From contig OZ245366.1 in assembly GCA_965226585.1 (NCBI GenBank), forward strand, positions 640,001-704,000: 64,000 bases of DNA, written 5' to 3'. The translations under genes and the position numbers were made by a program. Origin of the DNA: Thermodesulfobacteriota bacterium. GTDB taxonomy: Bacteria > Desulfobacterota_D > UBA1144 > Nemesobacterales > Mycalebacteriaceae. Numbering within the stretch: position 1 is the stretch's first letter; every line of letters starts with the position of its first letter. The notes below the pieces were generated by a model. The model was not told where the DNA came from, did not search any database, and was given only the letters and a program-made list of their open reading frames with translations. Below, piece by piece: positions 1 to 64,000 of the stretch.

Positions 1-11
1 GCGAACATTTT

Positions 12-1733
12 TTGCCGAAAACAACAAGCATTCCGTCTCTGCTGAAGAGACATAAACCTCAGCTCATCTTCGGGCTGATTGCCCTTTCGCTTGTTGACCT
101 TATTCAGATGGGAATCCCGCTTGTCATCAGGCGGGCGATTGACGCCTTTGTGCAAGGCGGACCCGATGCCGGGGCGATTGTGCGGGTTTCCGCCCTCTAC
201 ATACTCGCGATGGGTCTGGTGATGGCGGTTTTCCGGCTGGGGTGGCGATATTTCATAATGGGCTCGGCGCGCCGGATAGAGCAGAGTCTCAGAAACGAAT
301 TCTTTTCCCATCTTCAGCGTCTGCCAATATCGCAGGTAATCTCGCGCAAGGTGGGAGACCTTATGGCTCACGCCGTCAACGATATTGAAACGCTTAAATT
401 CGCGTGCGGACTTGGTGTGCTGGTTGCCTACGACGGTCTGTTTCTTCTGGTTTTTATAATGGCGGCGATGTTCTACATATCGCCCTTTGTGGCGGCGATT
501 ATGCTCGCGCCGTTTCTGCTGATGCTTGTTTTTATAATCAAAGGCGGAAGGGAGATAGAAAAACGTTTCAGAAAAACGCAGGAGTTTTTCTCCATCCTGA
601 CCGAAAGCGCGAGAAGACCGGTTCACGGCATAAAGGCGGTGAAGTCTCTCTCAATGGAGGACACGGAAGCCGGAAACTTCAGATCGTCAAGCTCAGACTA
701 TGCGCAAAGCAACATCCGCCTCGCGAAACTGTGGTCTGTGTATCAGCCCGCCATATCGCTTTGCGTCGGTATTGCGGGCGTGGTGTTTCTTTTCTTCGGC
801 GGCAGCCGCGCGATAGAGGGCTCAATAACCCTCGGAGATTTTACGGCTCTGCTTGTTTATTTGTCCATGCTTTCCTGGCCCATGATGGCGATGGGCTGGG
901 CTCAAGATATTTTGCGGCGGGGAAACTCCTCAATAAAACGGCTGAACTCCATTCTGGAGCTGGACACGGAGAGTTCCGAAGGCGGCGCGCCTGAGCCTCC
1001 GCGCGCCCCCGGCGGACTTGAGGTGCGGAGCGTGGGCATCTCGCTTGGCGGCGCGAAGGTGCTTGACGGCTGTTCGCTTGAAGCCGCGCCCGGGCAGACT
1101 GTTTGGGTAACGGGCGGAACCGGCGCGGGCAAAACCACCCTTGCCGCGATAATGGACGGCAGTCTGGAGCCGGATTCGGGTCGCGTTTTCATAGGCGGCG
1201 TTGACACCCGCCTGATGGAGAGCAGACAACTCGGAAGAAGCGTCATCCGTGTTGACCGGGACGCTTTTATATTCAGCGGCACGGTGAGGGAAAACATCAA
1301 CTTTATGAAACCGCGCACCGAGCGCGAAACGATGTCGGCGGCGGAAATATGCGGAATTACGGAAGAGATTGAGGAATTTGAAGGCGGCTTTGAATCGGTT
1401 CTGGGCGAGAGAGGACTCAACATCTCGGAAGGGCAGAAGCAGAGAATAGCGGTTGCCCGCGCCGTTGTGTTTGAGCCGTCCGTTCTGATACTTGACGACT
1501 CGCTCTCATCGGTTGACCTCTCAACGGAAGCAAAAGTGGTTGAAAATCTCCGGCGCTGGGCGGCAAATACGCAGACCGTTCTCATAATCATTTCCAGCCG
1601 CACAAACTCTTCCCGCGCGGCGGACTTCATCACGGTTCTGCACGGCGGAAAGATAGTTGAAAAGGGAACGCACGAAGAACTTGTTTCGCATGACGGCATC
1701 TACGCCGGAATGTACGGGATACAGACGGCATGA
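12..1733 (+). CDS. ABC exporter half-transporter (TMD+NBD), MdlA-like subunit of a heterodimer
   Basis: Six-TM N-terminal domain. Walker A GGTGAGKT, signature ISEGQ, degenerate Walker B (ILDD), H-loop lacking His (IISSR). ATGA overlap with the next gene. Confidence 0.9.
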   Translation: MPKTTSIPSLLKRHKPQLIFGLIALSLVDLIQMGIPLVIRRAIDAFVQGGPDAGAIVRVSALYILAMGLVMAVFRLGWRYFIMGSARRIEQSLRNEFFSHLQRLPISQVISRKVGDLMAHAVNDIETLKFACGLGVLVAYDGLFLLVFIMAAMFYISPFVAAIMLAPFLLMLVFIIKGGREIEKRFRKTQEFFSILTESARRPVHGIKAVKSLSMEDTEAGNFRSSSSDYAQSNIRLAKLWSVYQPAISLCVGIAGVVFLFFGGSRAIEGSITLGDFTALLVYLSMLSWPMMAMGWAQDILRRGNSSIKRLNSILELDTESSEGGAPEPPRAPGGLEVRSVGISLGGAKVLDGCSLEAAPGQTVWVTGGTGAGKTTLAAIMDGSLEPDSGRVFIGGVDTRLMESRQLGRSVIRVDRDAFIFSGTVRENINFMKPRTERETMSAAEICGITEEIEEFEGGFESVLGERGLNISEGQKQRIAVARAVVFEPSVLILDDSLSSVDLSTEAKVVENLRRWAANTQTVLIIISSRTNSSRAADFITVLHGGKIVEKGTHEELVSHDGIYAGMYGIQTA

Positions 1734-3619
1734 ACGGAAGCATGGGTGAAAAAAGCGTGTTCCGCGCAATGCGCGACAGGGAAATGCTGTCGTGGCTGTT
1801 CGGGTTTGTGAGGCGGCGGCTTGTGTTTCTCGGAGCGGCTTTTGTTCTGATGACGCTTACCGCCGCGCTTGAGATTGCGGTTCCCTACATAGCCGCGCAA
1901 GCGGTTGACAGGCACATATCGCTTTTGTGGGCAAAGAGCCCGGAAGGCGGCTTTGTGGAACTTTCGTCTCCCGAACTGGTGAGGCAATACGCCCGCCCGG
2001 ATGCTCCGGCGGAAAGGTATTTCGCCGTCAACCCCTCAGACCCCGAAACCTCTGAAATAGCGCGAAAACACTCCCGCCTGTTTGAGCAGGCAGAAGGCGG
2101 AGAGTTTATATCAGGCGGCAACCTGCTTTCCTTAAAAGACGGCGACATAAAAACCCTCAGGGCGGGTGATGTCAGGGGGGTGTTGCGCCTCGCGATTCTG
2201 ATGGGTGTTTGCGTGGCAGGAATATTCGTGATGTCTTCGCTTTCAAACTATCTGCTTAAGGTTTCGGGAGAGCGGATAATTCACGACATAAGGTCGGGCA
2301 CTTTCAGCCGCGTGATGCTTCTGCCTCAAAAGTTTTTCGACCTGAACTCAACCGGCGTTATCGCGACCCGAGTTACCAACGACTTGAACTCCATAAGCGA
2401 CATGTATTCGTCCGTGCTTGTTCAGACCGTCAAAGACCTGTTTGTTTTCGCGGGAGTTGCCGTTGTTATGTTCCGCCTTGACTACCACCTTGCCCTGATG
2501 ATGGTTGCCATAGTCGCGGCGGCGGCGGTTGTGGCGCATCTTTTCCGCGCCCGCCTGAGGTTTTCGCACCGCAAGATACGGCGGTCAATAGCGAGGCTCA
2601 ACTCTTTTGTGCAGGAAAGCATCAGGGGAATCCGCATCATCAAAGATTACGGCAGGGAAGACGCCAATCTTCACAGATTTGAAAAGACGAACAAGGGGAA
2701 CTTTCTCGCGAATATGGAGCAGTTGTGGGTGTACGTGGTTTTCCGTCCTTTTATGGAATATGCGGCAATCGCGGCGGTGGGGGTGATAATCTGGCACGGA
2801 GGCGTGGGCGTTATAGACGGCAGGTTCACAGCGGGAACGCTTATCGCTTTTCTCTACTACGCGAGAATGATGTTCAGACCCGTCCTTGAGGTGTCTGAAA
2901 AATACAACATACTCCAGTCCGCCATCGCGGCAACGGAAAACCTTTACGACATAAACACGGTTGAGCCCGAACGCGCGGGAGACCTGAAGCCGCCCGCCGT
3001 GAAAGGAGGCGAGATTGAGTTTCACAACGTCTGGTTTTCCTACGGGGGCGGCAAGTGGGCTCTTAAAGATGTTTCCTTCAAAGTTCCCGCGGGCAAATGG
3101 GTGGCGATAGTCGGGCTTACGGGGTCGGGCAAATCAACCATATTCAACCTGATATTCCGCCTGTATGAACCGCAGAGGGGCAAAATAACTTTTGACGGCG
3201 AAGACATTGCGGACATTGACCTGAAGTGGCTCAGAAACCGCATCGCGCCGGTGTTTCAGGAGAGAAAGGAGTATGAGAAAAAAGATGGTTCCTCTTCGCG
3301 CTTTCTGTCATCCGGGCAAGAGCAGGTGCGCAATATTGAGGAGGTTCTGTCCAAAGACCCCTCGGTGGTGATTATGGATGAGGCAACATCCAACATGGAC
3401 GCGAAAACGGAGGTCGAGACGGTTGCCGAGGTGAGGGAAAACGCGCGGCGCAGGGGCTTCACCCTGATAACAATAGCGCACCGGCTTTCAAGCGTCAGAG
3501 AGGCGGACTCCATTATCGTTGTCAACAAGGGTGTTATAGCGGAATCGGGAACGCACTCCGAACTTGACGGGGCGCGCGGCGTTTACCATTCGCTCAGGCG
3601 TTTCGCGCGCGGCGCGTGA
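1730..3619 (+). CDS. ABC exporter half-transporter (TMD+NBD), MdlB-like partner subunit
   Basis: TMD plus Walker A GLTGSGKS, LSSGQ, Walker B IMDEAT, IAHRLS. The helical subdomain is shortened. Confidence 0.9.
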   Translation: MNGSMGEKSVFRAMRDREMLSWLFGFVRRRLVFLGAAFVLMTLTAALEIAVPYIAAQAVDRHISLLWAKSPEGGFVELSSPELVRQYARPDAPAERYFAVNPSDPETSEIARKHSRLFEQAEGGEFISGGNLLSLKDGDIKTLRAGDVRGVLRLAILMGVCVAGIFVMSSLSNYLLKVSGERIIHDIRSGTFSRVMLLPQKFFDLNSTGVIATRVTNDLNSISDMYSSVLVQTVKDLFVFAGVAVVMFRLDYHLALMMVAIVAAAAVVAHLFRARLRFSHRKIRRSIARLNSFVQESIRGIRIIKDYGREDANLHRFEKTNKGNFLANMEQLWVYVVFRPFMEYAAIAAVGVIIWHGGVGVIDGRFTAGTLIAFLYYARMMFRPVLEVSEKYNILQSAIAATENLYDINTVEPERAGDLKPPAVKGGEIEFHNVWFSYGGGKWALKDVSFKVPAGKWVAIVGLTGSGKSTIFNLIFRLYEPQRGKITFDGEDIADIDLKWLRNRIAPVFQERKEYEKKDGSSSRFLSSGQEQVRNIEEVLSKDPSVVIMDEATSNMDAKTEVETVAEVRENARRRGFTLITIAHRLSSVREADSIIVVNKGVIAESGTHSELDGARGVYHSLRRFARGA

Positions 3620-3625
3620 TTTGTT

Positions 3626-4402
3626 TCAAAGAACGCCGAAAAGTTTCAGCCCCGAAAGCACAAGGGCGGCGACAATAAAATACCGCACTATTCCCGCGCC
3701 TTTTTTGACGGACATCTTCGCCCCCCACCATCCCCCGAGCGCGGAACCGGCGGCGAGGTTGAGACCCTTGAATATGTCAACATTTCCGAAAAAGAAGAAT
3801 ATGCACAAGGCGGGAGCCGTGTAGATCATCACGATAAAAACCTTCCGCGCGTTGACCGAAGCGATGCTTCCCCCGGCGAGATGAAAGAGAATCGCCATTA
3901 TCACGATGCCGATTCCCACCTGTATAAACCCTCCGTAAAATCCGGTCGCCGCAAGACCGAGGTAGAGAAGCCACCTTCTTTCCTTTTTGATGCTTTCCGC
4001 CCTCGCCGCGAGAGACGGAAGAAACATGGAAACCGCGATAACGATAATCAGCACAGCCGTGATTTGTTTGAACAGAAGGTCGTCAATGGTTACGGCCGTG
4101 AGAACACCGCACACCATTCCGGGCAGGGTGAAGAGAGAGTATTTAAGCGATTCACGCATATCCGCGCCCGTGTTTTCCGAGGAGAATGACGCGGACGCCG
4201 AGATGTTCTGAATCAGAATGGAGAGCCGGTTTGTTCCGTTCGCTTCCGCGCCGTCCAGCCCTGAAAATATAAGCGCGGGCAGAGTGAGAGCGGAGCCGCT
4301 TCCCGCCATAACGTTGATAACTCCCGCCGCAATGCCAACCAGAAAAAGAAGCGCGGGCGCGACAAACGGCGCGTAGGTTCCCGCAGACAGAATCTCCGTC
4401 AT
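3626..4402 (-). CDS. Sulfite exporter TauE/SafE (TSUP) family membrane protein
   Basis: AGVINVMAGSGSALTLP, ANGTNR and GFYGGFIQVGIG motifs; about 8 TM segments. Confidence 0.85.
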   Translation of the reverse strand: MTEILSAGTYAPFVAPALLFLVGIAAGVINVMAGSGSALTLPALIFSGLDGAEANGTNRLSILIQNISASASFSSENTGADMRESLKYSLFTLPGMVCGVLTAVTIDDLLFKQITAVLIIVIAVSMFLPSLAARAESIKKERRWLLYLGLAATGFYGGFIQVGIGIVIMAILFHLAGGSIASVNARKVFIVMIYTAPALCIFFFFGNVDIFKGLNLAAGSALGGWWGAKMSVKKGAGIVRYFIVAALVLSGLKLFGVL

Positions 4403-5121
4403 TGCGCTGCTCTCAAGTGCTCAACGCCTTCGGGTTTTGAAACCATTAAGTCCGTTGTTGTTGTGAGAAAAAGTCCGTGCTCAACAATTCCCGCTCTCCA
4501 CACAAGGGATTCCGCGATAATTTTCAGGTCGTATATGGGACCGAAGTTGCAGTCAATGATGTAGTTTTTCCCGTCTGTTTTGAATATCCCGCCGTCCTCA
4601 TCCCGTCTCAAATCCATTGAGGCGGCGCCGAGCGAAAGCACGAACCTCTGCACGGGTCTGACGGCGAACGGGACAACCTCAACCGGAAGGCGGCATCGAG
4701 TTCCCAGCTTTTCAGACACCTTGTTTTTGTCAACAACCACGATATTTCTCAAACTTTCCTGCGCCACTATTTTCTCTCTCAGCAGCGCACCGCCTCCCCC
4801 CTTTATAACGTTGAAGTTGCGGTCAACCTCATCCGCGCCGTCTATTGTTATGTCTATCGCGGAGTCACGCGAGAACTGCGCCAGTTTGAGTCCGAGCGAT
4901 TTCGCGTGCGCCGCGGTCGCTATGGAACTTGGTATGAAGGTTACGTTCTGAATCTGCCCCGCGCGCACACGCGAGGCGAGGTCGTCAATTGCGAAGGTGG
5001 CGGCTCTTCCGGTTCCCAGCCCGACAACCATTCCGGACGACACAAAATCCGCCGCCATTGAAGCGGCTTTCCGGACTCCGTTCATCTCGGGGCTCTGCTG
5101 TCCTTTGCGGGGGGTCGCCAT
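4399..5121 (-). CDS. rpiA: Ribose-5-phosphate isomerase A (start uncertain: 5121, 5130 or 5172)
   Basis: VGLGTG, IDGADEVD, IKGGGGALLREK, LPVEV and GIVEHGLF motifs. Confidence 0.95.
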   Translation of the reverse strand: MATPRKGQQSPEMNGVRKAASMAADFVSSGMVVGLGTGRAATFAIDDLASRVRAGQIQNVTFIPSSIATAAHAKSLGLKLAQFSRDSAIDITIDGADEVDRNFNVIKGGGGALLREKIVAQESLRNIVVVDKNKVSEKLGTRCRLPVEVVPFAVRPVQRFVLSLGAASMDLRRDEDGGIFKTDGKNYIIDCNFGPIYDLKIIAESLVWRAGIVEHGLFLTTTTDLMVSKPEGVEHLRAAQ

Positions 5122-5201
5122 TGGTATCATCCGCCGCCGTAATAATACTCTAAAATTTCTCAAAGTCGGCAAAAACCTCCGGGCAATTTCCGCCCGCTTT
5201 T

Positions 5202-6929
5202 TTATGAAGCGTCTATGCCGAGCAGTTTCGATGCCTTCGCGATAGCGTCCGCCGCCCCAGCGGGCGATGTTATCTGAACAACCTTTCTTCCCGCATTTTC
5301 AAGGGCTTCCCTGTCGCCAAGCATCTGGGCATTTTTGAGAATTTCAAAAGACGCGCCGCTGTGCGGGGAGGCGGGAATCGCGACATCTTTCGCGCACGCG
5401 CCGCCTATCTGAATGAAAAACCCCTTGCCGCCGTCTCCCTTGTGTATCTGTCCCGAAGAGTGGAGATACGCGGGGCCGATATCCGCCGTAACCGTAACGC
5501 CGAAGGTTTGTGAAAGGGCGGCGCGAAATTTCTCCATCGCGAGGCGGTTTTTTTCATCCGCGCCGTCAAAAAATGCCTGAACGCAGAAGTATCCGTCCTC
5601 TCTTTTTTCTGCGGCGTTTTTCTCAAAATACGGACGAAAGCCGTCTGCGTCCGTCAGCTTTTCAGTCGCGCTGAATTCTGCTCCGCCGTCTGTGAAGTCC
5701 GGGGCGGGAAACGGCAGAGAGCCTTCCCGCGAGTGGATTTCCATAAACCTTCTCGCCTGCGCTTTGGCGTTTTCAACATCGGGCTGGTCAAACGGATTGA
5801 CTCCCCACATCGCCCCCGCAATCGCGACCGCCGTTTCCCAGCGGAATATTTCGCCCCCGAGCCCTTGCTTGCCATCCACAACCGTTATCACAACCGGAAC
5901 CCCCGAATCCGCAGTTTCTTTTGCCCGCGCAAAAGTTTCCTCATCGTTTTTCAGACAGACAAAAAACGCGCCGCCGAACTTTTCCCTTCCGCCCTCAGGA
6001 AGCGGGTGGGCAACCGGCAGAACAGCCGCGCCGTCTTTTCCCAGGCTCTCTCCGACTATCTGCTCAACAAATCTGTCAAATCCCGCTATCCCGTCCGAAC
6101 AGCGCACGTAGAACTTTCCGTTTCCCCTTTTGCAGAAAAGGTCAACCGCCACGGCGAGCCGCAGGGCTGTGTTGCAGTTCGCGCCTCCGGTTTCCGTTCC
6201 CTTCACCCGCGCAGACATATTTCTCGCGCTTGAAAGTATCGCGCCAATATCCGCCCCGATTGCGGCTGAGGGAACCATTCCGAAAACGGAAAGGGGGGAA
6301 AACCGCCCGCCGACCGTTTCGTCTCCCTCAAAAATCGCGCCGAAACCTCTTTCCCTCGCGCTTTCAAAAAGCGGCGTGCCGGGGTCGGTTATGGCGGCAA
6401 ACCTTTCCGCCGCCCTCTGTTCTCCAATCGCTTTTGAGCACTCGTCAAAAAAGAAATTTGCCACCGAATCCGTCTCAACGGTTTTTCCCGATTTTGATGA
6501 AGCGATAAAAAAAGTTTTTTCAAAATCAGTTTTCTCAAGAGAGCCGGCAATGGTGTCTGAGACCGTTGTGTCGAGCACCTCAAGGCGCGGCGATTTTTCC
6601 GATAAGAACGCGCCGCCGAAAACCTTTGACATAAGCGCGGAGCCGCCCATCGCGGCAAGCGTTACCCGTGTTGCCCCCGCTTCCCTCACGCGCCGGGAGA
6701 ACCGCTCAATCTCCGGCAGTTTCCGCGCGGTGTTTTCGGGAAGGTCAAGCCATCCGAGACGGTTTTTTATAAGTTCCTGCGAGCCCTTCCACACCGAACT
6801 GTCGCGCCGCCACAGGGCGGCGGCGATTTTTCCGGGCACGGGGTTTTTTAGCGATTTTTCAAGGTCGTCCGCGGCGGCGGCGGGGATTTCAATATAGTCC
6901 GGCGGAAGCAAGGAGGTTTTTCCCGTCAT
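5202..6929 (-). CDS. pgi: Glucose-6-phosphate isomerase (type seen in Tal-Pgi fusions)
   Basis: RLGWLDLP, MGGS, SSKSGKTVET, GGRFSPLS, ESLGK, NPFDQPDVENAK and YLHSSGQIHKG motifs. Confidence 0.85.
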   Translation of the reverse strand: MTGKTSLLPPDYIEIPAAAADDLEKSLKNPVPGKIAAALWRRDSSVWKGSQELIKNRLGWLDLPENTARKLPEIERFSRRVREAGATRVTLAAMGGSALMSKVFGGAFLSEKSPRLEVLDTTVSDTIAGSLEKTDFEKTFFIASSKSGKTVETDSVANFFFDECSKAIGEQRAAERFAAITDPGTPLFESARERGFGAIFEGDETVGGRFSPLSVFGMVPSAAIGADIGAILSSARNMSARVKGTETGGANCNTALRLAVAVDLFCKRGNGKFYVRCSDGIAGFDRFVEQIVGESLGKDGAAVLPVAHPLPEGGREKFGGAFFVCLKNDEETFARAKETADSGVPVVITVVDGKQGLGGEIFRWETAVAIAGAMWGVNPFDQPDVENAKAQARRFMEIHSREGSLPFPAPDFTDGGAEFSATEKLTDADGFRPYFEKNAAEKREDGYFCVQAFFDGADEKNRLAMEKFRAALSQTFGVTVTADIGPAYLHSSGQIHKGDGGKGFFIQIGGACAKDVAIPASPHSGASFEILKNAQMLGDREALENAGRKVVQITSPAGAADAIAKASKLLGIDAS

Positions 6930-8920
6930 TTTTTCCCCGTAAGTTTTTTCGCGATTGAAAAAATGTTTTCACTCTCAAACCCGAACTCCTTCATCACATC
7001 GCCCGAAGGAGCGGACTCACCGAAACTGTCAATTCCCAGAGAGAAGGTTTTTTCTCCCGCGCCCGTGTGTCTTTCCCATCCGAGAGTTGACGCCGCTTCA
7101 ACGGACAGCCGCGTTTTGACGCCCGGAGGCAGAACGCTGTCTTTGTATTCCCGCGGCTGTCTGTCAAAAATCTCCCAGCTTGGCATGCTCACCACCCGTG
7201 AGTTGACGCCCGCCTTGAGAAGCATCTTGTGCGCTTCCACGCACGGGGCGACCTCAGAGCCGGTCGCGATGATTATAATGTCCGGAGAGTTTTGAGAGTC
7301 TGCGGTGATATACGCTCCCTTTTCCGCTCCTCCGTTTCCGTCTTCCGGGGGTTCAAGTGTTTCAACATTCTGGCGCGTGAGAAGAAGCGCGGCGGGTCTG
7401 CGGGATTCAACCATAACGCGCCACAACGCGCTCAGCTCGTTTCCGTCTGCGGGCCTTATCACATCCAGACCGGGCACCGCCCTGAGAGCGGCGATATGCT
7501 CAACGGGCTGATGCGTGGGACCGTCTTCACCGACACCGATGCTGTCGTGCGAAAACACGTAGACAACCGGCTGTTTCATAAGAGCCGAAAGCCGCAGGGC
7601 GGGTTTCAAGTAGTCGGAAAAAACGAAGTAGCAAGATGCGTAGGGCCTGAGTCCGCTGAGGGCGAGCCCGTTACAGAAAGCCGCCATTGAGTGCTCGCGC
7701 ACGCCGAAGTGAAAGTTTCTTCCGCTTCTGTCATCCGCGCTGAAATATCCGGCGTTTTTGACATTGGTTTTTGTGGAGTCCGAAACATCCGCCGAGCCGC
7801 CCGCGAACCAGGGGATTTTTCCGCTTATCTCCTCCATTATTTTGCCGTTGCATGACCTTGTCGCGGATGAGGTTCCGGGCTCAAAAACCGGCAGGCCGTC
7901 CGCCCAGCCCCCGGGAGCAGACCCTTCGCAGATTGAACGAAACTCCGCCGCCGCGCCGGGATACTCCGCGGAATATTTTTCAAACATCTCCGTCCACTGT
8001 TTTTCAGCGTTCTTTCCTTTTTCAATCACACTCTTGCGGTACGCCTCAACCTCAGGCGGCGTGTGAAACTCCTCATCCGCCGCCCCGTACGATTTTTTTG
8101 CGAGAGACACTTCGTCTTTTCCAAGCGGAGCCCCGTGCGCCGCCGGGCTGTCTTCTTTGCCGGGGCTTCCGAAACCGATTTTGCTTTTGACATTTACAAG
8201 GGAAGGCCGCTTGCTTGCCGCCGCGCTCTTGTAGGCGTTTCTCAGGCTTTCAATGTTGTTCGCGTCTTCCACGCTGAACACTTCCCATCCGTAGGCGGCA
8301 AACCTTTCCGGCACGTTTTCAGAAAAAGAAATTCCGGTTCTGCCGTCAATCGTTATGCCGTTGTCGTCATATATCCACACGAGGTTGTCAAGGTTCAAGT
8401 GCGCCGCCAGAGACGCCGCTTCGGAGGTGATTCCCTCCATCATATCCCCGTCGCTCAGGATGGCGAAAACGTTGTAGCCCGCCACGGGAAATCCCGGTTT
8501 GTCAAAGCGGTTTGAAAGCCATTTGCCCGCCGCCGCCATTCCCGCCGAAGTTGCCGCGCCCTGTCCGAGAGGTCCCGTTGTTGTCTCAATGCCGGCGATA
8601 AGTCCGTGTTCGGGATGACCGGCGCATTTTCCGCCCAGTTGTCTGAAGTTTTTTATGTCTTCAATGGAAACCTCGTATCCCGATATGTGGAGAATGGAAT
8701 AGAGAAGCATGGACGCATGCCCGGCGGAAAGCACAAAGCGGTCGCGCGCCTGCCACGACGGGTTGAGAGGGTTGTGTCTGATAAAACTGTCCCACAGTTC
8801 AAAGGCGACCGGAGCCAGAGCCATGGGTGTTCCGGGATGCCCGGACTGTGCCTTTTCCACGGCATCCATGGAGAGGGTTCTTATGCAGTTGACTATTTTT
8901 TCCGCGATTTTTGTTTCCAT
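6926..8920 (-). CDS. tkt: Transketolase
   Basis: SGHPGTPM, RDRFVLSAGHASMLLY, TTGPLGQG, DGDMMEG and HDSIGVGEDGPTHQPVE motifs. Confidence 0.98.
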   Translation of the reverse strand: METKIAEKIVNCIRTLSMDAVEKAQSGHPGTPMALAPVAFELWDSFIRHNPLNPSWQARDRFVLSAGHASMLLYSILHISGYEVSIEDIKNFRQLGGKCAGHPEHGLIAGIETTTGPLGQGAATSAGMAAAGKWLSNRFDKPGFPVAGYNVFAILSDGDMMEGITSEAASLAAHLNLDNLVWIYDDNGITIDGRTGISFSENVPERFAAYGWEVFSVEDANNIESLRNAYKSAAASKRPSLVNVKSKIGFGSPGKEDSPAAHGAPLGKDEVSLAKKSYGAADEEFHTPPEVEAYRKSVIEKGKNAEKQWTEMFEKYSAEYPGAAAEFRSICEGSAPGGWADGLPVFEPGTSSATRSCNGKIMEEISGKIPWFAGGSADVSDSTKTNVKNAGYFSADDRSGRNFHFGVREHSMAAFCNGLALSGLRPYASCYFVFSDYLKPALRLSALMKQPVVYVFSHDSIGVGEDGPTHQPVEHIAALRAVPGLDVIRPADGNELSALWRVMVESRRPAALLLTRQNVETLEPPEDGNGGAEKGAYITADSQNSPDIIIIATGSEVAPCVEAHKMLLKAGVNSRVVSMPSWEIFDRQPREYKDSVLPPGVKTRLSVEAASTLGWERHTGAGEKTFSLGIDSFGESAPSGDVMKEFGFESENIFSIAKKLTGKK

Positions 8921-8998
8921 TCCGGTTTCCGGTTGTCAGACTCCGAAGCATATACCAAATCATATTTTTCCCAAAAAAAGAAAATTTTTTTTGCCCCC

Positions 8999-9026
8999 TT
9001 CACTATTCCGCAAATCAGTTTATAAT
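8999..9026 (+). promoter_or_regulatory. Putative sigma70 promoter for the 9125-11519 pair
   Basis: TTCACT-N16-TATAAT in the AT-rich divergent intergenic region; RBS GGAGGT at about 9111. Confidence 0.5.
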
Positions 9027-9124
9027 GAGGCCACTGGGCAGAACGCCCGGCGCGTCATAAAGCAAGGTTTCTAATCCGTGTTTTTGAATGTCAGCAGCAA
9101 TTATTATGTTGGAGGTGTGTTGGA

Positions 9125-10570
9125 TTGAGCAAGTTACCTGACCCGTTGGATTACACTTTTGAGTGGCCGGTTTTTCCCAAGGATGAGACTGAAAGGGAGT
9201 TGAGGATATCTGAGGTCGCCATGAGAGAAGGGGCGGACGGATTTCCGGATTCGGAATCCACTATCCTCTCAATGACCGAGAACGAAATTATAGGCAGAAT
9301 CAGGCGGTTCTACGTTGCGGTTCTGGAAGGCGTATCAAACAAGTTTATCAAACTGGGCGAGGAGACCGCCAACATAAAACTTTTCCTTGAGCGGTTCAAT
9401 CTGGAGCAGATGCCCATACAATTGAAGGGAAAGGTTGAGAGTGTGTTCACAGAATCAAGCGTGGATATCAAAACTCTCGGCGAGCAGGCGAAGATAGCAT
9501 CCAAAGACCTTGAACTCTTCAGGCAGGAAAACGGGCTGGTAAGGGAGCCGGTTTACTCCGAAGATTGGAGATCAAAATGGGGTGTGCTTTTTCTTGCCGC
9601 CCTGTTCTTCCTTGAGGTCGGTCTGAACGGAGCCCTTGTCAGCACCGTTGTGGACGGGCTTATCGCGGGAATTTCAGTTTCCACAACAGTTGCGGTTTTG
9701 AATGTCATACTTTCATTCACAGTGGGCAAGTCTCTTCTTCCCGAGTTGAACAAAAAGGGGAACACGATAACGAAATGGATGGCGGCGGCAGGCTGTCTTC
9801 TTCACGTTATGGTCATCATATATCTGAACCTTGTGTTCGGTGTTTTCAGAAGTTCCGCCATAGACGCCAGAAACGTAAGGTCATGGGAAATCTCCGAAGG
9901 CACAACGGGCGAGGCGCTGGTAAGTTCGCTCAAACCCTGGGAAAGCTTGTCGCAAATATCGGACATTCCGTCCCTGTTTGTTATCGGCATCGGTTTTGTT
10001 TTCGCCATTCTGGCTCTGCTTGACGGATACAACTATGACGACCCGTACCCCGGTTACGGAACAGTCCACAGAAAATTCACGAGCACCTTCGGGCGTTTTG
10101 AGACCGCGAAGAAGGGACTCACGGACACAATACTCAGGGTTGTCCATCAGGACTGCGACAAAATGGAGAGCAAGATTAACGAGTTTGAAGCCAGACTTAT
10201 GCGCTGGGGGACGATACAGAACGTTGCGCAGCAGCAGTTTGCAAGCTACGTGTCGTGGATAAGCCAGATAGAGCAGGATGCCAACAAATTCCTCAACGAC
10301 TACAGGGCGGCGAACATAAGGGGCAGGCATTCAAGTTACAGCACCAAAAGGGCTCCCGCATATTTTGACTCAAAATGGACTTTCTCCGAGCAGGAGAAAA
10401 ACCCGGCAAAAACCTTCTCGCACCTGACGCAACTCATCAACTCAGACAGAGCGGCGTTTGAGAACAAAACCGTTCAGACCCAGCAGGAAATGAATTCGGT
10501 TCGTGATGAGTGCGTGAACAACCTTAGAAGGTTTATACAAAGTGTTGATGAAGAATTTGAAAAAAAATAA
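9125..10570 (+). CDS. Uncharacterised membrane protein (about 4 TM flanked by long helical/coiled-coil regions)
   Basis: 481-aa ORF with a strong RBS; central hydrophobic segments; DDPYPGYG motif after the last TM. Confidence 0.75.
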   Translation: MSKLPDPLDYTFEWPVFPKDETERELRISEVAMREGADGFPDSESTILSMTENEIIGRIRRFYVAVLEGVSNKFIKLGEETANIKLFLERFNLEQMPIQLKGKVESVFTESSVDIKTLGEQAKIASKDLELFRQENGLVREPVYSEDWRSKWGVLFLAALFFLEVGLNGALVSTVVDGLIAGISVSTTVAVLNVILSFTVGKSLLPELNKKGNTITKWMAAAGCLLHVMVIIYLNLVFGVFRSSAIDARNVRSWEISEGTTGEALVSSLKPWESLSQISDIPSLFVIGIGFVFAILALLDGYNYDDPYPGYGTVHRKFTSTFGRFETAKKGLTDTILRVVHQDCDKMESKINEFEARLMRWGTIQNVAQQQFASYVSWISQIEQDANKFLNDYRAANIRGRHSSYSTKRAPAYFDSKWTFSEQEKNPAKTFSHLTQLINSDRAAFENKTVQTQQEMNSVRDECVNNLRRFIQSVDEEFEKK

Positions 10571-10586
10571 TCTACCCGGAGTGGCA

Positions 10587-11519
10587 ATGAAAAAAATAAT
10601 CTCTTTGATTCTGTTTGTTTTTCTTTCAGTTCTTCCCGCTCAGGGGCGTGCGGAAGACCTTCCGGTTCTTGACTCCAACGAGAGAGATCCGCGAACTTTC
10701 TGCCCTTACAGCGAGGGAATTTCAAGGGAGCACATGCTCATCTTTGTTGATGTTACGGACGGTATGTCCGAACAGCAGATAAACCTTTTGAAGAACGACA
10801 TTCTTTCCGAAGACCTTCTCAGCAGCGTGGGGCTTTACGGCAAGGTGTCCGTTGTGATGCTGGACGGCAACAAACCGGTTACCAGCCTTGAGCCTGAGAT
10901 AGTCATCTGCCGTCCCAAAAGCGGCAACTCCAAATCTCCGGACAAGAGAGACCACTACGACATACTGACGGAAAACCGCAAGAGGATAGACCTTGAATAC
11001 CGCATCGGCTACATACGCAGGCTGAAAGAGGGAATGATAAAACTGGTAAGGGAGAAATCGAAGAACCTCAGCCAAAGCGGCTACACGCCCCTGATGGAGT
11101 CCTTCCACGAAATATCGCGCTCATCCGCGATAGATTTCGGCGACAAATACGACAAGAAATCGCTCATAGTCATTTCAAACATGTACCACAACTCAAAAAG
11201 CGTTCCTCTTGACAAACTGTGCGTGAGAAGAATCTACAGACACAGTTTCCCGTACTCGCGCTACACGAGAACATGGACGTGCCCGTCTTTTGAGGACATA
11301 AAGAAGAAACGCTCAAACAAGTTCTACCTTGAGAGGAAGATACGTCCCAACTTCAAGGGAGACGGAACGAACGTGAAACTGTGGATTCTCCACAGGGATG
11401 TGGGTTCCGGCGGAATCAGAGACTCATCTCTTCTGGACTTCTGGGAGAGCTACTTCAAATACGTCAAAGGCAAAGTGAACTTTCTCGACCCAGATTTCGA
11501 GTCAGATCCCTCTTCCTGA
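10587..11519 (+). CDS. Uncharacterised exported protein with a VWA-like alpha/beta core
   Basis: Signal peptide MKKIISLILFVFLSVLPAQGRA from ATG 10587 (RBS GGAG). LIFVDVTDGM, TPLME and LIVISNM resemble VWA strand and MIDAS positions. Confidence 0.65.
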   Translation: MKKIISLILFVFLSVLPAQGRAEDLPVLDSNERDPRTFCPYSEGISREHMLIFVDVTDGMSEQQINLLKNDILSEDLLSSVGLYGKVSVVMLDGNKPVTSLEPEIVICRPKSGNSKSPDKRDHYDILTENRKRIDLEYRIGYIRRLKEGMIKLVREKSKNLSQSGYTPLMESFHEISRSSAIDFGDKYDKKSLIVISNMYHNSKSVPLDKLCVRRIYRHSFPYSRYTRTWTCPSFEDIKKKRSNKFYLERKIRPNFKGDGTNVKLWILHRDVGSGGIRDSSLLDFWESYFKYVKGKVNFLDPDFESDPSS

Positions 11520-11562
11520 GTATGCCGCAAGCGGCGGCCGGTTTCCGCTCCCGTAAGCGCAG

Positions 11563-12270
11563 ATGAAAACAGCACTTGTTACAGGAGGCGCGAGGCGCAT
11601 AGGCGCCGGCATTTGCGTTCACCTTGCGGGCATGGGCTATAACATTGCCCTCCACTACCTGAACTCCCGAAAAGAAGCCGGAAAAACGGCTGAAGCGGTG
11701 AGAAACAAAGGCGTTCGCTGTGAACTTTTCCGCGCAGACCTATCCCGTCCTTCAAATGCCGCGAAGCTTGTTGACAGGGCGGCGGACAAATTCGGCGAGC
11801 TTTCCGTTCTTGTGAACAACGCGTCTGTTTTCCGTAGGCACGGTTTTTCTGAAACAACCGGAAAACTGCTTGAAGAGGATATGGCTCTCAACTTCAAGTC
11901 GCCTTTTTTCGCCACTCAGGCTTTCGCGCGCGTGAGCCGCAAGGGGCTTGTGATAAACATGCTTGACTCGCGCGTGGCAAAAAATCACACCATGCATTTC
12001 TCATACAACATAAGCAAGAAGTGCCTGCACCATTTCACTCTCGCCGCTGCGAACGCTCTGGGTCCCCGCGTCAGAGTCAACGCCGTGTGTCCGGGTCCCG
12101 TTATGAAGGCGGCGGATTCCGATGAGGCGGTCTTCAGAAAAATCGCCCGGCAGACTCCGCTGAAGAAAACCGGGGAGGTTGAGTATGTTAACCTTGCCGT
12201 TGAGTATCTTGTGAAAAACTCCTTTGTAACGGGCGAAGTGCTTTTTGTTGACGGAGGACAGCACCTTTGA
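11563..12270 (+). CDS. SDR-family pteridine reductase (FolM/PTR1-like)
   Basis: TGGARRIG, LVNNASVF and YNISK motifs; coupled to folB. Confidence 0.85.
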   Translation: MKTALVTGGARRIGAGICVHLAGMGYNIALHYLNSRKEAGKTAEAVRNKGVRCELFRADLSRPSNAAKLVDRAADKFGELSVLVNNASVFRRHGFSETTGKLLEEDMALNFKSPFFATQAFARVSRKGLVINMLDSRVAKNHTMHFSYNISKKCLHHFTLAAANALGPRVRVNAVCPGPVMKAADSDEAVFRKIARQTPLKKTGEVEYVNLAVEYLVKNSFVTGEVLFVDGGQHL

Positions 12271-12635
12271 TGATTATCAAGATAGAAAACCTCAGAATAC
12301 GGACTATTATCGGCATTTTTGAATGGGAGAAAAAAAATCTTCAGGAGCTTGTCGTCAACGTGGAAACGGAGATTGACTGTCCCGACCCCGCCGCTCTGGG
12401 AGACGACATATCCGGCACTCTGGACTACAAAAAGATGAACAAGAAAATCATCAATTTCATTGAGGGCGGCAATTTCAACCTTATTGAAACGGTCGCGGCG
12501 GGCGTGGCGGGCATCGTTTTTGAAGACGACAAAGCCGTCAGAGTTACGGTCAGGGTGGACAAGCCCGGCGCTCTCAGATTTGCCGATTCCGTTTCCGTAA
12601 CCTACAAAACGGATAAGACAAAAGGGGCGGCGTGA
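12267..12635 (+). CDS. folB: Dihydroneopterin aldolase / epimerase (FolB/FolX family)
   Basis: IIGIFEWE, LDY, LIETVA and VDKPGAL motifs. Confidence 0.85.
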   Translation: MMIIKIENLRIRTIIGIFEWEKKNLQELVVNVETEIDCPDPAALGDDISGTLDYKKMNKKIINFIEGGNFNLIETVAAGVAGIVFEDDKAVRVTVRVDKPGALRFADSVSVTYKTDKTKGAA

Positions 12636-14446
12636 AGAAAAAAACCGTTACAAAAGACCTCCGCAACTACAACGCGAAAGGCGTCAAGTGGAACCTGTCA
12701 GACCTTTACGGCGGAGCGGACGACCCTCTGATAAAAAAGTCGGTTAAGAGTTGTCTCAGGCGCGCCGCCGCTTTTGAGAAGAAATACAGGGGAGCGGTTT
12801 CCGGCGGCAAACTTTCCGCCCGCAGTTTTCTTTCCATGCTGAAAACCCTTGAGTCCATATCAGAATCTGCGGCGAAAATCTATTGCTACGCCCAGCTTCT
12901 GCACGCCTCAAACACTGACGACCCGAAGGCTGGAGCTCTGCTTCAATACGTCCGCGAACAGTATGCCGGGATAAGCGGGCGTCTCATTTTCTTTGACATT
13001 GAATGGGTGCAAACTTCCGAAAAAAAGGCGAAATCTCTTGTCTCAAACCGCACGCTCAAGCCCTACGCGCATTTTCTGAAAACAAAACGGCTTTACAAAC
13101 CGCACACCCTCGGAGAGAAAGAGGAGCAAGTAATAATGGAGAAATCCGTTACGGGACCGGGCGCGTTCAAACGGCTTTTTGACGAACTCATCGCAGATAT
13201 CCGCTTTGAGGTCAAAACCCGGAGCGGAACGAAAAAAATGAACGAAACCGCCACACTTTCCCTGCTCTACAGCCCCGACAGGGATACGCGCAAAGCCGCC
13301 GCGCGCGCTCTCACCGCCGGACTTGAGAAAAACTCAAAGCCCCTGACTTTCATCTTCAACACTCTGGTCGCAGACCACTGGATTGAAGACAGAATGAGGG
13401 CTTATGAAAACCCCATGTCCGCGAGAAATCTCGGCAACGAAATTGACGGCTCAATCGTTGACGCTCTGCTCAAATCCTGCGAAGCGAACTACGATATTGT
13501 GAGACGCTACTACAAGTTCAAAAGAAAACTGCTGGGGCTGAAAAGTTTTGCGGACTATGACCGCTACGCGCCGGTTGCCGCTTCGGGGAAAAAGACAGGC
13601 TACGGCGAGGCGAGGCAAACGGTTGTTGAGTCGCTTGAGCGGTTTTCCCCTGAAATGGCGGACATAGCGCGGCTGTTTTTCAAAAACAACTGGATAGACG
13701 CGGAAAGCCGCAACGGAAAATACGGCGGCGCTTTCAGTCACTCAACGGTTCCTTCGGCGCACCCCTACATCCTTATGAACTACCGGGGCGCGCCGCGAGA
13801 CGTGATGACGCTTGCCCATGAACTCGGGCACGGAATCCACCAGTTTCTTTCGCGCAAAAACGGGCATTTCCAGAGCGATGCTCCTCTCACAACTTCCGAG
13901 ACGGCAAGCGTTTTTTCGGAGATGCTTGTCTTTCAGGAATTGAAAAGACGCAGTCCGGAAAAAGAACGTCTCGCTCTTCTCTGCGGGAAACTTGAGGAAT
14001 GTTTCGCCACCATTTTCCGCCAGGCCGTGATGACGCGCTTTGAGCAGTCGCTTCACAAAGCCCGCCGCGCTGAGGGCGAACTCCCCGTCAGCCGCATAAA
14101 CGGTTTGTGGACGGATGCGAACCGCGCCATGTTCGGTGATTCCGTCAAACTCACGGCGGACTACGGACTGTGGTGGATGTACATTCCGCACTTTATACAC
14201 TCGCCTTTTTATTGCTACGCATATTCTTTCGGCGAACTTCTGGTTCTGTCTCTCTACGGCGAGTACGCGCGGAGAGGAAGCGATTTTGTGGCGGGATATA
14301 CCGATCTTCTGTCTTCGGGCGGAAGCGACAGCCCCGGGGTTCTGATAAGCAAAACCGGCGTTGACATATCGGAGCCGGGTTTCTGGGGCAGAGGTTTCTC
14401 ACTGCTTGAAGAGATGTTTGAGGAAGCCGTTTCGCTTGCGGATTGA
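12632..14446 (+). CDS. pepF: Oligoendopeptidase F (M3B peptidase)
   Basis: WNLSDLY, GKYGGAFS, TLAHELGHGIH (HExxH), ETAS and HFIHSPFYCYAY motifs. Confidence 0.93.
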   Translation: MKKKTVTKDLRNYNAKGVKWNLSDLYGGADDPLIKKSVKSCLRRAAAFEKKYRGAVSGGKLSARSFLSMLKTLESISESAAKIYCYAQLLHASNTDDPKAGALLQYVREQYAGISGRLIFFDIEWVQTSEKKAKSLVSNRTLKPYAHFLKTKRLYKPHTLGEKEEQVIMEKSVTGPGAFKRLFDELIADIRFEVKTRSGTKKMNETATLSLLYSPDRDTRKAAARALTAGLEKNSKPLTFIFNTLVADHWIEDRMRAYENPMSARNLGNEIDGSIVDALLKSCEANYDIVRRYYKFKRKLLGLKSFADYDRYAPVAASGKKTGYGEARQTVVESLERFSPEMADIARLFFKNNWIDAESRNGKYGGAFSHSTVPSAHPYILMNYRGAPRDVMTLAHELGHGIHQFLSRKNGHFQSDAPLTTSETASVFSEMLVFQELKRRSPEKERLALLCGKLEECFATIFRQAVMTRFEQSLHKARRAEGELPVSRINGLWTDANRAMFGDSVKLTADYGLWWMYIPHFIHSPFYCYAYSFGELLVLSLYGEYARRGSDFVAGYTDLLSSGGSDSPGVLISKTGVDISEPGFWGRGFSLLEEMFEEAVSLAD

Positions 14447-14514
14447 AACCGCGTTTTCCTGTGTTAGTTTAAGTGCGGTCTCTTGAGATTTTGCTTCAAA
14501 GAGACCCGCTGAAA

Positions 14515-14646
14515 ATGGGATACTTTATCGCCTCATGTGTTGTTACGTGGCTGGTTCTCGGCTCCTACGTTCTGATTCTTTTTGTTCAAAGCCGCCGTCT
14601 TCGCGCGCGCTCAGGCGGCGAAAGCGGCTTTGCGGAGCGTGACTGA
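14515..14646 (+). CDS. ccmD: CcmD-like small membrane protein (43 aa; below the ORF-track cutoff)
   Basis: MGYFIASCVVTWLVLGSYVLILFVQSRRLRARSGGESGFAERD: a single TM followed by a basic tail, directly upstream of ccmE. Confidence 0.7.
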   Translation: MGYFIASCVVTWLVLGSYVLILFVQSRRLRARSGGESGFAERD

Positions 14647-14663
14647 GCGCGAGGTCGTCTCCA

Positions 14664-15074
14664 ATGTTTTCCCCCGGAATGAAAATAGCGGTTCCGTCGC
14701 TGATTATTCTGCTTTCTGTCGCCTATCTGGTGTATGACGGCGTTACGGACACGATGGTTTATTACCTTACGGTTCCCGAACTCAAAAGCGCGGCGGTTGA
14801 CGGAAAAAGGTACAGAGTTTCCGGCTCCGTTGAAGCGGACAGCGTGAAAAAAAACGGCGGCGAACTCAGTTTTTCCATCGCCGGTGACGGCGGCTCGCTT
14901 CCGGTTTCCTATCGCGGCTCCGTTCCGGACACTTTCAGGGAAGAAGTTGAAGCCGTTGTGGAGGGCGTTTACCGTGAAGGCGGAGTTTTTGAGGCTGACC
15001 TTCTTCTGGCAAAGTGCCCGACCAAATACGAATCCGCGGACTACCTCTATCCGGAGAGTGACTCGCGGAAATGA
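14664..15074 (+). CDS. ccmE: Heme chaperone CcmE, CxxxY variant
   Basis: N-terminal TM, VYY, RVSGSV, YRGSVPDTF and LAKCPTKY motifs. Confidence 0.95.
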   Translation: MFSPGMKIAVPSLIILLSVAYLVYDGVTDTMVYYLTVPELKSAAVDGKRYRVSGSVEADSVKKNGGELSFSIAGDGGSLPVSYRGSVPDTFREEVEAVVEGVYREGGVFEADLLLAKCPTKYESADYLYPESDSRK

Positions 15075-17014
15075 ACTTGTATGAGACGGGCTCCATAGCG
15101 GTCGCTTTCAGTTTTCTGCTTTCGGTCTATTCTCTTGTCTGCTCTTTCGCGGGAGCCGCCACGCGGAATTCCCGTCTTATCAAAAGCGCGGAAAACGGCG
15201 TTATCGCCGGTTTTCTGCTCACCGCCGCCGCAACCGCCATTTTGGTCGGCGAACTGCTTTCGCTCAATTTTCAACTCAAATACGTCGCGATGAACACAAG
15301 CACAGACCTGCCGGCTGTGTACCGTTTTACCTCGCTGTGGGCGGGGCAGTCCGGATCTCTTCTGCTCTGGTGTCTTGTGCTTTCCGCCTATTGCGCGGTT
15401 TTTGTTCTGCGCTCTTCGTCAGACTCTCTCAAGCCCTACGTAACGGGCGTTCTGTCGGGTGTTTCGGTATTTTTTCTTTTCCTCATAACGTTTGTTGAGA
15501 GCCCGTTTGAACTTCTGCCGTTCGTGCCGCAGGAGGGCAGGGGGCTAAACCCGATACTCCAGAATCCGTACATGGCAATTCATCCCATCGCCCTTTATGC
15601 GGGCTATGTGGGCATAACCGTTCCATACGCTCTGGGCATGGGCGCTTTGCTCAGCGGCAGAGTGGATTCCGTTTGGGTGGGGCGGGCGCGCAGGTGGGCG
15701 CTTTTTTCGTGGCTTTTTCTCAGCCTCGGTCTTTTGCTGGGAGCGAGATGGGCGTATCTGGAACTCGGCTGGGGCGGATACTGGGCGTGGGATCCGGTTG
15801 AAAACGCCGCGTTTATGCCATGGCTTTCCGGCACCGCGTTTTTGCACTCAATTATGGTTCAGAAAAGACGAAATATGTTTATGAAGTGGAACATACTTCT
15901 GCTTTCCATAACGTTTTTCCTTTCCATTTTCGGAACTTTCATAACGCGCAGCGGCATTGTTTCATCCGTGCATTCATTCGCCCTGTCGGATATAGGGCCC
16001 ATGTTCGCGGGTTTTCTGCTTTTTATCGCGCTTTTCTCATCCGCCGCTTTTCTCATCCGCCGGAAAAATTTTGCGCGTGAGAGCGGTTTTGACTCCGCGC
16101 TTTCGCGTGAAAGCGCGTTTGTTTTCAACAATGTTTTGTTTCTTTCGGCGGCTTTTGTGGTTTTTCTCGGAACGATTTTCCCGATTCTCTCTGAAGCCGT
16201 TACGGGAGACCGCATACTTGTGGGACCTCCGTATTTCAACCGCCTTAACGTTCCCATCGGTCTTGTGCTTATAACGCTTATGGGCGTGGGCCCTCTTCTG
16301 TCGTGGCGTGGAGGGGCGGGGGCGGATTTCCTGCGTTCCCTGTCGGCTCCGCTTTTTTGCGGCATTGCGACCGCTCTCGCGCTGGTGTTTTCGGGAATGA
16401 AAGACACCCATGCCGTTGCCGCTTTTTCTCTCTGTGCGTTTGCGGCGGCAAGCGCGGCGGGTGAAATCTTCAGTATCTTGAAAGCGTCCGGCGCGGGATT
16501 TTTTGCCGCGCTGGTTTCCGGCGCGCGGTTTTACGGCGGCTATGTTGTTCACATAGGGGTGGCTCTTATAGTCGCGGGGGTTACGGCGTCATCAGTTTTT
16601 CCGGTCAAGCATGAAGTCTCAATGTTGCCCGGCGAAACTTTTTCCGTGCGTTCCTACAGCTTGAAATATCTGTCAACCGAGCGCAAAACCACGGCGGCAA
16701 AAAATGTTACATCCGCCCGGATAGAGGTTTCGCAAAACGGCAAGCCTGCGGGCGTTCTGCTTGCCGAGAAAAATCTGTATCTGTATGAAGGAAACAGGGA
16801 GATAAACCGCGAGACGGAGGTGGGTCTGCTGTCGTCATGGAAAGACGATCTTTACGTGGTTCTCACCGAGGCGCGTGATGACGGCTCGGTTTTGATGACG
16901 GTTGTGCTTAACCCGCTTGTGTCGTGGATATGGGCGGGCGGGGCGGTTGTGCTTGCCGGGGCTTTGCTGTCGTTTTCCGGGGCGCGGCGGCGCGCGAGCG
17001 GGGCGGCGGAATGA
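15071..17014 (+). CDS. ccmF: Cytochrome c heme lyase CcmF
   Basis: WAGQSGSLLLW, GLNPILQNPYMAIHP, WGGYWAWDPVENA (WWD domain) and SVHSF motifs. Confidence 0.97.
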   Translation: MNLYETGSIAVAFSFLLSVYSLVCSFAGAATRNSRLIKSAENGVIAGFLLTAAATAILVGELLSLNFQLKYVAMNTSTDLPAVYRFTSLWAGQSGSLLLWCLVLSAYCAVFVLRSSSDSLKPYVTGVLSGVSVFFLFLITFVESPFELLPFVPQEGRGLNPILQNPYMAIHPIALYAGYVGITVPYALGMGALLSGRVDSVWVGRARRWALFSWLFLSLGLLLGARWAYLELGWGGYWAWDPVENAAFMPWLSGTAFLHSIMVQKRRNMFMKWNILLLSITFFLSIFGTFITRSGIVSSVHSFALSDIGPMFAGFLLFIALFSSAAFLIRRKNFARESGFDSALSRESAFVFNNVLFLSAAFVVFLGTIFPILSEAVTGDRILVGPPYFNRLNVPIGLVLITLMGVGPLLSWRGGAGADFLRSLSAPLFCGIATALALVFSGMKDTHAVAAFSLCAFAAASAAGEIFSILKASGAGFFAALVSGARFYGGYVVHIGVALIVAGVTASSVFPVKHEVSMLPGETFSVRSYSLKYLSTERKTTAAKNVTSARIEVSQNGKPAGVLLAEKNLYLYEGNREINRETEVGLLSSWKDDLYVVLTEARDDGSVLMTVVLNPLVSWIWAGGAVVLAGALLSFSGARRRASGAAE

Positions 17015-17127
17015 GCGCGCAGGATTTAATCACGGCGGTTTTTCTTGTTGCCGTGTCGGTTTTTGTCGCGCTTCCTTTCTTCAAGAGGAGAGACAAAACC
17101 GATGACGGCGGAGGGGATGAAAGTTGA
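17011..17127 (+). CDS. Small single-TM protein (38 aa) in the ccm operon
   Basis: MSAQDLITAVFLVAVSVFVALPFFKRRDKTDDGGGDES; 4-nt overlaps with both ccmF and the next gene. Confidence 0.6.
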   Translation: MSAQDLITAVFLVAVSVFVALPFFKRRDKTDDGGGDES

Positions 17128-18308
17128 GATTTTTTATTTTTATCGCGGTGTTTTTTCTTCCCGCGTTTTTTGTTTCCGCTGAATCCCCGGAGACAGGAGA
17201 AGACCTGTTTATCAAACACAGATGCGTCCAGTGCCACACGGCGGGAAGGGGAAGATTTGTGGGTCCCGACCTGAAAGGCGTTACAAACCGTCACACAGAA
17301 GAGCGGGTTCTCCTCTGGATAACAGACCCGTCAGCCGTCTACGGGGCTGAAGGCAAATCCCCCGTGAATGAGGGCTATCCGCCAATGCCCGGAACCGGCG
17401 TGAGCGCGGAAGACGCGGAAAAGATATACGGCTATTTGCGCTCTCTCCGTTCCGTCCGTTCAGATTCCCCGGACGGAGGGTTGATATCCGGAAGGGTTAC
17501 AAACAGAACCGCCGGAAAACCGCTTGCGGGTGCTGAAGTGTTGCTCGGCTCTTTTATCGGAGACAGGCGGATTTCGGAAGTCTCCGCGCAGACAGACAAA
17601 AAGGGAAAGTTCCGTTTCAAAGGGCTTTCGTGGGTTTCCTCGCACAAGATATCCATACGAAGCGGCGGGGTTCTCTACGAGACGGGCAAGATGGTGTTCA
17701 AGCCCCGCCAGAAAAAAATGGAACTTGACCTTCCGGTGTATGATTCCGCCCCGGACGATTCTCTTCTCGGCATAGAGCTTGAGCATATTATAGTTGAGCC
17801 GTTTGACGGCGGTCTCAGGGTTGCTGAGTTTGTTGAGTTTGTGAACAGGGGCAAAGCCGCCGTTGTTCCGGAGTCCGGTGAGAACTCCTCATCCGGCCGT
17901 CTTGGTGTTCCTCCCGGCGCGCAAAATCTCAACCTCATTCACGGCACGGGCGGAGCGTCTTCCTTTGCGGTGCTTCCGGGTTCCAAGAGGGTTGTGTTTT
18001 CATATCTGATTCCGTTTGAAGGGCGCAAAGCCGTGTTCACAAAAACCGCGAGTTATCCCACTTCGCTGTTCACCGTTTTGTCTCCCTCAGGCGGCGGGGT
18101 TGAGGTTGCCGGGCTTGGAGAGCCGAAAAATGTTCTTTCCGAAGACGGAAGGAGTTTTTTGCGCTGGGATGGAAATGAAATCAAAAAGGGCGGCAAGGTT
18201 AAAATTTCCGCTCTCTCGGCGGGAGGAAAACGCCCGTGGGTTTTGCCGGCGGTAATCTTCACGCTCGTCATCGCGCTCGCGTTCCTGTTCCGCAGATTTC
18301 GCGGTTAA
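17124..18308 (+). CDS. Monoheme cytochrome c fused to beta-sandwich (carboxypeptidase-regulatory-like) domains with a C-terminal TM anchor
   Basis: Signal peptide, CVQCH, VGPDLKGV, PPMP (candidate distal Met), then ISGRVTN..G.PL.GAEV.L and TDKKGKFRF; hydrophobic C-terminus. Confidence 0.8.
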   Translation: MRFFIFIAVFFLPAFFVSAESPETGEDLFIKHRCVQCHTAGRGRFVGPDLKGVTNRHTEERVLLWITDPSAVYGAEGKSPVNEGYPPMPGTGVSAEDAEKIYGYLRSLRSVRSDSPDGGLISGRVTNRTAGKPLAGAEVLLGSFIGDRRISEVSAQTDKKGKFRFKGLSWVSSHKISIRSGGVLYETGKMVFKPRQKKMELDLPVYDSAPDDSLLGIELEHIIVEPFDGGLRVAEFVEFVNRGKAAVVPESGENSSSGRLGVPPGAQNLNLIHGTGGASSFAVLPGSKRVVFSYLIPFEGRKAVFTKTASYPTSLFTVLSPSGGGVEVAGLGEPKNVLSEDGRSFLRWDGNEIKKGGKVKISALSAGGKRPWVLPAVIFTLVIALAFLFRRFRG

Positions 18309-18721
18309 TTGATTCGTTTCAAGTGTCGCCCTGATGCTTCAATCAGTCCGAGATGTTTTACAAACGGTTTGAAGTCTTTGTCTGAAAAGAGGAGTGGCAT
18401 TTTGTTTTCAATGCAGAAAGTGGCGATTATCACATCGGCGGTTTTGCGGATGGTTACGCCTTTGCCGCGCAGAAAGCGGAAGTTTCCGGCACACTTCAAA
18501 GCCATTTCCCGCCCCAGCATCTCGAACACTTCCAGAGCGTCAATTCTTTCAAATGCGGTTTTGTAACTCTTTTCGTCTTTGAAGCCCTGCAAGACTTCCA
18601 TAAGAATCAGGTCGCCCGTTACAACGGACGCTTCTTCAAGAGCGTTGTCAAGCGTTTCCGCCGGTCCGTTATCAGTTCCTCGAAAGTAGTCAATCCAGAC
18701 GCTTGAATCCGCCATAATCAT
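18305..18721 (-). CDS. vapC: PIN-domain toxin VapC
   Basis: ADSSVWID, ILMEVLQG, ADVIIA and LFSDKDF acidic PIN motifs. Confidence 0.93.
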   Translation of the reverse strand: MIMADSSVWIDYFRGTDNGPAETLDNALEEASVVTGDLILMEVLQGFKDEKSYKTAFERIDALEVFEMLGREMALKCAGNFRFLRGKGVTIRKTADVIIATFCIENKMPLLFSDKDFKPFVKHLGLIEASGRHLKRIN

Positions 18722-18912
18722 CGGTCGGTTCTCATCTTGTCCAAATCACCGTGCCATTCAAGTTTGCCTCTGAGTTCTCTTATCCTCTGCTGGCTCTTAA
18801 CCTTCAAAACTGTTTTGAGGGAAAACTCAACCGCTTCCTTTTTGGTGCGAAGCCCGGTCGCCTTCAAGACATCTTTCATTAACTTGTCGTCAATCTCAAT
18901 GTTAGTCCGCAT
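18718..18912 (-). CDS. vapB: Antitoxin VapB
   Basis: MRTNIEIDDKLM...TKKEAVE...W.GDLDKMR; RBS GGGAGG; 4-nt overlap with vapC. Confidence 0.92.
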   Translation of the reverse strand: MRTNIEIDDKLMKDVLKATGLRTKKEAVEFSLKTVLKVKSQQRIRELRGKLEWHGDLDKMRTDR

Positions 18913-18935
18913 TCGTTTGTCCTCCCTGAGAGTGA

Positions 18936-18965
18936 ATGTGTATAGACTGTAGCAGTTATACACAT
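18936..18965. promoter_or_regulatory. Inverted repeat, probable VapBC autoregulatory operator
   Basis: ATGTGTATA-gACTGtagCAGT-TATACACAT immediately upstream of vapB. Confidence 0.65.
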
Positions 18966-18971
18966 CAGAAG

Positions 18972-20507
18972 TCAAACCGAGAAAAAACCGTTCATTGCTT
19001 CCGCAAGTCCTTCCGCTGTGTGTTTTTTTGCCACAACGGACGGAACAAAACCCGCGTCTTCAACTGTTTGCGCCGTTATCGGCCCTATGCAGGCGACCGC
19101 GCGGTCGCGCAAAACGGACGAGGCGTTTTTGAAAAGCGAAAGGAAATTCGTTGCCGATGACGAACTTGTGAATACAACCATATCGCACAACTCCATCTCC
19201 CGCTCCGCGGCTTTCATCTCCGCCGCTCCGTATTTTGGAACCCTCGTGCGGTAGCAGGACGCGGTTCTCACCTCAGCCCCCATTTTCAAAAGTCCTTCCG
19301 GCAAAGCGTCTCTGGCTTTTTCCGCCCTCGGAATGAAAAACACCTTTCCACGCACCTTGCGCTTTTTCATCTCGGCAAGCACACCCTCAGCCGTGTATCT
19401 GCGCGGCACAATGTCTGCCGCAACTCCGCGCGCTTCCAACGCTTCCGCCGTTTTACTGCCGATGGAAACCGTCTTCACACCGCCAAGAGCCCTCGCGTCA
19501 AGCCCGGCGCTTTTCATCCTTGCAAAGAAACGCTCAACGCCGTTCACGCTTGTGAACGTCAGAAAATCGCACGACCCGATGTCTTTTATAAGCCCGTCAA
19601 CCGGCTTCCATGACGCGGGCGGAACTATCTCTATGCACGGAAGACTCACAACCTCCGCGCCCGACTGCTGGAGAAGTTTGACAAAATCCGCCGACTGCCC
19701 GGAGGGTCTGGTAACAACAATCTTCTTTCCGAACAGCGGCTTTTTTTCAAACCAGTTCAGCTTGCCCCTCAAACTGACCGCTCCGCCAGCCATAACAACC
19801 GCCGGGGCAAAATCTTCACCCTCGGCGCGTATTTTCGCGCTTATGTTTTCAAGCGTGCCGACAACGGTTTTCTGCTTTCCCGTTGTTCCCCGCGAAGCAA
19901 CCATCACGGGCGTTTTGCGCGGTTTCTTGTTCCGCATAAGTTTTTTCGCTATCTCATCAATGTTGTTAAGCGACATAAGGAAAACAACCGTTTCCATCTG
20001 CGCGAGCCCTTTCCAGTTCAGGCGCGACTTTTTTCCGGGTTTCTCATGCCCCGTTACAACCGCGAAAGACGAGTTGAAATCCCTGTGCGTAAGCGGCACC
20101 CCGGAATACGCCGGAACAGAATGGACGGAACTTACCCCCGGAACAATCTCCACCGGAATTCCCGCAGACATCAACGCCTCGGTTTCCTCTCCGCCTCTGC
20201 CGAACACAAACGGGTCTCCGCCCTTCAGGCGCACAACCGTTTTTCCCCGCTTCGCCCTGTTTATAAGCAGACGGTTTATCCCGCTCTGCTCAATCGCCTT
20301 GAACCCTTTTTTCTTTCCCGCGAACACAATCTCCGCTCCGGGACGGGCGAATTCCAGAAGCGAATTGTTTGCCAGCGCGTCATACACAACAACATCCGCG
20401 CGCGCCAGCGCCTCCATTCCCTTCACGGTTATCAGCCCGGGGTCTCCCGGTCCCGCGCCGACCAGATAGACGGCGGACGCCCCATTCAGTTTTTTGCCGC
20501 TTTTCAT
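18972..20507 (-). CDS. cobA: Fused uroporphyrinogen-III C-methyltransferase / uroporphyrinogen-III synthase (CobA-HemD)
   Basis: VYLVGAGPGDPGLIT and RLKGGDPFVFGRGGEE, then WFEKKPLFGKKIVVTRP, FTSVNGV, FTSSS and CIGPITA. Confidence 0.95.
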   Translation of the reverse strand: MKSGKKLNGASAVYLVGAGPGDPGLITVKGMEALARADVVVYDALANNSLLEFARPGAEIVFAGKKKGFKAIEQSGINRLLINRAKRGKTVVRLKGGDPFVFGRGGEETEALMSAGIPVEIVPGVSSVHSVPAYSGVPLTHRDFNSSFAVVTGHEKPGKKSRLNWKGLAQMETVVFLMSLNNIDEIAKKLMRNKKPRKTPVMVASRGTTGKQKTVVGTLENISAKIRAEGEDFAPAVVMAGGAVSLRGKLNWFEKKPLFGKKIVVTRPSGQSADFVKLLQQSGAEVVSLPCIEIVPPASWKPVDGLIKDIGSCDFLTFTSVNGVERFFARMKSAGLDARALGGVKTVSIGSKTAEALEARGVAADIVPRRYTAEGVLAEMKKRKVRGKVFFIPRAEKARDALPEGLLKMGAEVRTASCYRTRVPKYGAAEMKAAEREMELCDMVVFTSSSSATNFLSLFKNASSVLRDRAVACIGPITAQTVEDAGFVPSVVAKKHTAEGLAEAMNGFFSV

Positions 20508-20538
20508 AATGACCCATTAGCAATAACAACGGGTGTGT

Positions 20539-20566
20539 TGTTGTCAAGGCGCGCCGCTTGACAACA
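20539..20566. promoter_or_regulatory. Perfect 10-bp inverted repeat carrying back-to-back TTGACA boxes between divergent genes
   Basis: TGTTGTCAAG-N8-CTTGACAACA; on the plus strand TTGACA-N16-TACCAT points to the Spy/CpxP-like gene. Confidence 0.55.
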
Positions 20567-20621
20567 CCGCCTTTCTCTTTACCATCACCGCAGGCGGCAG
20601 AACCGCCCGGAGGTATTTGTT

Positions 20622-21152
20622 ATGGATGGAAAACTTGGAAAAGCAGTCTCAATTGCCGCGATTTTTCTGTGTGTCGCGGTTGTGTCCGTTCCCGCCGCGC
20701 AAGCGGACGGCGGAGGATATTCGGGAGAAAAAAGTTTCTTTGACAAAGTCCGCGCGAAGTTCAGCGGAAAGAAGTGCGGAAAAAAGAAAACCGCCCTGTG
20801 GTGGAAAAATTCCAAAATGGTTGAGCGTCTTGAACTCACCGATGAACAGGTTGAGAGTCTGGACGGGATAGCCGAATCCTACCGCGAAAAGGTTTCCGAA
20901 GCTTACGAAACCGTCTCGGAAAAAAAGAACGAATACAAAGAACTTATGGCATCGGGAGACGCGACCTCAAGGCAGATAAAGGCGGCGGCGGAAAAAAAAT
21001 ACGACGCGGCAAGGGATAAAAAAATGCTCAAACTGGATATGCGTCTTGAGATGAGAGAGGTTCTCACCCCTGAGCAGAGAGAGACGCTTGCAGAGATAAA
21101 GAGCAAGAAGTGGGGCAAAAAGAAATGCGGCGGACGCGGCGGAAAATACTGA
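20622..21152 (+). CDS. Periplasmic Spy/CpxP (LTXXQ) family protein
   Basis: Signal peptide; LELTDEQ and VLTPEQ motifs. Confidence 0.85.
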   Translation: MDGKLGKAVSIAAIFLCVAVVSVPAAQADGGGYSGEKSFFDKVRAKFSGKKCGKKKTALWWKNSKMVERLELTDEQVESLDGIAESYREKVSEAYETVSEKKNEYKELMASGDATSRQIKAAAEKKYDAARDKKMLKLDMRLEMREVLTPEQRETLAEIKSKKWGKKKCGGRGGKY

Positions 21153-21185
21153 CGGATTTTCCCGCCCTGTGAGGTCGGGTTACAT

Positions 21186-23198
21186 TTGAGCGGCTTCACT
21201 CTTCACAGCGAATTCAAGCCCGCGGGCGGACAGCCCGAAGCCATAGACGGCATTGTTTCGCGCCTGCGGGACGGCGTTTCAGACCAGGTGCTTCTCGGCG
21301 TAACCGGAAGCGGAAAAACCTTTACGGTCGCCAACGCCATAATGCGGACGGAGCGTCCAACTCTGATTCTCGCGCACAACAAGATACTCGCCGCCCAGCT
21401 CTACGGGGAGTTCAAAGAGCTTTTTCCCGATAACGCTGTCCACTATTTCATAAGTTACTACGACTACTATCAGCCGGAGGCGTATATTCCGCAGAGCAAC
21501 ATTTTCATAGAAAAAGATGTTGCCATCAACAGCCGTATAGACAGAATGAGGCACGCCGCCACAACCGCGCTTTTTGACCGGCGCGATGTGATAGTGGTGG
21601 CGAGCGTGTCCGCCATATACGGCATCGGGGCTCCTCAGGATTACTACGGAATGATGACCTTTGTTGAGCGCGGCGGGCGTATGGACAGAGACGATTTTCT
21701 TTCCTCTCTGGCGGCGGTTCAATATAAAAGAAGCGCGGAAATTCCGGCGCGGGGAACCTTCAGGGTTACGGGAGATGTTGTTGACGTTATGCCTTCGCAC
21801 GGCGAGGAGGAGGTTGTGCGGATACAGTTTTTCGGCGACACGGTTGAGAGCATAAACGCCGTGAACTGCGACACCGGGGCGGTCGCCCGCGAGATTGAAA
21901 AAACCGCTTTTTATCCGGCGTCCCACTATGTTGCGCCCAGAGAAAGACTGCTTGCGGCGATAGAATCCATAAAGCGGGAACTTGAGGAGAGAACGGAATA
22001 CTACACCCGGCGCGGAATGGAGGAGGAGAAAGCCAGAATCCGCGAGCGCACACTCAGAGACATTGAGTTTCTTGAGACGATGGGTTTCTGCCCCGGAATA
22101 GAAAACTACTCGCGCCACCTTTCGGGCAGGGAGGAAGGGGAGCCGCCGTTCACCCTGCTTGACTACTTCCCGGATGATTTCATCTGCGTTATAGACGAAA
22201 GCCATCAGACTGTTCCGCAGATACGCGGAATGTATGCGGGAGACAGAAGCAGAAAGACAACTCTGGTTGAGCACGGCTTCCGGCTTCCGTCCGCGATAGA
22301 CAATCGCCCGCTGAATTTTGACGAGTTCAGGCAGAGGGTCGGGCAGACGATTTATGTTTCCGCCACTCCGGCGGAATACGAGATGGAGAGGAGCGCGGGC
22401 GCGGTGGCGGAGCAGATAATCCGCCCGACCGGGCTTGCAGACCCCGGAGTTGAGGTGCGCCCCGCGGGCGGGCAGGTTGACGACCTGCTGGAAGAGATAC
22501 GCCTCGCCGCAAAGGCGTCTGAGCGGGTTCTGGTGTCCACGCTCACAAAAAAAATGGCGGAAGATTTGACCGATTGTTACAGGGAGGCGGGAGTGCGGGT
22601 GCGTTATATGCATTCCGAGATAGAGACGCTTGAGCGCGTGCGCATCATCCGCGATTTGAGAAGCGGCGAGTTTGACGTTCTTGTTGGCATCAACCTTTTG
22701 CGCGAAGGGCTTGATATTCCCGAAGTCGCTCTCTTTGCCGTGCTTGACGCAGACAGTGAAGGTTATCTGCGGAGCGAAACCTCTCTGATTCAGATGTTCG
22801 GCAGGGCGGCTAGAAACACCGCCGGAAGGGTCATAATGTATGCCGACAGAATAACGGGCTCAATGAAGGCGGCGATGGGGGAAACCGAAAGGCGCAGAAA
22901 GATACAGGTTGAATACAACCGGGAGCACGGCATAACCCCTTCGGACATAAAGAAAAATATCAACGGCGCGATGGGGCTTATGTGCGATTCCGACTATGTT
23001 GACCTTTCCTCAGGCGGAGACCGGGATGACATCGCGCCCGAGCGAATACCTTCGGAGATAAAAACCCTCACCTCGGAGATGAAGCGCGAGGCGGACGGAC
23101 TGGAGTTTGAAAAAGCGGCGGAGATACGCAAAAAGATACGCAGACTGAAAGAGATGGAAGCCGCCTACATCGCGGATATGAAGACCGAAGACTCGTAA
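21186..23198 (+). CDS. uvrB: Excinuclease ABC subunit B
   Basis: LLGVTGSGKT, YYDYYQPEAY, IDESH, VGINLLREGLD, GRAARN motifs and a C-terminal UVR domain. Confidence 0.98.
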   Translation: MSGFTLHSEFKPAGGQPEAIDGIVSRLRDGVSDQVLLGVTGSGKTFTVANAIMRTERPTLILAHNKILAAQLYGEFKELFPDNAVHYFISYYDYYQPEAYIPQSNIFIEKDVAINSRIDRMRHAATTALFDRRDVIVVASVSAIYGIGAPQDYYGMMTFVERGGRMDRDDFLSSLAAVQYKRSAEIPARGTFRVTGDVVDVMPSHGEEEVVRIQFFGDTVESINAVNCDTGAVAREIEKTAFYPASHYVAPRERLLAAIESIKRELEERTEYYTRRGMEEEKARIRERTLRDIEFLETMGFCPGIENYSRHLSGREEGEPPFTLLDYFPDDFICVIDESHQTVPQIRGMYAGDRSRKTTLVEHGFRLPSAIDNRPLNFDEFRQRVGQTIYVSATPAEYEMERSAGAVAEQIIRPTGLADPGVEVRPAGGQVDDLLEEIRLAAKASERVLVSTLTKKMAEDLTDCYREAGVRVRYMHSEIETLERVRIIRDLRSGEFDVLVGINLLREGLDIPEVALFAVLDADSEGYLRSETSLIQMFGRAARNTAGRVIMYADRITGSMKAAMGETERRRKIQVEYNREHGITPSDIKKNINGAMGLMCDSDYVDLSSGGDRDDIAPERIPSEIKTLTSEMKREADGLEFEKAAEIRKKIRRLKEMEAAYIADMKTEDS

Positions 23199-23280
23199 AA
23201 ATACCGCCTTGTTCACGCGCTCATTCGGAGCGCGATTCATATTTACTTCCTTGCTTAAAACCCCGTTTTCAGTAAAATAA

Positions 23281-23336
23281 CGCCAACAGCGATTGATTTT
23301 GCGAAAGCGGGTCTCGAGCCCGCTTTTGTATTGGCG
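23281..23336 (+). promoter_or_regulatory. rimP leader hairpin (attenuator/terminator-like)
   Basis: AAAGCGGG-TCTCGAG-CCCGCTTTT enclosed by CGCCAA/TTGGCG, just upstream of rimP. Confidence 0.6.
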
Positions 23337-23356
23337 GTCGCGAAAAAGGAGTCCGA

Positions 23357-23821
23357 ATGCGGAACGAAACGGACAGCGGGACGGTTGAAAGACTGTCTGA
23401 AATAGTTGAAGGCGTTGCCTCGGAAGCGGGATTTGAGGTTGTTGACTTGCGTCTCGCGGGCGGAAACGTGCTGATCTTTATAGACAAACCCGAAGGCGTG
23501 AACATAGGGCAGTGCGCGGATTTGAGCAGAGAAATAGGAGTTCTGATAGACATAGACGGAGTTATGGGCGATACGCCCTACAAACTTGAAGTGTCGTCTC
23601 CGGGGGCGGAGAGACCCCTCAAAAAACCGGCGGACTACGAAAGGTTCTGCGGCAGAAGGGTGAAGGTCAGAACAAAAGAGGTTTTCGCGGGGCGCACGGT
23701 ATTCACCGGACGCATAGAAGAAGCGGGAAACGGCATGGTTAAACTGGCGGCCGAAGATGCGGGCGAGTTTTCAATACCTTTTGACAGCATAGAAAAAGCA
23801 AATTTGAAGAGGGAGTTGTAA
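23357..23821 (+). CDS. rimP: Ribosome maturation factor RimP
   Basis: IFIDKPEGV, YKLEVSSPGAERPL and IEKANL motifs. Confidence 0.95.
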   Translation: MRNETDSGTVERLSEIVEGVASEAGFEVVDLRLAGGNVLIFIDKPEGVNIGQCADLSREIGVLIDIDGVMGDTPYKLEVSSPGAERPLKKPADYERFCGRRVKVRTKEVFAGRTVFTGRIEEAGNGMVKLAAEDAGEFSIPFDSIEKANLKREL

Positions 23822-23826
23822 GTGTC

Positions 23827-25272
23827 ATGTCCACAGAGTTGAACAGAGTTATAGAGACGGTCGTAAAGGAAAAAAGCCTCCGCAAGCAGGAGGTTGTCAA
23901 AGCCGTTGAAGACGCGGTGATAAGCGCGGTTGAAAGCGTTATGAAGATAGATTCCGAATCCGGCGAGTTTGAGGTTCAATACAACGATGAGGAAGGGGTT
24001 GTTGAACTTTTCCGCTACAAAGACGTGGTCGCGGAGGTGTCAGACCCTCAGCGTCAGATAGACATCAAAAGGGCGAAAGAGTTTGACTCTGAAGCGGAAG
24101 AGGGCGAGGAGATAGGCGTAAGGGTGTGGACTTCCGGCGCCATTTCCGCAAAAGACGTGGAGTCTGAAGAAGAGGGCGGCTTGTTTTCGCACAAAGGTTT
24201 TACGCGGGTCGCCATTCACAACGCGAAACACAAAATTCTGCAAAAGGTGAAGGAAGCCGAAGGCAGGGTGATATATGAGGAGTTCATCAGCCGCAAGGGC
24301 ACGATAGTCAACGGCACGGTGAGAAGGATTGAGAGAAAAAGCATCGTGGTTGACCTCGGCAGAACCGAGGCGCTTCTTCCCTACTCGCACAAAGCGCCGA
24401 AAGAGTTTTACGAGCCCAAAGAGCGGATAAAAGCGCTTCTCTACGAGATTGACGAGGAGAAAAAAATCCCGCGCCTTATTCTTTCGCGGGTCGCTCCCGA
24501 TTTCGTCAAGCGGCTTTTTGAGAGCGAAGTTCCCGAAATAGCTGACGGAATAATTGAGATTAAGGAGATAGCCAGAGACCCCGGCTCGAGGATGAAGATA
24601 GCCGTATATTCGCACGATTCCGATGTTGACCCGGTCGGCGCGTGTGTGGGAATCAGGGGCGCGAGGGTTCAGAACATAATTCAGGAACTTCAGGGCGAGA
24701 GGATAGACATCGTTCCGTGGTCGGCAAATCTGGGGCGTTTTGTTTCAGACGCGCTTTCCCCCGCCGTTGTCAACAAGGTGATAATAGACGAAAACAACAA
24801 TCAGATGGAGGTTGTTGTTGACGAAGACCAGCTCACACTTGCGATAGGGCGCGGCGGGCAGAATGTGCGCCTCGCGTCAAACCTCATCGGGTGGAGAATT
24901 GACATCAAAACCGAAGACCAGATGAAGAAGGAGAAAGAAGCGTCTCTTGCCATGCTCTCGTCTCTGCCTTCAATCGGCAACGTGTCCGCCACACTTCTTT
25001 TCAGCGAGGGCTTCAGAAAACTGGAAGACATAGTGTTTGCCGACACCGAAAGCATCAAATCCATTCTCAAAGAATCCACAGACGAAGAGGTTGAGGAGAT
25101 GATCTCATTCGCGAGAGTCGCCCTTCAGGAAAGCGTGAAGGAGCAGACCGAACAGCAGGCGGCCGAAGCCGCGCCCGAAGATGATGAAGATGCGACCTCT
25201 TCCACACCCGCCGCCGGCGGAGAGCAAAAGACGGAGCAAAAAACGGAGGAACGGCCGGAACCGACCGGTTAG
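23827..25272 (+). CDS. nusA: Transcription factor NusA
   Basis: S1 and KH domains; ARDPGSRMKIAV, DPVGACVG, LAIGRGGQNVRLA; HhH tail. Confidence 0.97.
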   Translation: MSTELNRVIETVVKEKSLRKQEVVKAVEDAVISAVESVMKIDSESGEFEVQYNDEEGVVELFRYKDVVAEVSDPQRQIDIKRAKEFDSEAEEGEEIGVRVWTSGAISAKDVESEEEGGLFSHKGFTRVAIHNAKHKILQKVKEAEGRVIYEEFISRKGTIVNGTVRRIERKSIVVDLGRTEALLPYSHKAPKEFYEPKERIKALLYEIDEEKKIPRLILSRVAPDFVKRLFESEVPEIADGIIEIKEIARDPGSRMKIAVYSHDSDVDPVGACVGIRGARVQNIIQELQGERIDIVPWSANLGRFVSDALSPAVVNKVIIDENNNQMEVVVDEDQLTLAIGRGGQNVRLASNLIGWRIDIKTEDQMKKEKEASLAMLSSLPSIGNVSATLLFSEGFRKLEDIVFADTESIKSILKESTDEEVEEMISFARVALQESVKEQTEQQAAEAAPEDDEDATSSTPAAGGEQKTEQKTEERPEPTG

Positions 25273-25302
25273 CGCCGGAGCCCGCGCTTCTGTGCGAAGG
25301 AA

Positions 25303-27738
25303 ATGAAATCAAAAAGAGTATATGAACTTGCCAAAGAGTTCGGCGTTGAAGGCAAAGACATAATAGCCGCCGCCAAAGAAATTGGCGTCCGTTTTTCAAC
25401 AAGTTCAAACGCGGTTGACGCCACCACCGAGGACAGGTTGAGAAACATCTTTAACTCCGCTCAAGCCGCCGCTTCTCAAAAACCCCCGGATGAAGACGGA
25501 CAGCAGGCGGACGGAAAGAAAGTTGTCATAGATTCAGCGGACGGGAAGATTACCGAAAAACGTTCGGCGGACAGAGTTGTCCGGCGCAGAAAGAAAGCCG
25601 ACAAAGCCCCGGACGCTCCCGAAACGGAGGAGGCGGAAGCCGCTCAACCTGAAGAATCCGCCGCTTCTGCGGAAACTCCGCCCGCTTCTGCGGAGACGCC
25701 CGCAAAAGCCGCGCCCAAGAAAGCCGCCGCTCCGAAAAAGGAGAAAGAGGCGGAAGAGTTTGACCCTGAAAAAGAGAAACTCGCCCAGCAGATGAAAGCC
25801 GCTCTGGCTCCAAGTTTGAAACACGAAAAGCTTTCCTCTCCGCCACAGCCCAGAGTTGCCGGACGCAAAAAAGAGTATGTTGTTGATGAAAAAAATCTCC
25901 GCAGAAAACAGATTCCCAGAAAGAAAAGACCCATGCCGGGGCAGACTCCTTCGGCTCCGTCTCCCGCCGCTCCGCCCGCCGGGAAAAAGAGTGTTACCAT
26001 CGGGGAAACCATAATGCTTGACGACCTTGCGCGCCGTATGGAGGTGAAACTTCAGGACGTGAGGGCAAAGGCGAGAGGGCTTGGCGTTGACACGCGCTCC
26101 CGCAATCCGTTTGACTACGAAGTTGCCACCCTGATAGCGGCGGAATACGGTCTTGAGGTTGAGGTGGACAGGTTTGACGAGAGCATCTATCTGGACGATG
26201 CCGGGGCGGGTTTCGGTTCTGAAGAGCCGCGTCCTCCGGTTGTAAGCGTTATGGGGCATGTTGACCACGGAAAAACCACCCTGCTCGACACCCTGCGAAA
26301 CGCAAGCGTTGCCCCCGGAGAGGCGGGCGGAATCACACAGCACATCGGGGCGTACAAGGTCAAATCCGGCGACAGAGAGATAGTGTTCATAGACACTCCG
26401 GGACACGAAGCGTTCACGGCGATGAGGGCGCGAGGGGCTGGCATAAACGATTTGGCGATACTGGTTGTCGCCGCAGATGACGGCGTGAAAGAGCAGACGG
26501 TTGAGGCAATCAGCCACGCGAAAGCGGCGGGAGTTCCCGCCATTGTTGCCGTCAACAAAATAGACAAAGAGGGCGCGGACACGGAAAACGTAAAAAGGCA
26601 GTTGTCCGAACACGGGCTTGTGTCTGAAGAGTGGGGCGGCGACACGTTGTTTGCGGAAATATCCGCGAAAACCGGCGAAGGGCTTAAAGACCTTCTTGAA
26701 CTCATAATTCTTCAGGCGGATATTCTTGAACTGAAAGCGCCGGGCACGGGGCAGGCGCGCGGGATTGTTCTTGAATCGCGTCTTGACAAGGGGCGCGGGG
26801 CGATAGCGGATGTGATTGTTACAAAGGGCAGTCTGAAAGTTGGCGACCAAATGGTGGCGGGGCTTTTCAGCGGAAAGATACGCGCGCTTTCAGATGAAAG
26901 CGGCTCAAAAGCTGTAAACGCGGGACCCTCAATGCCGGTGGAGGTTATGGGGCTTTCCGGAGTGCCGGACGCGGGAGAAAACTTTTACATAGTCGGAGAC
27001 GAGAAAACCGCCCGCGCCATAGTTGAAAACCGGCGCACGGAAGCCGAGCAGAAAGATGCCCCGTCTGTTCCCCAGCCCCTGTCTCTTGACTCAATAGAGA
27101 TGACGAACCCGCCCGAAGAAAAAGGCAAGGAACTCGCCCTTGTCATCAAAGCAGACACTCAGGGTTCGCTTGAGGCGATTAAAGATTCCATCGCGAAAAT
27201 AGATTCTGACAAATGCTCAATAAAAATCGCGCACTCGGCGGCGGGCGGCATAAGCGGCACGGATGTTGAACTCGCCTACGTGACAGACGCGGTGATATTC
27301 GGCTTCAACGTCCGCCCCGATTCAAAAGCGGCGGCAGACGCAGACAAGCGGGAAGTGGCGGTGGAAACGTATTCCATCGTGTACGAGATTGTGGAAAGAG
27401 TAAAACAGATGATGGAGGGAATGCTTGACCCCGTGATTGAAGAGGAAACGATTGGACACGCGCAGGTGAAAGAGGTTTTCCGTATGTCGGGGCAGAAGAT
27501 TATCGCGGGCTGTTTTGTTGATGACGGCAAGGTTCAGAGAGGGGAGAGCGTTCGCATAGTGAGAGAGGGCGCGGTTGTGTACGAGAGCAAAGTCGGCTCG
27601 CTAAAACGTTTCAAAGACGATGTGAGAGAGGTGCAGTCGGGCTACGAATGCGGACTCACGATAGAGAATTTCAACGATGTAAAAGTGGGAGATGTGCTTG
27701 AGGTGTACTCCGTGAAGGAAACCGCACAGCAACTTTGA
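25303..27738 (+). CDS. infB: Translation initiation factor IF-2
   Basis: [30 protein letters not shown] and [12 protein letters not shown] motifs. Confidence 0.98.
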
Positions 27739-27750
27739 CGGGAGACGCAG

Positions 27751-28110
27751 GTGGGCGGCGGAAGCGGACTTAGTTATGAGAGAAGGGAGCGGGTGAAAGA
27801 CCTTATCATGAGGGAGATAGCCCGCATAATAAGCGAGGGCAACATAAGAGACAGGCGTGTTTCCGGCGCGGTTATAACGGATATTTCGCTTTCAAGGGAT
27901 ATGTCTTACGCGAAGGTGTTTTTTACAAATATGAAAGGCGGCGGCAATGAGGCGATGGAAAAGGCGTTTGAAAAACTGTCGGGGTTTTTCCGCAGGCAGA
28001 TAGCTGGACGGCTGGATATGAGAAAGGTTCCCGAAATACAGTTTGTTCCCGATGACGTGGCGCAATCCGCCCGCAGAGTGGACGACATACTGAGACGGAC
28101 TGAAAATTGA
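27751..28110 (+). CDS. rbfA: Ribosome-binding factor A
   Basis: RRERV, IRDRR, SRDMSYAKVF and MRKVPEIQFVPD motifs; follows infB. Confidence 0.93.
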   Translation: MGGGSGLSYERRERVKDLIMREIARIISEGNIRDRRVSGAVITDISLSRDMSYAKVFFTNMKGGGNEAMEKAFEKLSGFFRRQIAGRLDMRKVPEIQFVPDDVAQSARRVDDILRRTEN

Positions 28111-29078
28111 ACGCGCCTTCACACATAACTGAGATACTTGAGAAAGGGCGGAGTTTTCTGCTCACCTCGCACAAAGATCCCGATTCAGACGCGCTCGGCT
28201 CCATGCTCGCCCTTGCTGAACTGCTTGAATCACGCGGCAAATCCGTTTCTCTCCACTGCACGGGCGGAGTGCCGTCTTTTCTCAACTTCCTTCCGGGCTC
28301 TGAAAAGATAAGCGGCGGCATTCCCTCCGGCGCGGAGTTTGACGCCCTTGTTGTTCTTGACTGCCCGCACCCTTCCCGCGCCGGAGAGGATTTTGAGAAA
28401 TACGCCGCGTCATCATCCGCCCCTCTTGTGATAATAGACCATCACGAGCCGAAAGAGGTTGAGGGGGCGGTCAAGTGGGCTGACCCTTCCGCGCCCGCGA
28501 CCGGAATTCTTGTGCACGCCATTTTCAAATCGTTTTCCGCTCCCTTCACAAAACAGAGCGCGACCTGCGTGTACGCGGCAATTTCCGGAGACACGGGCTC
28601 TTTCAGGTTTTCAAACACCACTTCGGAATGTTTTGACATAGTGTCTGAGATGGTTTTGGCGGGCGCGTCTCCGCAAGAGGTGTCAAGCGAGATATTTGAA
28701 AATCAGACACGCGAGCGTCTCACGCTTCTGGGGCGGGTTCTTGAAACGCTCACAACCGATGACACCGGCAAAGTCGCCTGGGTTCGCATAGACAGGGAAA
28801 CATTTGAGTCCACCCGCACATCAAGGGAAGACAGCGAGGGAATGGTTGATATTCCGATGAGTTTGAAGGGAGTGCGGATAGCCATGCTTTTCAGGCAGGA
28901 GACGGCAAAAGGCAAAACGTTCTGGAAGGCGAGCATAAGGTCTCGCGGCAACACAGACGTTGCCAAGGTCGCGTCCGTGTTCGGGGGCGGCGGTCACAAA
29001 AACGCGGCGGGCTTCACATTTGAGGGCGATTTTGACAAACAGATAGGCAGGGTGCTTGATGAAATTAACGCCGCCTGA
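28107..29078 (+). CDS. nrnA: DHH/DHHA1 phosphoesterase (NrnA-like nanoRNase)
   Basis: HKDPDSDALGS, IDHH, DTGSF, SIRS and GGGGHKNAAG motifs. Confidence 0.92.
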   Translation: MNAPSHITEILEKGRSFLLTSHKDPDSDALGSMLALAELLESRGKSVSLHCTGGVPSFLNFLPGSEKISGGIPSGAEFDALVVLDCPHPSRAGEDFEKYAASSSAPLVIIDHHEPKEVEGAVKWADPSAPATGILVHAIFKSFSAPFTKQSATCVYAAISGDTGSFRFSNTTSECFDIVSEMVLAGASPQEVSSEIFENQTRERLTLLGRVLETLTTDDTGKVAWVRIDRETFESTRTSREDSEGMVDIPMSLKGVRIAMLFRQETAKGKTFWKASIRSRGNTDVAKVASVFGGGGHKNAAGFTFEGDFDKQIGRVLDEINAA

Positions 29079-29252
29079 CACACGTTTTTACAAACTGGAA
29101 AAGTTTTGCGGGGGTGATATACTCCCGCTGTTCCTTGAACGGGAAGCGCCGAAGTTCTTTTGCGGGTTTTCGCCCGCAGTTTCCGCTGATACTGCCGGGG
29201 TGGGATTTTTCAGAAAGTTCGGTTTGCATTAAATAAACTGGAGGATTGCGAA

Positions 29253-29522
29253 TTGCCTTTGGACAAAGACGTGAAGAAAAAAGTTATAGATGAGTTTGCC
29301 TCAAAGCCCGGAGACGTGGGCTCTTCGGCGGTTCAGATAGGCATACTCTCAAAACGGATAGAGCAGATATCCGCCCACACGGAAAAGATGAAAAAAGACG
29401 TTCATTCGCGCAGAGGGCTTGTGCGGCTTGTCGCGAAAAGAAGGAAACTTCTGAATTACATGAAGAACAACACTCCGGAGAAATACGCGGAGATTATCAA
29501 GGCGCTTGGTCTCAGACACTAA
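29253..29522 (+). CDS. rpsO: 30S ribosomal protein S15
   Basis: DVGSSAVQI and KKDVHSRRGLVRLVAKRRKLLNY motifs. Confidence 0.98.
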   Translation: MPLDKDVKKKVIDEFASKPGDVGSSAVQIGILSKRIEQISAHTEKMKKDVHSRRGLVRLVAKRRKLLNYMKNNTPEKYAEIIKALGLRH

Positions 29523-29547
29523 GGCGTCATACAAAGGAGATTGAAAC

Positions 29548-31653
29548 TTGGCGGAAAAAACAGTTGAGAAAAACCTTTTCGGCTCTAACTACAAAATAGA
29601 GACGGGAACGGTTGCCAGACAGGCAAGCGGCGCGGTAATGATGCGCTGTGAAGACACGGTTGTTCTTGCGACCGTTGTTGCGGAGGCGGGCAAGATAGAC
29701 GAGGATTTTCTTCCGCTCACGGTCAATTATCAGGAGAAAACATACGCCGCCGGAAAGATACCGGGCGGATTTTTCAGAAGAGAGGGAAGACCCTCGGAGC
29801 AGGAGATTCTTACCTCCCGCCTTATAGACCGCTCCATCAGACCGCTTATAACAAAGAAGTTCACCTATCCCACGCAGGTGATGATAACGGTTCTTTCCGC
29901 AGACATGAAAGCGGATCCCGGAGTGCTTTCCGCAACTGCGGCTTCGGCGGCTCTCACCCTTTCAGATGTGCCGTTTGAAGGACCCATTGCCGGGGTGAAA
30001 GTGGGCAGAATAGGCGGACAGCTTGTTTGCAACCCGTCATACGAAGATCTGGAATCAAGCGACATAGACATCGTTGTTACCGGAACGGCGGACGCGATAG
30101 TGATGGTTGAGGGCGGAGCTAACGAGGTTTCCGAGCCCGACATAATTGAAGCCCTCATGTTTGCCCACGACCGCATAAAAGAACTGGTTGACTTGCAGAA
30201 GGAGCTTGCCGAAGGCATTGCTTCGGAGAACAGGGTTCTTGAAGACACGGACGAAAGCGGCGAGCCGTCAGAAATGCTGTCGGCGGTGCGTGATTTTGCC
30301 GGCTCTCTTCTTGAGCAGTCGGTTGTTCAGGCGTCCAAAGATGTTCGCCGCGCTGAGATATCCAAACTGCGCGCGCAGACGCTTGAAGAGGTTGGCAAGC
30401 GGTTTCCCGAACAGGAAGGCGCGCTCAAAAACGCTTTTGATAAACTCACAAAAGAAACGGTGCGTTCGCTGATAGTTGACAAGGGTGTCCGCCCCGATTC
30501 ACGCGACTGCACAACCATCAGGAACATAGATTCCAGTGTCGGGCTGCTTCCGCGTTCGCACGGTTCCGCCCTTTTCACACGCGGAGAAACGCAGGCGCTT
30601 GTGGTTGCAACGCTTGGAACTTCGTATTACGAGCAGAGGATAGACTCCCTTGAGGGCGACCTTAAAAAAAGTTTTATGCTTCACTACAATTTCCCGCCTT
30701 ATTCGGTTGGGGAAACCAGTTTCCGCCTTGCTCCCGGACGCAGGGAGATTGGTCACGGCGCACTTGCCGAGAGAGCGGTAAAGCCCCTGCTTCCGTCAAA
30801 AGAGGATTTTCCCTACACCATCAGGGTTGTTTCCGAGGTTCTTGAGTCAAACGGTTCATCGTCAATGGCGACTGTTTGCGGCGCTTCAATGGCTTTAATG
30901 GACGCCGGTGTGCCGATACGCGCCGCAGTTGGCGGCATAGCGATGGGGCTTATCAAAGAGGGTGACAAACTGGTGATACTTTCAGACATTCTTGGTGATG
31001 AAGACCATCTGGGCGACATGGATTTCAAGGTTGCCGGCACTGAGGCGGGGATTACGGCTTTACAGATGGACATAAAGATAGACGGTGTTACGAAAGAGAT
31101 ATTGTCAGACGCTTTAAGTCAGGCAAAAGACGCGCGTCTTCACGTGCTTGCCGAGATGGGTAAAACCCTTGGGTCTCCCAGCGAGGATATTTCCGCTCAC
31201 GCGCCCCGGATAATAACGACAAAGATACATCCCGATAAGATACGTGATGTGATTGGTTCGGGCGGCAAGGTCATCAACAAGTTGATAGAGGAGACCGGCG
31301 CGCAGATAGACATTCAGGATGACGGAAAGATATTGATTTCCTCGCCCGACAAAGAGTCATGCGACAACGCGCTTATGAGGATAGGGAAGATAATAGAGGA
31401 GATAGAGCCCGGCAAGGTATATTTCGGCAAGGTAAAGCGGGTGCTTGATTTTGGCGCGATAGTTGAGATGGACAACGGCAGAGACGGTCTTGTGCACATT
31501 TCCGAACTTGAAGAGGGCAGGGTGGAGAAGGTAACGGATGTCGTCAACGAAGGCGATGAGTTGCTTGTCAAATGCATTTCCAAGGAAAGAGATGGCAAAA
31601 TACGCCTCAGCCGCAAAGAGGCGCTTGACGAGAATATAGAGGATTATAAGTAG
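29548..31653 (+). CDS. pnp: Polyribonucleotide nucleotidyltransferase
   Basis: GKIPGGFFRREGRP, RREIGHG, ESNGSSSMA, GDMDFKVAG, and KH and S1 domains. Confidence 0.98.
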   Translation: MAEKTVEKNLFGSNYKIETGTVARQASGAVMMRCEDTVVLATVVAEAGKIDEDFLPLTVNYQEKTYAAGKIPGGFFRREGRPSEQEILTSRLIDRSIRPLITKKFTYPTQVMITVLSADMKADPGVLSATAASAALTLSDVPFEGPIAGVKVGRIGGQLVCNPSYEDLESSDIDIVVTGTADAIVMVEGGANEVSEPDIIEALMFAHDRIKELVDLQKELAEGIASENRVLEDTDESGEPSEMLSAVRDFAGSLLEQSVVQASKDVRRAEISKLRAQTLEEVGKRFPEQEGALKNAFDKLTKETVRSLIVDKGVRPDSRDCTTIRNIDSSVGLLPRSHGSALFTRGETQALVVATLGTSYYEQRIDSLEGDLKKSFMLHYNFPPYSVGETSFRLAPGRREIGHGALAERAVKPLLPSKEDFPYTIRVVSEVLESNGSSSMATVCGASMALMDAGVPIRAAVGGIAMGLIKEGDKLVILSDILGDEDHLGDMDFKVAGTEAGITALQMDIKIDGVTKEILSDALSQAKDARLHVLAEMGKTLGSPSEDISAHAPRIITTKIHPDKIRDVIGSGGKVINKLIEETGAQIDIQDDGKILISSPDKESCDNALMRIGKIIEEIEPGKVYFGKVKRVLDFGAIVEMDNGRDGLVHISELEEGRVEKVTDVVNEGDELLVKCISKERDGKIRLSRKEALDENIEDYK

Positions 31654-31667
31654 GGGGAGGGGAGGGG

Positions 31668-31928
31668 TTAACTCTTTTTCTTCTTTTTGGCTTTCTTTGC
31701 CAGTTTTTTATCGGTGAACATTTCTTGCGGGATGCCGGAACGCCTGATGATGTCTTTCAACGCTCCAACGGTTATGTCTTTCTTTGCGTGCTCTACAACT
31801 ACAACACTTCTGCCGAACTGATCTTTGTACACATGGTGACTGCCTTTCGTTCTTTGGTACACAAACCCGTTTTGCATAAGAATTTCTCTCACATCTGCAA
31901 AACGCAGGGGAACAATACGTTTACTCAC
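31668..31928 (-). CDS. hicA: HicA-family mRNA interferase toxin
   Basis: L..NGF..QRTKGSHHVY...VVV..H.KDI..GALKDI.R.SG. Confidence 0.9.
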   Translation of the reverse strand: MSKRIVPLRFADVREILMQNGFVYQRTKGSHHVYKDQFGRSVVVVEHAKKDITVGALKDIIRRSGIPQEMFTDKKLAKKAKKKKKS

Positions 31929-31931
31929 AGC

Positions 31932-32192
31932 TTATGAGTAATTGTGAATGGTGAGGGACAACGGTCTGACTTCAACTGCGTTATCTCCCATAACTTCCTG
32001 TGCGGAGTCAAAGACTTCCGCCCTTTCTTCTTCCGTCATTTCCTCAAAGTAGAGGCTTGCCGATTTTTTGAGGTTGGCAAACGCCTCTTCCGCCGTCTCG
32101 CCGTAACTTGAAATATCTGTTCCATCAATACGAGATGTGAAGGCATCACCGTCTCGCCACACAATAACACGACACTGTTTTTCCATAGCCAT
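31932..32192 (-). CDS. hicB: HicB-family antitoxin (short, no obvious DNA-binding domain)
   Basis: ISSYGETAEEAFANLKKSASLY motif; strong RBS AAGGAGG. Confidence 0.85.
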   Translation of the reverse strand: MAMEKQCRVIVWRDGDAFTSRIDGTDISSYGETAEEAFANLKKSASLYFEEMTEEERAEVFDSAQEVMGDNAVEVRPLSLTIHNYS

Positions 32193-32210
32193 TCCTCCTT
32201 AACGCAGTTA

Positions 32211-32240
32211 ATTGTAAGCGGAGAGTATGTTACCTGTCAA
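32211..32240 (-). promoter_or_regulatory. sigma70 promoter of hicBA
   Basis: TTGACA-N18-TACAAT on the minus strand. Confidence 0.65.
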
Positions 32241-32248
32241 TCAGAAGT

Positions 32249-32496
32249 CCGCAGGAATGACGCTTCCCCCTCCGTCATTCCGTGCCTGTCTCCTTCCCGT
32301 CATTCCGTGCCTGACACGGAATCCAGTATTCAACTGGTTAATCAATACTGGATTCCTGCTTTCGCAGGAATGACACTCCCCACTTCCGTCATTCCGTGTT
32401 TGTCTCCTTCCCGTCATTCCGTGCTTGACACGGAATCCAGTATTCAACTGGTTAATCAATACTGGATTCCTGCTTTCGCAGGAATGACGGGGAGGG
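32249..32496. repeat. Palindromic repeat cluster A (2 full 76-bp units at 32299-32374 and 32413-32488, plus half-units)
   Basis: Unit GTCATTCCGTGCYTGACACGGAAWCCAGTATTCAACYGGTTAAYYAATACTGGATTCCTGCTTYCGCAGGAATGAC. Confidence 0.97.
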
Positions 32497-32509
32497 TAGC
32501 AAAACCGGC

Positions 32510-32869
32510 TTACCCTTTCAAATTCCTTCTAATATAAACCACTGCAAACAACACGCCGATAGCGGCGGCGGTTATGGGGAACAGCCATACCACAAGGTTA
32601 AACCCTTTCAGCGGCGGTTCGGCGAGGATGCCGTCGCCGTATTTCGTGCGGAACCATGAGATAATCTCCTCATCGGAAACGCCTTCTGATACCTTTCTTT
32701 TTATGATTTCACGCATATCCCGCGCAAGCTGGGCGTTTGATTCGGCAACAGATTGCCCCGCGCATACCGGACACATCAACTGCCGCGCAATGGCGTCCAC
32801 ACGGTCTGCCTGCGTTTCCGCCGAAACGGGAAGGGCGATTAGACAGATAAGTAAAAGGAGTTTCATCAT
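32510..32869 (-). CDS. ccmH: Cytochrome c biogenesis protein CcmH (N-terminal redox domain)
   Basis: LMCPVCAGQSVAESNA, EII.WF..KYG..ILAEPP and a C-terminal TM. Confidence 0.92.
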   Translation of the reverse strand: MMKLLLLICLIALPVSAETQADRVDAIARQLMCPVCAGQSVAESNAQLARDMREIIKRKVSEGVSDEEIISWFRTKYGDGILAEPPLKGFNLVVWLFPITAAAIGVLFAVVYIRRNLKG

Positions 32870-32872
32870 TTT

Positions 32873-33289
32873 TCAGGGGGAGATAACTTGAAGATTTGGA
32901 AAGTACGGCTTGAAGGTCTGTTTGTCTCGTGTGAGCAGTGTCCACCCCATTACATCGGCGTGCGCGCCTATGTAGAAATCGGGCATTACGGAAGCTTTTA
33001 TCTTGCCCCTGTTTTGTTTTTTGTATAAGCGATAACTTTGTCCGGCAACAAAAGCGGCATCGTACGGGAGATACTCTTTTTGAAAGAGATTTGTTGAGAG
33101 GAATTTGTCCAATTCTGAAGCATTGCTGAAAGATGCGGAGATTTCGGCGTAAATGATAGGGTTAACCACAAGTGTTGAGTCTTTAAGTGCTTTTTCAATG
33201 GCATTGCGAGTCCAGTTTATCCATTGAGTCTCTTCCTTAAGCAGGTCGATTATAACGTTACTGTCAACAAGTGTGGGTGGCATTTGCAT
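32873..33289 (-). CDS. vapC: PIN-domain toxin (VapC family)
   Basis: LVDSNVIID, NPIIYAE, MPDFYIGAHA and LLTRD motifs. Confidence 0.92.
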   Translation of the reverse strand: MQMPPTLVDSNVIIDLLKEETQWINWTRNAIEKALKDSTLVVNPIIYAEISASFSNASELDKFLSTNLFQKEYLPYDAAFVAGQSYRLYKKQNRGKIKASVMPDFYIGAHADVMGWTLLTRDKQTFKPYFPNLQVISP

Positions 33290-33301
33290 TGTGTGTGTGG
33301 C

Positions 33302-33727
33302 TCAATCCCAGGGCCAAGTTTTGATCCATGCGTCAATCTCTTCACGGGACAAGGGCTTTCCCTGCCTGTGTTTGGGTCTGGGGGGTCTGGGAGGGATGTT
33401 AGGTTTGATGTCATCACCCACCTCGTTCACCTTTCTGCCTCTCATCATCAGCATAACTTCGTCAGCACTTGGGATATCGCCTCTGTCTTTCAATCTCTTC
33501 GACCATTTCTTAAAGTGCGCAACTATGTCTTTGCCACGCGAGTCGGGGCTTTTTTCGCGCAGTTCCTGTGCCTTCTCACCTTGAGTTTGGTCTTTATAGG
33601 CGGGCTTTTTGACGATTTTGACTTCGTTTCCGTCCATAACAACATCCACTTCGGTATCGGGCGAAAGCCCCGCTTTCTCTCGTATCTCAGCGGGTATTGT
33701 TATCTGTCCCTTTTTTGTTATACGCAT
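33302..33727 (-). CDS. AbrB/MazE/SpoVT-family antitoxin with an extended C-terminus
   Basis: MRITKKGQITIPAEIREKAGL; directly upstream of the PIN toxin. Confidence 0.88.
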   Translation of the reverse strand: MRITKKGQITIPAEIREKAGLSPDTEVDVVMDGNEVKIVKKPAYKDQTQGEKAQELREKSPDSRGKDIVAHFKKWSKRLKDRGDIPSADEVMLMMRGRKVNEVGDDIKPNIPPRPPRPKHRQGKPLSREEIDAWIKTWPWD

Positions 33728-33882
33728 ATCTCCACTCCTTGAGTTAATGTAGCGAGTATTTTGAAAGTAATACTTTTAGGTTGATTGGTCAAGTTAGGGA
33801 AGGGTGAAACCAAACAATGCGGTATAATAACGCGAGATTACCGCCTTCCGTGAAAATCACGAGTGCGTAGGACAAATAATAA

Positions 33883-34779
33883 ATGAATGACAATCTGCCT
33901 TTGGTTAGCGTTGCTCTACATTCATACAACCAGAAAGACTGGTTGGTAGAGTGCATAGAGTCCATATTGGCGCAGGACTATCCTAATATGGAAATCGTTG
34001 TTGCCGATGATGGTTCTACTGACGGTTCTCAAGATGTGCTTCGTGAATACGAAAAAAAATATCCCGACAAGTTTGTTTTGTGCCTTTCCGATAAAAATCG
34101 TGGAATTGCAGATAATTGTAATATGGCTCTCTCCAACTGTAAAGGTAAATACATGGCGCACTTTGACGGAGACGATGTAATGTTGCCCGGAAAGATTTCA
34201 AAACAGGTTGCCTTTATGGAACAAAATCCCGATTGCGTAATTTGTTATCACAACATGGAAGTTTTTAATTCTGACACAGGGGATAGATTAGGGCTCTACT
34301 ATAATAAAAAAAGAAGTATGGACGGGGATGTAAGAATGGTTTTGAAGTATGGATCTCTGATTGGCACAAGTATGTTTCGGGCGGATGATGTGCCAAAGCA
34401 TGGTTTCAACCTAAACCTTCCCGGAGAACCGGGGTGGCTTTTTATGATTGAAACTTTGGCGAACGGGGGAACTGTAAATTACATTGACGAGGCACTTGGG
34501 ATATACAGAAGACACTCTGGTAACGCTTCCGCGCCATCAGAATATGTAAGTCAAAATGATTTGGATTCCCTGAACACATGCAACATTGTTATTGCGAAAT
34601 ACCCCGTCTTTTTTAACGAGGCGGTGTATGTATATGCAAGGCGTCTTTACAAACTTCGTAAGAAAAAGGGATTTAATTACAGGTCTGTTCTGATGTCAAG
34701 TTTGAGATTAAAATTCCGACTGTTCGTTTTTCTTCGGTTGCTTGGATATATCCTTTCATTTGGTTTTGTTAAATCTTGA
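33883..34779 (+). CDS. Glycosyltransferase family 2
   Basis: LVSV...SYNQ, SILAQDY, VADDGSTDGS, FDGDD and YRRH motifs. Confidence 0.93.
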   Translation: MNDNLPLVSVALHSYNQKDWLVECIESILAQDYPNMEIVVADDGSTDGSQDVLREYEKKYPDKFVLCLSDKNRGIADNCNMALSNCKGKYMAHFDGDDVMLPGKISKQVAFMEQNPDCVICYHNMEVFNSDTGDRLGLYYNKKRSMDGDVRMVLKYGSLIGTSMFRADDVPKHGFNLNLPGEPGWLFMIETLANGGTVNYIDEALGIYRRHSGNASAPSEYVSQNDLDSLNTCNIVIAKYPVFFNEAVYVYARRLYKLRKKKGFNYRSVLMSSLRLKFRLFVFLRLLGYILSFGFVKS

Positions 34780-34834
34780 TTCAATAACTTGGGTAACTAA
34801 TGATTTTTCAACAAATAAAAAAGGAAAGAAACAA

Positions 34835-35734
34835 ATGAACAGTGATAGATTACCTTTGGTTAGCGTTGCCCTGAACTCATTTAACCGAAAAAAGTGGTTG
34901 GTAGAGTGCGTAGAGTCCATATTGGCGCAGGATTATCCTAATATGGAAATCGTTGTTGCCGATTGCTCAACAGATGGCTCCCAAGATGTGCTTCGTGAAT
35001 ATGAGAAAAAATATCCCGACAGATTTGTTTTATGTCTTTCCGATAAAGATCTTGGAATTGCAGGAACTTTCAATCTGGCATTTTCCAACTGTAAAGGCAA
35101 ATACATAGCGCAATTTGACGAAGATAATTTAATGTTGCCCGGAAAGATTTCAAAGCAAGTTGCTTTTATGGAGAAAAATCCTGACTGTGTAATTTGTTAT
35201 CATAACATGGAACTTTTTGACTCTGACACAGGGAATTTATTGGGGCTGTCTAATGACAAAAGAAGCAATATGGACGGCGATGTGAAAAGGGTTTTGAGGT
35301 ATGGAGGTATAAGTATGCCTTCAACTATGTTCCGGATGGACAGCATACCAAAAAACGGTTTTAACCTGACACTTCCCATTGCACCTGATTGGCTTTTCAC
35401 TATTGAAACTTTGGTGGGTGGGGGAACTGTCAATTATATTGACGAGGTGCTTGTGAGATACAGGAGGCATGCCAACAACGCTTCCATGCCATCGGAACAT
35501 ATAGACCAACTCGCTTTGGATGTTTTGAATACATGCAACATTATGATTGCGAAATACCCTCATTTTTTCAACGAGGCAATAGACATTTACGCAAGGCGTC
35601 TTTACAAGATTCGTAATAAAAAAGGAGTTCCTTACAGGTCTGCTCTAATATCAAGTTTGAGATTGAGGTTCCGGCTACCCGTTTTTTCTCGGCTGGTTAG
35701 ACATCTTCTTTCATTTGGCTTGATTAGATCCTAA
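34835..35734 (+). CDS. Glycosyltransferase family 2 (tandem paralog of the preceding gene)
   Basis: Colinear and highly similar to 33883-34779; ATG at 34835 after AAGGA. Confidence 0.9.
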   Translation: MNSDRLPLVSVALNSFNRKKWLVECVESILAQDYPNMEIVVADCSTDGSQDVLREYEKKYPDRFVLCLSDKDLGIAGTFNLAFSNCKGKYIAQFDEDNLMLPGKISKQVAFMEKNPDCVICYHNMELFDSDTGNLLGLSNDKRSNMDGDVKRVLRYGGISMPSTMFRMDSIPKNGFNLTLPIAPDWLFTIETLVGGGTVNYIDEVLVRYRRHANNASMPSEHIDQLALDVLNTCNIMIAKYPHFFNEAIDIYARRLYKIRNKKGVPYRSALISSLRLRFRLPVFSRLVRHLLSFGLIRS

Positions 35735-35742
35735 CTTGACAT

Positions 35743-36654
35743 ATGAACCAACTGACAACATACGCAAAAGTGGCGGCGTTAAGTCTGAAATGGGCGGTTA
35801 TGGAACTGTTCTTTACTCTGCTTGTTCTGCCGAGCCGCCTTTTCCATCTCGCCGGATTGAACACATCACCGAGGGAACAGAAAATAGTTGTTTCTATGAC
35901 TTCCATTCCCCCGCGCCTTCCGTTTATTCACCTAGCGATAGAAAGCGTTATGCGGCAAACCGTCAAACCGGACAGGATTGTCCTTTGGCTTTCAAAGGAA
36001 TACAAAAAGCCGGAGTTCGGCGGCTTTGACTGGCAAAACCTTCCCGCCTCACTAACAAATCTTGAATCAAGGGGTTTGGGAATTGCTTTCACCGAAGACA
36101 TAGGACCTTTCCAAAAGTTGATTCCTTCATTAAAACGGTTCCCTGATGACATTGTGATTACAATGGATGACGATGTGTTTTACCACTCAGACACAATAGA
36201 AAAACTGTATAAGGCATACCTGAAAAACGGGGCGGATTTTGTCTATTGCAGACGCAGTAAAATAATTAGGGTTGCAAATGACGGCGGTTTTGAACCTTAT
36301 GGAGACTGGCAACTTTCTTATTCGCCTGAGGACAATGGAAAAAATCTGTTTTTTACCGGAACCGGAGGGGTGTTATATCCTCCTCACGCGCTTGATGAAG
36401 ATGTGTTTCGTGAAGATTTGTTTTCTGAACTCACCCCGAACAATGACGATATATGGTTTCATGCTATGTCACTAAAAGCCGGGAAATCTACTTTTCAAGT
36501 TGAAGGAAAGGAACCTAAGCGGTTAAAAACAGCAAAGGTCTTTGCGCTTGGGAAAAAGAACCTTCACCAGAATGAAAACGATCCGAAGTTGAAAGCGGTT
36601 TTTGACCATTACAATCTTTATGGGAAATTAAAGAAAAATGACGGAAACGCCTAA
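35743..36654 (+). CDS. GT-A fold glycosyltransferase (GT2-like)
   Basis: IVVSMTSIPPR, KLIP, ITMDDDVFY, TGTGGVLYPP and DDIWF motifs. Confidence 0.85.
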   Translation: MNQLTTYAKVAALSLKWAVMELFFTLLVLPSRLFHLAGLNTSPREQKIVVSMTSIPPRLPFIHLAIESVMRQTVKPDRIVLWLSKEYKKPEFGGFDWQNLPASLTNLESRGLGIAFTEDIGPFQKLIPSLKRFPDDIVITMDDDVFYHSDTIEKLYKAYLKNGADFVYCRRSKIIRVANDGGFEPYGDWQLSYSPEDNGKNLFFTGTGGVLYPPHALDEDVFREDLFSELTPNNDDIWFHAMSLKAGKSTFQVEGKEPKRLKTAKVFALGKKNLHQNENDPKLKAVFDHYNLYGKLKKNDGNA

Positions 36655-37954
36655 CGAAAGAAAGAGCCTGCTGAAAGATATGTCATGGCTTTTCAGCGGC
36701 GAAATGGGAAGGTCTCTCTTTGCCGGTTTGGAGACTATTCTCCTTGCCCACTTGCTTGGTCTTGAACAGTTTGGTCTGTTTGCCCTTGTGCTTGCGTTTG
36801 TGGGAATTGTCAACACTCTGATTGATTTTAATGTTACGGAAGCCGTTGTTAAGTATGTCGGGCAGTATCGTGAGAGAAAGGATAAGGAAAAAACCCTTTC
36901 ATTTGTCAAACTTTTCTACTTTGTTGATTTTATTTCCGGTGTCGCGGCGTTTGCCGTGGCAATTCTGCTTGCCGGTGTTGCTAACGAGTTTTTCATCAAA
37001 TCTGAAAACACTTTTGAACTGATATTTATCTACTCCTTCTACCTTCTTGTTGTAACCGTCAACAACAACTCCAAGTCGCTTCTTACTGTCTTTCAGCAGT
37101 TTAACAGGGTGGCATTTCTTGATATGGTGAGTGCCGGAATCAGGTTTGCGTTTGTTGCCATTGCCCTTCTTATGGGTTTTGGAGTAAAAGGCGCGTTGTT
37201 CGCGTATGTGGCGGCAGGATTTATAAACTTTGTTATCCTTCAGTTTTTTGTGAACCGTGCCTTGAAAGATGAAGGTTTGGGCGGGTGGTTGTTCGCAAAA
37301 CTCGGAGATGTAAAGGATGAGTTCAGAGGTGTTGCGTCTTTTATTCTGAACTCAACGGTTGTCCATTTTGTCGGCAATGTTTTTAGCAGAGATTTTCCGA
37401 TACTGATTCTCGGAAATCTGTTTGGCAATGAAGTTTCAGGTCTTTACAAAACGGCGGCGGTTGTTTCCAAAATAATCGGAAGATTAATTGCGCCGATGAC
37501 AAAAGTTTTATATCCCGCTCTTGTGCGTCTTGAAGAACGAAAGTCATACAACGATTTCAGATACATAGTTTCGTACTCAATGAAGTTGCTGGTGATGTTC
37601 GTTGTTCCGGTTAGTGCGATATGCTTTTTGTTTGCCACTGATATTATCCGTATCTTTTTTGGCGCGGAATATGTCGGCGCGGCAAACGCGATGAAAATTA
37701 TTGTTATCGCCGAACTGTTGTTCGGCATTACATTCTGGGTTTCCAGTGTTCTTCTTGCTCTTGGAATGGTGTGGTTCAGAACAGGACTTGCTCTTGTTGA
37801 TACTTTACTCTATGTCGTTGCGTTGTTTATTCTTGCTCCCGTCTATTCACTTGAAGGCGCGGCTTTTGCCAAACTTGTTCCTTTCCTGACTGTTCTGTTC
37901 GTTGCTCTTTTCCTTTTCAGGGAGATAAAGAAAAGAGGCAACAAAGGTCTTTAA
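36638..37954 (+). CDS. Oligosaccharide flippase (Wzx/MOP family)
   Basis: About 12 TM; LAHLLG.E.FG.F, GLY..A, LYP.L and FFG.EY motifs. Confidence 0.88.
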   Translation: MTETPNERKSLLKDMSWLFSGEMGRSLFAGLETILLAHLLGLEQFGLFALVLAFVGIVNTLIDFNVTEAVVKYVGQYRERKDKEKTLSFVKLFYFVDFISGVAAFAVAILLAGVANEFFIKSENTFELIFIYSFYLLVVTVNNNSKSLLTVFQQFNRVAFLDMVSAGIRFAFVAIALLMGFGVKGALFAYVAAGFINFVILQFFVNRALKDEGLGGWLFAKLGDVKDEFRGVASFILNSTVVHFVGNVFSRDFPILILGNLFGNEVSGLYKTAAVVSKIIGRLIAPMTKVLYPALVRLEERKSYNDFRYIVSYSMKLLVMFVVPVSAICFLFATDIIRIFFGAEYVGAANAMKIIVIAELLFGITFWVSSVLLALGMVWFRTGLALVDTLLYVVALFILAPVYSLEGAAFAKLVPFLTVLFVALFLFREIKKRGNKGL

Positions 37955-37988
37955 CAAGTATAAAATAATGCCACAGGAGAAAATTTAG

Positions 37989-38873
37989 ATGGGATTAGGA
38001 GTAAAAATTCGTTTGCTGTTAGGATACCGTGCGTTGAATTTCTTCACGTATTTCTTTCCTTCTCTTATACCCGTCAGGTCATTGCGAAGACGGTTTCGCA
38101 GTTGGATTGACGGAGGCGTGAAGGATTTGCATCGGTTGCGTTATCTTGGCGACTTTGAACTTAAAGAGATAGATGGAGTAACCGTTGCAGTCAGGGATGA
38201 TGTTTCTTTGGGTTGTATTACAACAGGACGCGCATCTACTGAAGCGTCTATAGTATTTGGTGGTGATTACCATTTCGCAACACAAGGGCGTGTAATTGTC
38301 ATTGATATAGGTATGAATTTTGGTTTCGCGTCATTGTATTTTGCATTACGCGATAATGTGGAAGCGGTTTATGGATTTGAGCCAGTTCCCACGATGTATA
38401 AATACGCATCTTTCAACTTCCGAATTAATCCGAAATGTGTTGATAAGATACAAGCATTTAACTATGGTCTTGGCGATAGTGAAAAGGAAGTAACGATTGA
38501 TTTTTCTGAGTCCATGAGCGGAAGCACTTCCACAATCGCGAACCCTCCCGAAGATCTTTTAGTAGAAATGCAACATCATCAAAGCAGTAAAATCTCCGTG
38601 CAAATCAAAGATGCCGCCACTGAAATTGGTAACATTATCAAACACCATCCGAATGAGAGGGTTGTCATTAAATGTGATTGCGAAGGTGCTGAAAAAGAGA
38701 TTTTTGCGCGACTTGACAAAGAAGGGTTGCTATCCGCAATTGACATTATTCTGATGGAATACCATTTTGAATACGATCAGTTTATTACGCCCTTGCTGGA
38801 TAAATACGGCTTTTCATATTTCAAGCGTAACGACAGCACCACAGCAGGGCTTATTCGTGCGGTAAAGACTTAA
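37989..38873 (+). CDS. FkbM-family SAM-dependent methyltransferase
   Basis: VIDIGMNFG, VYGFEPVP, IKCDCEGAE and MEYH motifs. Confidence 0.9.
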   Translation: MGLGVKIRLLLGYRALNFFTYFFPSLIPVRSLRRRFRSWIDGGVKDLHRLRYLGDFELKEIDGVTVAVRDDVSLGCITTGRASTEASIVFGGDYHFATQGRVIVIDIGMNFGFASLYFALRDNVEAVYGFEPVPTMYKYASFNFRINPKCVDKIQAFNYGLGDSEKEVTIDFSESMSGSTSTIANPPEDLLVEMQHHQSSKISVQIKDAATEIGNIIKHHPNERVVIKCDCEGAEKEIFARLDKEGLLSAIDIILMEYHFEYDQFITPLLDKYGFSYFKRNDSTTAGLIRAVKT

Positions 38874-38906
38874 GATGTTTGGTTGAGTGTTGAGCGTCAA
38901 CTGTCT

Positions 38907-40052
38907 TTATACTTCCGCTACTTCCTTAAACAGCAAGTAATGTTTTTCCGTCATCACTTCAATGCTGAAAAGATCTCCCGCCCGTTTCGCGGCATTCTCG
39001 CCCATCTGTTTCGCAAGTTCGGGATTTTCTATCAGTTTCAAAATACCTTCCGCCATTTTCTCCGCATTCCCCACAGGAACAAGTATTCCGCTTTTCCCAT
39101 CCTCTATAATTTCATTTGCCCCAAACTTATAATCAGTCGAAACACAGGGAGTTCCAAGCGTTTGAGCCTCAACTACTGTTATTCCAAATCCCTCATAAAT
39201 TGATGATGACACATATACATCCGCCGCCTTCATAAACGGATACGGGTTTGTATCCTCTCCGGCAAAAGAAATATGCCCCGTCAGGTTGAGGTTTCTTATC
39301 ATTGCCATCAGTTTGGCTTTTTCGCTTTCCGTCTCCCGCCCACCAACTATGATTAACCTTGCGTCCGTTTTGTTACGCAAAATATCAAACGCCCCGATAA
39401 GCGTTCCAAAATCCTTTTGAGCCACTATTCTGCCGACCGACACGACAAGCGGGGTTTCTTTGTTTTCAATCCACGGATGACTCGCGGTTTCTCCGCTCTT
39501 TTCTCTCACTTCTTTAATGTCAATTCCGTTGTGAATTGCGGGGGGTTTTTCCTTCAAGTTCCAGTATTTACGGGAAAACTCCGCAAGTTCCGAAGATACC
39601 GCGACAACTACGGATGCCAGCCTTTTCGCCGTTTTAAGCACAAAATAACTCTGCCACTTCCACGACTGGCTGTCGTTTATCCTCGCCTCAGGGTTGTTCA
39701 TCTCCACAACAATAACGGGAACACCCAGCACCTTTCCGGCAATTACAGACGGCAAATTCATTACATGAGAATAAATTAAATCGGCTTCAATTTCCCTTGC
39801 GGCGCGGATTAAAGACAAGGTTCTGAAAACCGTTTTTATAAACGGAATTTTCGGCGGCGGGGTTTTCGGAAAAAAAACGGTCTTTTTCATTTCAGGCGGC
39901 AAATCTTTGTAAAACCCGTCCGTCTCTTTTCCCTCTGCCGCAAAAATAAAGGTTTCCGTGTTGTGATTTTCCCTCAACCCCCTCGCCAGATTCACAATAA
40001 CCTTCTCCGCCCCGCCCGGAATCAGATGATACGCCGTAAGTAAAACCCTCAA
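38907..40052 (-). CDS. Glycosyltransferase family 4
   Basis: GGAEKV, IHNGID, VGRIVAQKDF, NPYP and EGFGITVVEA motifs. Confidence 0.93.
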   Translation of the reverse strand: MRVLLTAYHLIPGGAEKVIVNLARGLRENHNTETFIFAAEGKETDGFYKDLPPEMKKTVFFPKTPPPKIPFIKTVFRTLSLIRAAREIEADLIYSHVMNLPSVIAGKVLGVPVIVVEMNNPEARINDSQSWKWQSYFVLKTAKRLASVVVAVSSELAEFSRKYWNLKEKPPAIHNGIDIKEVREKSGETASHPWIENKETPLVVSVGRIVAQKDFGTLIGAFDILRNKTDARLIIVGGRETESEKAKLMAMIRNLNLTGHISFAGEDTNPYPFMKAADVYVSSSIYEGFGITVVEAQTLGTPCVSTDYKFGANEIIEDGKSGILVPVGNAEKMAEGILKLIENPELAKQMGENAAKRAGDLFSIEVMTEKHYLLFKEVAEV

Positions 40053-40126
40053 TGTAATACCACCAATACCGGATTCCTGATTTCTGCATAGCCCATATCG
40101 CGCCTATTATACCAACAAACCACCCT

Positions 40127-40356
40127 TTCCGTGCCTGTCTCCTTTCCGTCATTCCGTGCCTGACACGGAAACCAGTATTCAACCGGTTAAACAATACTGG
40201 ATTCCTGCTTCCGCAGGAATGACGAAGGGGAGTGTCATTCCGTGCTTGACACGGAAACCAGTATTCAACTGGTTAACCAATACTGGATTCCTGCTTCCGC
40301 AGGAATGACGAAGGGGGGCAGGAATGACGGGGAGGGGCGGGAGTGACGGGGAGGGG
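40127..40356. repeat. Palindromic repeat cluster B (units 40148-40223 and 40234-40309, plus GGARTGAC half-sites)
   Basis: Same 76-bp unit in the same orientation. Confidence 0.97.
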
Positions 40357-40926
40357 CTAAGCCGCGACTCGCTTTGCTTCTTGAAAAGCAATCGGGTCGA
40401 GAGTATGCTCCGCACCGGTTGTCCATTTCTCAACGGATTCTGATATTAAGGCAACCGCCAAAATAACAGGCACAAAGGGAGCAAGAAGTATCAGCAACAA
40501 CGGAGAAGTTCTGAGAATATGCTTTCCGACCTCTGTTGACATGCGTTCAAAGTACTTCAATATTACTTTCTGAACTTCAGGGCTCAACAAATCAATTTCG
40601 CCATTTAACCTGTCCGTAAACGCCCGCCCCTCGCGCTCAACACGTTTTCTCTCAAACAGAAAGGTTAAGAGAAGACCAAGCAACGTTATCTTGCCCGCAA
40701 AACGTATGTAGCCGTTCATCAGCGTTCTGAGAGTTCCGTATGCGGGGTGGTTGAAGTCAATGTTGCCATCTGCGGCGTAGTCAAACATCTCATCCCTGAT
40801 TTCAAAAATTCTCTGTTTGAAGCCGTCAACAAGGGCGCGTTTGAGACCGAAAGACCAGACAGCCCAGGTGATTAAAAGAATTAAAAACGAAAACATTACA
40901 TTTGCTTTTTCAGCAGTAAATTCCAT
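40357..40926 (-). CDS. Uncharacterised membrane protein (3 hydrophobic segments)
   Basis: 189-aa ORF; D.FKQRIF.IRDEMFDYAA.G...F.HPAY..LR..MNG.IRF block; its stop codon abuts cluster B. Confidence 0.75.
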   Translation of the reverse strand: MEFTAEKANVMFSFLILLITWAVWSFGLKRALVDGFKQRIFEIRDEMFDYAADGNIDFNHPAYGTLRTLMNGYIRFAGKITLLGLLLTFLFERKRVEREGRAFTDRLNGEIDLLSPEVQKVILKYFERMSTEVGKHILRTSPLLLILLAPFVPVILAVALISESVEKWTTGAEHTLDPIAFQEAKRVAA

Positions 40927-40927
40927 A

Positions 40928-41260
40928 TTAAACCCCTTTGGTAGCGGCTCCGTCCGCCGCCCCTATGCTACCGGAACTTCTGGAATCGTCAAACTTTTTC
41001 TCCAGCTCACGTATCCTGTCTTCAAGGTATTTTGTTTTCCACATTCTTATAGACCTTTCGTAGATTGCCCAAGAGAAGAATGCGACACACATGAGTAAAA
41101 GCGAAACCTTTACGCCATCTTTGCTTCCCAATGTTGAGAGGACAACATCAACGACAATACTTGTGTCAGTTCCTTTGATGTCTTTCAGGGTCAGATACGC
41201 AATGTAGAACATGGCAACTCTGCCCGCCTGAACAAGAAATGTTTCAATAGTTTTTCCCAT
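40928..41260 (-). CDS. Uncharacterised 2-TM protein with a coiled-coil tail
   Basis: 110-aa ORF with a 1-nt gap to the downstream gene; upstream promoter. Confidence 0.7.
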   Translation of the reverse strand: MGKTIETFLVQAGRVAMFYIAYLTLKDIKGTDTSIVVDVVLSTLGSKDGVKVSLLLMCVAFFSWAIYERSIRMWKTKYLEDRIRELEKKFDDSRSSGSIGAADGAATKGV

Positions 41261-41294
41261 GCCGATTTACGACCGGAGCAACTGCTCGGGGGCA

Positions 41295-41323
41295 ATTTTA
41301 ACCCGACAAACTCCCATTTTCAA
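41295..41323 (-). promoter_or_regulatory. sigma70 promoter for the 41260-40357 cassette
   Basis: TTGAAA-N17-TAAAAT on the minus strand. Confidence 0.6.
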
Positions 41324-41332
41324 TTCTCAAGC

Positions 41333-41552
41333 CTCTCCTTCCGTCATTCCGTGCTTGACACGGAAACCAGTATTCAACCGGTTAATTAATACTGGATTCC
41401 TGCTTCCGCAGGAATGACGGAGGAGTGTGTCATTCCGTGCTTGACACGGAAACCAGTATTCAACTGGTTAATTAATACTGGATTCCTGCTTCCGCAGGAA
41501 TGACGGAGGGGAGGGGGTGGAATGACGGAGGGGCGGGAGTGACGGGAAGGGG
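41333..41552. repeat. Palindromic repeat cluster C (units 41343-41418 and 41429-41504, plus half-sites)
   Basis: Same 76-bp unit in the same orientation. Confidence 0.97.
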
Positions 41553-41561
41553 TTAATAGCC

Positions 41562-41590
41562 TTGACTATGGTTTTCTGCTGGATTAACAT
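41562..41590 (+). promoter_or_regulatory. sigma70 promoter for the 41600-42100 cassette (near-leaderless)
   Basis: TTGACT-N17-TAACAT, 9 nt before the ATG at 41600. Confidence 0.6.
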
Positions 41591-41599
41591 TTTCCTGCT

Positions 41600-41806
41600 A
41601 TGAACAGGAATGTTCCACGGAATCAGGAAGAAACTACAAGGACTCTTGCCGCAGTTATTGGCGGCGCGTTGCTTGGGGTTGCGGTTGGCGGTCCCGTTGG
41701 CGCGGTTGTCGGCGGAGCTGTGGGTCTGATTGCGGGGCAGAAAACGAACAATTCATTAAGAAAGAAGAATGGTCACGACCGACCATCAGAAAAAACCAAG
41801 TTTTAG
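41600..41806 (+). CDS. Small glycine-zipper protein
   Basis: 68 aa; GGALLGVAVGGPVGAVVGGAVG (repeated GxxxG) followed by a basic tail. Confidence 0.7.
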   Translation: MNRNVPRNQEETTRTLAAVIGGALLGVAVGGPVGAVVGGAVGLIAGQKTNNSLRKKNGHDRPSEKTKF

Positions 41807-41809
41807 AAT

Positions 41810-42100
41810 ATGAGCGGGATGTACATTCTTTATATTGCCACGGCAGTGTTGGGGCTTGTTCTTACAGGCTTTTACTTGTTACGTTGTCGCAAGTATAGCG
41901 TGAGTGTGAACGGTTCCGTGATTATCACTCTCTTCTTGCTTGCCGGTGGTTTACTGGGCGGTTTTGCTCTTATGGTAAGCCTCTTTCTCCCGGAAGTGCG
42001 GGACATTCCCAAGTTTGATGAATATGTCTTCATTGGCGGAATTTCTATGACAGTATATGTATCCAGCAAGATATACGGCATCCTCAAGTTTCTTCAGTAA
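41810..42100 (+). CDS. Small 3-TM membrane protein
   Basis: 96 aa with three hydrophobic segments, starting 3 nt after the glycine-zipper gene. Confidence 0.7.
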   Translation: MSGMYILYIATAVLGLVLTGFYLLRCRKYSVSVNGSVIITLFLLAGGLLGGFALMVSLFLPEVRDIPKFDEYVFIGGISMTVYVSSKIYGILKFLQ

Positions 42101-42111
42101 TCCTCTCTTTT

Positions 42112-42457
42112 TCCGTCATTCCGTGCCTGACACGGAAACCAGTATTCAACTGGTTAATCAATACTGGATTCCTGCTTCCGCAGGAATGACGGGGGAGTGT
42201 GTCATTCCGTGCCTGACACGGAAACCAGTATTCAACTGGTTAACCAATACTGGATTCCTGCTTCCGCAGGAATGACGGAGGAGTGTGTCATTCCGTGCCT
42301 GACACGGAATCCAGTATTCAACCGGTTAATTAATACTGGATTCCTGCTTCCGCAGGAATGACGGAGGAGTGTGTCATTCCGTGCCTGACACGGAAACCAG
42401 TATTCAACTGGTTAACCAATACTGGATTCCTGCTTCCGCAGGAATGACGGGAAGGGT
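42112..42457. repeat. Palindromic repeat cluster D (4 tandem units: 42115-42190, 42201-42276, 42287-42362, 42373-42448; 86-bp period)
   Basis: 76-bp units separated by a near-constant 10-bp GGRGGAGTGT linker. Confidence 0.97.
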
Positions 42458-42459
42458 GC

Positions 42460-43581
42460 CTAGTCCGCAACCTTCCTGAACAATTCCGCGTATTTTCCCG
42501 TCATTTTCTCAATACTGAAAAAACTCTCGGCGCGGGTTGCGCCGGACTTTGCCATTACATTCGCAAGAACGGGGTTCTCTATCATTTTTAATATCGCCTC
42601 CGCCATCTTTTCCGCATCTCCCACGGGAACAAGCAAACCATTCTCGCCATCACGGATTATCTCACTTGCCGCAAATTTGTAGTCCGTTGAAATACACGGA
42701 ACCCCAAGACACTGCGCTTCAAGAAGCGTGTTCCCAAACCCCTCATAAACAGACGGCTGAACATATACGTCCGCAAGGGCGATTAACGGATACGGATTTA
42801 CCATCTCCCCCGCAAATATAATCGCGTCATCAATTCCCATGCCTCGCGCACGCTCCTCAAGCGAACCCCTTAACTTCCCGTCTCCCACAAGCAACAGACG
42901 CGCATCGCCGCCTTTTTCCGCCATGCTTTTTTTCACTAAGGAAAAAGCGTCTATTAAAGTGTCAAAACCCTTCTGCCTTACAAACCGCCCCACAGACACA
43001 ACTACGGGAATTCCCGCGCCCGTTTCCATATTCACGCGCTGTTTGCTTTTTTCCCTCGCCAGAGCCGTGTCCACGCCGTTGTGAATTACTTGGGGAACCA
43101 CACCCCCGTACACCTCAACACACTCTCCCGCCAAACCCTCTGATATGGCGGTGAAACTATCCGCCCTCTGCGCGAAAAAACGGTGAAGAAAAAACATCAA
43201 CCAATTGCGCTCCCTTAAAAAACCTATGTTGTTTCCCTCAGTCCATACGGTTTTAATCCCAAATATACGCCCGGCGACTGTGTTGAGTATTTTTGTCCAG
43301 TGCCTTGAATAAAGAACATCGGGCTTTTCTCTTATCACCGCCCGAAAAAACGCGCATGAACCCCACAAACGGGAAAGAAAATGGAATCGTTTTACAAAGG
43401 CGGGATAACAGGGGGTCAGCAATTTCACGCCGGAAGCAATTTCACCCTCAATTCCGCCGCCGCCCAAAGCGAACACAACACAGTCAAACTCCCCGCAAAG
43501 CCCGTTCGCAATGGCAACCGTCTGCCTCTGCGCGCCGGCGGTATTTAAGTTCGGCAAAGAAAAAAGGATTTTCTTTCTCAA
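42460..43581 (-). CDS. Glycosyltransferase family 4 (paralog of 38907-40052)
   Basis: AGAQRQ, IHNGVD, VGRFVRQKGF, NPYP, EGFGNTLLEAQ and STDYKF motifs; TTG start overlapping the upstream stop. Confidence 0.92.
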   Translation of the reverse strand: MRKKILFSLPNLNTAGAQRQTVAIANGLCGEFDCVVFALGGGGIEGEIASGVKLLTPCYPAFVKRFHFLSRLWGSCAFFRAVIREKPDVLYSRHWTKILNTVAGRIFGIKTVWTEGNNIGFLRERNWLMFFLHRFFAQRADSFTAISEGLAGECVEVYGGVVPQVIHNGVDTALAREKSKQRVNMETGAGIPVVVSVGRFVRQKGFDTLIDAFSLVKKSMAEKGGDARLLLVGDGKLRGSLEERARGMGIDDAIIFAGEMVNPYPLIALADVYVQPSVYEGFGNTLLEAQCLGVPCISTDYKFAASEIIRDGENGLLVPVGDAEKMAEAILKMIENPVLANVMAKSGATRAESFFSIEKMTGKYAELFRKVAD

Positions 43582-44786
43582 TCGTGCCTCAACGCCTCCA
43601 CGGGGTTGAGTTTTGCGGCTTTGCGGGCGGGGTATATGCCGAAACCCACACCAACTGCGGCGGAGAAAAGACACGCTATCGCTATCGCGCCGAAAGATAT
43701 CTCAACGGGCCAGCCCGTGAACAGAGACGATACTTTTGAAATCACCGCCCCAAGCACAATTCCCACCGCTCCGCCCGCAAGAGACAGCGAAAGAGACTCA
43801 ACAAGAAACTGCCTCAATATGTCGCTCTCCCTCGCGCCCACAGCCATTCTTATCCCTATCTCCTTTGTCCGCTCGCTGACGGAAACAAGCATTATGTTCA
43901 TAATCCCCACACCGCCGACTATCAGCGATATGGACGCGATGCTGATGAGCAAAATTCTCAATATCCGCGTTACAACGGCTATGCGCTCAAGGTTCTGAGC
44001 GTTGTTTCTGATAACAAAATCGTCTCTCTGCCCCGGCTCTATGCCGTGATTTCGTCTCATAAGAGACGCAATCTCAACAAATACCGTATCCATCATTTCA
44101 GAGTTTTTTACGGCAATCGAAATTTTTGATAGATGCTTTACCGAAAGAATCCGCTTTTGAACCGTTGAATACGGCATAAGAATTATGTCGTCCTGATCTG
44201 CCCCGCCCGGCTTTGCCCCCAGTTTCTGCATAACACCCGCAACCGTGCAGGTTACGCCGCTTATCCGTATCTTTCCGCCCGCCGCCGGAGACGCCCCGAA
44301 CAGTTTTTCCGCCACAGTTGCCCCGATAACACACACCGAACGCGAGTTCTCAATGTCATCCGCGCTGAAAAATGTTCCCGCGCCCGGAAACCAGTCGTTT
44401 ATGAAAGTGAACGAGCGCGAAACGCCTACAATCTCCGTTGCCCACTGGTTTTTGCCGTAGACCGCAAGACCCTTTGTTCTGATAATCTCGGAAACAAACT
44501 CAACATCGGGCATTTCCCTTATGGAATTCGCGTCTTTAACCGTGAGGGGTTTGCCGCCGGCAAGGTTGAGAAGCCCGCCGCCCGTGCGCAAGGGGCTTAT
44601 TATCATCGCCTTGCCGCCCAGCCGCTCGAACTGCTCGCCTATCATCCTGCTTGCCCCCTGTGTTGTGGACACAAGCGAAACAACCGCCGCCACTCCGATT
44701 ATTACTCCGAGAGAGGTCAGCATTGAACGCGCTTTGTTCGACATTATCGCCCGGTAGGCGACCGTCAGAGATCTGAAAGGTTGCAT
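43578..44786 (-). CDS. MacB/FtsX-family ABC permease
   Basis: RSMLTSLGVIIGVAAV, VGGVGIMNIMLVSVSERTKEIGIRMAVGA and YPARKAAKLNPVEALR motifs. Confidence 0.95.
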   Translation of the reverse strand: MQPFRSLTVAYRAIMSNKARSMLTSLGVIIGVAAVVSLVSTTQGASRMIGEQFERLGGKAMIISPLRTGGGLLNLAGGKPLTVKDANSIREMPDVEFVSEIIRTKGLAVYGKNQWATEIVGVSRSFTFINDWFPGAGTFFSADDIENSRSVCVIGATVAEKLFGASPAAGGKIRISGVTCTVAGVMQKLGAKPGGADQDDIILMPYSTVQKRILSVKHLSKISIAVKNSEMMDTVFVEIASLMRRNHGIEPGQRDDFVIRNNAQNLERIAVVTRILRILLISIASISLIVGGVGIMNIMLVSVSERTKEIGIRMAVGARESDILRQFLVESLSLSLAGGAVGIVLGAVISKVSSLFTGWPVEISFGAIAIACLFSAAVGVGFGIYPARKAAKLNPVEALRHD

Positions 44787-44837
44787 GGCTCAGTTCTGAT
44801 TATAATACAAAAGCGGCGCGCGCGGACAGATTCCGCT

Positions 44838-46439
44838 CTAATCAAGACTGCGGTAGCGGGTTCTCTGAACCACGGCAACCACCGCGCACGGCACGGCAAC
44901 ACCGATGACCGAGACCGTTATGAGAAGCATTCCAAGTTCCGAGTAGTCTGCGTTTGTAATGACTTCCCCCGCCTTGTCTCTGATTTCGCGGGTAACGACA
45001 AAGATTTTGTTCATATACTCCGTTCCGAGGCTGTTTGCCGAAAGCGCGAGATTGGCAAAAGACGCGAACACGGCAAAAAAGGTTGCCTTGAGGTGGGCGG
45101 GGGCGTTTCTGGCTATCCACGCGAGCACCGGTATCAGGGCAACCTGCCCGAAAGGAGACGCAAGAGCGGTGTTCACTATCGCGATAAATCTGGCGTCCAC
45201 AATTCCGCTCGTGTGCGCCGCAGTCCACTCGTGAACGCCATAGTAAAGCCCTATTCCGGGAAGAGACATAACCCCCCATATCACAGACAGAAACACAACT
45301 ATGCGGGCTATGCTTGACCTGCTCATAAACGGCAGGAAAAACACAATTCCCGCAAGCGTTAGCACTGAGGTTATGATTGAAAGGTAAGACAGAAACTGTT
45401 CGTCAAAACCCAGAAGGTCTATCTGAAACCACGCATCTCCCGGTCCCACGCCCGGAACCGCGCTGAATATGAATATAACAATGGACGTGCCGATGAGTTT
45501 TTTGCGCGAACTTTCTGGCACTTCGTCAAGGAGTTTCCGCATAAGGAATACGAGAATTCCCATTGAGCCGATAAACACCAGTTCTTTTGAATAATTGATG
45601 TCTGCAAGTCCCACGCCTATGCTGAACGCCATAAATCCGAGACTGCCGCCCAGAATCCACCAGTTGGGCGAAACGGGTTCGCTTTCGCGTTCGGGGCTTA
45701 TGTGTCCGGTTTTTTTGAGGATTTCCGCGAGCAGAACGCCCGCCACAGACACAATGGGAATGGCGAGCGCCATAAGGTAGATGTTTGCGTATATCCGCGC
45801 TTTTTCCTCGTCTCCCAGTTCGGCAACACCGTCAAACGCCACAACGTTGACAAGGGCGACAATTACTGTGCCTCCTATCACGGCAAATCTGCCGAGTGTT
45901 TGCATGGTTGTGTGCATTGCTTTGAGGGTTTGTTCGTCAATTTCTCCGCCGTCTTCCGCCGTTTCGGGAACCGCTTCAACGGTCATTGCGTCTGCCACAA
46001 CGTCTTGCAGAACGTAGCCAACGGGGCTTATCACCACGCTGATGACAAACCAGCTTGCCGCCGGCATGATGGACTCCATATATTCGCGGTGGGCTATCAG
46101 CCCGTAGATGATAAACAGACCGGCGGTGATAAATGCCGCGCCGACAAAAACCAGTATGTATTTGTACCGCCAGATGAGGTCAACGAGGTGGCCCATAGGC
46201 ATTTTCATAGCCCACGGAAGCCCCGCCCAGAAGCCCAGTCCGGCAAGGAAAGCGGCGGACAGGTCGAGGTAGTCTTTTATAAAGAAAGTGCCGACAATTC
46301 CCGTAAGCGCGGAAATGCCTGCGGCGAGATAGACCATTATGGGCGGTATGAAACTAAGGCGGAATTGTTTAAAGAAACCGGAAATACCGGGAACGCCTTT
46401 TGAGGTTTTAGGGGAAATGCTCAACTTGAGCGGCAACAT
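44838..46439 (-). CDS. BT1 / folate-biopterin transporter-like MFS protein (start uncertain)
   Basis: About 12 TM; LPWAMKMPMGHLVD, QDVVADAMTVE and APAHLKATFFAVFASFANL motifs. Confidence 0.75.
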   Translation of the reverse strand: MLPLKLSISPKTSKGVPGISGFFKQFRLSFIPPIMVYLAAGISALTGIVGTFFIKDYLDLSAAFLAGLGFWAGLPWAMKMPMGHLVDLIWRYKYILVFVGAAFITAGLFIIYGLIAHREYMESIMPAASWFVISVVISPVGYVLQDVVADAMTVEAVPETAEDGGEIDEQTLKAMHTTMQTLGRFAVIGGTVIVALVNVVAFDGVAELGDEEKARIYANIYLMALAIPIVSVAGVLLAEILKKTGHISPERESEPVSPNWWILGGSLGFMAFSIGVGLADINYSKELVFIGSMGILVFLMRKLLDEVPESSRKKLIGTSIVIFIFSAVPGVGPGDAWFQIDLLGFDEQFLSYLSIITSVLTLAGIVFFLPFMSRSSIARIVVFLSVIWGVMSLPGIGLYYGVHEWTAAHTSGIVDARFIAIVNTALASPFGQVALIPVLAWIARNAPAHLKATFFAVFASFANLALSANSLGTEYMNKIFVVTREIRDKAGEVITNADYSELGMLLITVSVIGVAVPCAVVAVVQRTRYRSLD

Positions 46440-46544
46440 TACACGGAGCGGCGGAATTTGTAAAACCTTGCCCCTGTCTCCACTCCCCAACCCTTGACCT
46501 AACCCCATTCTTGTCCATAGACTAAACACTTAAGACAGGCACAG

Positions 46545-46811
46545 ATGCTCAATGAGACAATAAATATGTGGATAAGAACAGGGGCGGATATACAGGTGCT
46601 TAACCCAGAGGCGGAGATTGAAGGAAGGCTTGAGAGGGATAATGTTCCCGTTGACGGCACAATGGACAGGGTGATGTTCACCTACGGCGCGGGTTTTGAA
46701 TACAGCCCTTACGAGAAGTTTAATGTGAGTTTTGAATATGGCGGCGGGGTGAGTTCTTCGGTTGATACTTTTGTTCAGCAGTTTAGAGGCGGAGTTAATT
46801 ACAGGTTTTAA
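46545..46811 (+). pseudogene. Orphan C-terminal fragment of an autotransporter beta-barrel
   Basis: Aligns by eye with the last ~85 aa of 46839-50234 (INMWIRTGAD/VNMWMTAGAD; YGAG/YSAG; YGGGVSSSVDTFVQQF/YSGGVSTTFDTLTQTF). Ends in YRF, has no signal peptide, and has an in-frame TAG at 46518. Confidence 0.75.
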
Positions 46812-46838
46812 GACCCTCCCATTCGAGGATGTAGCATT

Positions 46839-49800
46839 GTGTCTAAAAACTTAGCCTTACTCACCCTGCTTTCTTTCTTATTCACATTTTCCGCGCCGCC
46901 CTCTTATGCGCAGGAACCAGGAGTCTGCTACTACCACATCATCAACCCCTACTCAACATCCCTCCCCAGCACCATAGAACCCATAATGTCGGCCGATTGC
47001 CCCAGAGCGGACGGAAACGCATACCTCACCATTTTTTCAATCGCCCCTAATGATCATTACATAAATTCAACTAATGCCGCTATTTCGTACTACCCCACCC
47101 AAGCGGGCGCAAATACAATCATTTACGTTGGAGGTTTCAATATCACAACGGTACAACCAGACGGAGAATCTATATTTATCAATACCCCGGGGAACGGCCT
47201 TTTAGATATCGCTGACAGCGTGTTTATCACCAAACGCGGAACCGGCGGAAATGTTGTTACCATCACAGCCGGAACGGGTGATGTGGATATAGACATTTAC
47301 AATCAATCAAAAGTTCAAATTGAATCAACCGGCGGCGGGAACGGAATTGTCGCGTCAAGCGAAAGCGGAAGAGTGCTTGCGGACTTCTCCAATCAGGGAA
47401 GAATCTATTCAGTCCAAGATGACGCGACCGGGTTTATCGCAACAACCAACGGCGGTGAAATCAGCGCGAATTTTGACGGTTTGTATTCAAGAATACTTAT
47501 GTACCCTGTAGGCAATCACGCGGGCTCATCAGACTCCAAAGGCGCGACATTCACAAGCACAAGCGGCGATATAAGTGTTTCGCTGACAAACTCCTCGGCA
47601 ATCCTAGCCCCGTCTCTGGGAGATTCCCACGGCTTGGAGGCGGTAACGGGAGGGGACGGCGACATAAACATACATTTGCAAAATGGAAACGCCTGCATAG
47701 TCGGCAGAGACGGGGTTAAAGCCACCACTGTTGACGGCGACATAAACATATATCTGTCAGACGCGCTTATTCGCGGCAGGGGCAGAACGGGTTTGTCTGC
47801 AACATCTACAAACGGAGATATTACAATCACGGGAGATGGCACGGGCAATATTGCCTCTGTTGCTGGTAACGGCGTTTATCTTGACACCGGCGGTGAGGCA
47901 AGCATCAGCAATATTGATATATGGACGCAAGGAGATGGCGGCACAACAATAGAATCGGCAAGCGGCTTGCATGTAGTATCGGGAAATATCTGGGCTAACG
48001 GTTCGGGCGGCAATACGGTGGAAGCGGGAACTGTGAATGTGTCGGGCGGAGATATTTTTACGACAGTCCATAACAGCAATGCGGTGGTTGCGCAGGCGGT
48101 GAATATATCGGGCGGAGGGATTTGGATGCTCAGAGGCGGTTCATCAGAGAGCATTTTCAGTACCGCTGTGCTTCTCAGAAACGAAGACGGGCAAGCGGAA
48201 TTGACGGTTGGAGGAAGCGCGATTGTGTGCGGCGGTGCGCTTTCGGGCATAATCTGCACGGCAAGCGACTATGGCTATGCCGTGCGTGTTGAGACCCCGG
48301 CGGCGACCTATGGCACAACGATAACAACCGAACCCACCGGCAATATAACGGGCAGAATTGGGCTTTCTAACAACAACGATGTTTTCTACAACAATGGCTC
48401 TTTCACCGGACACGGAAACACCAGAGGCGGTGATGACATGGTTGAAAACAAGGGAACTTTCACCCTCACCGGAGATTTTGAAATGGGTGAAGGCGATGAC
48501 ACTTTTGAAAACAAAGACAGCGGAATGGTAGTTTATGGCAACCACTCAATAATCGCAGAAACCAAGCCTGATCCACCCTCCACGCAACAATCCTCTCCTT
48601 CCCGTCATTCCGCATCTTCACCATCCCGTCATTCCGTGCTTGACACGGAATCCAGTATTCAACTGGGTTACCCAATACTGGATTCCTGCTTTCGCAGGAA
48701 TGACGGAGAGGGCAGGAATGGCGAGAGTGGGGAATGTCATTCCGTGCTTGACACGGAATCCAGTATTCAACTGGCTAATCAATACTGGATTCCTGCTTCC
48801 GCAGGAATGACGGAGAGGGCAGAAATGACGGAAGGGGCGGGAATGACGGAGGGGGCAGCAAGCGGCGACAGCCGTTTCCGCCTTTCCGCATCAGACCCCG
48901 CCCCTGACGACACAACCGCAACCATTAACTTCGGCGATGGCGATGACCATTTCATAAACAACGGCACAATCGTAATTCAAGATACAGGCGGATTTAACGG
49001 CTTGGAGAAAATAACCTTCGGCGAAAACTCAACCGTTATGGTTACCGCAGACTCTGCCAAAATGACGACAGACAAACCCCTCATAGAACTTGAAGGCGAG
49101 ATAACTGCGGAAGATGTTAAAGACCTAAACATAAAATTAGCCAACCCTGAAAGACATTCAGACGAATTTTCTTTATTCAGCGAAAACTCTTTGCCTGACG
49201 GTGAAGCCGAAAGACAGGCGGTATTGAGCATGATAAGCGGCGGTCTTGGTGAAGGCAGTAGCGCGGGAGTGGATTCAAACGGCAATATATTTGTTGTGCT
49301 TGCCAATTCCGTTCACTTTAACTACCTGAGAAATTATGACGCAATGATCCAATCCGCTTACCACTCAGACACAAGTTTCTCAGAAAAACTGCGCGGCAGT
49401 TGTTACGGCGGGGAAGCGGAGACACAACATTTAAGCGGCGGCTGTCTCTGGGCAGATGCGGGAAGCCGTCACACGAGACACGACACAAAGGTTAAATACG
49501 GAGAAGACGCCTATGTATTTGCCGGAGGTTTTTCCATCCCCGCAGGGCAGTCCGCCGTGTCAATCGGAGCGGGTTATGAAACATCAGACTTTAATGCCGG
49601 AACTGATACAAACGCGGCGGGTGAGCGTTTTATGGCAGGGTTATCAGTAGCAGGTGAGATTTGGAAAAGAATTATCGCAGACGCAAGAACACAATTTGCA
49701 AAAGCGGCATGGGAATCAACATCCGCAAGGGGAGAAGACACTTATTCCGCAAAGACGGATATAACAACATGGTCTGCCGCAATAGGGGCAGAGATGCCGT

Positions 49801-50234
49801 TTTTCCCCGGTGGTGTATTTATGGTGGTTCCGCGTCTTGAAGCGGGAGTAGCCCGTGTATCTGCGGACAGTTTCACCGAAACCGGCGGCGGAGATATGCC
49901 TCTTTCTGTTGAAGGATTATCACAAACATATTTGCGTGTAACTCCATCGGTAACTGCTTATGCTCCCGCAGGGGAAAGTGTGAATATGTGGATGACCGCC
50001 GGAGCGGATGCTCATTTAACAGACCCCAAGACAGACTTAAAAGCTACCTTTTCTCCTGATGACCCTGTAAATACAAAAGGCGGACTTGAACGCATAAACA
50101 TAAGATACAGCGCGGGGGCTGAGGTAAATCCGGTAAAAGGTGTAAGTGTGCGGGTGGCGTATAGCGGCGGGGTTTCCACTACCTTTGATACGCTTACGCA
50201 GACATTTACGGCAAGGTTCGGAGTGGCGTTTTAA
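46839..50234 (+). CDS. Autotransporter (type Va) adhesin-like outer-membrane protein carrying an in-frame repeat insertion
   Basis: Signal peptide (PSYA/Q), Gly/Thr/Asn-rich beta-helix-like passenger, GDD-x-F-x-N-x-G repeats and a C-terminal amphipathic barrel ending in Phe. Confidence 0.88.
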   Translation: MSKNLALLTLLSFLFTFSAPPSYAQEPGVCYYHIINPYSTSLPSTIEPIMSADCPRADGNAYLTIFSIAPNDHYINSTNAAISYYPTQAGANTIIYVGGFNITTVQPDGESIFINTPGNGLLDIADSVFITKRGTGGNVVTITAGTGDVDIDIYNQSKVQIESTGGGNGIVASSESGRVLADFSNQGRIYSVQDDATGFIATTNGGEISANFDGLYSRILMYPVGNHAGSSDSKGATFTSTSGDISVSLTNSSAILAPSLGDSHGLEAVTGGDGDINIHLQNGNACIVGRDGVKATTVDGDINIYLSDALIRGRGRTGLSATSTNGDITITGDGTGNIASVAGNGVYLDTGGEASISNIDIWTQGDGGTTIESASGLHVVSGNIWANGSGGNTVEAGTVNVSGGDIFTTVHNSNAVVAQAVNISGGGIWMLRGGSSESIFSTAVLLRNEDGQAELTVGGSAIVCGGALSGIICTASDYGYAVRVETPAATYGTTITTEPTGNITGRIGLSNNNDVFYNNGSFTGHGNTRGGDDMVENKGTFTLTGDFEMGEGDDTFENKDSGMVVYGNHSIIAETKPDPPSTQQSSPSRHSASSPSRHSVLDTESSIQLGYPILDSCFRRNDGEGRNGESGECHSVLDTESSIQLANQYWIPASAGMTERAEMTEGAGMTEGAASGDSRFRLSASDPAPDDTTATINFGDGDDHFINNGTIVIQDTGGFNGLEKITFGENSTVMVTADSAKMTTDKPLIELEGEITAEDVKDLNIKLANPERHSDEFSLFSENSLPDGEAERQAVLSMISGGLGEGSSAGVDSNGNIFVVLANSVHFNYLRNYDAMIQSAYHSDTSFSEKLRGSCYGGEAETQHLSGGCLWADAGSRHTRHDTKVKYGEDAYVFAGGFSIPAGQSAVSIGAGYETSDFNAGTDTNAAGERFMAGLSVAGEIWKRIIADARTQFAKAAWESTSARGEDTYSAKTDITTWSAAIGAEMPFFPGGVFMVVPRLEAGVARVSADSFTETGGGDMPLSVEGLSQTYLRVTPSVTAYAPAGESVNMWMTAGADAHLTDPKTDLKATFSPDDPVNTKGGLERINIRYSAGAEVNPVKGVSVRVAYSGGVSTTFDTLTQTFTARFGVAF
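48593..48856. repeat. Palindromic repeat cluster E, intragenic (units 48628-48704 [77 bp] and 48736-48811, plus half-sites)
   Basis: Same unit, translated as HSVLDTESSIQL twice within the autotransporter ORF. Confidence 0.97.
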
Positions 50235-50598
50235 TACTGGATTCCTGCTTTCGCAGGAATGACGGGGAAGGGCAAGGAATGACGCTTCTCACCACTCCGT
50301 CATTCCGTGTTTGTCTCCTTCCCGTCATTCCGTGCTTGACACGGAATCCAGTATTCAACTGGTTAGTTAATACTGGATTCCTGCTTCCGCAGGAATGACA
50401 CTCCCCACTTCCGTCATTCCGTGCTTGACACGGAATCCAGTATTCAACTGGTTAATTAATACTGGATTCCTGCTTCCGCAGGAATGACACTCCCCACTTC
50501 CGTCATTCCGTGCCTGACACGGAATCCAGTATTCAACTGGTTAACCAATACTGGATTCCTGCTTTCGCAGGAATGACGGGGGGGGGGGCAGGAATGAC
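50231..50598. repeat. Palindromic repeat cluster F (right half-unit 50231-50263; full units 50324-50399, 50413-50488, 50502-50577)
   Basis: Same unit with an 89-bp period; begins at the autotransporter stop codon. Confidence 0.97.
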
Positions 50599-50655
50599 AC
50601 TTTTCCCCTTCCGCATCTTTATTTCACACTTAAAATGCCGTATAGAAACTTTACA

Positions 50656-51510
50656 ATGCCCGCAAGCAACACAACCTTTCAAATCCGCCCGATGACTGCC
50701 GGGGAAATCGGCATCGCAATAGACTGGGCGGCTCGCGAGGGGTGGAACCCGGGGCTTAATGATGCTCGGTGTTTTTATGCGGCAGACCCCGGAGGGTTTC
50801 TTGTGGGTCTGCTGGGAAACGAACCGGTTGCCGTTATCTCGGCGGTTAAATACGGAAAAACATTCGGCTTTATCGGGCTGTATATCGTTGAACCACAGTT
50901 TCGCGGACGGGGCTTTGGCTTGCGCCTGTGGCGGGCGGCAACTGAACGTTTGCAAGGGCGCGTAACAGGGCTTGACGGGGTTGTGGAACAGCAAGACAAT
51001 TACAAAAAATCAGGGTTTCGCTACTGCTGTCGTAACGCGCGCTATGAAGGGAAAGACTTTGCGGGCGGTGCAGACGGCGGGGTTTTTGAGGTTGCGCCTG
51101 AGATGTTTGATGAGGTGCGGGACTACGACAGAACGGTTTTTCCCGAAGAGAGAAACGGGTTTTTGAAAGAATGGATTTTTCAGGACGGGGCGGCTTGTGT
51201 GGCGGTCAGGCGGCGGGGCAAGCTGACAGGGTACGGGGTTTTGCGCCCGTGCAGAGACGGGTACAAGGCGGGACCTTTGTTCGCGGACAGCAGGCAAGAG
51301 GCGGAGGCGATTTTTCTTGCAATGACACGGACGGCGGGGAAGGGGGTTTCCGTTTTTCTTGACGTTCCGGGAGATAATCCGCTTGCGGCAGGGCTTGCTG
51401 AAAAACACGGGATGAAAACCGTTTTTGAAACGGCGCGTATGTATAAAGGCGATTTTCCCGCCGCTCCAAGTGAAAAGGTTTTCGGAATAACCAGTTTCGA
51501 ACTGGGATAG
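50656..51510 (+). CDS. GNAT-family N-acetyltransferase (two-domain, YitH-like)
   Basis: WAAREGWNPG, FIGLYIV.P.FRGRGFG, LDGVVEQQDNY.KSGF and FETARMY motifs. Confidence 0.9.
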   Translation: MPASNTTFQIRPMTAGEIGIAIDWAAREGWNPGLNDARCFYAADPGGFLVGLLGNEPVAVISAVKYGKTFGFIGLYIVEPQFRGRGFGLRLWRAATERLQGRVTGLDGVVEQQDNYKKSGFRYCCRNARYEGKDFAGGADGGVFEVAPEMFDEVRDYDRTVFPEERNGFLKEWIFQDGAACVAVRRRGKLTGYGVLRPCRDGYKAGPLFADSRQEAEAIFLAMTRTAGKGVSVFLDVPGDNPLAAGLAEKHGMKTVFETARMYKGDFPAAPSEKVFGITSFELG

Positions 51511-51512
51511 GG

Positions 51513-52289
51513 TCAGCCGGAATTTCCGCAGTATTTTTGCGTCAAATTTTTAGTCTCTCCGCGCTCGGCTTCAGACGGTTTTCTATCCGCCATTTCGCCA
51601 AGTTCCGCGCAAGCGGATTTTGTGTCTCCCGATTTTATTAAAGATGCGGCGAGATTGAGACGCGCCTCATTGTAGCCCGGAGCAAGACGCAAAGCCGCTC
51701 TGAACTGCGCCGCCGCTTCGGTGTGTTTGGAGAGTTTGGAAAGCAATTTTCCGTATTCATTTTTCGAGTAGATGTTTGACGGCTCAATCCTGAGGGATTT
51801 TTTCAAAAACTTTTCAGCGGATTTTGTGTCGTTTTTCATATCATACGCCCTCGCAATGTTCACAAAAGCCGCGTACCGGAGCGGATAACTTATGTCTTGC
51901 GATACAACGGAACATTCACGAATGGCGGCGTCCGGTTTGTTTCCGGCAATATACAAGCCGCACAAGTTGTACCTCGCTTTTGTGTATTTGCCGTCAATCT
52001 CAAGGGCTTTTTTGTAACTGCTCTCCGCCGCCTCAGGGTCTTTAAGACCGAAATAGGCGATGCCCTTTATGAAATGTATTTCCGGGTCTCCCGCCGCCTG
52101 TTTTTCAGCCGCCTCCATCTCCCTCACCGCGCCGATGAAGTCTCCGCCTCTTGCGTATGAAGATGCGAGGTTTTTGCGGTTTTTGACAGACATTTCCGAC
52201 CCCGCTCCCGTTCCCGCGCACGAAACGCACAGAAGCGGCGCGAGCAGAAAAGCGAGAAGGGCTGAACGTTTTTTAGGCGGTAAAGTCAT
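51513..52289 (-). CDS. TPR lipoprotein (PilF/PilW pilotin-like)
   Basis: Lipobox-like CVSC after a hydrophobic segment; serial TPR repeats. Confidence 0.75.
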   Translation of the reverse strand: MTLPPKKRSALLAFLLAPLLCVSCAGTGAGSEMSVKNRKNLASSYARGGDFIGAVREMEAAEKQAAGDPEIHFIKGIAYFGLKDPEAAESSYKKALEIDGKYTKARYNLCGLYIAGNKPDAAIRECSVVSQDISYPLRYAAFVNIARAYDMKNDTKSAEKFLKKSLRIEPSNIYSKNEYGKLLSKLSKHTEAAAQFRAALRLAPGYNEARLNLAASLIKSGDTKSACAELGEMADRKPSEAERGETKNLTQKYCGNSG

Positions 52290-52315
52290 TTGGCGGAGAA
52301 GGGCAAGGCGATTTT

Positions 52316-53218
52316 TTAGAACTTCACCATTTTCATAAAATCGGCGAGCCGTTTCTGAAACTTTGCCTTGTTCATTTTTTTTATGGTTTCCGTTCCCATG
52401 CCTTCCACGGTGAAGGAAGCCAGCACGGAGCCGTGAACAACCGCTTTTTTCAGTTTCGCGGGGCTGTCCGCGCCGTTTTCGCTCAAGTATCCCATAAACC
52501 CTCCGGCAAACGTGTCTCCCGCTCCCGTGGGGTCAACCGCCTTTTCAACCGGATAGGCGGGGGCGGAAAAAATGCCGTCAGGGGAAAACATCATGGAGCC
52601 GAACTCGCCCCTTTTGACCACCACCGTCCGGGGTCCCATTTTTCTTATCGCTCTGGCGGCGGAGATGACTGATTTTTCACCGCTCAAATCCAGCGCCTCG
52701 GAATTGTTGATTATGAGAATGTCCACCATTTTGAGGATTTTTTTCAAATCAGCGGGGCTGTTGTCTATCCAGAAATTCATCGTGTCGCACGCGACAACGC
52801 GCGGCGATTTAACCTGCTTCAAAGTCTCCATCTGCACAACGGGATCCAGATTGGCGAGAAAAACGAACTCCGCGTTTTTCATCTTTTCAGGCAGTTCCGG
52901 CTTGAAGTTTTCAAGCGCGTTCAGATGGACGAAAACCGTTTCCGGGTCTCCGAGATTTTCAGGATACTTTCCCTTCCACCGGAAAGTGCCGCCGTCAGAA
53001 ACTTCAAGTCCGCTTGTGTCAACACCGGCTTTTTTCAGCAGACGCGAATGAGGGGCGGGAAAGTCTTTTCCCACCACCGCCGATATGCCGACCTTTGTGA
53101 ACAAAGACGCTCCGAGGCATGAATAGACGGCTGAGCCGCCGAGAATTTCGTCCGCGCTGTCAGACGGAGTTTCTATGGAATCTATCGCAACCGTTCCCAC
53201 AACGATCAGTTTGCTCAT
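52316..53218 (-). CDS. PfkB-family sugar/nucleoside kinase
   Basis: LGGSA, DTMNFWI, VKRGEFG and DPTGAGDTFAGG motifs. Confidence 0.92.
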   Translation of the reverse strand: MSKLIVVGTVAIDSIETPSDSADEILGGSAVYSCLGASLFTKVGISAVVGKDFPAPHSRLLKKAGVDTSGLEVSDGGTFRWKGKYPENLGDPETVFVHLNALENFKPELPEKMKNAEFVFLANLDPVVQMETLKQVKSPRVVACDTMNFWIDNSPADLKKILKMVDILIINNSEALDLSGEKSVISAARAIRKMGPRTVVVKRGEFGSMMFSPDGIFSAPAYPVEKAVDPTGAGDTFAGGFMGYLSENGADSPAKLKKAVVHGSVLASFTVEGMGTETIKKMNKAKFQKRLADFMKMVKF

Positions 53219-54078
53219 TTAAGAAACCTCCCGATTATTACGCCCAGCCGCTTTTTCGCCTCTGCGCTCATCGCTTCGGGGCTCGTAAGAACCGCATTTT
53301 CAAGAGCGCGCGGGCAGGCGGGGCAATCGGGCAAGCCCGCGATAATCTCCACCGCCGCTTTGAGAATGTTTTTCGCCTTCTCAACGTTTTCGCCAAGCGT
53401 TTTCAAAATATCTTCCACGGTTACGGAGTCGTGCCCCGGATGCCAGCAGTCATAGTCTGTCGCCATTGCAAGGGTCGCGTAGCACATCTCCGCCTCTCTC
53501 GCCAGTTTCGCTTCGGGCATATTTGTCATCCCTATAACGTCCACGCCCCACTGTCTGTAAAGGTTGCTCTCAGCGCGGGACGAGAACTGCGGGCCCTCCA
53601 TGCAGATGTAGGTTCCGCCGCGTTTTGCCGCCGCGCCTGACTTCTCCGCCGCATCTGCGAGGACATCGCAAAGCCCGGCGCAAACGGGGTCTGCCATTGA
53701 GACGTGCGCCACAACGCCGCCGCCGAAAAATGTGCTTTCCCTTCTTTTTGTGTGGTCTATGAACTGTGACGGAATTACCACATCGCCGGGTTTTATCTCC
53801 TCTTTCATGCTTCCCACCGCGCCTACGGAAATGACCTGCCGGACGCCCAGACTTTTAAGGGCGTATATGTTTGCCCGGTAGTTTATCTCTGACGGCATAA
53901 CCGTGTGCCCGCTTCCGTGACGCGGAAGAAACGCCAGTTTCACATCTCCCGCTTCTGCGGTGGTTATCCGGTCTGAAGGGTCTCCCCACGGGGTTTTGAC
54001 CTCCACCTCTTCGGTGTTTTCAAAGCCGCTTATGCCGTAAAGCCCGCTTCCGCCTATTATGCCGATATGCTTTTTCAT
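53215..54078 (-). CDS. mtnP: S-methyl-5'-thioadenosine phosphorylase
   Basis: IGIIGGSGLY, FLPRHG, NYRANI, EGPQFSSRAES, GMTNMPEAKLARE and TDYDCW motifs. Confidence 0.95.
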   Translation of the reverse strand: MKKHIGIIGGSGLYGISGFENTEEVEVKTPWGDPSDRITTAEAGDVKLAFLPRHGSGHTVMPSEINYRANIYALKSLGVRQVISVGAVGSMKEEIKPGDVVIPSQFIDHTKRRESTFFGGGVVAHVSMADPVCAGLCDVLADAAEKSGAAAKRGGTYICMEGPQFSSRAESNLYRQWGVDVIGMTNMPEAKLAREAEMCYATLAMATDYDCWHPGHDSVTVEDILKTLGENVEKAKNILKAAVEIIAGLPDCPACPRALENAVLTSPEAMSAEAKKRLGVIIGRFLK

Positions 54079-54088
54079 CTTTCTCCTT

Positions 54089-54730
54089 TTACTTTTTTTC
54101 AAGGCGCAGAATAAATCTGCTCTCTCCGCTTACAGGCAGTTTAAGTTCCTCCGCTGTCTCGTTGAATGCGCCGGAAAGTGATTTTTGTTCTTCCCGCCAC
54201 TCCCGCGCGCCGTTTTTTCCTTTCATAACTAATACTATGCCGCCCTTTTTTACAAGAGGCGCGGACAGGCGGACAACCTCAGCCGTTTTCGCGACAGCCC
54301 TTGAGACGGCGACATCAAAACCGCCGCCGATTTTCTCATCCTCAGCCCCCGCCCTTGCCTTGACCGCCCTTGCGTTTTCAAGCCCCAGCTTCCGTATCGC
54401 CTCTTTCATAAAGAAAACCTTTTTCTCCCGCGAATCGGCAAGCACAAGATCGATGGAAGGCAGGCATATTTTCAGCGGTATTCCGGGCAGCCCGGCTCCC
54501 GCCCCTATGTCCAAAACGGACGAGCCGGGGGCGATATGGCGGAGCACGGTGAGGGAGTCTATAAAGTGGGAAACCGCTATGCGGCGCGGCTCTGTGACGG
54601 AGGTCAGGTTGATGGAGTCCGCCCATTTTATGAGCAGGGTTGAGAAGGTCTCAAACCTTTGCGCCATTACGGGGTTTATCTCAACGCCGAGTTCCCTTGC
54701 CCCTGAGGCAATTGTTTCAGATACGGTCAT
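54089..54730 (-). CDS. rsmG: 16S rRNA m7G527 methyltransferase
   Basis: INLTS, HFIDSL, LDIGAGAGLPGIPL and SRAV motifs. Confidence 0.95.
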   Translation of the reverse strand: MTVSETIASGARELGVEINPVMAQRFETFSTLLIKWADSINLTSVTEPRRIAVSHFIDSLTVLRHIAPGSSVLDIGAGAGLPGIPLKICLPSIDLVLADSREKKVFFMKEAIRKLGLENARAVKARAGAEDEKIGGGFDVAVSRAVAKTAEVVRLSAPLVKKGGIVLVMKGKNGAREWREEQKSLSGAFNETAEELKLPVSGESRFILRLEKK

Positions 54731-55557
54731 TTTCTAACGTATATGGACGCCGGATGACTGACGATTATGTTCGGTTTGCCCCGGTACATTGAAACTCTTC
54801 CGGCAATCTGAACCTGTTTGCCCTTGTAGCGCGTGCGGGGTTTGATGCCGAAATGTTTGAAGTTTTCTGAAGCATTTGAAAATATCACAATCCCTGCTCC
54901 GCCGTCCGTATCAAGTATAACCATACCGTTTCTTTTCCGTTTCGCTCCGGTTATCAACGCCCTGATGACCACTCTTTCGCCCACCCGCGAGGGGAGTTCG
55001 CTTTGCGGAATTACAAAATTTTTGTGGCTTTCGTGCGGCTTGAAGTTGCCGTCTCCGCTCCAAATCCCGCGCCGGCTTTTCTTCGCCTCTTTTGCCGCCG
55101 CTCTGAACTTATCCATCATGGCCGTGTCCTGACCGTCCATTTCAAAAACGGTTGCCAGCCCCGCGCGCAAAATCTCCGCGCTCACATTTGTTTCTCCCGC
55201 GAAAACAAAGCCCAGAAGCCGCCCGTATCTGTCGTATCTCTGCTCGCCGAACCGCACCCGCACGGTTTTGTTCTCCACAAGTTTCGCGTTCAGCCGTGTC
55301 GCCTCCTCTGACAGCGGGTCTCCCGGAGAGTTTTTCCGCGCCACTTCCGGGCAGTCAATCCCCTCGTACCGCAAGCTGTATTTCCGCCCGTTTTTGGCGC
55401 GTATCCCTATGGTGTCTCCGTCTATAACGCGTGTAACGGTAAAGGTTTCCGTCCGCGCTCCGTTTCCCGAAAGGCGCGAAGACACACCGCCGTATCCCGC
55501 CGCCACAGCGAGTATCAAAAGCGGAAGAAACCATTTTGCCACAGACCGGTTTTTCAT
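54727..55557 (-). CDS. Thermonuclease (SNase-like) family protein with a C-terminal OB-like domain
   Basis: N-terminal TM; RVIDGDTI, GIDCPE, DRYGRLLG, GLA and RGIW motifs. Confidence 0.88.
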   Translation of the reverse strand: MKNRSVAKWFLPLLILAVAAGYGGVSSRLSGNGARTETFTVTRVIDGDTIGIRAKNGRKYSLRYEGIDCPEVARKNSPGDPLSEEATRLNAKLVENKTVRVRFGEQRYDRYGRLLGFVFAGETNVSAEILRAGLATVFEMDGQDTAMMDKFRAAAKEAKKSRRGIWSGDGNFKPHESHKNFVIPQSELPSRVGERVVIRALITGAKRKRNGMVILDTDGGAGIVIFSNASENFKHFGIKPRTRYKGKQVQIAGRVSMYRGKPNIIVSHPASIYVRK

Positions 55558-56702
55558 GTTTTTGCCGTCTCCGCCGTTTCGCGCTCAAATATCAGGAACA
55601 CAAAAAAGCCGCACAGAACCGCCGCCCCGGCAATCGCGTACATGGCGCGCAGTCCGAACATCTCCGCCGCTATGCCAAGCGGAAACGCCGCGTAGTTTAT
55701 ACCCACGCTGAATGACGAATTGAACGCGCCCATCGCCTTTGCCATTCCGGTTTTTGTTCTGTCCGTTATCATCGCCCCGAGAGCGGGGTAGAGAAGCCCG
55801 TAGCCCGCGCTGAACAGAATACAGAACAGAACCGCCTGCAGGTCTGAACGGGCTTGCGACACGAGAAACAGCGAAACGGCGGCAACAAAAAGGGCGGGGG
55901 CGGCGACTGTTTTTCTTCCCACTCTGTCCGCCAGTTTTGAGGAAAGTATTCTCACGGTTATCACCGTTACGGCGTATGTCAGAAAGAAACGCGAGGCGGC
56001 AAAACCGGATTCTGATGAAAACACGGCGAAGAAATTCAGCAGACTTCCCAAACCCACCGCGAGCATGAGATTGGCAAACAGAATTGTTCTGTAACGTTTT
56101 GCGACAACCAGATTGAAAAATCCTCCCGTCCACCGCCGCCCCGCCTGCGGTTTGAAGTTCTCATCCTTAACCAGCAGGGCGAGAATAAAAGACACGCCGC
56201 CGAAAACTGAAGAATAGACAAACAGCCCCTCCGCCGCGCGGGTTTGCATTATCCACTCTCCCGCGCCCGGACCCACCGCGTATGAAAATATGGTGAAAGC
56301 CCCGAAAATTCCCAGCCGTTCGGCAATGCGGTCTTTTTCCGCGACATCTGAAACGGCGGCGGCGGCGGAGGTGAAAAACGCCGCGAAACCGGCTCCCTGA
56401 ATCAGGCGCAGAATATAGATTGCGTATCCGAGGCTGTCTATGAAAAGGAAACACACGGACGCTCCCGTCATCAGAGCCGCCCCCGCCGCCATAAACGCCT
56501 TTCGCCCCCCGCGGTCAGACATTGCGGAAACAAAAGGTATGCACAGAAGGGAGGTTACGCCGAAACTTCCCATTATGTAGCCAATCTGCGCCTCGCCGCC
56601 GCCAAGATCCCTTATGAAAACGGGCAGGAGAAAAAAGGACGAGAAGTTACAGAAGAAAAAGAAGTTTGACGCTGTTATGAGGGTGAAATTCATGGCGTGC
56701 AA
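55554..56702 (-). CDS. Major facilitator superfamily transporter
   Basis: 12 TM; SDRGGRK, LRLIQGAG and LADRVGRK motifs. Confidence 0.9.
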   Translation of the reverse strand: MHAMNFTLITASNFFFFCNFSSFFLLPVFIRDLGGGEAQIGYIMGSFGVTSLLCIPFVSAMSDRGGRKAFMAAGAALMTGASVCFLFIDSLGYAIYILRLIQGAGFAAFFTSAAAAVSDVAEKDRIAERLGIFGAFTIFSYAVGPGAGEWIMQTRAAEGLFVYSSVFGGVSFILALLVKDENFKPQAGRRWTGGFFNLVVAKRYRTILFANLMLAVGLGSLLNFFAVFSSESGFAASRFFLTYAVTVITVRILSSKLADRVGRKTVAAPALFVAAVSLFLVSQARSDLQAVLFCILFSAGYGLLYPALGAMITDRTKTGMAKAMGAFNSSFSVGINYAAFPLGIAAEMFGLRAMYAIAGAAVLCGFFVFLIFERETAETAKT

Positions 56703-56813
56703 TTTATGGCGCGTGGGTTTGCGCGTCCGCCTGATTTTGCACGGAATTCGCGCTTTTGTAAAAACCCGCGTATTTGTTTCTGTCGCCCGCGATTTGTGTT
56801 ATATTGCCCACCG

Positions 56814-56886
56814 GAGCCGTTAGCTCAGTTGGTAGAGCAACTGCCTTTTAAGCAGTGGGTCGCAGGTTCGAATCCTGCACGGCTCA
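56814..56886 (+). tRNA. tRNA-Lys(UUU)
   Basis: Cloverleaf with GAGCCGT/ACGGCTC acceptor stem, anticodon loop CTTTTAA and TTCGAAT T-loop; CCA not encoded. Confidence 0.96.
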
Positions 56887-56898
56887 CTTTTCTGTCCG

Positions 56899-56973
56899 GT
56901 CCCCGTCGTCTAGCCTGGTCCAGGACACCGCCCTTTCACGGCGGCAACAGGGGTTCAAATCCCCTCGGGGACG
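56899..56973 (+). tRNA. tRNA-Glu(UUC)
   Basis: Cloverleaf with GTCCCCG/CGGGGAC acceptor stem, anticodon loop CTTTCAC and TTCAAAT T-loop. Confidence 0.96.
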
Positions 56974-56994
56974 AAAATTAACAGCCGGAATTTT

Positions 56995-57684
56995 TCAGAA
57001 CGCATATTTGAGTATCATCCAGACTATCTTCGCGCCCGCTTTCGCGCTTCCCGTAAATGTGCCGCTTATCTTTGAAACGCCGGTGCGTTTTCTGTAACTC
57101 ACCGGAACTTCGGAGCATCTCAAACCTTGTTTTACCGCTTTTATCTGCATTTCCACAGTCCAGCCGTAGCCCTCATCCCGCATTTTCAAATCCCGCAGGC
57201 ACGGGAAAGTTATCGCCCGGAAGGGACCGAGGTCTGTAAAACTCTGCCCGAACAGAACGCTTAAAAGAAATCCCGCGACCTTGTTTCCGAAAACCGTGTG
57301 GGCGGGCATTGCTCCGCTCTGTCTCTCGCCTTTTATGCGGGAGCCGGCAACGAAATCGGCTTCATCTTTCAGTATCGGGTCAATCACACGGCTCATTTCT
57401 TCAGGGTAGTCCGAGTAGTCCGCGTCAAGAAAGACAACGATGGCGGGCTGGCGCGAGGGGTCTGATATGTGCCTTATTCCCGCGAGGCAAGCCTTGCCGT
57501 ATCCGCGAACCGGCTCGTCTATAACGGTTGCCCCGGCAGCGCGGGCGACAGCCGGGGTGTTGTCCGTTGAGCCGTTGTTGACAACCACCACCTCGCGGAC
57601 AAACTCCATTGGAATTTCACCGACAACCTTGCCGACCGAGTTTTCTTCATTCAGAGCGGGGATTATGACTGAAACGTTTTTCAT
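56995..57684 (-). CDS. Glycosyltransferase family 2 (DPM1-like)
   Basis: VIIPALNEE, NNGSTD, RGYGKAC, FLDADYSD and TDLGPFRAI motifs; ATG at 57684. Confidence 0.92.
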   Translation of the reverse strand: MKNVSVIIPALNEENSVGKVVGEIPMEFVREVVVVNNGSTDNTPAVARAAGATVIDEPVRGYGKACLAGIRHISDPSRQPAIVVFLDADYSDYPEEMSRVIDPILKDEADFVAGSRIKGERQSGAMPAHTVFGNKVAGFLLSVLFGQSFTDLGPFRAITFPCLRDLKMRDEGYGWTVEMQIKAVKQGLRCSEVPVSYRKRTGVSKISGTFTGSAKAGAKIVWMILKYAF

Positions 57685-57691
57685 CTTGCCG

Positions 57692-60600
57692 CTATACCGC
57701 CTCCAGAGTTGCGCCCGGAAGAACGCAGATATACCGCTCAACCGGTTTTCTGCCGTATATTTTCCCCACCGCCGCGCTGTAAAAATCCATCTGCTCCGTG
57801 TACCGGTCTTTTTCAAAAGAGTCCGTGTATTTGTAGTCCACAAGAATCGTTCCCTTGTCCGTTTCAAGCAGGAGGTCTATTTTTCCGTTTCGTATTCCGT
57901 CCGCCGTTTCAACGGTGAACTCGTATTCCCGTTTCATTCCGCGTGCGTTTTTTGCCATTTCCGCAAGAGGCGAGCGCAGGGCGTTTTCCGCGCATTTCGT
58001 CACTTTGTCTCTCACCTGAGAGGCGGGGAAAAACTTTTCTTCCGCAACAAAATCCGCAATCTCGGCAACGGAATCGGGAGAAAAATCCCATATCTCAAAA
58101 AACCTGTGCACAATCTCTCCCTCCTCGGTTTTTGCCATATCGCAAAACTTTTCCGCGCCGGTTTCGTTCGTATCTTTTTCTTCCGTTTCTTTCTCGTAAA
58201 GCGGGCGCAGGGTTTCGGCGGTTGCGCGCGCGCGGGGTTTTCCGGGTTTCTTTTCCGGAGTTTTTCGCGGCTCAGAGCGCGGTATCTCATCTCCCGTTTC
58301 CGCGGCTTTTGCCGCTTCAGAGTCCGCGCCCCTGAAATTCCGCGCTCTCGCTATCCGGCTTGCGAGGGAGCCACTCCCGGGTTTTGCGTATTCGCCCGTA
58401 AACAGAGCCTTTCCCGCCCTTGTCAATGTTACGTAGAGAATTCTGTCCTCTTCATCGGAGTTGTCTTTTGCCGCCTCTTTCCACCGCGCATTTCTGCCAG
58501 AGGCATGACACACAAAAAATTTTCCGTTCCGGTCAACCGCAACTCTTCCCGCGGGGTTCACCTGCCGGTAGTTCGAGTCCGCCACAAAAACAACGGGAAA
58601 CTCAAGCCCCTTTGCCCCGTGGCTTGTGAGCAGGGTTATAGAGTCTGTTTCCGCACCGCCTGAGAGTTGTTTTTCATCCGTGTTTCTTGCCGCGTCAAAA
58701 TACCGGACGGCTTCGGAAAGGTCTTTTCCCCCGGTCGCGAGGTCAGCGCACATTTCTGTGAATCTTATGACGTTTGAACGGATGTCGCGCCCGTTCGGAA
58801 GCGCGAGAGCCGCCGCCGCGTAGCCCAGCCGGTATGCGGCAAACATCGCGGCTTCAGCCGGAGAGCGGAAGTTTATTTCCTCTCCGCTCTCAACGGTTTC
58901 AACTATTGAAAGCAGGTAGTCCGCCGCGCGGTTCCATTCCGCGTTTCCGTTTCTCAGCGATTTCAGAAAGTCGCCGTATGTCCGGTTTTTGTTTCTTCGT
59001 TTTTCCGTGAAGTAACGTTCAAGATGCGCGTCCGATATTCCGAAAAACGGCGACCTTAAAACCGCCGCTTCAGAGTTTTCGTCAAGCGGGTTTTCAATAA
59101 ACTTCATCATTGAAACCATATCTCTTGTTTCCGCAAGATTGAAAAATCCGGTCGCGTCTTTTCTGAAAGGCATGCCTGAGAGCCGCAAAGCCCTTTCGTA
59201 GATGTCCATGTTCACCTTTCTTCTGAATATGAGCGCGATGTCGGAATACGCAAATCCGCAGTCTTCCACCAGTTCCGATATTTTTTTGCAGATAACGGCG
59301 GCTTCACTGCGTCTTCTTTCTTCCGCCTTTTCTCCGTCCACTTTCAGAGTGGAGAATACTCCCCCGCCTTCAAGTCCGGGTGTCATCGGCTCGTATCCTT
59401 TGGACGAAAAGAGGTTTCTGAAAAACACGTTCAGAAAATTGAGCAGTTGGGATGATGTTCTGTAATTTGTCGCGAGACGGAATTTTTCAAATTTGTCTGA
59501 TTTGAGAATTCCGTTAAACAGTTCCGGTTTCGCGCCCCTGAAACCGTAAATGGACTGAAAAGGGTCGCCCACAAGCACCAGTTTCCCCTCACCCGAAAGC
59601 AGGTTGATTATCTCGTTCTGCATTGAGTCCGTGTCTTGAAACTCGTCCACAAGCATAAGTTTGAACATATCCGTGTAGCGTTTCAGCGCAGACGGGTTTT
59701 CGCGCAAAATGGCAAGGGCGTTCACAAGGAGGTCTTCGTACCTGACCGCGCGGTTTTCCGCTTTTATCTCTTCATGCCGGTCAAGCGATTGTTCCGCAAC
59801 GGTGAGATACAGGTTTGTCAGCCGCCTGTTGAGAGTGTCTATGTGGTTTTCAGCGCGGGCGATTAGTTCATGCGCCGCCTCTATTTCCTTTTTTTCGGCG
59901 GTTTTCATCTCCGTTACTTTTTCCATGTTTTCCACAATCGCCATCAGCGTCTTGCACTTATCCGAATCGGGAGATGTCGGGAACCTGAGTTTTTTGATTG
60001 CCTTGAAACGTTTGGATGCGGAATTTGTCTTGAAAATGTCGCCGTACATCCCGATTGAATCGCCGTCCAGTTCCGCCGGAGCTTCCTCATCGCCGGTATC
60101 AATCTCCGCCGTTTTGAGAGGGCGGGGCAGATGTTTTTTCTCCGTCTCCCTGATTATGGATGTGATATTCGCAAGCGCGGTGTCCAGATTGAACGATTCT
60201 TCGGTGAGCAGGTCGCCAAGCGTTTTTGCCGCGGCTCCCTTTTCTTCGCGCAGTTTGAGTATGGTTTCAAGTATGGCGGATGAGAGCGCGGCATCCGCAT
60301 CTGCGGGGTCTGCTATTTCAAAACCTGCGGGGAAATTTGTGGAGAACAGATTTTCCCGCATTATTCGCGCCGCCAGTCCGTGAATTGTGCTTATCTGCGC
60401 CGCCGAAATTCTGCCCGGGGTTTCGGCGGTCAAAAAGCCGCGCGCGCCGAATTTTTTCACGTAATCCGCAGAGCTTTCGGCAAGCCGCTCCCTGAGTTCC
60501 GCCGCCGCATTTTCCGTGAAGGTTATTGCGGCGATTGAGTCAATATCCGCCCGTCCCGATTCAAGTTCGGCAAGGCACACGGCGATAAGAAAGCGCGTTT

Positions 60601-60703
60601 TTCCCGTTCCCGCTCCGGCGGAAACCGCCACTTTGCTCCCCCCGCACCGCAGAGCTTCGGCCTGCTCGCCGTTCAGTTCAAGAAGTTCAACTATCCTTTC
60701 CAT
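57692..60703 (-). CDS. addA: ATP-dependent helicase/nuclease subunit A (UvrD-type helicase + RecB-family nuclease)
   Basis: AGAGTGKT, TIH, VDEFQDT, VGDPFQSIYGFRGA, HGAKGLEFP, YVTLTRA and GKIDLL..VDYK motifs. Confidence 0.9.
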   Translation of the reverse strand: MERIVELLELNGEQAEALRCGGSKVAVSAGAGTGKTRFLIAVCLAELESGRADIDSIAAITFTENAAAELRERLAESSADYVKKFGARGFLTAETPGRISAAQISTIHGLAARIMRENLFSTNFPAGFEIADPADADAALSSAILETILKLREEKGAAAKTLGDLLTEESFNLDTALANITSIIRETEKKHLPRPLKTAEIDTGDEEAPAELDGDSIGMYGDIFKTNSASKRFKAIKKLRFPTSPDSDKCKTLMAIVENMEKVTEMKTAEKKEIEAAHELIARAENHIDTLNRRLTNLYLTVAEQSLDRHEEIKAENRAVRYEDLLVNALAILRENPSALKRYTDMFKLMLVDEFQDTDSMQNEIINLLSGEGKLVLVGDPFQSIYGFRGAKPELFNGILKSDKFEKFRLATNYRTSSQLLNFLNVFFRNLFSSKGYEPMTPGLEGGGVFSTLKVDGEKAEERRRSEAAVICKKISELVEDCGFAYSDIALIFRRKVNMDIYERALRLSGMPFRKDATGFFNLAETRDMVSMMKFIENPLDENSEAAVLRSPFFGISDAHLERYFTEKRRNKNRTYGDFLKSLRNGNAEWNRAADYLLSIVETVESGEEINFRSPAEAAMFAAYRLGYAAAALALPNGRDIRSNVIRFTEMCADLATGGKDLSEAVRYFDAARNTDEKQLSGGAETDSITLLTSHGAKGLEFPVVFVADSNYRQVNPAGRVAVDRNGKFFVCHASGRNARWKEAAKDNSDEEDRILYVTLTRAGKALFTGEYAKPGSGSLASRIARARNFRGADSEAAKAAETGDEIPRSEPRKTPEKKPGKPRARATAETLRPLYEKETEEKDTNETGAEKFCDMAKTEEGEIVHRFFEIWDFSPDSVAEIADFVAEEKFFPASQVRDKVTKCAENALRSPLAEMAKNARGMKREYEFTVETADGIRNGKIDLLLETDKGTILVDYKYTDSFEKDRYTEQMDFYSAAVGKIYGRKPVERYICVLPGATLEAV

Positions 60704-63566
60704 CTTCCACCTTGCGCGCCGCGCCGTCCTTTATTCTGCAAATGTCGGAATACGGGCAGAATCCGCACGGAGCGTCTTTTTTCAGAATTACCGGCTTTTC
60801 CCCGTACGGAAATTCCCCGTCTTTTCTTATCGGCGCGGGCGCGAAAAATCCTTTCTTTACAAGTTCTATGTTTTTCAGCGCCAGCAATTTCGCTTTTTTA
60901 ACCGGCACTTCCTGCATTCCCTTTTCCCCGGTGATGCCTGCCGCGTTCATCTCTCCGGGATTTTCCACGGATAGGTACGCGCCAATGTTCGTTTTTTTGC
61001 CTTCTCTTGAGGCAATGCTGTCAACATAGAGAGGAACCTGCAGTTTGCTCCGGTCGCAGAAAACGCCTTTTACCGCGCCCTTTTTGTAGTCGTAAACCGA
61101 CACTCCGTCCGGGCTTGTGTCCATCCGGTCGAGCCTGCCTTTCAACTTTGCGCCGCCGATGTTAACCACAACCTCCTCTTCAAAAAATTCCGGTTTGCTC
61201 ACGAACGACACCATCCTTCCCAGTTCAATCTGCGCGAAATGTTCAAGCGTGAAAAACGCGCGTTCTTTCTGCAATTTCCATACTCTTTCTTCAACGCGGC
61301 AGAACCGCCGCCGTGTTTCCGGGTCGTCAATAAAACCGCCGAGCAGTTCGGAAACCTTCTCCGGGCTTTTTATGAGGATCTCCGGGTGTTCCGATGAGAA
61401 AAGGTGTTTGAGAGCCGCGTGATAAAGCCCTCCCGTCTCCGCCGGAGACGGAACGGTTTCTCCGTGGGGTTTTTCTCTGATGCCGAGAGTGTTCGCGCAG
61501 AAAAACATAAAAGGGCATCTTCCCATTTTTTCAACGCCCGTTACGCTGAGCCCTTTGAGCCGCTGCTTCTCAATTCCCTCTCCCGCCATTCCCTCAAACC
61601 GCCCGAAATCCCCTTCGGGGCGCAGACGCTCTTTTTCCGCCTTTACTCCACCTTCTGCCGCCGCTTGCGCGAGTTTGAAAAACGGGTCTGCCGGGGCAAG
61701 CAGTTTCGCGGTTTTTTCGGGAATTTTTCCCTCGCGCAAAAGCGCGTTCGCCATTACCGTCTCCGCGCAGTAGGGGTTTGAGGGAATATCCGCCCCGCCG
61801 GTTTCCCTTTCCGTTACGGCGCGGGCTTCCTTCAATTCCTCAATAAAGTGCGAACGCCCCTCCGCTCCGCGAGTTGCCCCGCGTGAGTAAGAGACGAAAA
61901 GTTTGCCGGAAGCGCAGGCGAGAACGGAATGCCATATCAGCCGTTCATCGCTCAGGTAGTTGTCCGCCGTTGCGAACGCTTCCGCCCCGCAGTGGCGGTT
62001 GATGATGTCTTTCTCGCTGTCATTAAACACAAGGCTTTCCGCTTTGCGCGCCGGAAACGACCTTTCCCCGCAGTCAAGAACAAACACAACCGGATACGAG
62101 GTTCCCCGTGACTGCAAGGCGTTCATAACGGGAACGCGCCCGCCGCCGCCGGTTTTGCGCGAATATGTTTTTCCGTTCAAAAGTTCGGAAACAAATTCTG
62201 AAAACTCTTTGCGCGATGAGATTTTCGCGTCCCATTTCCCGCAGAAAAACTCCGCCTCCCTTAAAAACTCTCTCGCCTTCTCAACGGACGGGTCTGCCCC
62301 CGCCGCCTCAAACGCGCCCGTTTTATCTATTATGGAGCGCAGAGAGGAAAACACCGCGCTTTCTGACGGCGGCTCTCCGCCCGCGCCAAGACCCTCTGAC
62401 AGCATCCGTCTCAACTCCGTTATTTTCGCAAGCGCGCCTTTCAACTCCGGCTTGTCGCGAAGCGTATCCGTTACGCTTTCAAACCCGTCTCCCGGTTCCT
62501 CTCTTTTCCCGATTTGCTCAATCCGCCTTTCCATTAATTCCGCCGCCTCAAGGCCGCGCGCGCCGAAAAACTTTTTCAGCATGGGGTTTCTGATAAGCCG
62601 TATAAACTGCCCGTCCGCAAATCCGAGACGGGCTGTTTCAAGCAGGTTTTTGATAAGAACCGATATGCCCGAAGCCGCGCCGAGCCGTTCGGATTGAACA
62701 TTTACCGGAATTCCGTTTCTCTCGAACACATTCCGTATTACAGCTCCCGACGATTTCAAATTGCGGACGATGACGGCAAAATCCTCAATCGCTCTCCCGC
62801 CGTCCGCCATTCTCCGTATCTCACCCGCCGCAAACTCCGCCTCAGCCGTAACAGACGCAAACTGGCAGACGGAGATATCAGTCTTTTCCCCTCCGCTTTC
62901 CGCCGGAGTAGCCACAAGAGCCGATATTCCCGCCGCTTCCGCCGCCCTCAAAATACTGACGTGCAAGGGCGTGAGCCGGTGAAATCCCGCGGCGACTATC
63001 CTCTTCACCCGTCCGCTTATCACACCCTCAGAGCCGTTTGCCACCGCGCCTGCGAAGGCGGAGATGACGTCCGTGTCGTCAACCATCCCGGACTGCTCCA
63101 TCCGTTTTTCAGACTCCCCGATGACCGGCGCGATACCCGCGAGTTTCCGCGCCGTTTCGGGCGGCAGTTTTTCCTTCACCTTTTCGCTGAGAATTCGCGC
63201 CGTTATGCCGTTCTGTTTCAATCCCGCGCAAGAGGCAAGCAGTTCAAGTGCCGTCCGTGTCCGGTTTTCATCCGCTTTTCCCGCGCTCTCAATCGCCCGC
63301 CGCATAAGTATCATCCTTCCCGTCCGCGACAGTATCCGCTTCCGTCCCGCGCGGGTGTTGTGAGCGCGGGCAAGGGCTCCGAATGTTGTGATAAAGCGGA
63401 CAGAATCCGTGCCCCGGAACAGTTTACGGGCTTGCATTACGGCGGGAATATCGGGCAGAACAAGAAGGTCGCCATCAGCCGCCGGTTTGATGCCGAGACT
63501 TTCAAAAACCCCGCCGCCGCAAAGCGGCTCCGTAAAGACGGCTGTTTTCAAAGTTCCGGTTTTCAT
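60687..63566 (-). CDS. addB: Helicase/nuclease subunit B (degenerate helicase + PD-(D/E)XK nuclease with Fe-S cysteines)
   Basis: RCPFMFF, GRLDRMD..YDYK, QVPLY and CGFCPYSDIC motifs; overlaps the addA start. Confidence 0.85.
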   Translation of the reverse strand: MKTGTLKTAVFTEPLCGGGVFESLGIKPAADGDLLVLPDIPAVMQARKLFRGTDSVRFITTFGALARAHNTRAGRKRILSRTGRMILMRRAIESAGKADENRTRTALELLASCAGLKQNGITARILSEKVKEKLPPETARKLAGIAPVIGESEKRMEQSGMVDDTDVISAFAGAVANGSEGVISGRVKRIVAAGFHRLTPLHVSILRAAEAAGISALVATPAESGGEKTDISVCQFASVTAEAEFAAGEIRRMADGGRAIEDFAVIVRNLKSSGAVIRNVFERNGIPVNVQSERLGAASGISVLIKNLLETARLGFADGQFIRLIRNPMLKKFFGARGLEAAELMERRIEQIGKREEPGDGFESVTDTLRDKPELKGALAKITELRRMLSEGLGAGGEPPSESAVFSSLRSIIDKTGAFEAAGADPSVEKAREFLREAEFFCGKWDAKISSRKEFSEFVSELLNGKTYSRKTGGGGRVPVMNALQSRGTSYPVVFVLDCGERSFPARKAESLVFNDSEKDIINRHCGAEAFATADNYLSDERLIWHSVLACASGKLFVSYSRGATRGAEGRSHFIEELKEARAVTERETGGADIPSNPYCAETVMANALLREGKIPEKTAKLLAPADPFFKLAQAAAEGGVKAEKERLRPEGDFGRFEGMAGEGIEKQRLKGLSVTGVEKMGRCPFMFFCANTLGIREKPHGETVPSPAETGGLYHAALKHLFSSEHPEILIKSPEKVSELLGGFIDDPETRRRFCRVEERVWKLQKERAFFTLEHFAQIELGRMVSFVSKPEFFEEEVVVNIGGAKLKGRLDRMDTSPDGVSVYDYKKGAVKGVFCDRSKLQVPLYVDSIASREGKKTNIGAYLSVENPGEMNAAGITGEKGMQEVPVKKAKLLALKNIELVKKGFFAPAPIRKDGEFPYGEKPVILKKDAPCGFCPYSDICRIKDGAARKVEDGKDS

Positions 63567-63625
63567 GGAAACGCTCAAGAGCAGATTATAAAACAGAGCG
63601 CGCCTTATTGGAAACCTCAGAAGGA

Positions 63626-63702
63626 TGGCGTCCCCGGAGGGATTTGAACCCCCGACCCCAGGATTAGGAATCCTGTGCTCTATCCAGCTGAGCTACGAGG
63701 AC
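63626..63702 (-). tRNA. tRNA-Arg(CCU)
   Basis: Minus-strand cloverleaf GTCCTCG...CGGGGACGCCA with anticodon loop TTCCTAA. Confidence 0.96.
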
Positions 63703-63804
63703 GCTGATGCTGTTTCTCGCGCTATTATAGCAGTCTGCGGCGGGGTTAAAAAGACGGCGGAAAAATTAGCCGCGCCGCACTTGCTTTTTAGCCGTTCCTC
63801 ATAT

Positions 63805-63828
63805 AAAAATTAGGCATGCCTAATTTTT
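63805..63828. promoter_or_regulatory. DtxR/MntR/SirR-type operator (perfect 24-bp palindrome)
   Basis: AAAAATTAGGCATGCCTAATTTTT immediately upstream of the RBS of a DtxR-family gene. Confidence 0.85.
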
Positions 63829-63838
63829 TGGAGGCTTT

Positions 63839-64000
63839 ATGTTGAACCAGACAACTCAGGACTACCTGAAAACCATCTACGAACTTACGGAGCGTTCGGG
63901 CAGAGTTATGACCAAAGACATAGCCGAAAAGCTGAAAGTTTCCCCTCCCTCCGTTACCGAAATGACGAGAAAGCTCGCGGCGAAAAAACTTCTCACCTAC
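63839..64000 (+). CDS. DtxR/MntR-family metal-dependent repressor (runs off the window end)
   Basis: MLNQTTQDYLKTIYEL...TKDIAEKLKVSPPSVTEMTRKL; RBS GGAGG. Confidence 0.93.
   Translation, partial: MLNQTTQDYLKTIYELTERSGRVMTKDIAEKLKVSPPSVTEMTRKLAAKKLLTY

Follow-up and report, generated by a model that had tools for sequence, protein, structure and literature searches.

Integrons combine an IntI-type tyrosine recombinase gene beside an attI site with attC-bounded cassettes, and in REPIN/RAYT systems a single-copy Y1 transposase gene is flanked by GTAG-type REPs. Closer to the locus reported here are the Ssn nucleases with their NTS/SRM hairpin repeats (Chenal et al. 2025, PMC11893778), the NIME arrays of dRS3 and RS repeats (Bentley et al. 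2007, PMC1797815), the minimal mobile elements of Neisseria (Saunders & Snyder 2002; Snyder et al. 2007, as defined in PMC3082526) and the CGTC-tagged REPs, including Rickettsia RPE-6/RPE-4 (Di Nocera et al. 2013, PMC3733652), each taken here as the available text of these papers describes it. NIME arrays have been proposed as recombination substrates for incoming DNA, including the insertion of array-flanked genes into chromosomal arrays (PMC1797815). The role of dRS3/NTS-type arrays has been a question in Neisseria for more than 20 years; only in 2025 was the nuclease reading them described.

We analyzed a 64,000-nt window (contig OZ245366.1, positions 640,001–704,000) of a Thermodesulfobacteriota genome, hereafter G000. 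Between two glycosyltransferase genes, GT4a and GT4b (42% identity, 136/324), lie two divergent two-gene modules set apart by arrays B, C and D (Table 1). The order GT4–B–two genes–C–two genes–D–GT4 proposed in the initial annotation held part by part, coordinates included, as did the opposite orientation of the modules (189-/110-aa genes on the minus strand, 68-/96-aa genes on the plus strand) and the abutment of stop codons on arrays. Read from the sequence, the stop of the 189-aa gene (40357–40359) overlaps the end of the array B G-rich tail, that of the 96-aa gene (42098–42100) is followed directly by the left end of array D, and that of GT4b (42460–42462) lies just past the array D end at 42457. 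Because the listed GT4b ORF, which opens with GTG, overlaps the MacB-like gene, its true start is probably downstream of 43674. GC content is 41–46% across the block from GT2 to the 96-aa gene, except for the short 68-aa gene (52%), and 50–53% in the flanks.

Table 1. Features of the GT4a–GT4b locus and other repeat arrays of the window (positions within the 64,000-nt window).
Feature	Position	Strand	Description
Array A	32250..32495	+	2 units, 114-nt period; adjoins HicA-like pair
GT4a glycosyltransferase, 381 aa	38907..40052	-	PF00534 8e-42, PF13439 9e-15; GC 45.6%
Array B	40127..40359	+	C/T-rich left end, then two 86-nt units (40148-40319) and a G-rich tail (40299-40357)
Module 1, second gene: 189-aa helical membrane protein	40357..40926	-	conserved family
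Module 1, first gene: 110-aa membrane protein	40928..41260	-	homologues directly upstream of 189-aa homologues
Promoter-like site, module 1	41323..41295	-	TTGAAA-17-TAAAAT, 10/12 consensus match only
Array C	41330..41556	+	left end, then two 86-nt units (41343-41514) and a G-rich tail
Promoter-like site, module 2	41562..41590	+	TTGACT-17-TAACAT, 9/12 consensus match only
Module 2, first gene: 68-aa glycine-zipper membrane protein	41600..41806	+	sub-threshold profile matches
Module 2, second gene: 96-aa membrane protein	41810..42100	+	96% identical copy in conspecific MAG
Array D	42101..42457	+	left end, then four 86-nt units (42115-42455) and a short G-rich tail
GT4b glycosyltransferase	42460..43674	-	PF13692 1.5e-38; also matches PF00534/PF13439
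Array E	48628..48858	+	2 units in frame inside 1131-aa autotransporter ORF 46839-50234
Array F	50231..50585	+	three full units with an 89-nt period plus one partial unit; 3′ end of the autotransporter gene

Arrays B, C and D carry an 86-nt tandem unit in the same orientation. Tandem Repeats Finder called this period at 40148–40316 (2.0 copies), 41343–41509 (1.9) and 42115–42450 (3.9) with 96–98% matches, and the window contains 15 copies of a 24-mer unit core (0 expected, 100 shuffles), all on the plus strand, in agreement with the co-orientation noted initially. Alignment of array B with array C puts units and a tail of ~55 nt in register; the two are complete, directly repeated elements with the same tail, which in B is made of sub-repeats of the GGAATGACGG type. 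A single ancestral array split by internal insertions was ruled out, as B, C and D are each complete with left end and tail. ‘GGGGYTAA’ was likewise discarded as a conserved boundary motif: it is present at B, at C and after the pnp stop, but the right ends of other arrays lack it. Promoter-like hexamers do flank array C on both sides, as had been claimed; since a scan of the region returned 6 sites versus 3.0 ± 1.8 in shuffles, they rank as consensus matches only.

The unit is a pair of inverted CGTC-tagged hairpins with a central palindrome, and it matches the ssn unit of the same genome minus the gene. G000 contains two identical 96-aa GIY-YIG ORFs (1333306–1333596 and about 1209377–1209664; PF01541, 58.3 bits), whose product gave no NCBIfam match and no PDB sequence match. 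Each ORF sits exactly in the central loop of the unit, as CCAGTATT–gene–AATACTGG, with the outer hairpins on either side; the upstream hairpin is CGTCATTCCTGCGAAAGCAGGAATCCAG and the downstream one the reverse complement of CGTCATTCCGTGCCTGACACGGAATCCAG. Hairpin hp1 reads CGTC-ATTCCGTG-CCTGA-CACGGAAT-CCAG and hp3, in reverse complement, CGTC-ATTCCTGC-GGAA-GCAGGAAT-CCAG. Both carry the CGTC tag and a CCA tail, with an 8-bp stem that starts with AT and a 5- or 4-nt loop, and thereby show the CGTC end, stem, loop and CCA-like tail of the CGTC-tagged REP superfamily (PMC3733652). Copies of hp1 in B, C and D carry an A at the final stem position, and the first pair of the stem is thereby broken. 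The repeats of these three arrays belong to a published kind, CGTC-tagged hairpin pairs, and derive from the ssn unit of the genome.

The congener G001 encodes an ssn homologue 68% identical to the 96-aa GIY-YIG protein, with flanks that exactly match the published NTS consensus, an indirect link to SsnA of N. meningitidis (CDD cd10448); the G001 genome has 24 SRM and 11 exact NTS matches, all 11 NTS copies lying ≤2 kb from its ssn genes. Neither a small GIY-YIG gene nor an NTS was found in G003. In G000 there are 129 and 128 hairpins of the two types (~257) in 68 clusters, and the family has expanded only in this genome, which carries this ssn/hairpin variant. The degenerate SRM pattern HGTCWYN(0-2)YYVSBRHN(0-5)WNVSBRGN(0-2)RNCYNB matched 7 times in G000, 0 times within the 68 clusters, with 4–10 matches in five Markov-simulated genomes. 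That the published pattern misses these hairpins speaks against the explanation preferred below.

The tie to ssn raises the idea that the nuclease cuts the hairpins and itself moves array-flanked modules in a transposon- or integron-like manner, which we regard as highly improbable. The hairpin–ssn–hairpin layout resembles an insertion sequence (PMC11893778) and the expansion is restricted to the genome with this variant; the published enzyme, however, is a single-strand nuclease for which the available text reports no strand-transfer activity (PMC11893778), no target-site duplications were seen at array ends, and a search of G000 found no second copy of either module (one match only).

A role at the RNA level, with the hairpins serving as barriers, attenuators or mRNA 3′-end stabilizers that insulate four transcription units and have nothing to do with gene gain, is very unlikely. 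The unit folds well (−21.3 kcal/mol with DNA parameters, z −4.84), the 138 units vary only in their loops and linkers, B and D stand at gene 3′ ends with C between divergent promoter-like sites, and REPs downstream of genes have been discussed as RNA elements (PMC3733652). Yet the arrays lack T-run terminators, no Rfam family was found at them, some copies lie in frame within ORFs, array orientation has no fixed relation to gene direction except at autotransporter genes, and the link with the ssn gene would be left unexplained.

Beyond the locus, the repeats proved to be a genome-wide family of ~158 copies in 68 clusters, 15 of which lie inside long ORFs and 11 between genes that are also neighbors in G001 and/or G003. 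Array-bounded segments with whole ORFs hold only conserved, syntenic G001/G003 genes in 13 of 20 cases, release factor and NAD kinase among them, so a genome-wide catalogue does not bear out array-bounding as the mark of a cassette. G000-only inserts of 6–15 kb with arrays at both ends occur in at least four other places, where the flanking genes are only 25–368 nt apart in G001 or G003; around the inserts at 22–33 kb and 441–447 kb these arrays are inverted, not direct. Repeat-adjacent ORFs are richer in accessory genes (59/98 vs 235/1284; odds ratio 6.75, obtained with a crude longest-ORF caller and with neighboring genes not independent). Such array-ended inserts and this enrichment tell against the preferred explanation. 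Among 30 multi-copy arrays, the 86-nt period is found in B, C and D only, and a T-to-A change is present in 7/8 of their units vs 1/130 units elsewhere; the sharing of both characters by these three arrays also counts against it. The uptake genes ComEC and DprA are present.

The 2.4-kb B-to-D segment is missing from five congeners. In G004 and G001 the two GT4 homologues adjoin with gaps of 14 nt and 8 nt, respectively, so the segment is a lineage-specific insertion. In both genomes the GT4a homologue (46–47% identical) stands directly beside the GT4b homologue, and GT4b homologues (45–52% identical) adjoin MacB in G002, G003 and G004. No arrays were found at the empty site in G004 or G001. 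By the initial annotation, relatives with the same four genes here but without the repeats would speak against capture; no relative with these genes at this site was found, the 189-aa protein matching in 0 of 40 relatives and the 96-aa membrane protein in 0 of 5 congeners.

Strain comparison, as suggested initially, revealed variation at the locus. A conspecific MAG (PNPase 697/701, CcmH 116/119 identical) retains the 96-aa membrane protein gene at 96% identity. It has no close 189-aa or 110-aa gene, but a 39% homologue lies 10 locus tags away from the 96-aa gene. For the 68-aa, 110-aa, MacB, FkbM, flippase and GT2 proteins, none of its proteins was a cluster mate at ≥90%, this comparison being a protein look-up in one conspecific genome. 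At the pnp..ccmH site, G000 has a HicA-like pair where miaA stands otherwise. In run X4, flanks and both modules are 98.3–99.8% identical to G000, the flippase region is 89% identical and the junctions are the same, and runs X5 and X6 show low cover of 40956–41309. The runs consist of contigs ending in repeats; because the array joints have ≤36 nt on the shorter side, in a sequence repeated ~158 times, they count neither for nor against excision, and no circle or excision junction emerged from them. By the gene content recovered, conspecific populations differ at this locus.

The module genes were described initially as pairs of small unknown membrane proteins. Small membrane proteins they are, but the 189-/110-aa pair belongs to a conserved two-gene family. 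Among 189-aa homologue loci with enough upstream sequence, 84/88 have a co-oriented upstream ORF, which is a 110-aa homologue in 76 of the 84. The 189-aa family shares an invariant core, FRQ..F..RDEMF.YAA.GNIDFNHPAYGT, and the protein matches phrog_13156 (1e-20); a PADLOC match to PDLC02977 (‘1TM-TIR’, 4e-6) was too weak for naming a function. Its AlphaFold2 model (pLDDT 82.8) contains helices only and has no Foldseek match in the PDB at E ≤ 0.001, and an ESM Atlas search with the 110-aa protein returned unnamed clusters only. Module 1 homologues occur at 98 other loci, distant phyla included, among unrelated housekeeping genes, and no SRM-like hairpins were found at any of the 98. Module 1 is a self-contained two-gene operon that occurs elsewhere without such repeats. 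In module 2, the 68-aa protein matches PF13441, PF13488 and the N-terminal part of TIGR03789 (8e-11), all below cut-offs, and the 96-aa protein has 23 weak relatives of ~100 aa each. For the four small proteins together, NCBIfam gave nothing above cut-offs.

These data bear on array-mediated gene capture, in which a module next to an array, on a circle or on linear DNA, would integrate by recombination with a resident array; we consider it unlikely. Each event would leave the module between two complete direct arrays, and the order B–module–C–module–D would come from several such events. Consistent with capture are the co-orientation of B, C and D with their private period and base change, the near-duplication of B and C complete with tail, the insertion of the segment relative to G001 and G004, the arrays bounding other G000-only inserts, the gene content of the conspecific MAG with its 39% homologue, and the same proposal in print for NIME arrays (PMC1797815). 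Against it stand the conserved syntenic genes in 13/20 segments, the inverted arrays around two inserts, the movement of module 1 elsewhere without such repeats, the array-free empty site in G004 and G001, and the X4 junctions, which equal those of G000, with all joints seen internal to repeats and short-sided. Of the initial reading of the repeats as capture sites, the insertion relative to congeners and the shared derived characters of B, C and D survive, and it is further supported by the failure to find a relative with these four genes at the site and by the differing gene content of conspecific populations; the conserved genes within array-bounded segments and the 11/68 clusters between conserved neighbors do not fit it. 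Complete direct repeats such as B and C suit integration into a resident array, and local spread would produce them too.

We lean toward an explanation in which B, C and D are gene-less miniatures of the ssn unit. They probably settled in gaps of a surface-polysaccharide locus prone to recombination, and capture of the genes probably did not depend on them. In favor of this stand the identity of the repeat with the ssn unit minus its gene, the many copies within or beside genes of vertical descent, the conserved contents of 13/20 array-bounded segments, the independence of module 1 from such repeats, the low GC content and strain variation of the locus, and the uptake genes. Both modules would have been acquired horizontally and through ordinary homologous recombination, at a locus of low GC content that varies among strains. 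One array type may then have spread locally into all three gaps, or have been duplicated during the insertions. Their present role could be the one proposed for the NIME/NTS arrays of Neisseria, with arrays supplying patches of shared homology together with sites, here predicted, at which Ssn would cut single-stranded DNA of either strand; they might thereby divide the locus into gene-sized pieces and bias which of these are exchanged. By analogy with the Neisseria proposal, the arrays likely act as recombination or cutting sites; they are probably not a new gene-capture machine.

The same layout is now seen in a distant, uncultured, small-genome lineage, with arrays around accessory membrane-protein genes in a surface-glycan locus. 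The genus series, from G003 (no ssn, no hairpins) through G001 (ssn with 11 hairpins beside the gene) to G000 (ssn with ~257), lets repeat expansion be compared with gene gain. A bolder reading, which we hold to be quite unlikely, makes the Ssn-linked arrays landing pads: array-flanked modules on incoming or excised DNA would recombine into any resident array, and this small genome would assemble and reshuffle its surface and accessory genes one module at a time. If true, this would amount to an integron counterpart without a recombinase, and the NIME hypothesis of 2007 would gain its first natural support from beyond Neisseria.

The locus does not reveal a new kind of system. It had been flagged as the best candidate in the window for an undescribed system, but CGTC hairpins and ssn units of this kind are published (PMC11893778, PMC3733652), and insertion of array-flanked genes is already in print as a proposal (PMC1797815), as far as the available text of these papers goes. 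Resemblance to integrons is confined to the outcome, short gene modules separated by structured repeats. An integron was ruled out. No IntI was found, and the only PF00589 tyrosine recombinases of G000, at 627058 and 1063499, are far off, 53 kb and 381 kb away. The repeats do not resemble attC and bracket core genes too; each module is oriented opposite to the other and has a promoter-like site of its own. A REPIN/RAYT system was also dismissed, as no repeat comes closer than 22 kb to the sole PF01797 ORF (1393314–1394138), whose flanks offer no space for repeats, and the tag is CGTC, not GTAG. With CGTC-tagged REPs, as covered in the available text of PMC3733652, the repeats share the tag, 8-bp stems starting with AT, 4–5-nt loops, CCA tails, dimers with a structured spacer and some copies inside genes; that text found no dedicated enzyme, whereas in G000 the dimer can be recognized as the shell of the ssn unit.

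Minimal mobile elements, in the definition given in PMC3082526, consist of two conserved genes with strain-differing whole-gene cassettes between them, exchanged by homologous recombination, a description that may fit the GT4b..GT4a and pnp..ccmH sites and needs no repeats. Congeners carry the flanks without the cassettes, and the MAG differs in content (protein look-up only, one genome). NIME arrays, from what PMC1797815 describes, are likewise CGTC-1-type hairpin arrays between genes, enriched beside variable surface genes; their RS spacers form >100 families, whereas here the whole unit is one conserved sequence. Relative to Ssn/SRM systems in the available account (PMC11893778), the G000 stems are CCGTG and CCTGC and escape the SRM pattern, and two hairpins with a central palindrome form a fixed 86–160-nt unit in tandem arrays. 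The likeness at the level of sequence, with the G000 Ssn a predicted nuclease, lies in a small single-domain GIY-YIG gene (~100 aa) flanked on both sides by inverted CGTC-tagged hairpins of an abundant family, in hairpin copies that gather by the hundreds around genes, often genes with membrane or surface functions, in an ‘NTS-gene-NTS’ layout, and in the exact Neisseria NTS consensus around the ssn genes of the congener G001.

Two co-oriented paralogous GT4 genes, GT4b and GT4a (42% protein identity), enclose three co-oriented arrays of tandem hairpin repeats (B, C and D), with module 1 (110-aa and 189-aa genes) lying between B and C and module 2 (68-aa and 96-aa genes) between C and D. Reading of the sequence placed gene stop codons directly against the arrays, and all 15 window copies of a 24-mer from the repeat unit are on the plus strand, with none in 100 shuffles. 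The arrays, ORFs and abutting stops bear out the initial annotation, which had described repeat-bounded two-gene modules between paralogous GT4 genes. Its module promoters beside array C fared less well: promoter-like hexamers are present on both sides, but the scan gave 6 sites in total versus 3.0 ± 1.8 in shuffles, so these sites stay consensus predictions. Taken from its first GTG, the GT4b ORF and the MacB-like gene share 97 nt (window 43578–43674); its true start is probably further downstream, because alignment to relatives begins only at about residue 20–35.

Features of the GT4 locus (window coordinates) and examples of array-bounded inserts (coordinates in the source genome, G000)
Feature	Position	Strand	Remark
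GT4a	38907–40052	−	ORF; PF00534/PF13439
86-nt array in B	40148–40316		Tandem Repeats Finder; matches 96–98% (all three arrays)
189-aa ORF	40357–40926	−	module 1
110-aa ORF	40928–41260	−	module 1
86-nt array in C	41343–41509
68-aa ORF	41600–41806	+	module 2
96-aa ORF	41810–42100	+	module 2
86-nt array in D	42115–42450
GT4b	42460–43674	−	ORF; PF00534/PF13439
G000-only insert	441390..447816		array-bounded
G000-only insert	1012024..1021875		array-bounded
G000-only insert	22264..33369		array-bounded
G000-only insert	771453..786488		array-bounded

The BT1–MacB–GT4b block is kept in 5/5 congeners. GT4b and GT4a homologues are separated by 14 nt and followed by a flippase in G004, two GT4 genes lie 8 nt apart adjoining MacB in G001, and G002 and G003 have a single GT4 each. 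The four small module genes are absent from all five congeners. With no match to the 189-aa protein among 40 relatives and none to the 96-aa protein among the 5 congeners, the same four genes were not seen here in repeat-free relatives, leaving the initial annotation uncontradicted on this point, and the 2.4-kb B–D segment is particular to this lineage. Between the GT2 and 96-aa genes, both included, GC content is 41–46% except in the short 68-aa gene (52%); in GT4b, MacB, BT1 and PNPase it is 50–53%.

Contigs of sequencing run X4, from a separate study, span every array/module junction as in G000, with identities of 98.3% for GT4a, about 99.5% for module 1, about 99.8% for module 2 and 99.4% from GT4b to BT1. 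The flippase and FkbM-methyltransferase part (window 36000–38900) is ~89% identical and partly replaced between flanks of 98–99%, a pattern that suggests an O-antigen-like serotype switch region. In runs X5 and X6 the GT4 pair and module 2 are present at about 97% identity, and module 1 is represented only partly. An NCBI MAG, conspecific by PNPase (697/701) and CcmH (116/119) on a 74,939-bp contig, carries the 96-aa gene at 96%, on a contig likewise of 74,939 bp in this protein-level comparison. Look-up of the 68-aa, 110-aa, MacB, FkbM, flippase and GT2 proteins returned no cluster mates of at least 90% from that contig, and queries with the 189-aa protein and with GT4a gave no close homologue from a contig of that length; a MAG protein 39% identical to the 189-aa one is encoded ten locus tags from the 96-aa gene. 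At the protein level, gene content of the locus thus differs within the species.

Module 1 forms a genuine conserved operon. Its 189-aa protein has 10 homologues at 39–51% identity with an invariant core and matches phrog_13156 (1e-20). Scans of genome and metagenome collections yielded 98 module 1 loci, mostly Acidobacteriota-like and soil records; of the 88 with sufficient upstream sequence, 84 have a co-oriented ORF running up to where the 189-aa homologue begins, and 76 of these 84 ORFs are 110-aa homologues by iterated profile. Neighbours elsewhere are unrelated housekeeping genes, and none of the 98 loci contains hairpins resembling SRM, the repeats of the small GIY-YIG nuclease gene ssn (9-base tag, 4 versus 3.7 expected). 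AlphaFold2 confidently models the 189-aa protein as all helical (pLDDT 82.8), and the model has no PDB match. This membrane-protein pair (window 40357–41260; loci L007–L104) is widespread and strongly conserved, belongs to no Pfam family and weakly matches the PADLOC model '1TM-TIR'. Module 2 is sparser: searches gave a single 96% copy of the 96-aa protein plus 23 weak relatives, and the 68-aa protein, of glycine-zipper type, scores below family cut-offs. Both gene pairs are acquired modules within a variable glycan locus.

Across G000 (1.48 Mb, one contig), an nhmmer profile detected 158 repeat copies in 68 clusters, which bunch in a few regions containing giant ORFs. Fifteen clusters lie within long ORFs, always oriented as the ORF; two units (48628–48858) are translated in frame within a 1131-aa autotransporter ORF (46839–50234), in the linker preceding the beta-barrel (PF03797, residues 871–1109). 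When 1382 longest-ORF calls were compared with whole G001 and G003, homologues were missing for 59/98 repeat-adjacent ORFs versus 235/1284 others (odds ratio 6.75, from crude gene calls with non-independent neighbours). Forty inter-cluster segments span at most 6 kb, and whole ORFs occur in 20 of them, of which 13 hold conserved genes only, including release factor and NAD kinase, 6 accessory genes only and 1 both. Eleven clusters occupy gaps between genes that are also neighbours in G001 and/or G003. Several array-bounded G000-only inserts sit where relatives have gaps of 25–368 nt, and most contain long autotransporter-like ORFs whose 3' end carries an array in the same orientation.

A second accessory pair, a 96-aa gene plus that of a 275-aa membrane protein, without confident Pfam match (G000 1315224–1316379; L238 2725–3880), lies between two co-oriented single repeats with conserved genes outside. 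Between pnp and ccmH, G000 has array A together with a HicA-like toxin gene and the gene of an 86-aa partner (window 31654–32510), in the position that a 335-aa MiaA-like gene takes in G001 and G003 (L002 8537–9544; L004 3109–4116); neither the MiaA-like protein nor Pfam IPPT has a match anywhere in G000.

The 86-nt period is unique to B, C and D, the other 27 multi-copy arrays having successive spacings of 60–163 nt, and a T-to-A change marks 7/8 of their units versus 1/130 elsewhere. B and C are built alike: each has a left end and two units, then a ~55-nt tail common to both. Such likeness at the sequence level favours a local recombination history, and could reflect integration into a resident array or, equally, the spread of one element within the locus. 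Because each array has its own ends, insertions into one ancestral array are an unlikely origin for the three. Array right ends genome-wide carry variable runs of GGAATGACGG-type sub-repeats and share no common boundary motif. ComEC and DprA are present, which would permit DNA uptake. What stands of the capture interpretation is acquired modules in a variable locus; a dedicated gene-capture system is not supported, and we consider it rather improbable that the arrays serve as recombination substrates.

Each unit reads GTCATTCC, hairpin 1 (TTCCGTG/CACGGAA), hairpin 2 (CCAGTATT/AATACTGG), hairpin 3 (ATTCCTGC/GCAGGAAT) and GAC, then a G-rich linker, and folds as single-stranded DNA at −21.3 kcal/mol (z −4.84). 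G000 encodes two identical 96-aa GIY-YIG ORFs (PF01541, 58.3 bits), each sitting exactly in the hairpin 2 loop of a repeat copy, so that the gene is preceded by hairpin 3 and followed by hairpin 1; taking the gene out of this ssn unit thus leaves the 86-nt repeat. A single-copy 274-aa IS200-like Y1 transposase-domain protein with a C-terminal helix-turn-helix (G000 1393314–1394138) has no flanking repeats and no link to the hairpin family.

Read outward, both outer hairpins give CGTC-ATTCC...GGAAT-CCAG, fitting CGTC-REPs as described in PMC3733652 (8-bp stem starting AT, 4–5 nt loop, CCA tail) and resembling the NTS hairpin repeat of ssn, CGTCATTCCCGCGMAVGCGGGAATCYRG (PMC11893778). They fall outside the formal SRM pattern of the Ssn/SRM kind: the published degenerate pattern had 7 matches in G000, none in clusters, versus 4–10 in simulated genomes. 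G000 has 0 NTS, with 129 hairpin-1-type and 128 hairpin-3-type copies. The G001 ssn protein is 68% identical to that of G000, its genes have exact NTS matches on their flanks, and 11/11 G001 NTS copies lie within 2 kb of them; neither the small GIY-YIG gene nor NTS was found in G003. Congeners thus appear to bridge the G000 hairpins and the published NTS kind. At G001 1388716–1390672 (within L175), two ssn genes are flanked by exact Neisseria NTS consensus copies and separated by ~110-nt tandem repeats that each join an NTS to roughly the opening 65 nt of the ssn ORF.

The initial annotation's 'undescribed system' is not supported, as the arrays belong to the already published Ssn/NTS–CGTC-REP kind. 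In Chenal et al. 2025 (PMC11893778), NTS clusters surround membrane-protein genes, and the NTS–gene–NTS layout is reported to reduce transformation through SsnA cutting single-stranded DNA. Minimal mobile elements, as outlined in PMC3082526, are conserved gene pairs holding different cassettes between them, and exchange of array-flanked genes was proposed for NIME arrays by Bentley et al. (PMC1797815). The capture mechanism has thus already appeared in print as a hypothesis on this class of repeats.

Follow-up and report, generated by a model that had tools for sequence, protein, structure and literature searches.

The window, by which we mean the whole 64,000-nucleotide stretch of DNA that was analysed, contains a type Va autotransporter gene in which hairpin repeats are read in frame through a linker ahead of the barrel. 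The gene's family of 29 paralogs accounts for 10% of the 1.48-Mb genome. The features of the locus are listed below in window coordinates.

46548..46808, + strand: orphan barrel end, the last 87 codons of another paralog, 99% identical to G000:C1:1012476-1018421
46839..50234, + strand: gene for a type Va autotransporter of 1131 aa (29 paralogs in the genome, this one included)
46839..46910, + strand: aa 1-24, a probable signal peptide as judged by eye, with a similar pattern in paralogs
48540..48914, + strand: predicted disordered linker, aa 568-692, pLDDT below 50 (model residues 190-314)
48601..48627, + strand: head half-site, read as PSRHSASSPS, with GTCATTC at 48604, 24 nt 5' of unit 1
48628..48704, + strand: unit 1, a hairpin heterodimer of 77 bp; the same sequence occurs at G000:C1:39651 (intergenic) and G000:C1:1259678 (paralog)
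48705..48735, + strand: 31-nt spacer, found elsewhere only in paralog G000:C1:1258078-1261194
48736..48811, + strand: unit 2, a dimer of 76 bp and of the type common inside the genes; G000:C1:443276 has the same sequence
48812..48856, + strand: tail half-sites, two of them of 18 nt, with an 18-nt period (ERAEMT, EGAGMT, EGA)
48873..48887, + strand: RFRLS motif, also in repeat-free paralogs, with synonymous variation
49308..50228, + strand: region under purifying selection, with the linker helix at 49308-49397 and the 12-stranded barrel at 49443-50228
50232..50577, + strand: downstream intergenic array, a right arm overlapping the stop codon, then full units at 50324, 50413 and 50502

The autotransporter C-terminus was identified by profile search (PF03797 at aa 871-1109), and the passenger had no Pfam match. 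A structure model of aa 379-1131, built with 21 paralog sequences as input, contains rungs of a beta-helix, a linker helix and a barrel of 12 strands, the last resembling EstA (3kvn, E 1.7e-16), NalP (1uyn, TM 0.85 over target) and EspP. The beta-helical passenger, linker helix, 12-stranded barrel and terminal Phe are shared with classical type Va autotransporters (EstA, NalP, EspP and AIDA-I translocators). Unlike these, the window gene belongs to a 29-member mosaic family and has a 125-aa disordered linker with repeat-derived sequence. The entire insert lies within this linker, between beta-helix rungs of the model. A first-pass annotation of the window had proposed structure prediction as a check on whether the repeat-derived loop is exposed, and the modelled insert loop is predicted to be disordered, with pLDDT below 50. 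Directly upstream of the gene, the orphan fragment is the only barrel fragment outside the 29 genes. Silent barrel cassettes were considered and rejected on that count, and the fragment suggests that the window locus was copied from a tandem array. Two barrel-only paralogs of ~370 codons each, with signal-like N-termini and without a passenger, were also observed (G000:C1:1230245-1231363 and 1231275-1232387, - strand).

Folding gives each repeat unit two hairpins with a paired middle, at a z of about -7 against 200 shuffles; the left arm has an 8-bp stem and a 5-nt loop, and the right arm an 8-bp stem and a 4-nt loop. Both arms of unit 1 carry the tag CGTC and the left arm of unit 2 carries TGTC, with arm ends reading GGAATCCA. 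Unit 1 and the 31-nt spacer together form a 108-nt block. Compared with an empty allele that has identical anchors, the net insert is 85 codons (129 aa here vs 44 aa). The first-pass annotation had read 48593-48856 as translated, and we recovered the 1131-codon ORF, with the peptides it quoted lying between GDDTFEN and GDDHFIN. Its frame arithmetic for the loop of unit 1 was likewise reproduced: with one G removed the frame ends at codon 657 (GAA-TGA in unit 2), and with the G kept beside the consensus A it ends at codon 611 (GGT-TAA). Past the insert, 458 in-frame codons including the barrel were counted, in agreement with its figure of ~460. Barrel dN/dS between the window gene and its 7 closest paralogs is 0.04-0.10, and the 12 codons private to the window gene 3' of the insert comprise 8 synonymous and 4 non-synonymous ones, so the downstream frame behaves as coding.

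Across the genome, we found 137 full repeat units in 69 clusters, of which 120 are 76 bp and 8 are 77 bp long. The statement that unit 1 is the only 77-bp copy holds within the window (1 of 15 units) and fails for the genome (8 of 137), where its exact sequence is present in 3 of the 137 units. The 5 remaining 77-bp units have other loops; all are stop-bearing in the insert's frame and all lie outside genes. Most dimers (123/137) are outside autotransporter genes, and 43 of the 69 clusters are in or at most 500 bp from a family gene, vs 10.8% of random positions. An Rfam search returned no meaningful match, and related loci in genome and metagenome contig collections were not confirmed. Congeners, in which repeat and barrel positions were compared by eye, contain 0-31 exact matches to the repeat pattern per genome; with so few matches in the congeners, this lineage is the only one searched that shows the expansion. 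A RAYT was rejected as mobiliser, the lone RAYT-like gene (G000:C1:1393395) being ~22 kb from the nearest cluster and not repeat-flanked.

Within the family, a full unit is present at the homologous site and in the same orientation in 13 paralogs, giving 14 units with the window's two. Among the other paralogs, one allele has a left arm only and one has an inverted arm. The first-pass annotation had proposed a scan of all coding sequences for further in-frame copies, and none turned up elsewhere: all 14 in-gene full units are at this one site in this one family. Outside the family, 7 stop-to-stop frames of at least 200 codons touch the repeat, all of them shadow frames or gene-end overlaps on inspection, and no other real gene with an internal full unit was found in the genome. 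The alignment it had suggested with homologs lacking the insert was achieved with three proteins from other assemblies, all labelled Thermodesulfobacteriota. In P0006, with 94% identity across the matched portion, the linker is empty and 44 aa long; in P0007 and P0010 the insert site is occupied by a single arm. The gene body had no match in 20 relatives, in which three weak hits all fell on the repeat-derived segment, so insert-lacking orthologs come only from these three proteins; shorter homologs of aa 500-760 were not found among 1645 candidates.

A barrel tree was built from 19 of the 29 paralogs, with 10 left out. Carriers fall in four clades, three of which have an empty sister and one a half-allele sister, and the 13 carriers among the 19 rows require 6 changes, no better than shuffled labels. 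Paralogs whose barrels are 49% identical share tracts of 92-96% identity that run from the left edge of the repeat to about 48995-49033, extending about 130-170 nt beyond the repeat. The repeat has apparently spread among the paralogs by gene conversion. The linker with its RFRL motif is also present in repeat-free paralogs and is evidently older than the repeat. An RFRL-like motif occurs in 24/29 paralogs and varies synonymously despite the disordered linker; it may be a cleavage or binding site.

The first-pass annotation had described the changes in the loop of unit 1 as frame-rescuing mutations. In that account, two new mutations rescued the frame on site, and the peptide persisted as a surface loop with a function, on an adhesin that could be switched off. 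Read-through of this allele does need both changes, the loop is exposed in the structure model and the insert is common in the family, but we regard this account as very unlikely. The third copy of the 77-bp unit, identical to unit 1 with 0 edits, is in an intergenic array next to a 76-bp unit that is one edit away, between genes that we take to be purC-like and epimerase-like. Loops with an extra base recur in non-coding copies, and the whole 108-nt block is found in another paralog. Between unit 1 and the 12 in-gene 76-bp units, the distance is 4-6 edits in every case. Given the identical intergenic copy and its one-edit neighbour, the 77-bp variant was most likely picked from standing variation and not made in place, and the simplest reading of its being the sole stop-free 77-bp variant admitted to genes is a filter on that variation. 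The transfer itself may have run from array to gene or from gene to array.

In paralog G000:C1:1258078, the identical 77-bp unit is followed by the 31-nt spacer, with one base different, and then by empty-allele-like sequence (ASSTPSASGDSRFRL); this junction is also present in contigs of runs X1 and X4. In the window allele, the 108-nt block precedes a common 76-bp unit, and TGTCATTCCG is shared at the seam. Two paralog alleles appear to have recombined to give the window allele. An artefactual version of the same join, in which the assembly joined two paralogs wrongly at the repeat to create the two-unit allele, would leave the family-wide single-unit insert real. The family is repeat-rich and highly mosaic, the genome was assembled from a community, and the tandem junction from spacer to unit 2 (48735/48736) occurs once in the assembly. 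Among the contig pieces listed (assembled contigs of 4 runs, 2078 more pieces being unlisted), none bridges this junction or 48660-48675, where the first-pass annotation had called for verification against reads. Against a mis-join, the 1.48-Mb assembly consists of a single contig, the spacer is one base different from that of the other paralog, and the window gene has its 12 private downstream codons, mostly synonymous. The extra G is also present in three places with identical linked changes, and three identical copies argue against a base-calling error, though they leave some room for a mis-join. We consider the artefact improbable.

Selection on the reading frame, as the first-pass annotation had supposed, is borne out by the comparison of in-gene with outside copies. 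Read in the gene's frame, all 14 in-gene units are free of stops, vs 53 of the 123 others, and half-site periods are multiples of three in 31/31 in-gene cases vs 48/144 outside; the in-gene copies share ancestry, so the 14/14 and 31/31 are not independent events and their independence is overstated. These biases clearly point to selection for the reading frame in the gene copies. The description of the peptide as domesticated did not hold up. One peptide position is Pro in 8/12 copies and Leu in 4/12, the right arm is read in two different frames among alleles, the number of tails and with it the length varies, and in sister paralogs and another assembly the site holds half a repeat or none at all. 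This variation among alleles also speaks against in-place rescue of a functional loop, and we infer that the encoded peptide is close to neutral. As for switching the putative adhesin off, recombination between units 1 and 2 removes 108 nt and keeps the frame, so looping out one unit cannot do so, and 0/13 carriers are broken at the repeat site. A stop-bearing loop imported from an intergenic copy could inactivate the gene, and no example of this was seen among the 13 carriers. An insert that is domesticated, rescued in place or a switch is not supported.

We favour, with a probability of roughly 0.7, a reading in which the repeat is tolerated and filtered for frame, encodes a near-neutral peptide and has spread by conversion through a permissive linker, with the window allele a recombinant. 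Elsewhere, an NTS-like hairpin pair flanks a putative ssnA-like nuclease gene; the repeat would be the short version of this pair without a coding sequence, and it would have expanded in this lineage around the 29-gene autotransporter family. The entry point of one or a few copies would have been a disordered linker close to the passenger/translocator junction, already present and variable, after which gene conversion would have moved the repeat with about 130-170 nt of flank into 13 genes in four barrel clades. Under the proposed filter, which presumes that the genes are expressed, the survivors would be stop-free variants and length changes in multiples of three. The window allele would have arisen when a ready-made 108-nt block, as in G000:C1:1258078, was joined before a 76-bp unit through a crossover at TGTCATTCCG. 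For drift alone, a spread to 13 genes within a single lineage is a lot, and it could reflect a beneficial insert or a bias in conversion. On this reading, the paralogs and homologs provide a natural allele series (empty, one arm, full dimer, two reading frames, tandem) that would show a repeat colonising a gene family via one permissive linker and frame selection filtering standing repeat variants. The linker would also mark a site in an autotransporter passenger that tolerates 85 extra residues.

Comparable inserts are known from Rickettsia. Rickettsia RPE-1 is palindromic DNA that is read in frame as a new exposed peptide, and the insert described here is alike in being palindromic DNA translated in frame into an exposed peptide. 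The two elements are unrelated, and RPE-1 is the longer one, with independent insertions in many genes. In a search with RPE/WPE peptide models, there was no RPE-1 match, and the only hit was to TIGR02697 (WPE), at 16.9 bits vs a cut-off of 27.55. In the portions of the literature used here, RPE-1 is given an origin separate from RPE-4/6/7 (PMC3767692), and the CGTC-tagged REPs include Rickettsia RPE-4/RPE-6 and Neisseria dRS3 (Di Nocera et al. 2013, PMC3733652). The same portions describe CGTC-tagged REPs in frame within genes, with dimers encoding 20-30 aa and clusters 43-82 aa (PMC3733652). R. japonica inserts are described at solvent-exposed sites with ATGAC-rich extended flanks (PMC3767692), and Rickettsia orthologs can swap repeat type at one site (PMC3733652, PMC3767692).

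The repeat in the window resembles these REPs, as far as described there, in its CGTC/TGTC tag, 8-9-bp stems, 4-5-nt loops and CCA tail, and in forming inverted heterodimers that are mostly intergenic; no repeat-flanked tyrosine transposase gene is present. By its sequence it fits the CGTC-tagged REP heterodimer as described in those sections. The likeness that the first-pass annotation drew to Rickettsia palindromic elements extends to RPE-4/RPE-6 inserts, with a repeat-derived segment in frame in a loop predicted to be exposed: a pre-existing gene, represented by the empty P0006, received an in-frame insert at a site with pLDDT below 50. It does not extend to inserts in many unrelated genes. 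The Rickettsia inserts, as described in the same sections, are spread over unrelated housekeeping genes, whereas here 14/14 full intragenic units are in one family at one site. The word 'autotransporter' is absent from 4 supplementary files of PMC3733652 and from the main text of PMC3767692, and we found no literature on repeat inserts in an autotransporter family, in a search whose coverage mostly excluded subscription journals. Judged against these parts of the record, in-frame repeats of the CGTC class are already known from Rickettsia, and what is new is the family-wide spread at one site.

The repeat also resembles the NTS/SRM-Ssn system. Two putative ssnA-like GIY-YIG genes (PF01541) are present in the loops of repeat units, in arrays between autotransporter genes.

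G000:C1:1209374-1209661: putative ssnA-like gene in a unit loop
G000:C1:1333306-1333593: putative ssnA-like gene in a unit loop

The two copies encode identical 96-aa proteins and have arms on both sides. Congener G001 has a 68%-identical putative nuclease gene between canonical NTS copies, and its NTS repeats are almost only at the ssnA locus. Against the NTS consensus, the right arms here have 2 and 3 mismatches of 28, two being a compensatory pair, and the left arm is one base longer in a comparison made without gap alignment. The degenerate SRM search string, as coded here, matched 0/137 units in either arm, with 7 matches in the genome vs 9-11 in shuffles. The sections consulted of Chenal et al. 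2025 (PMC11893778) describe two shared properties, a single-domain GIY-YIG gene bracketed by inverted arms and repeats that cluster around surface-protein genes. They also give one difference: NTS are rarely intragenic in N. meningitidis (2%, PMC11893778), and here ~10% of full units (14/137) are intragenic, in one family.

These genes raise a function at the DNA level, in which the in-gene hairpin pair is the target of an Ssn-like nuclease that steers passenger/barrel shuffling at the junction, by starting or limiting recombination with paralogs or with incoming DNA. Neisseria SsnA cuts ssDNA beside NTS and modulates transformation, as reported in the sections consulted (PMC11893778). The two 96-aa genes in the loop of a repeat unit, the concentration of clusters in and near family genes (43/69 vs 10.8% at random) and several conversion tracts that start at the left edge of the repeat all fit such a role. 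Families of comEC and dprA are present in the genome, but they are also in 10-11 of 14 control genomes and so are no proof of competence. A four-gamete test on 8 close paralogs (182 informative sites) gave incompatibility of 0.62-0.75 across the repeat, about equal to the 0.54-0.80 elsewhere, and in these paralogs the signals of recombination cover the whole gene. Swap junctions are distributed over about 48300-49170 and are also found in repeat-free paralogs, and another assembly has empty or half sites. We consider a DNA-level function unlikely on this balance. Its stronger form, in which an Ssn-like enzyme cuts junction ssDNA in 13 autotransporters and drives or gates passenger swapping, the peptide being incidental to the DNA signal, strikes us as just as doubtful. 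On present evidence, the swap zone appears to be the linker zone and not the repeat. A preference of recombination between close paralogs for the repeat was not supported either, the signal being saturated at a minimum of 76 intervals, perhaps inflated by recurrent change. The nuclease link, if true, would offer a direct test of NTS/dRS3-type repeats shaping surface-gene variation, and a shuffling cassette, if true, would be a dedicated surface-variation system in a probable sponge symbiont. The autotransporter family is present in one sponge metagenome run, and the host bacterium is probably such a symbiont, of a Dadabacteria-like kind.

Several further observations were made on the repeats and the family. 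The stop TAA is the first 3 bases of a repeat right arm in 4/29 paralogs (window 50232-50263; G000:C1:780653, 832943 and 1189475), so the repeat supplies or overlaps the gene end in these. At window 40148-42448, two glycosyltransferase genes enclose short genes of apparently foreign origin, which are flanked by repeat arrays with a left-arm A variant. In congener G001, autotransporter frames of up to 12,381 codons are found at G001:C1:487558-585217. Finally, the repeat supplies both the last codons (SSVIPAEAGIQY) and the stop of a 955-codon frame at G000:C1:833076-835940 (- strand), presumably an isoleucyl-tRNA synthetase by its motif.
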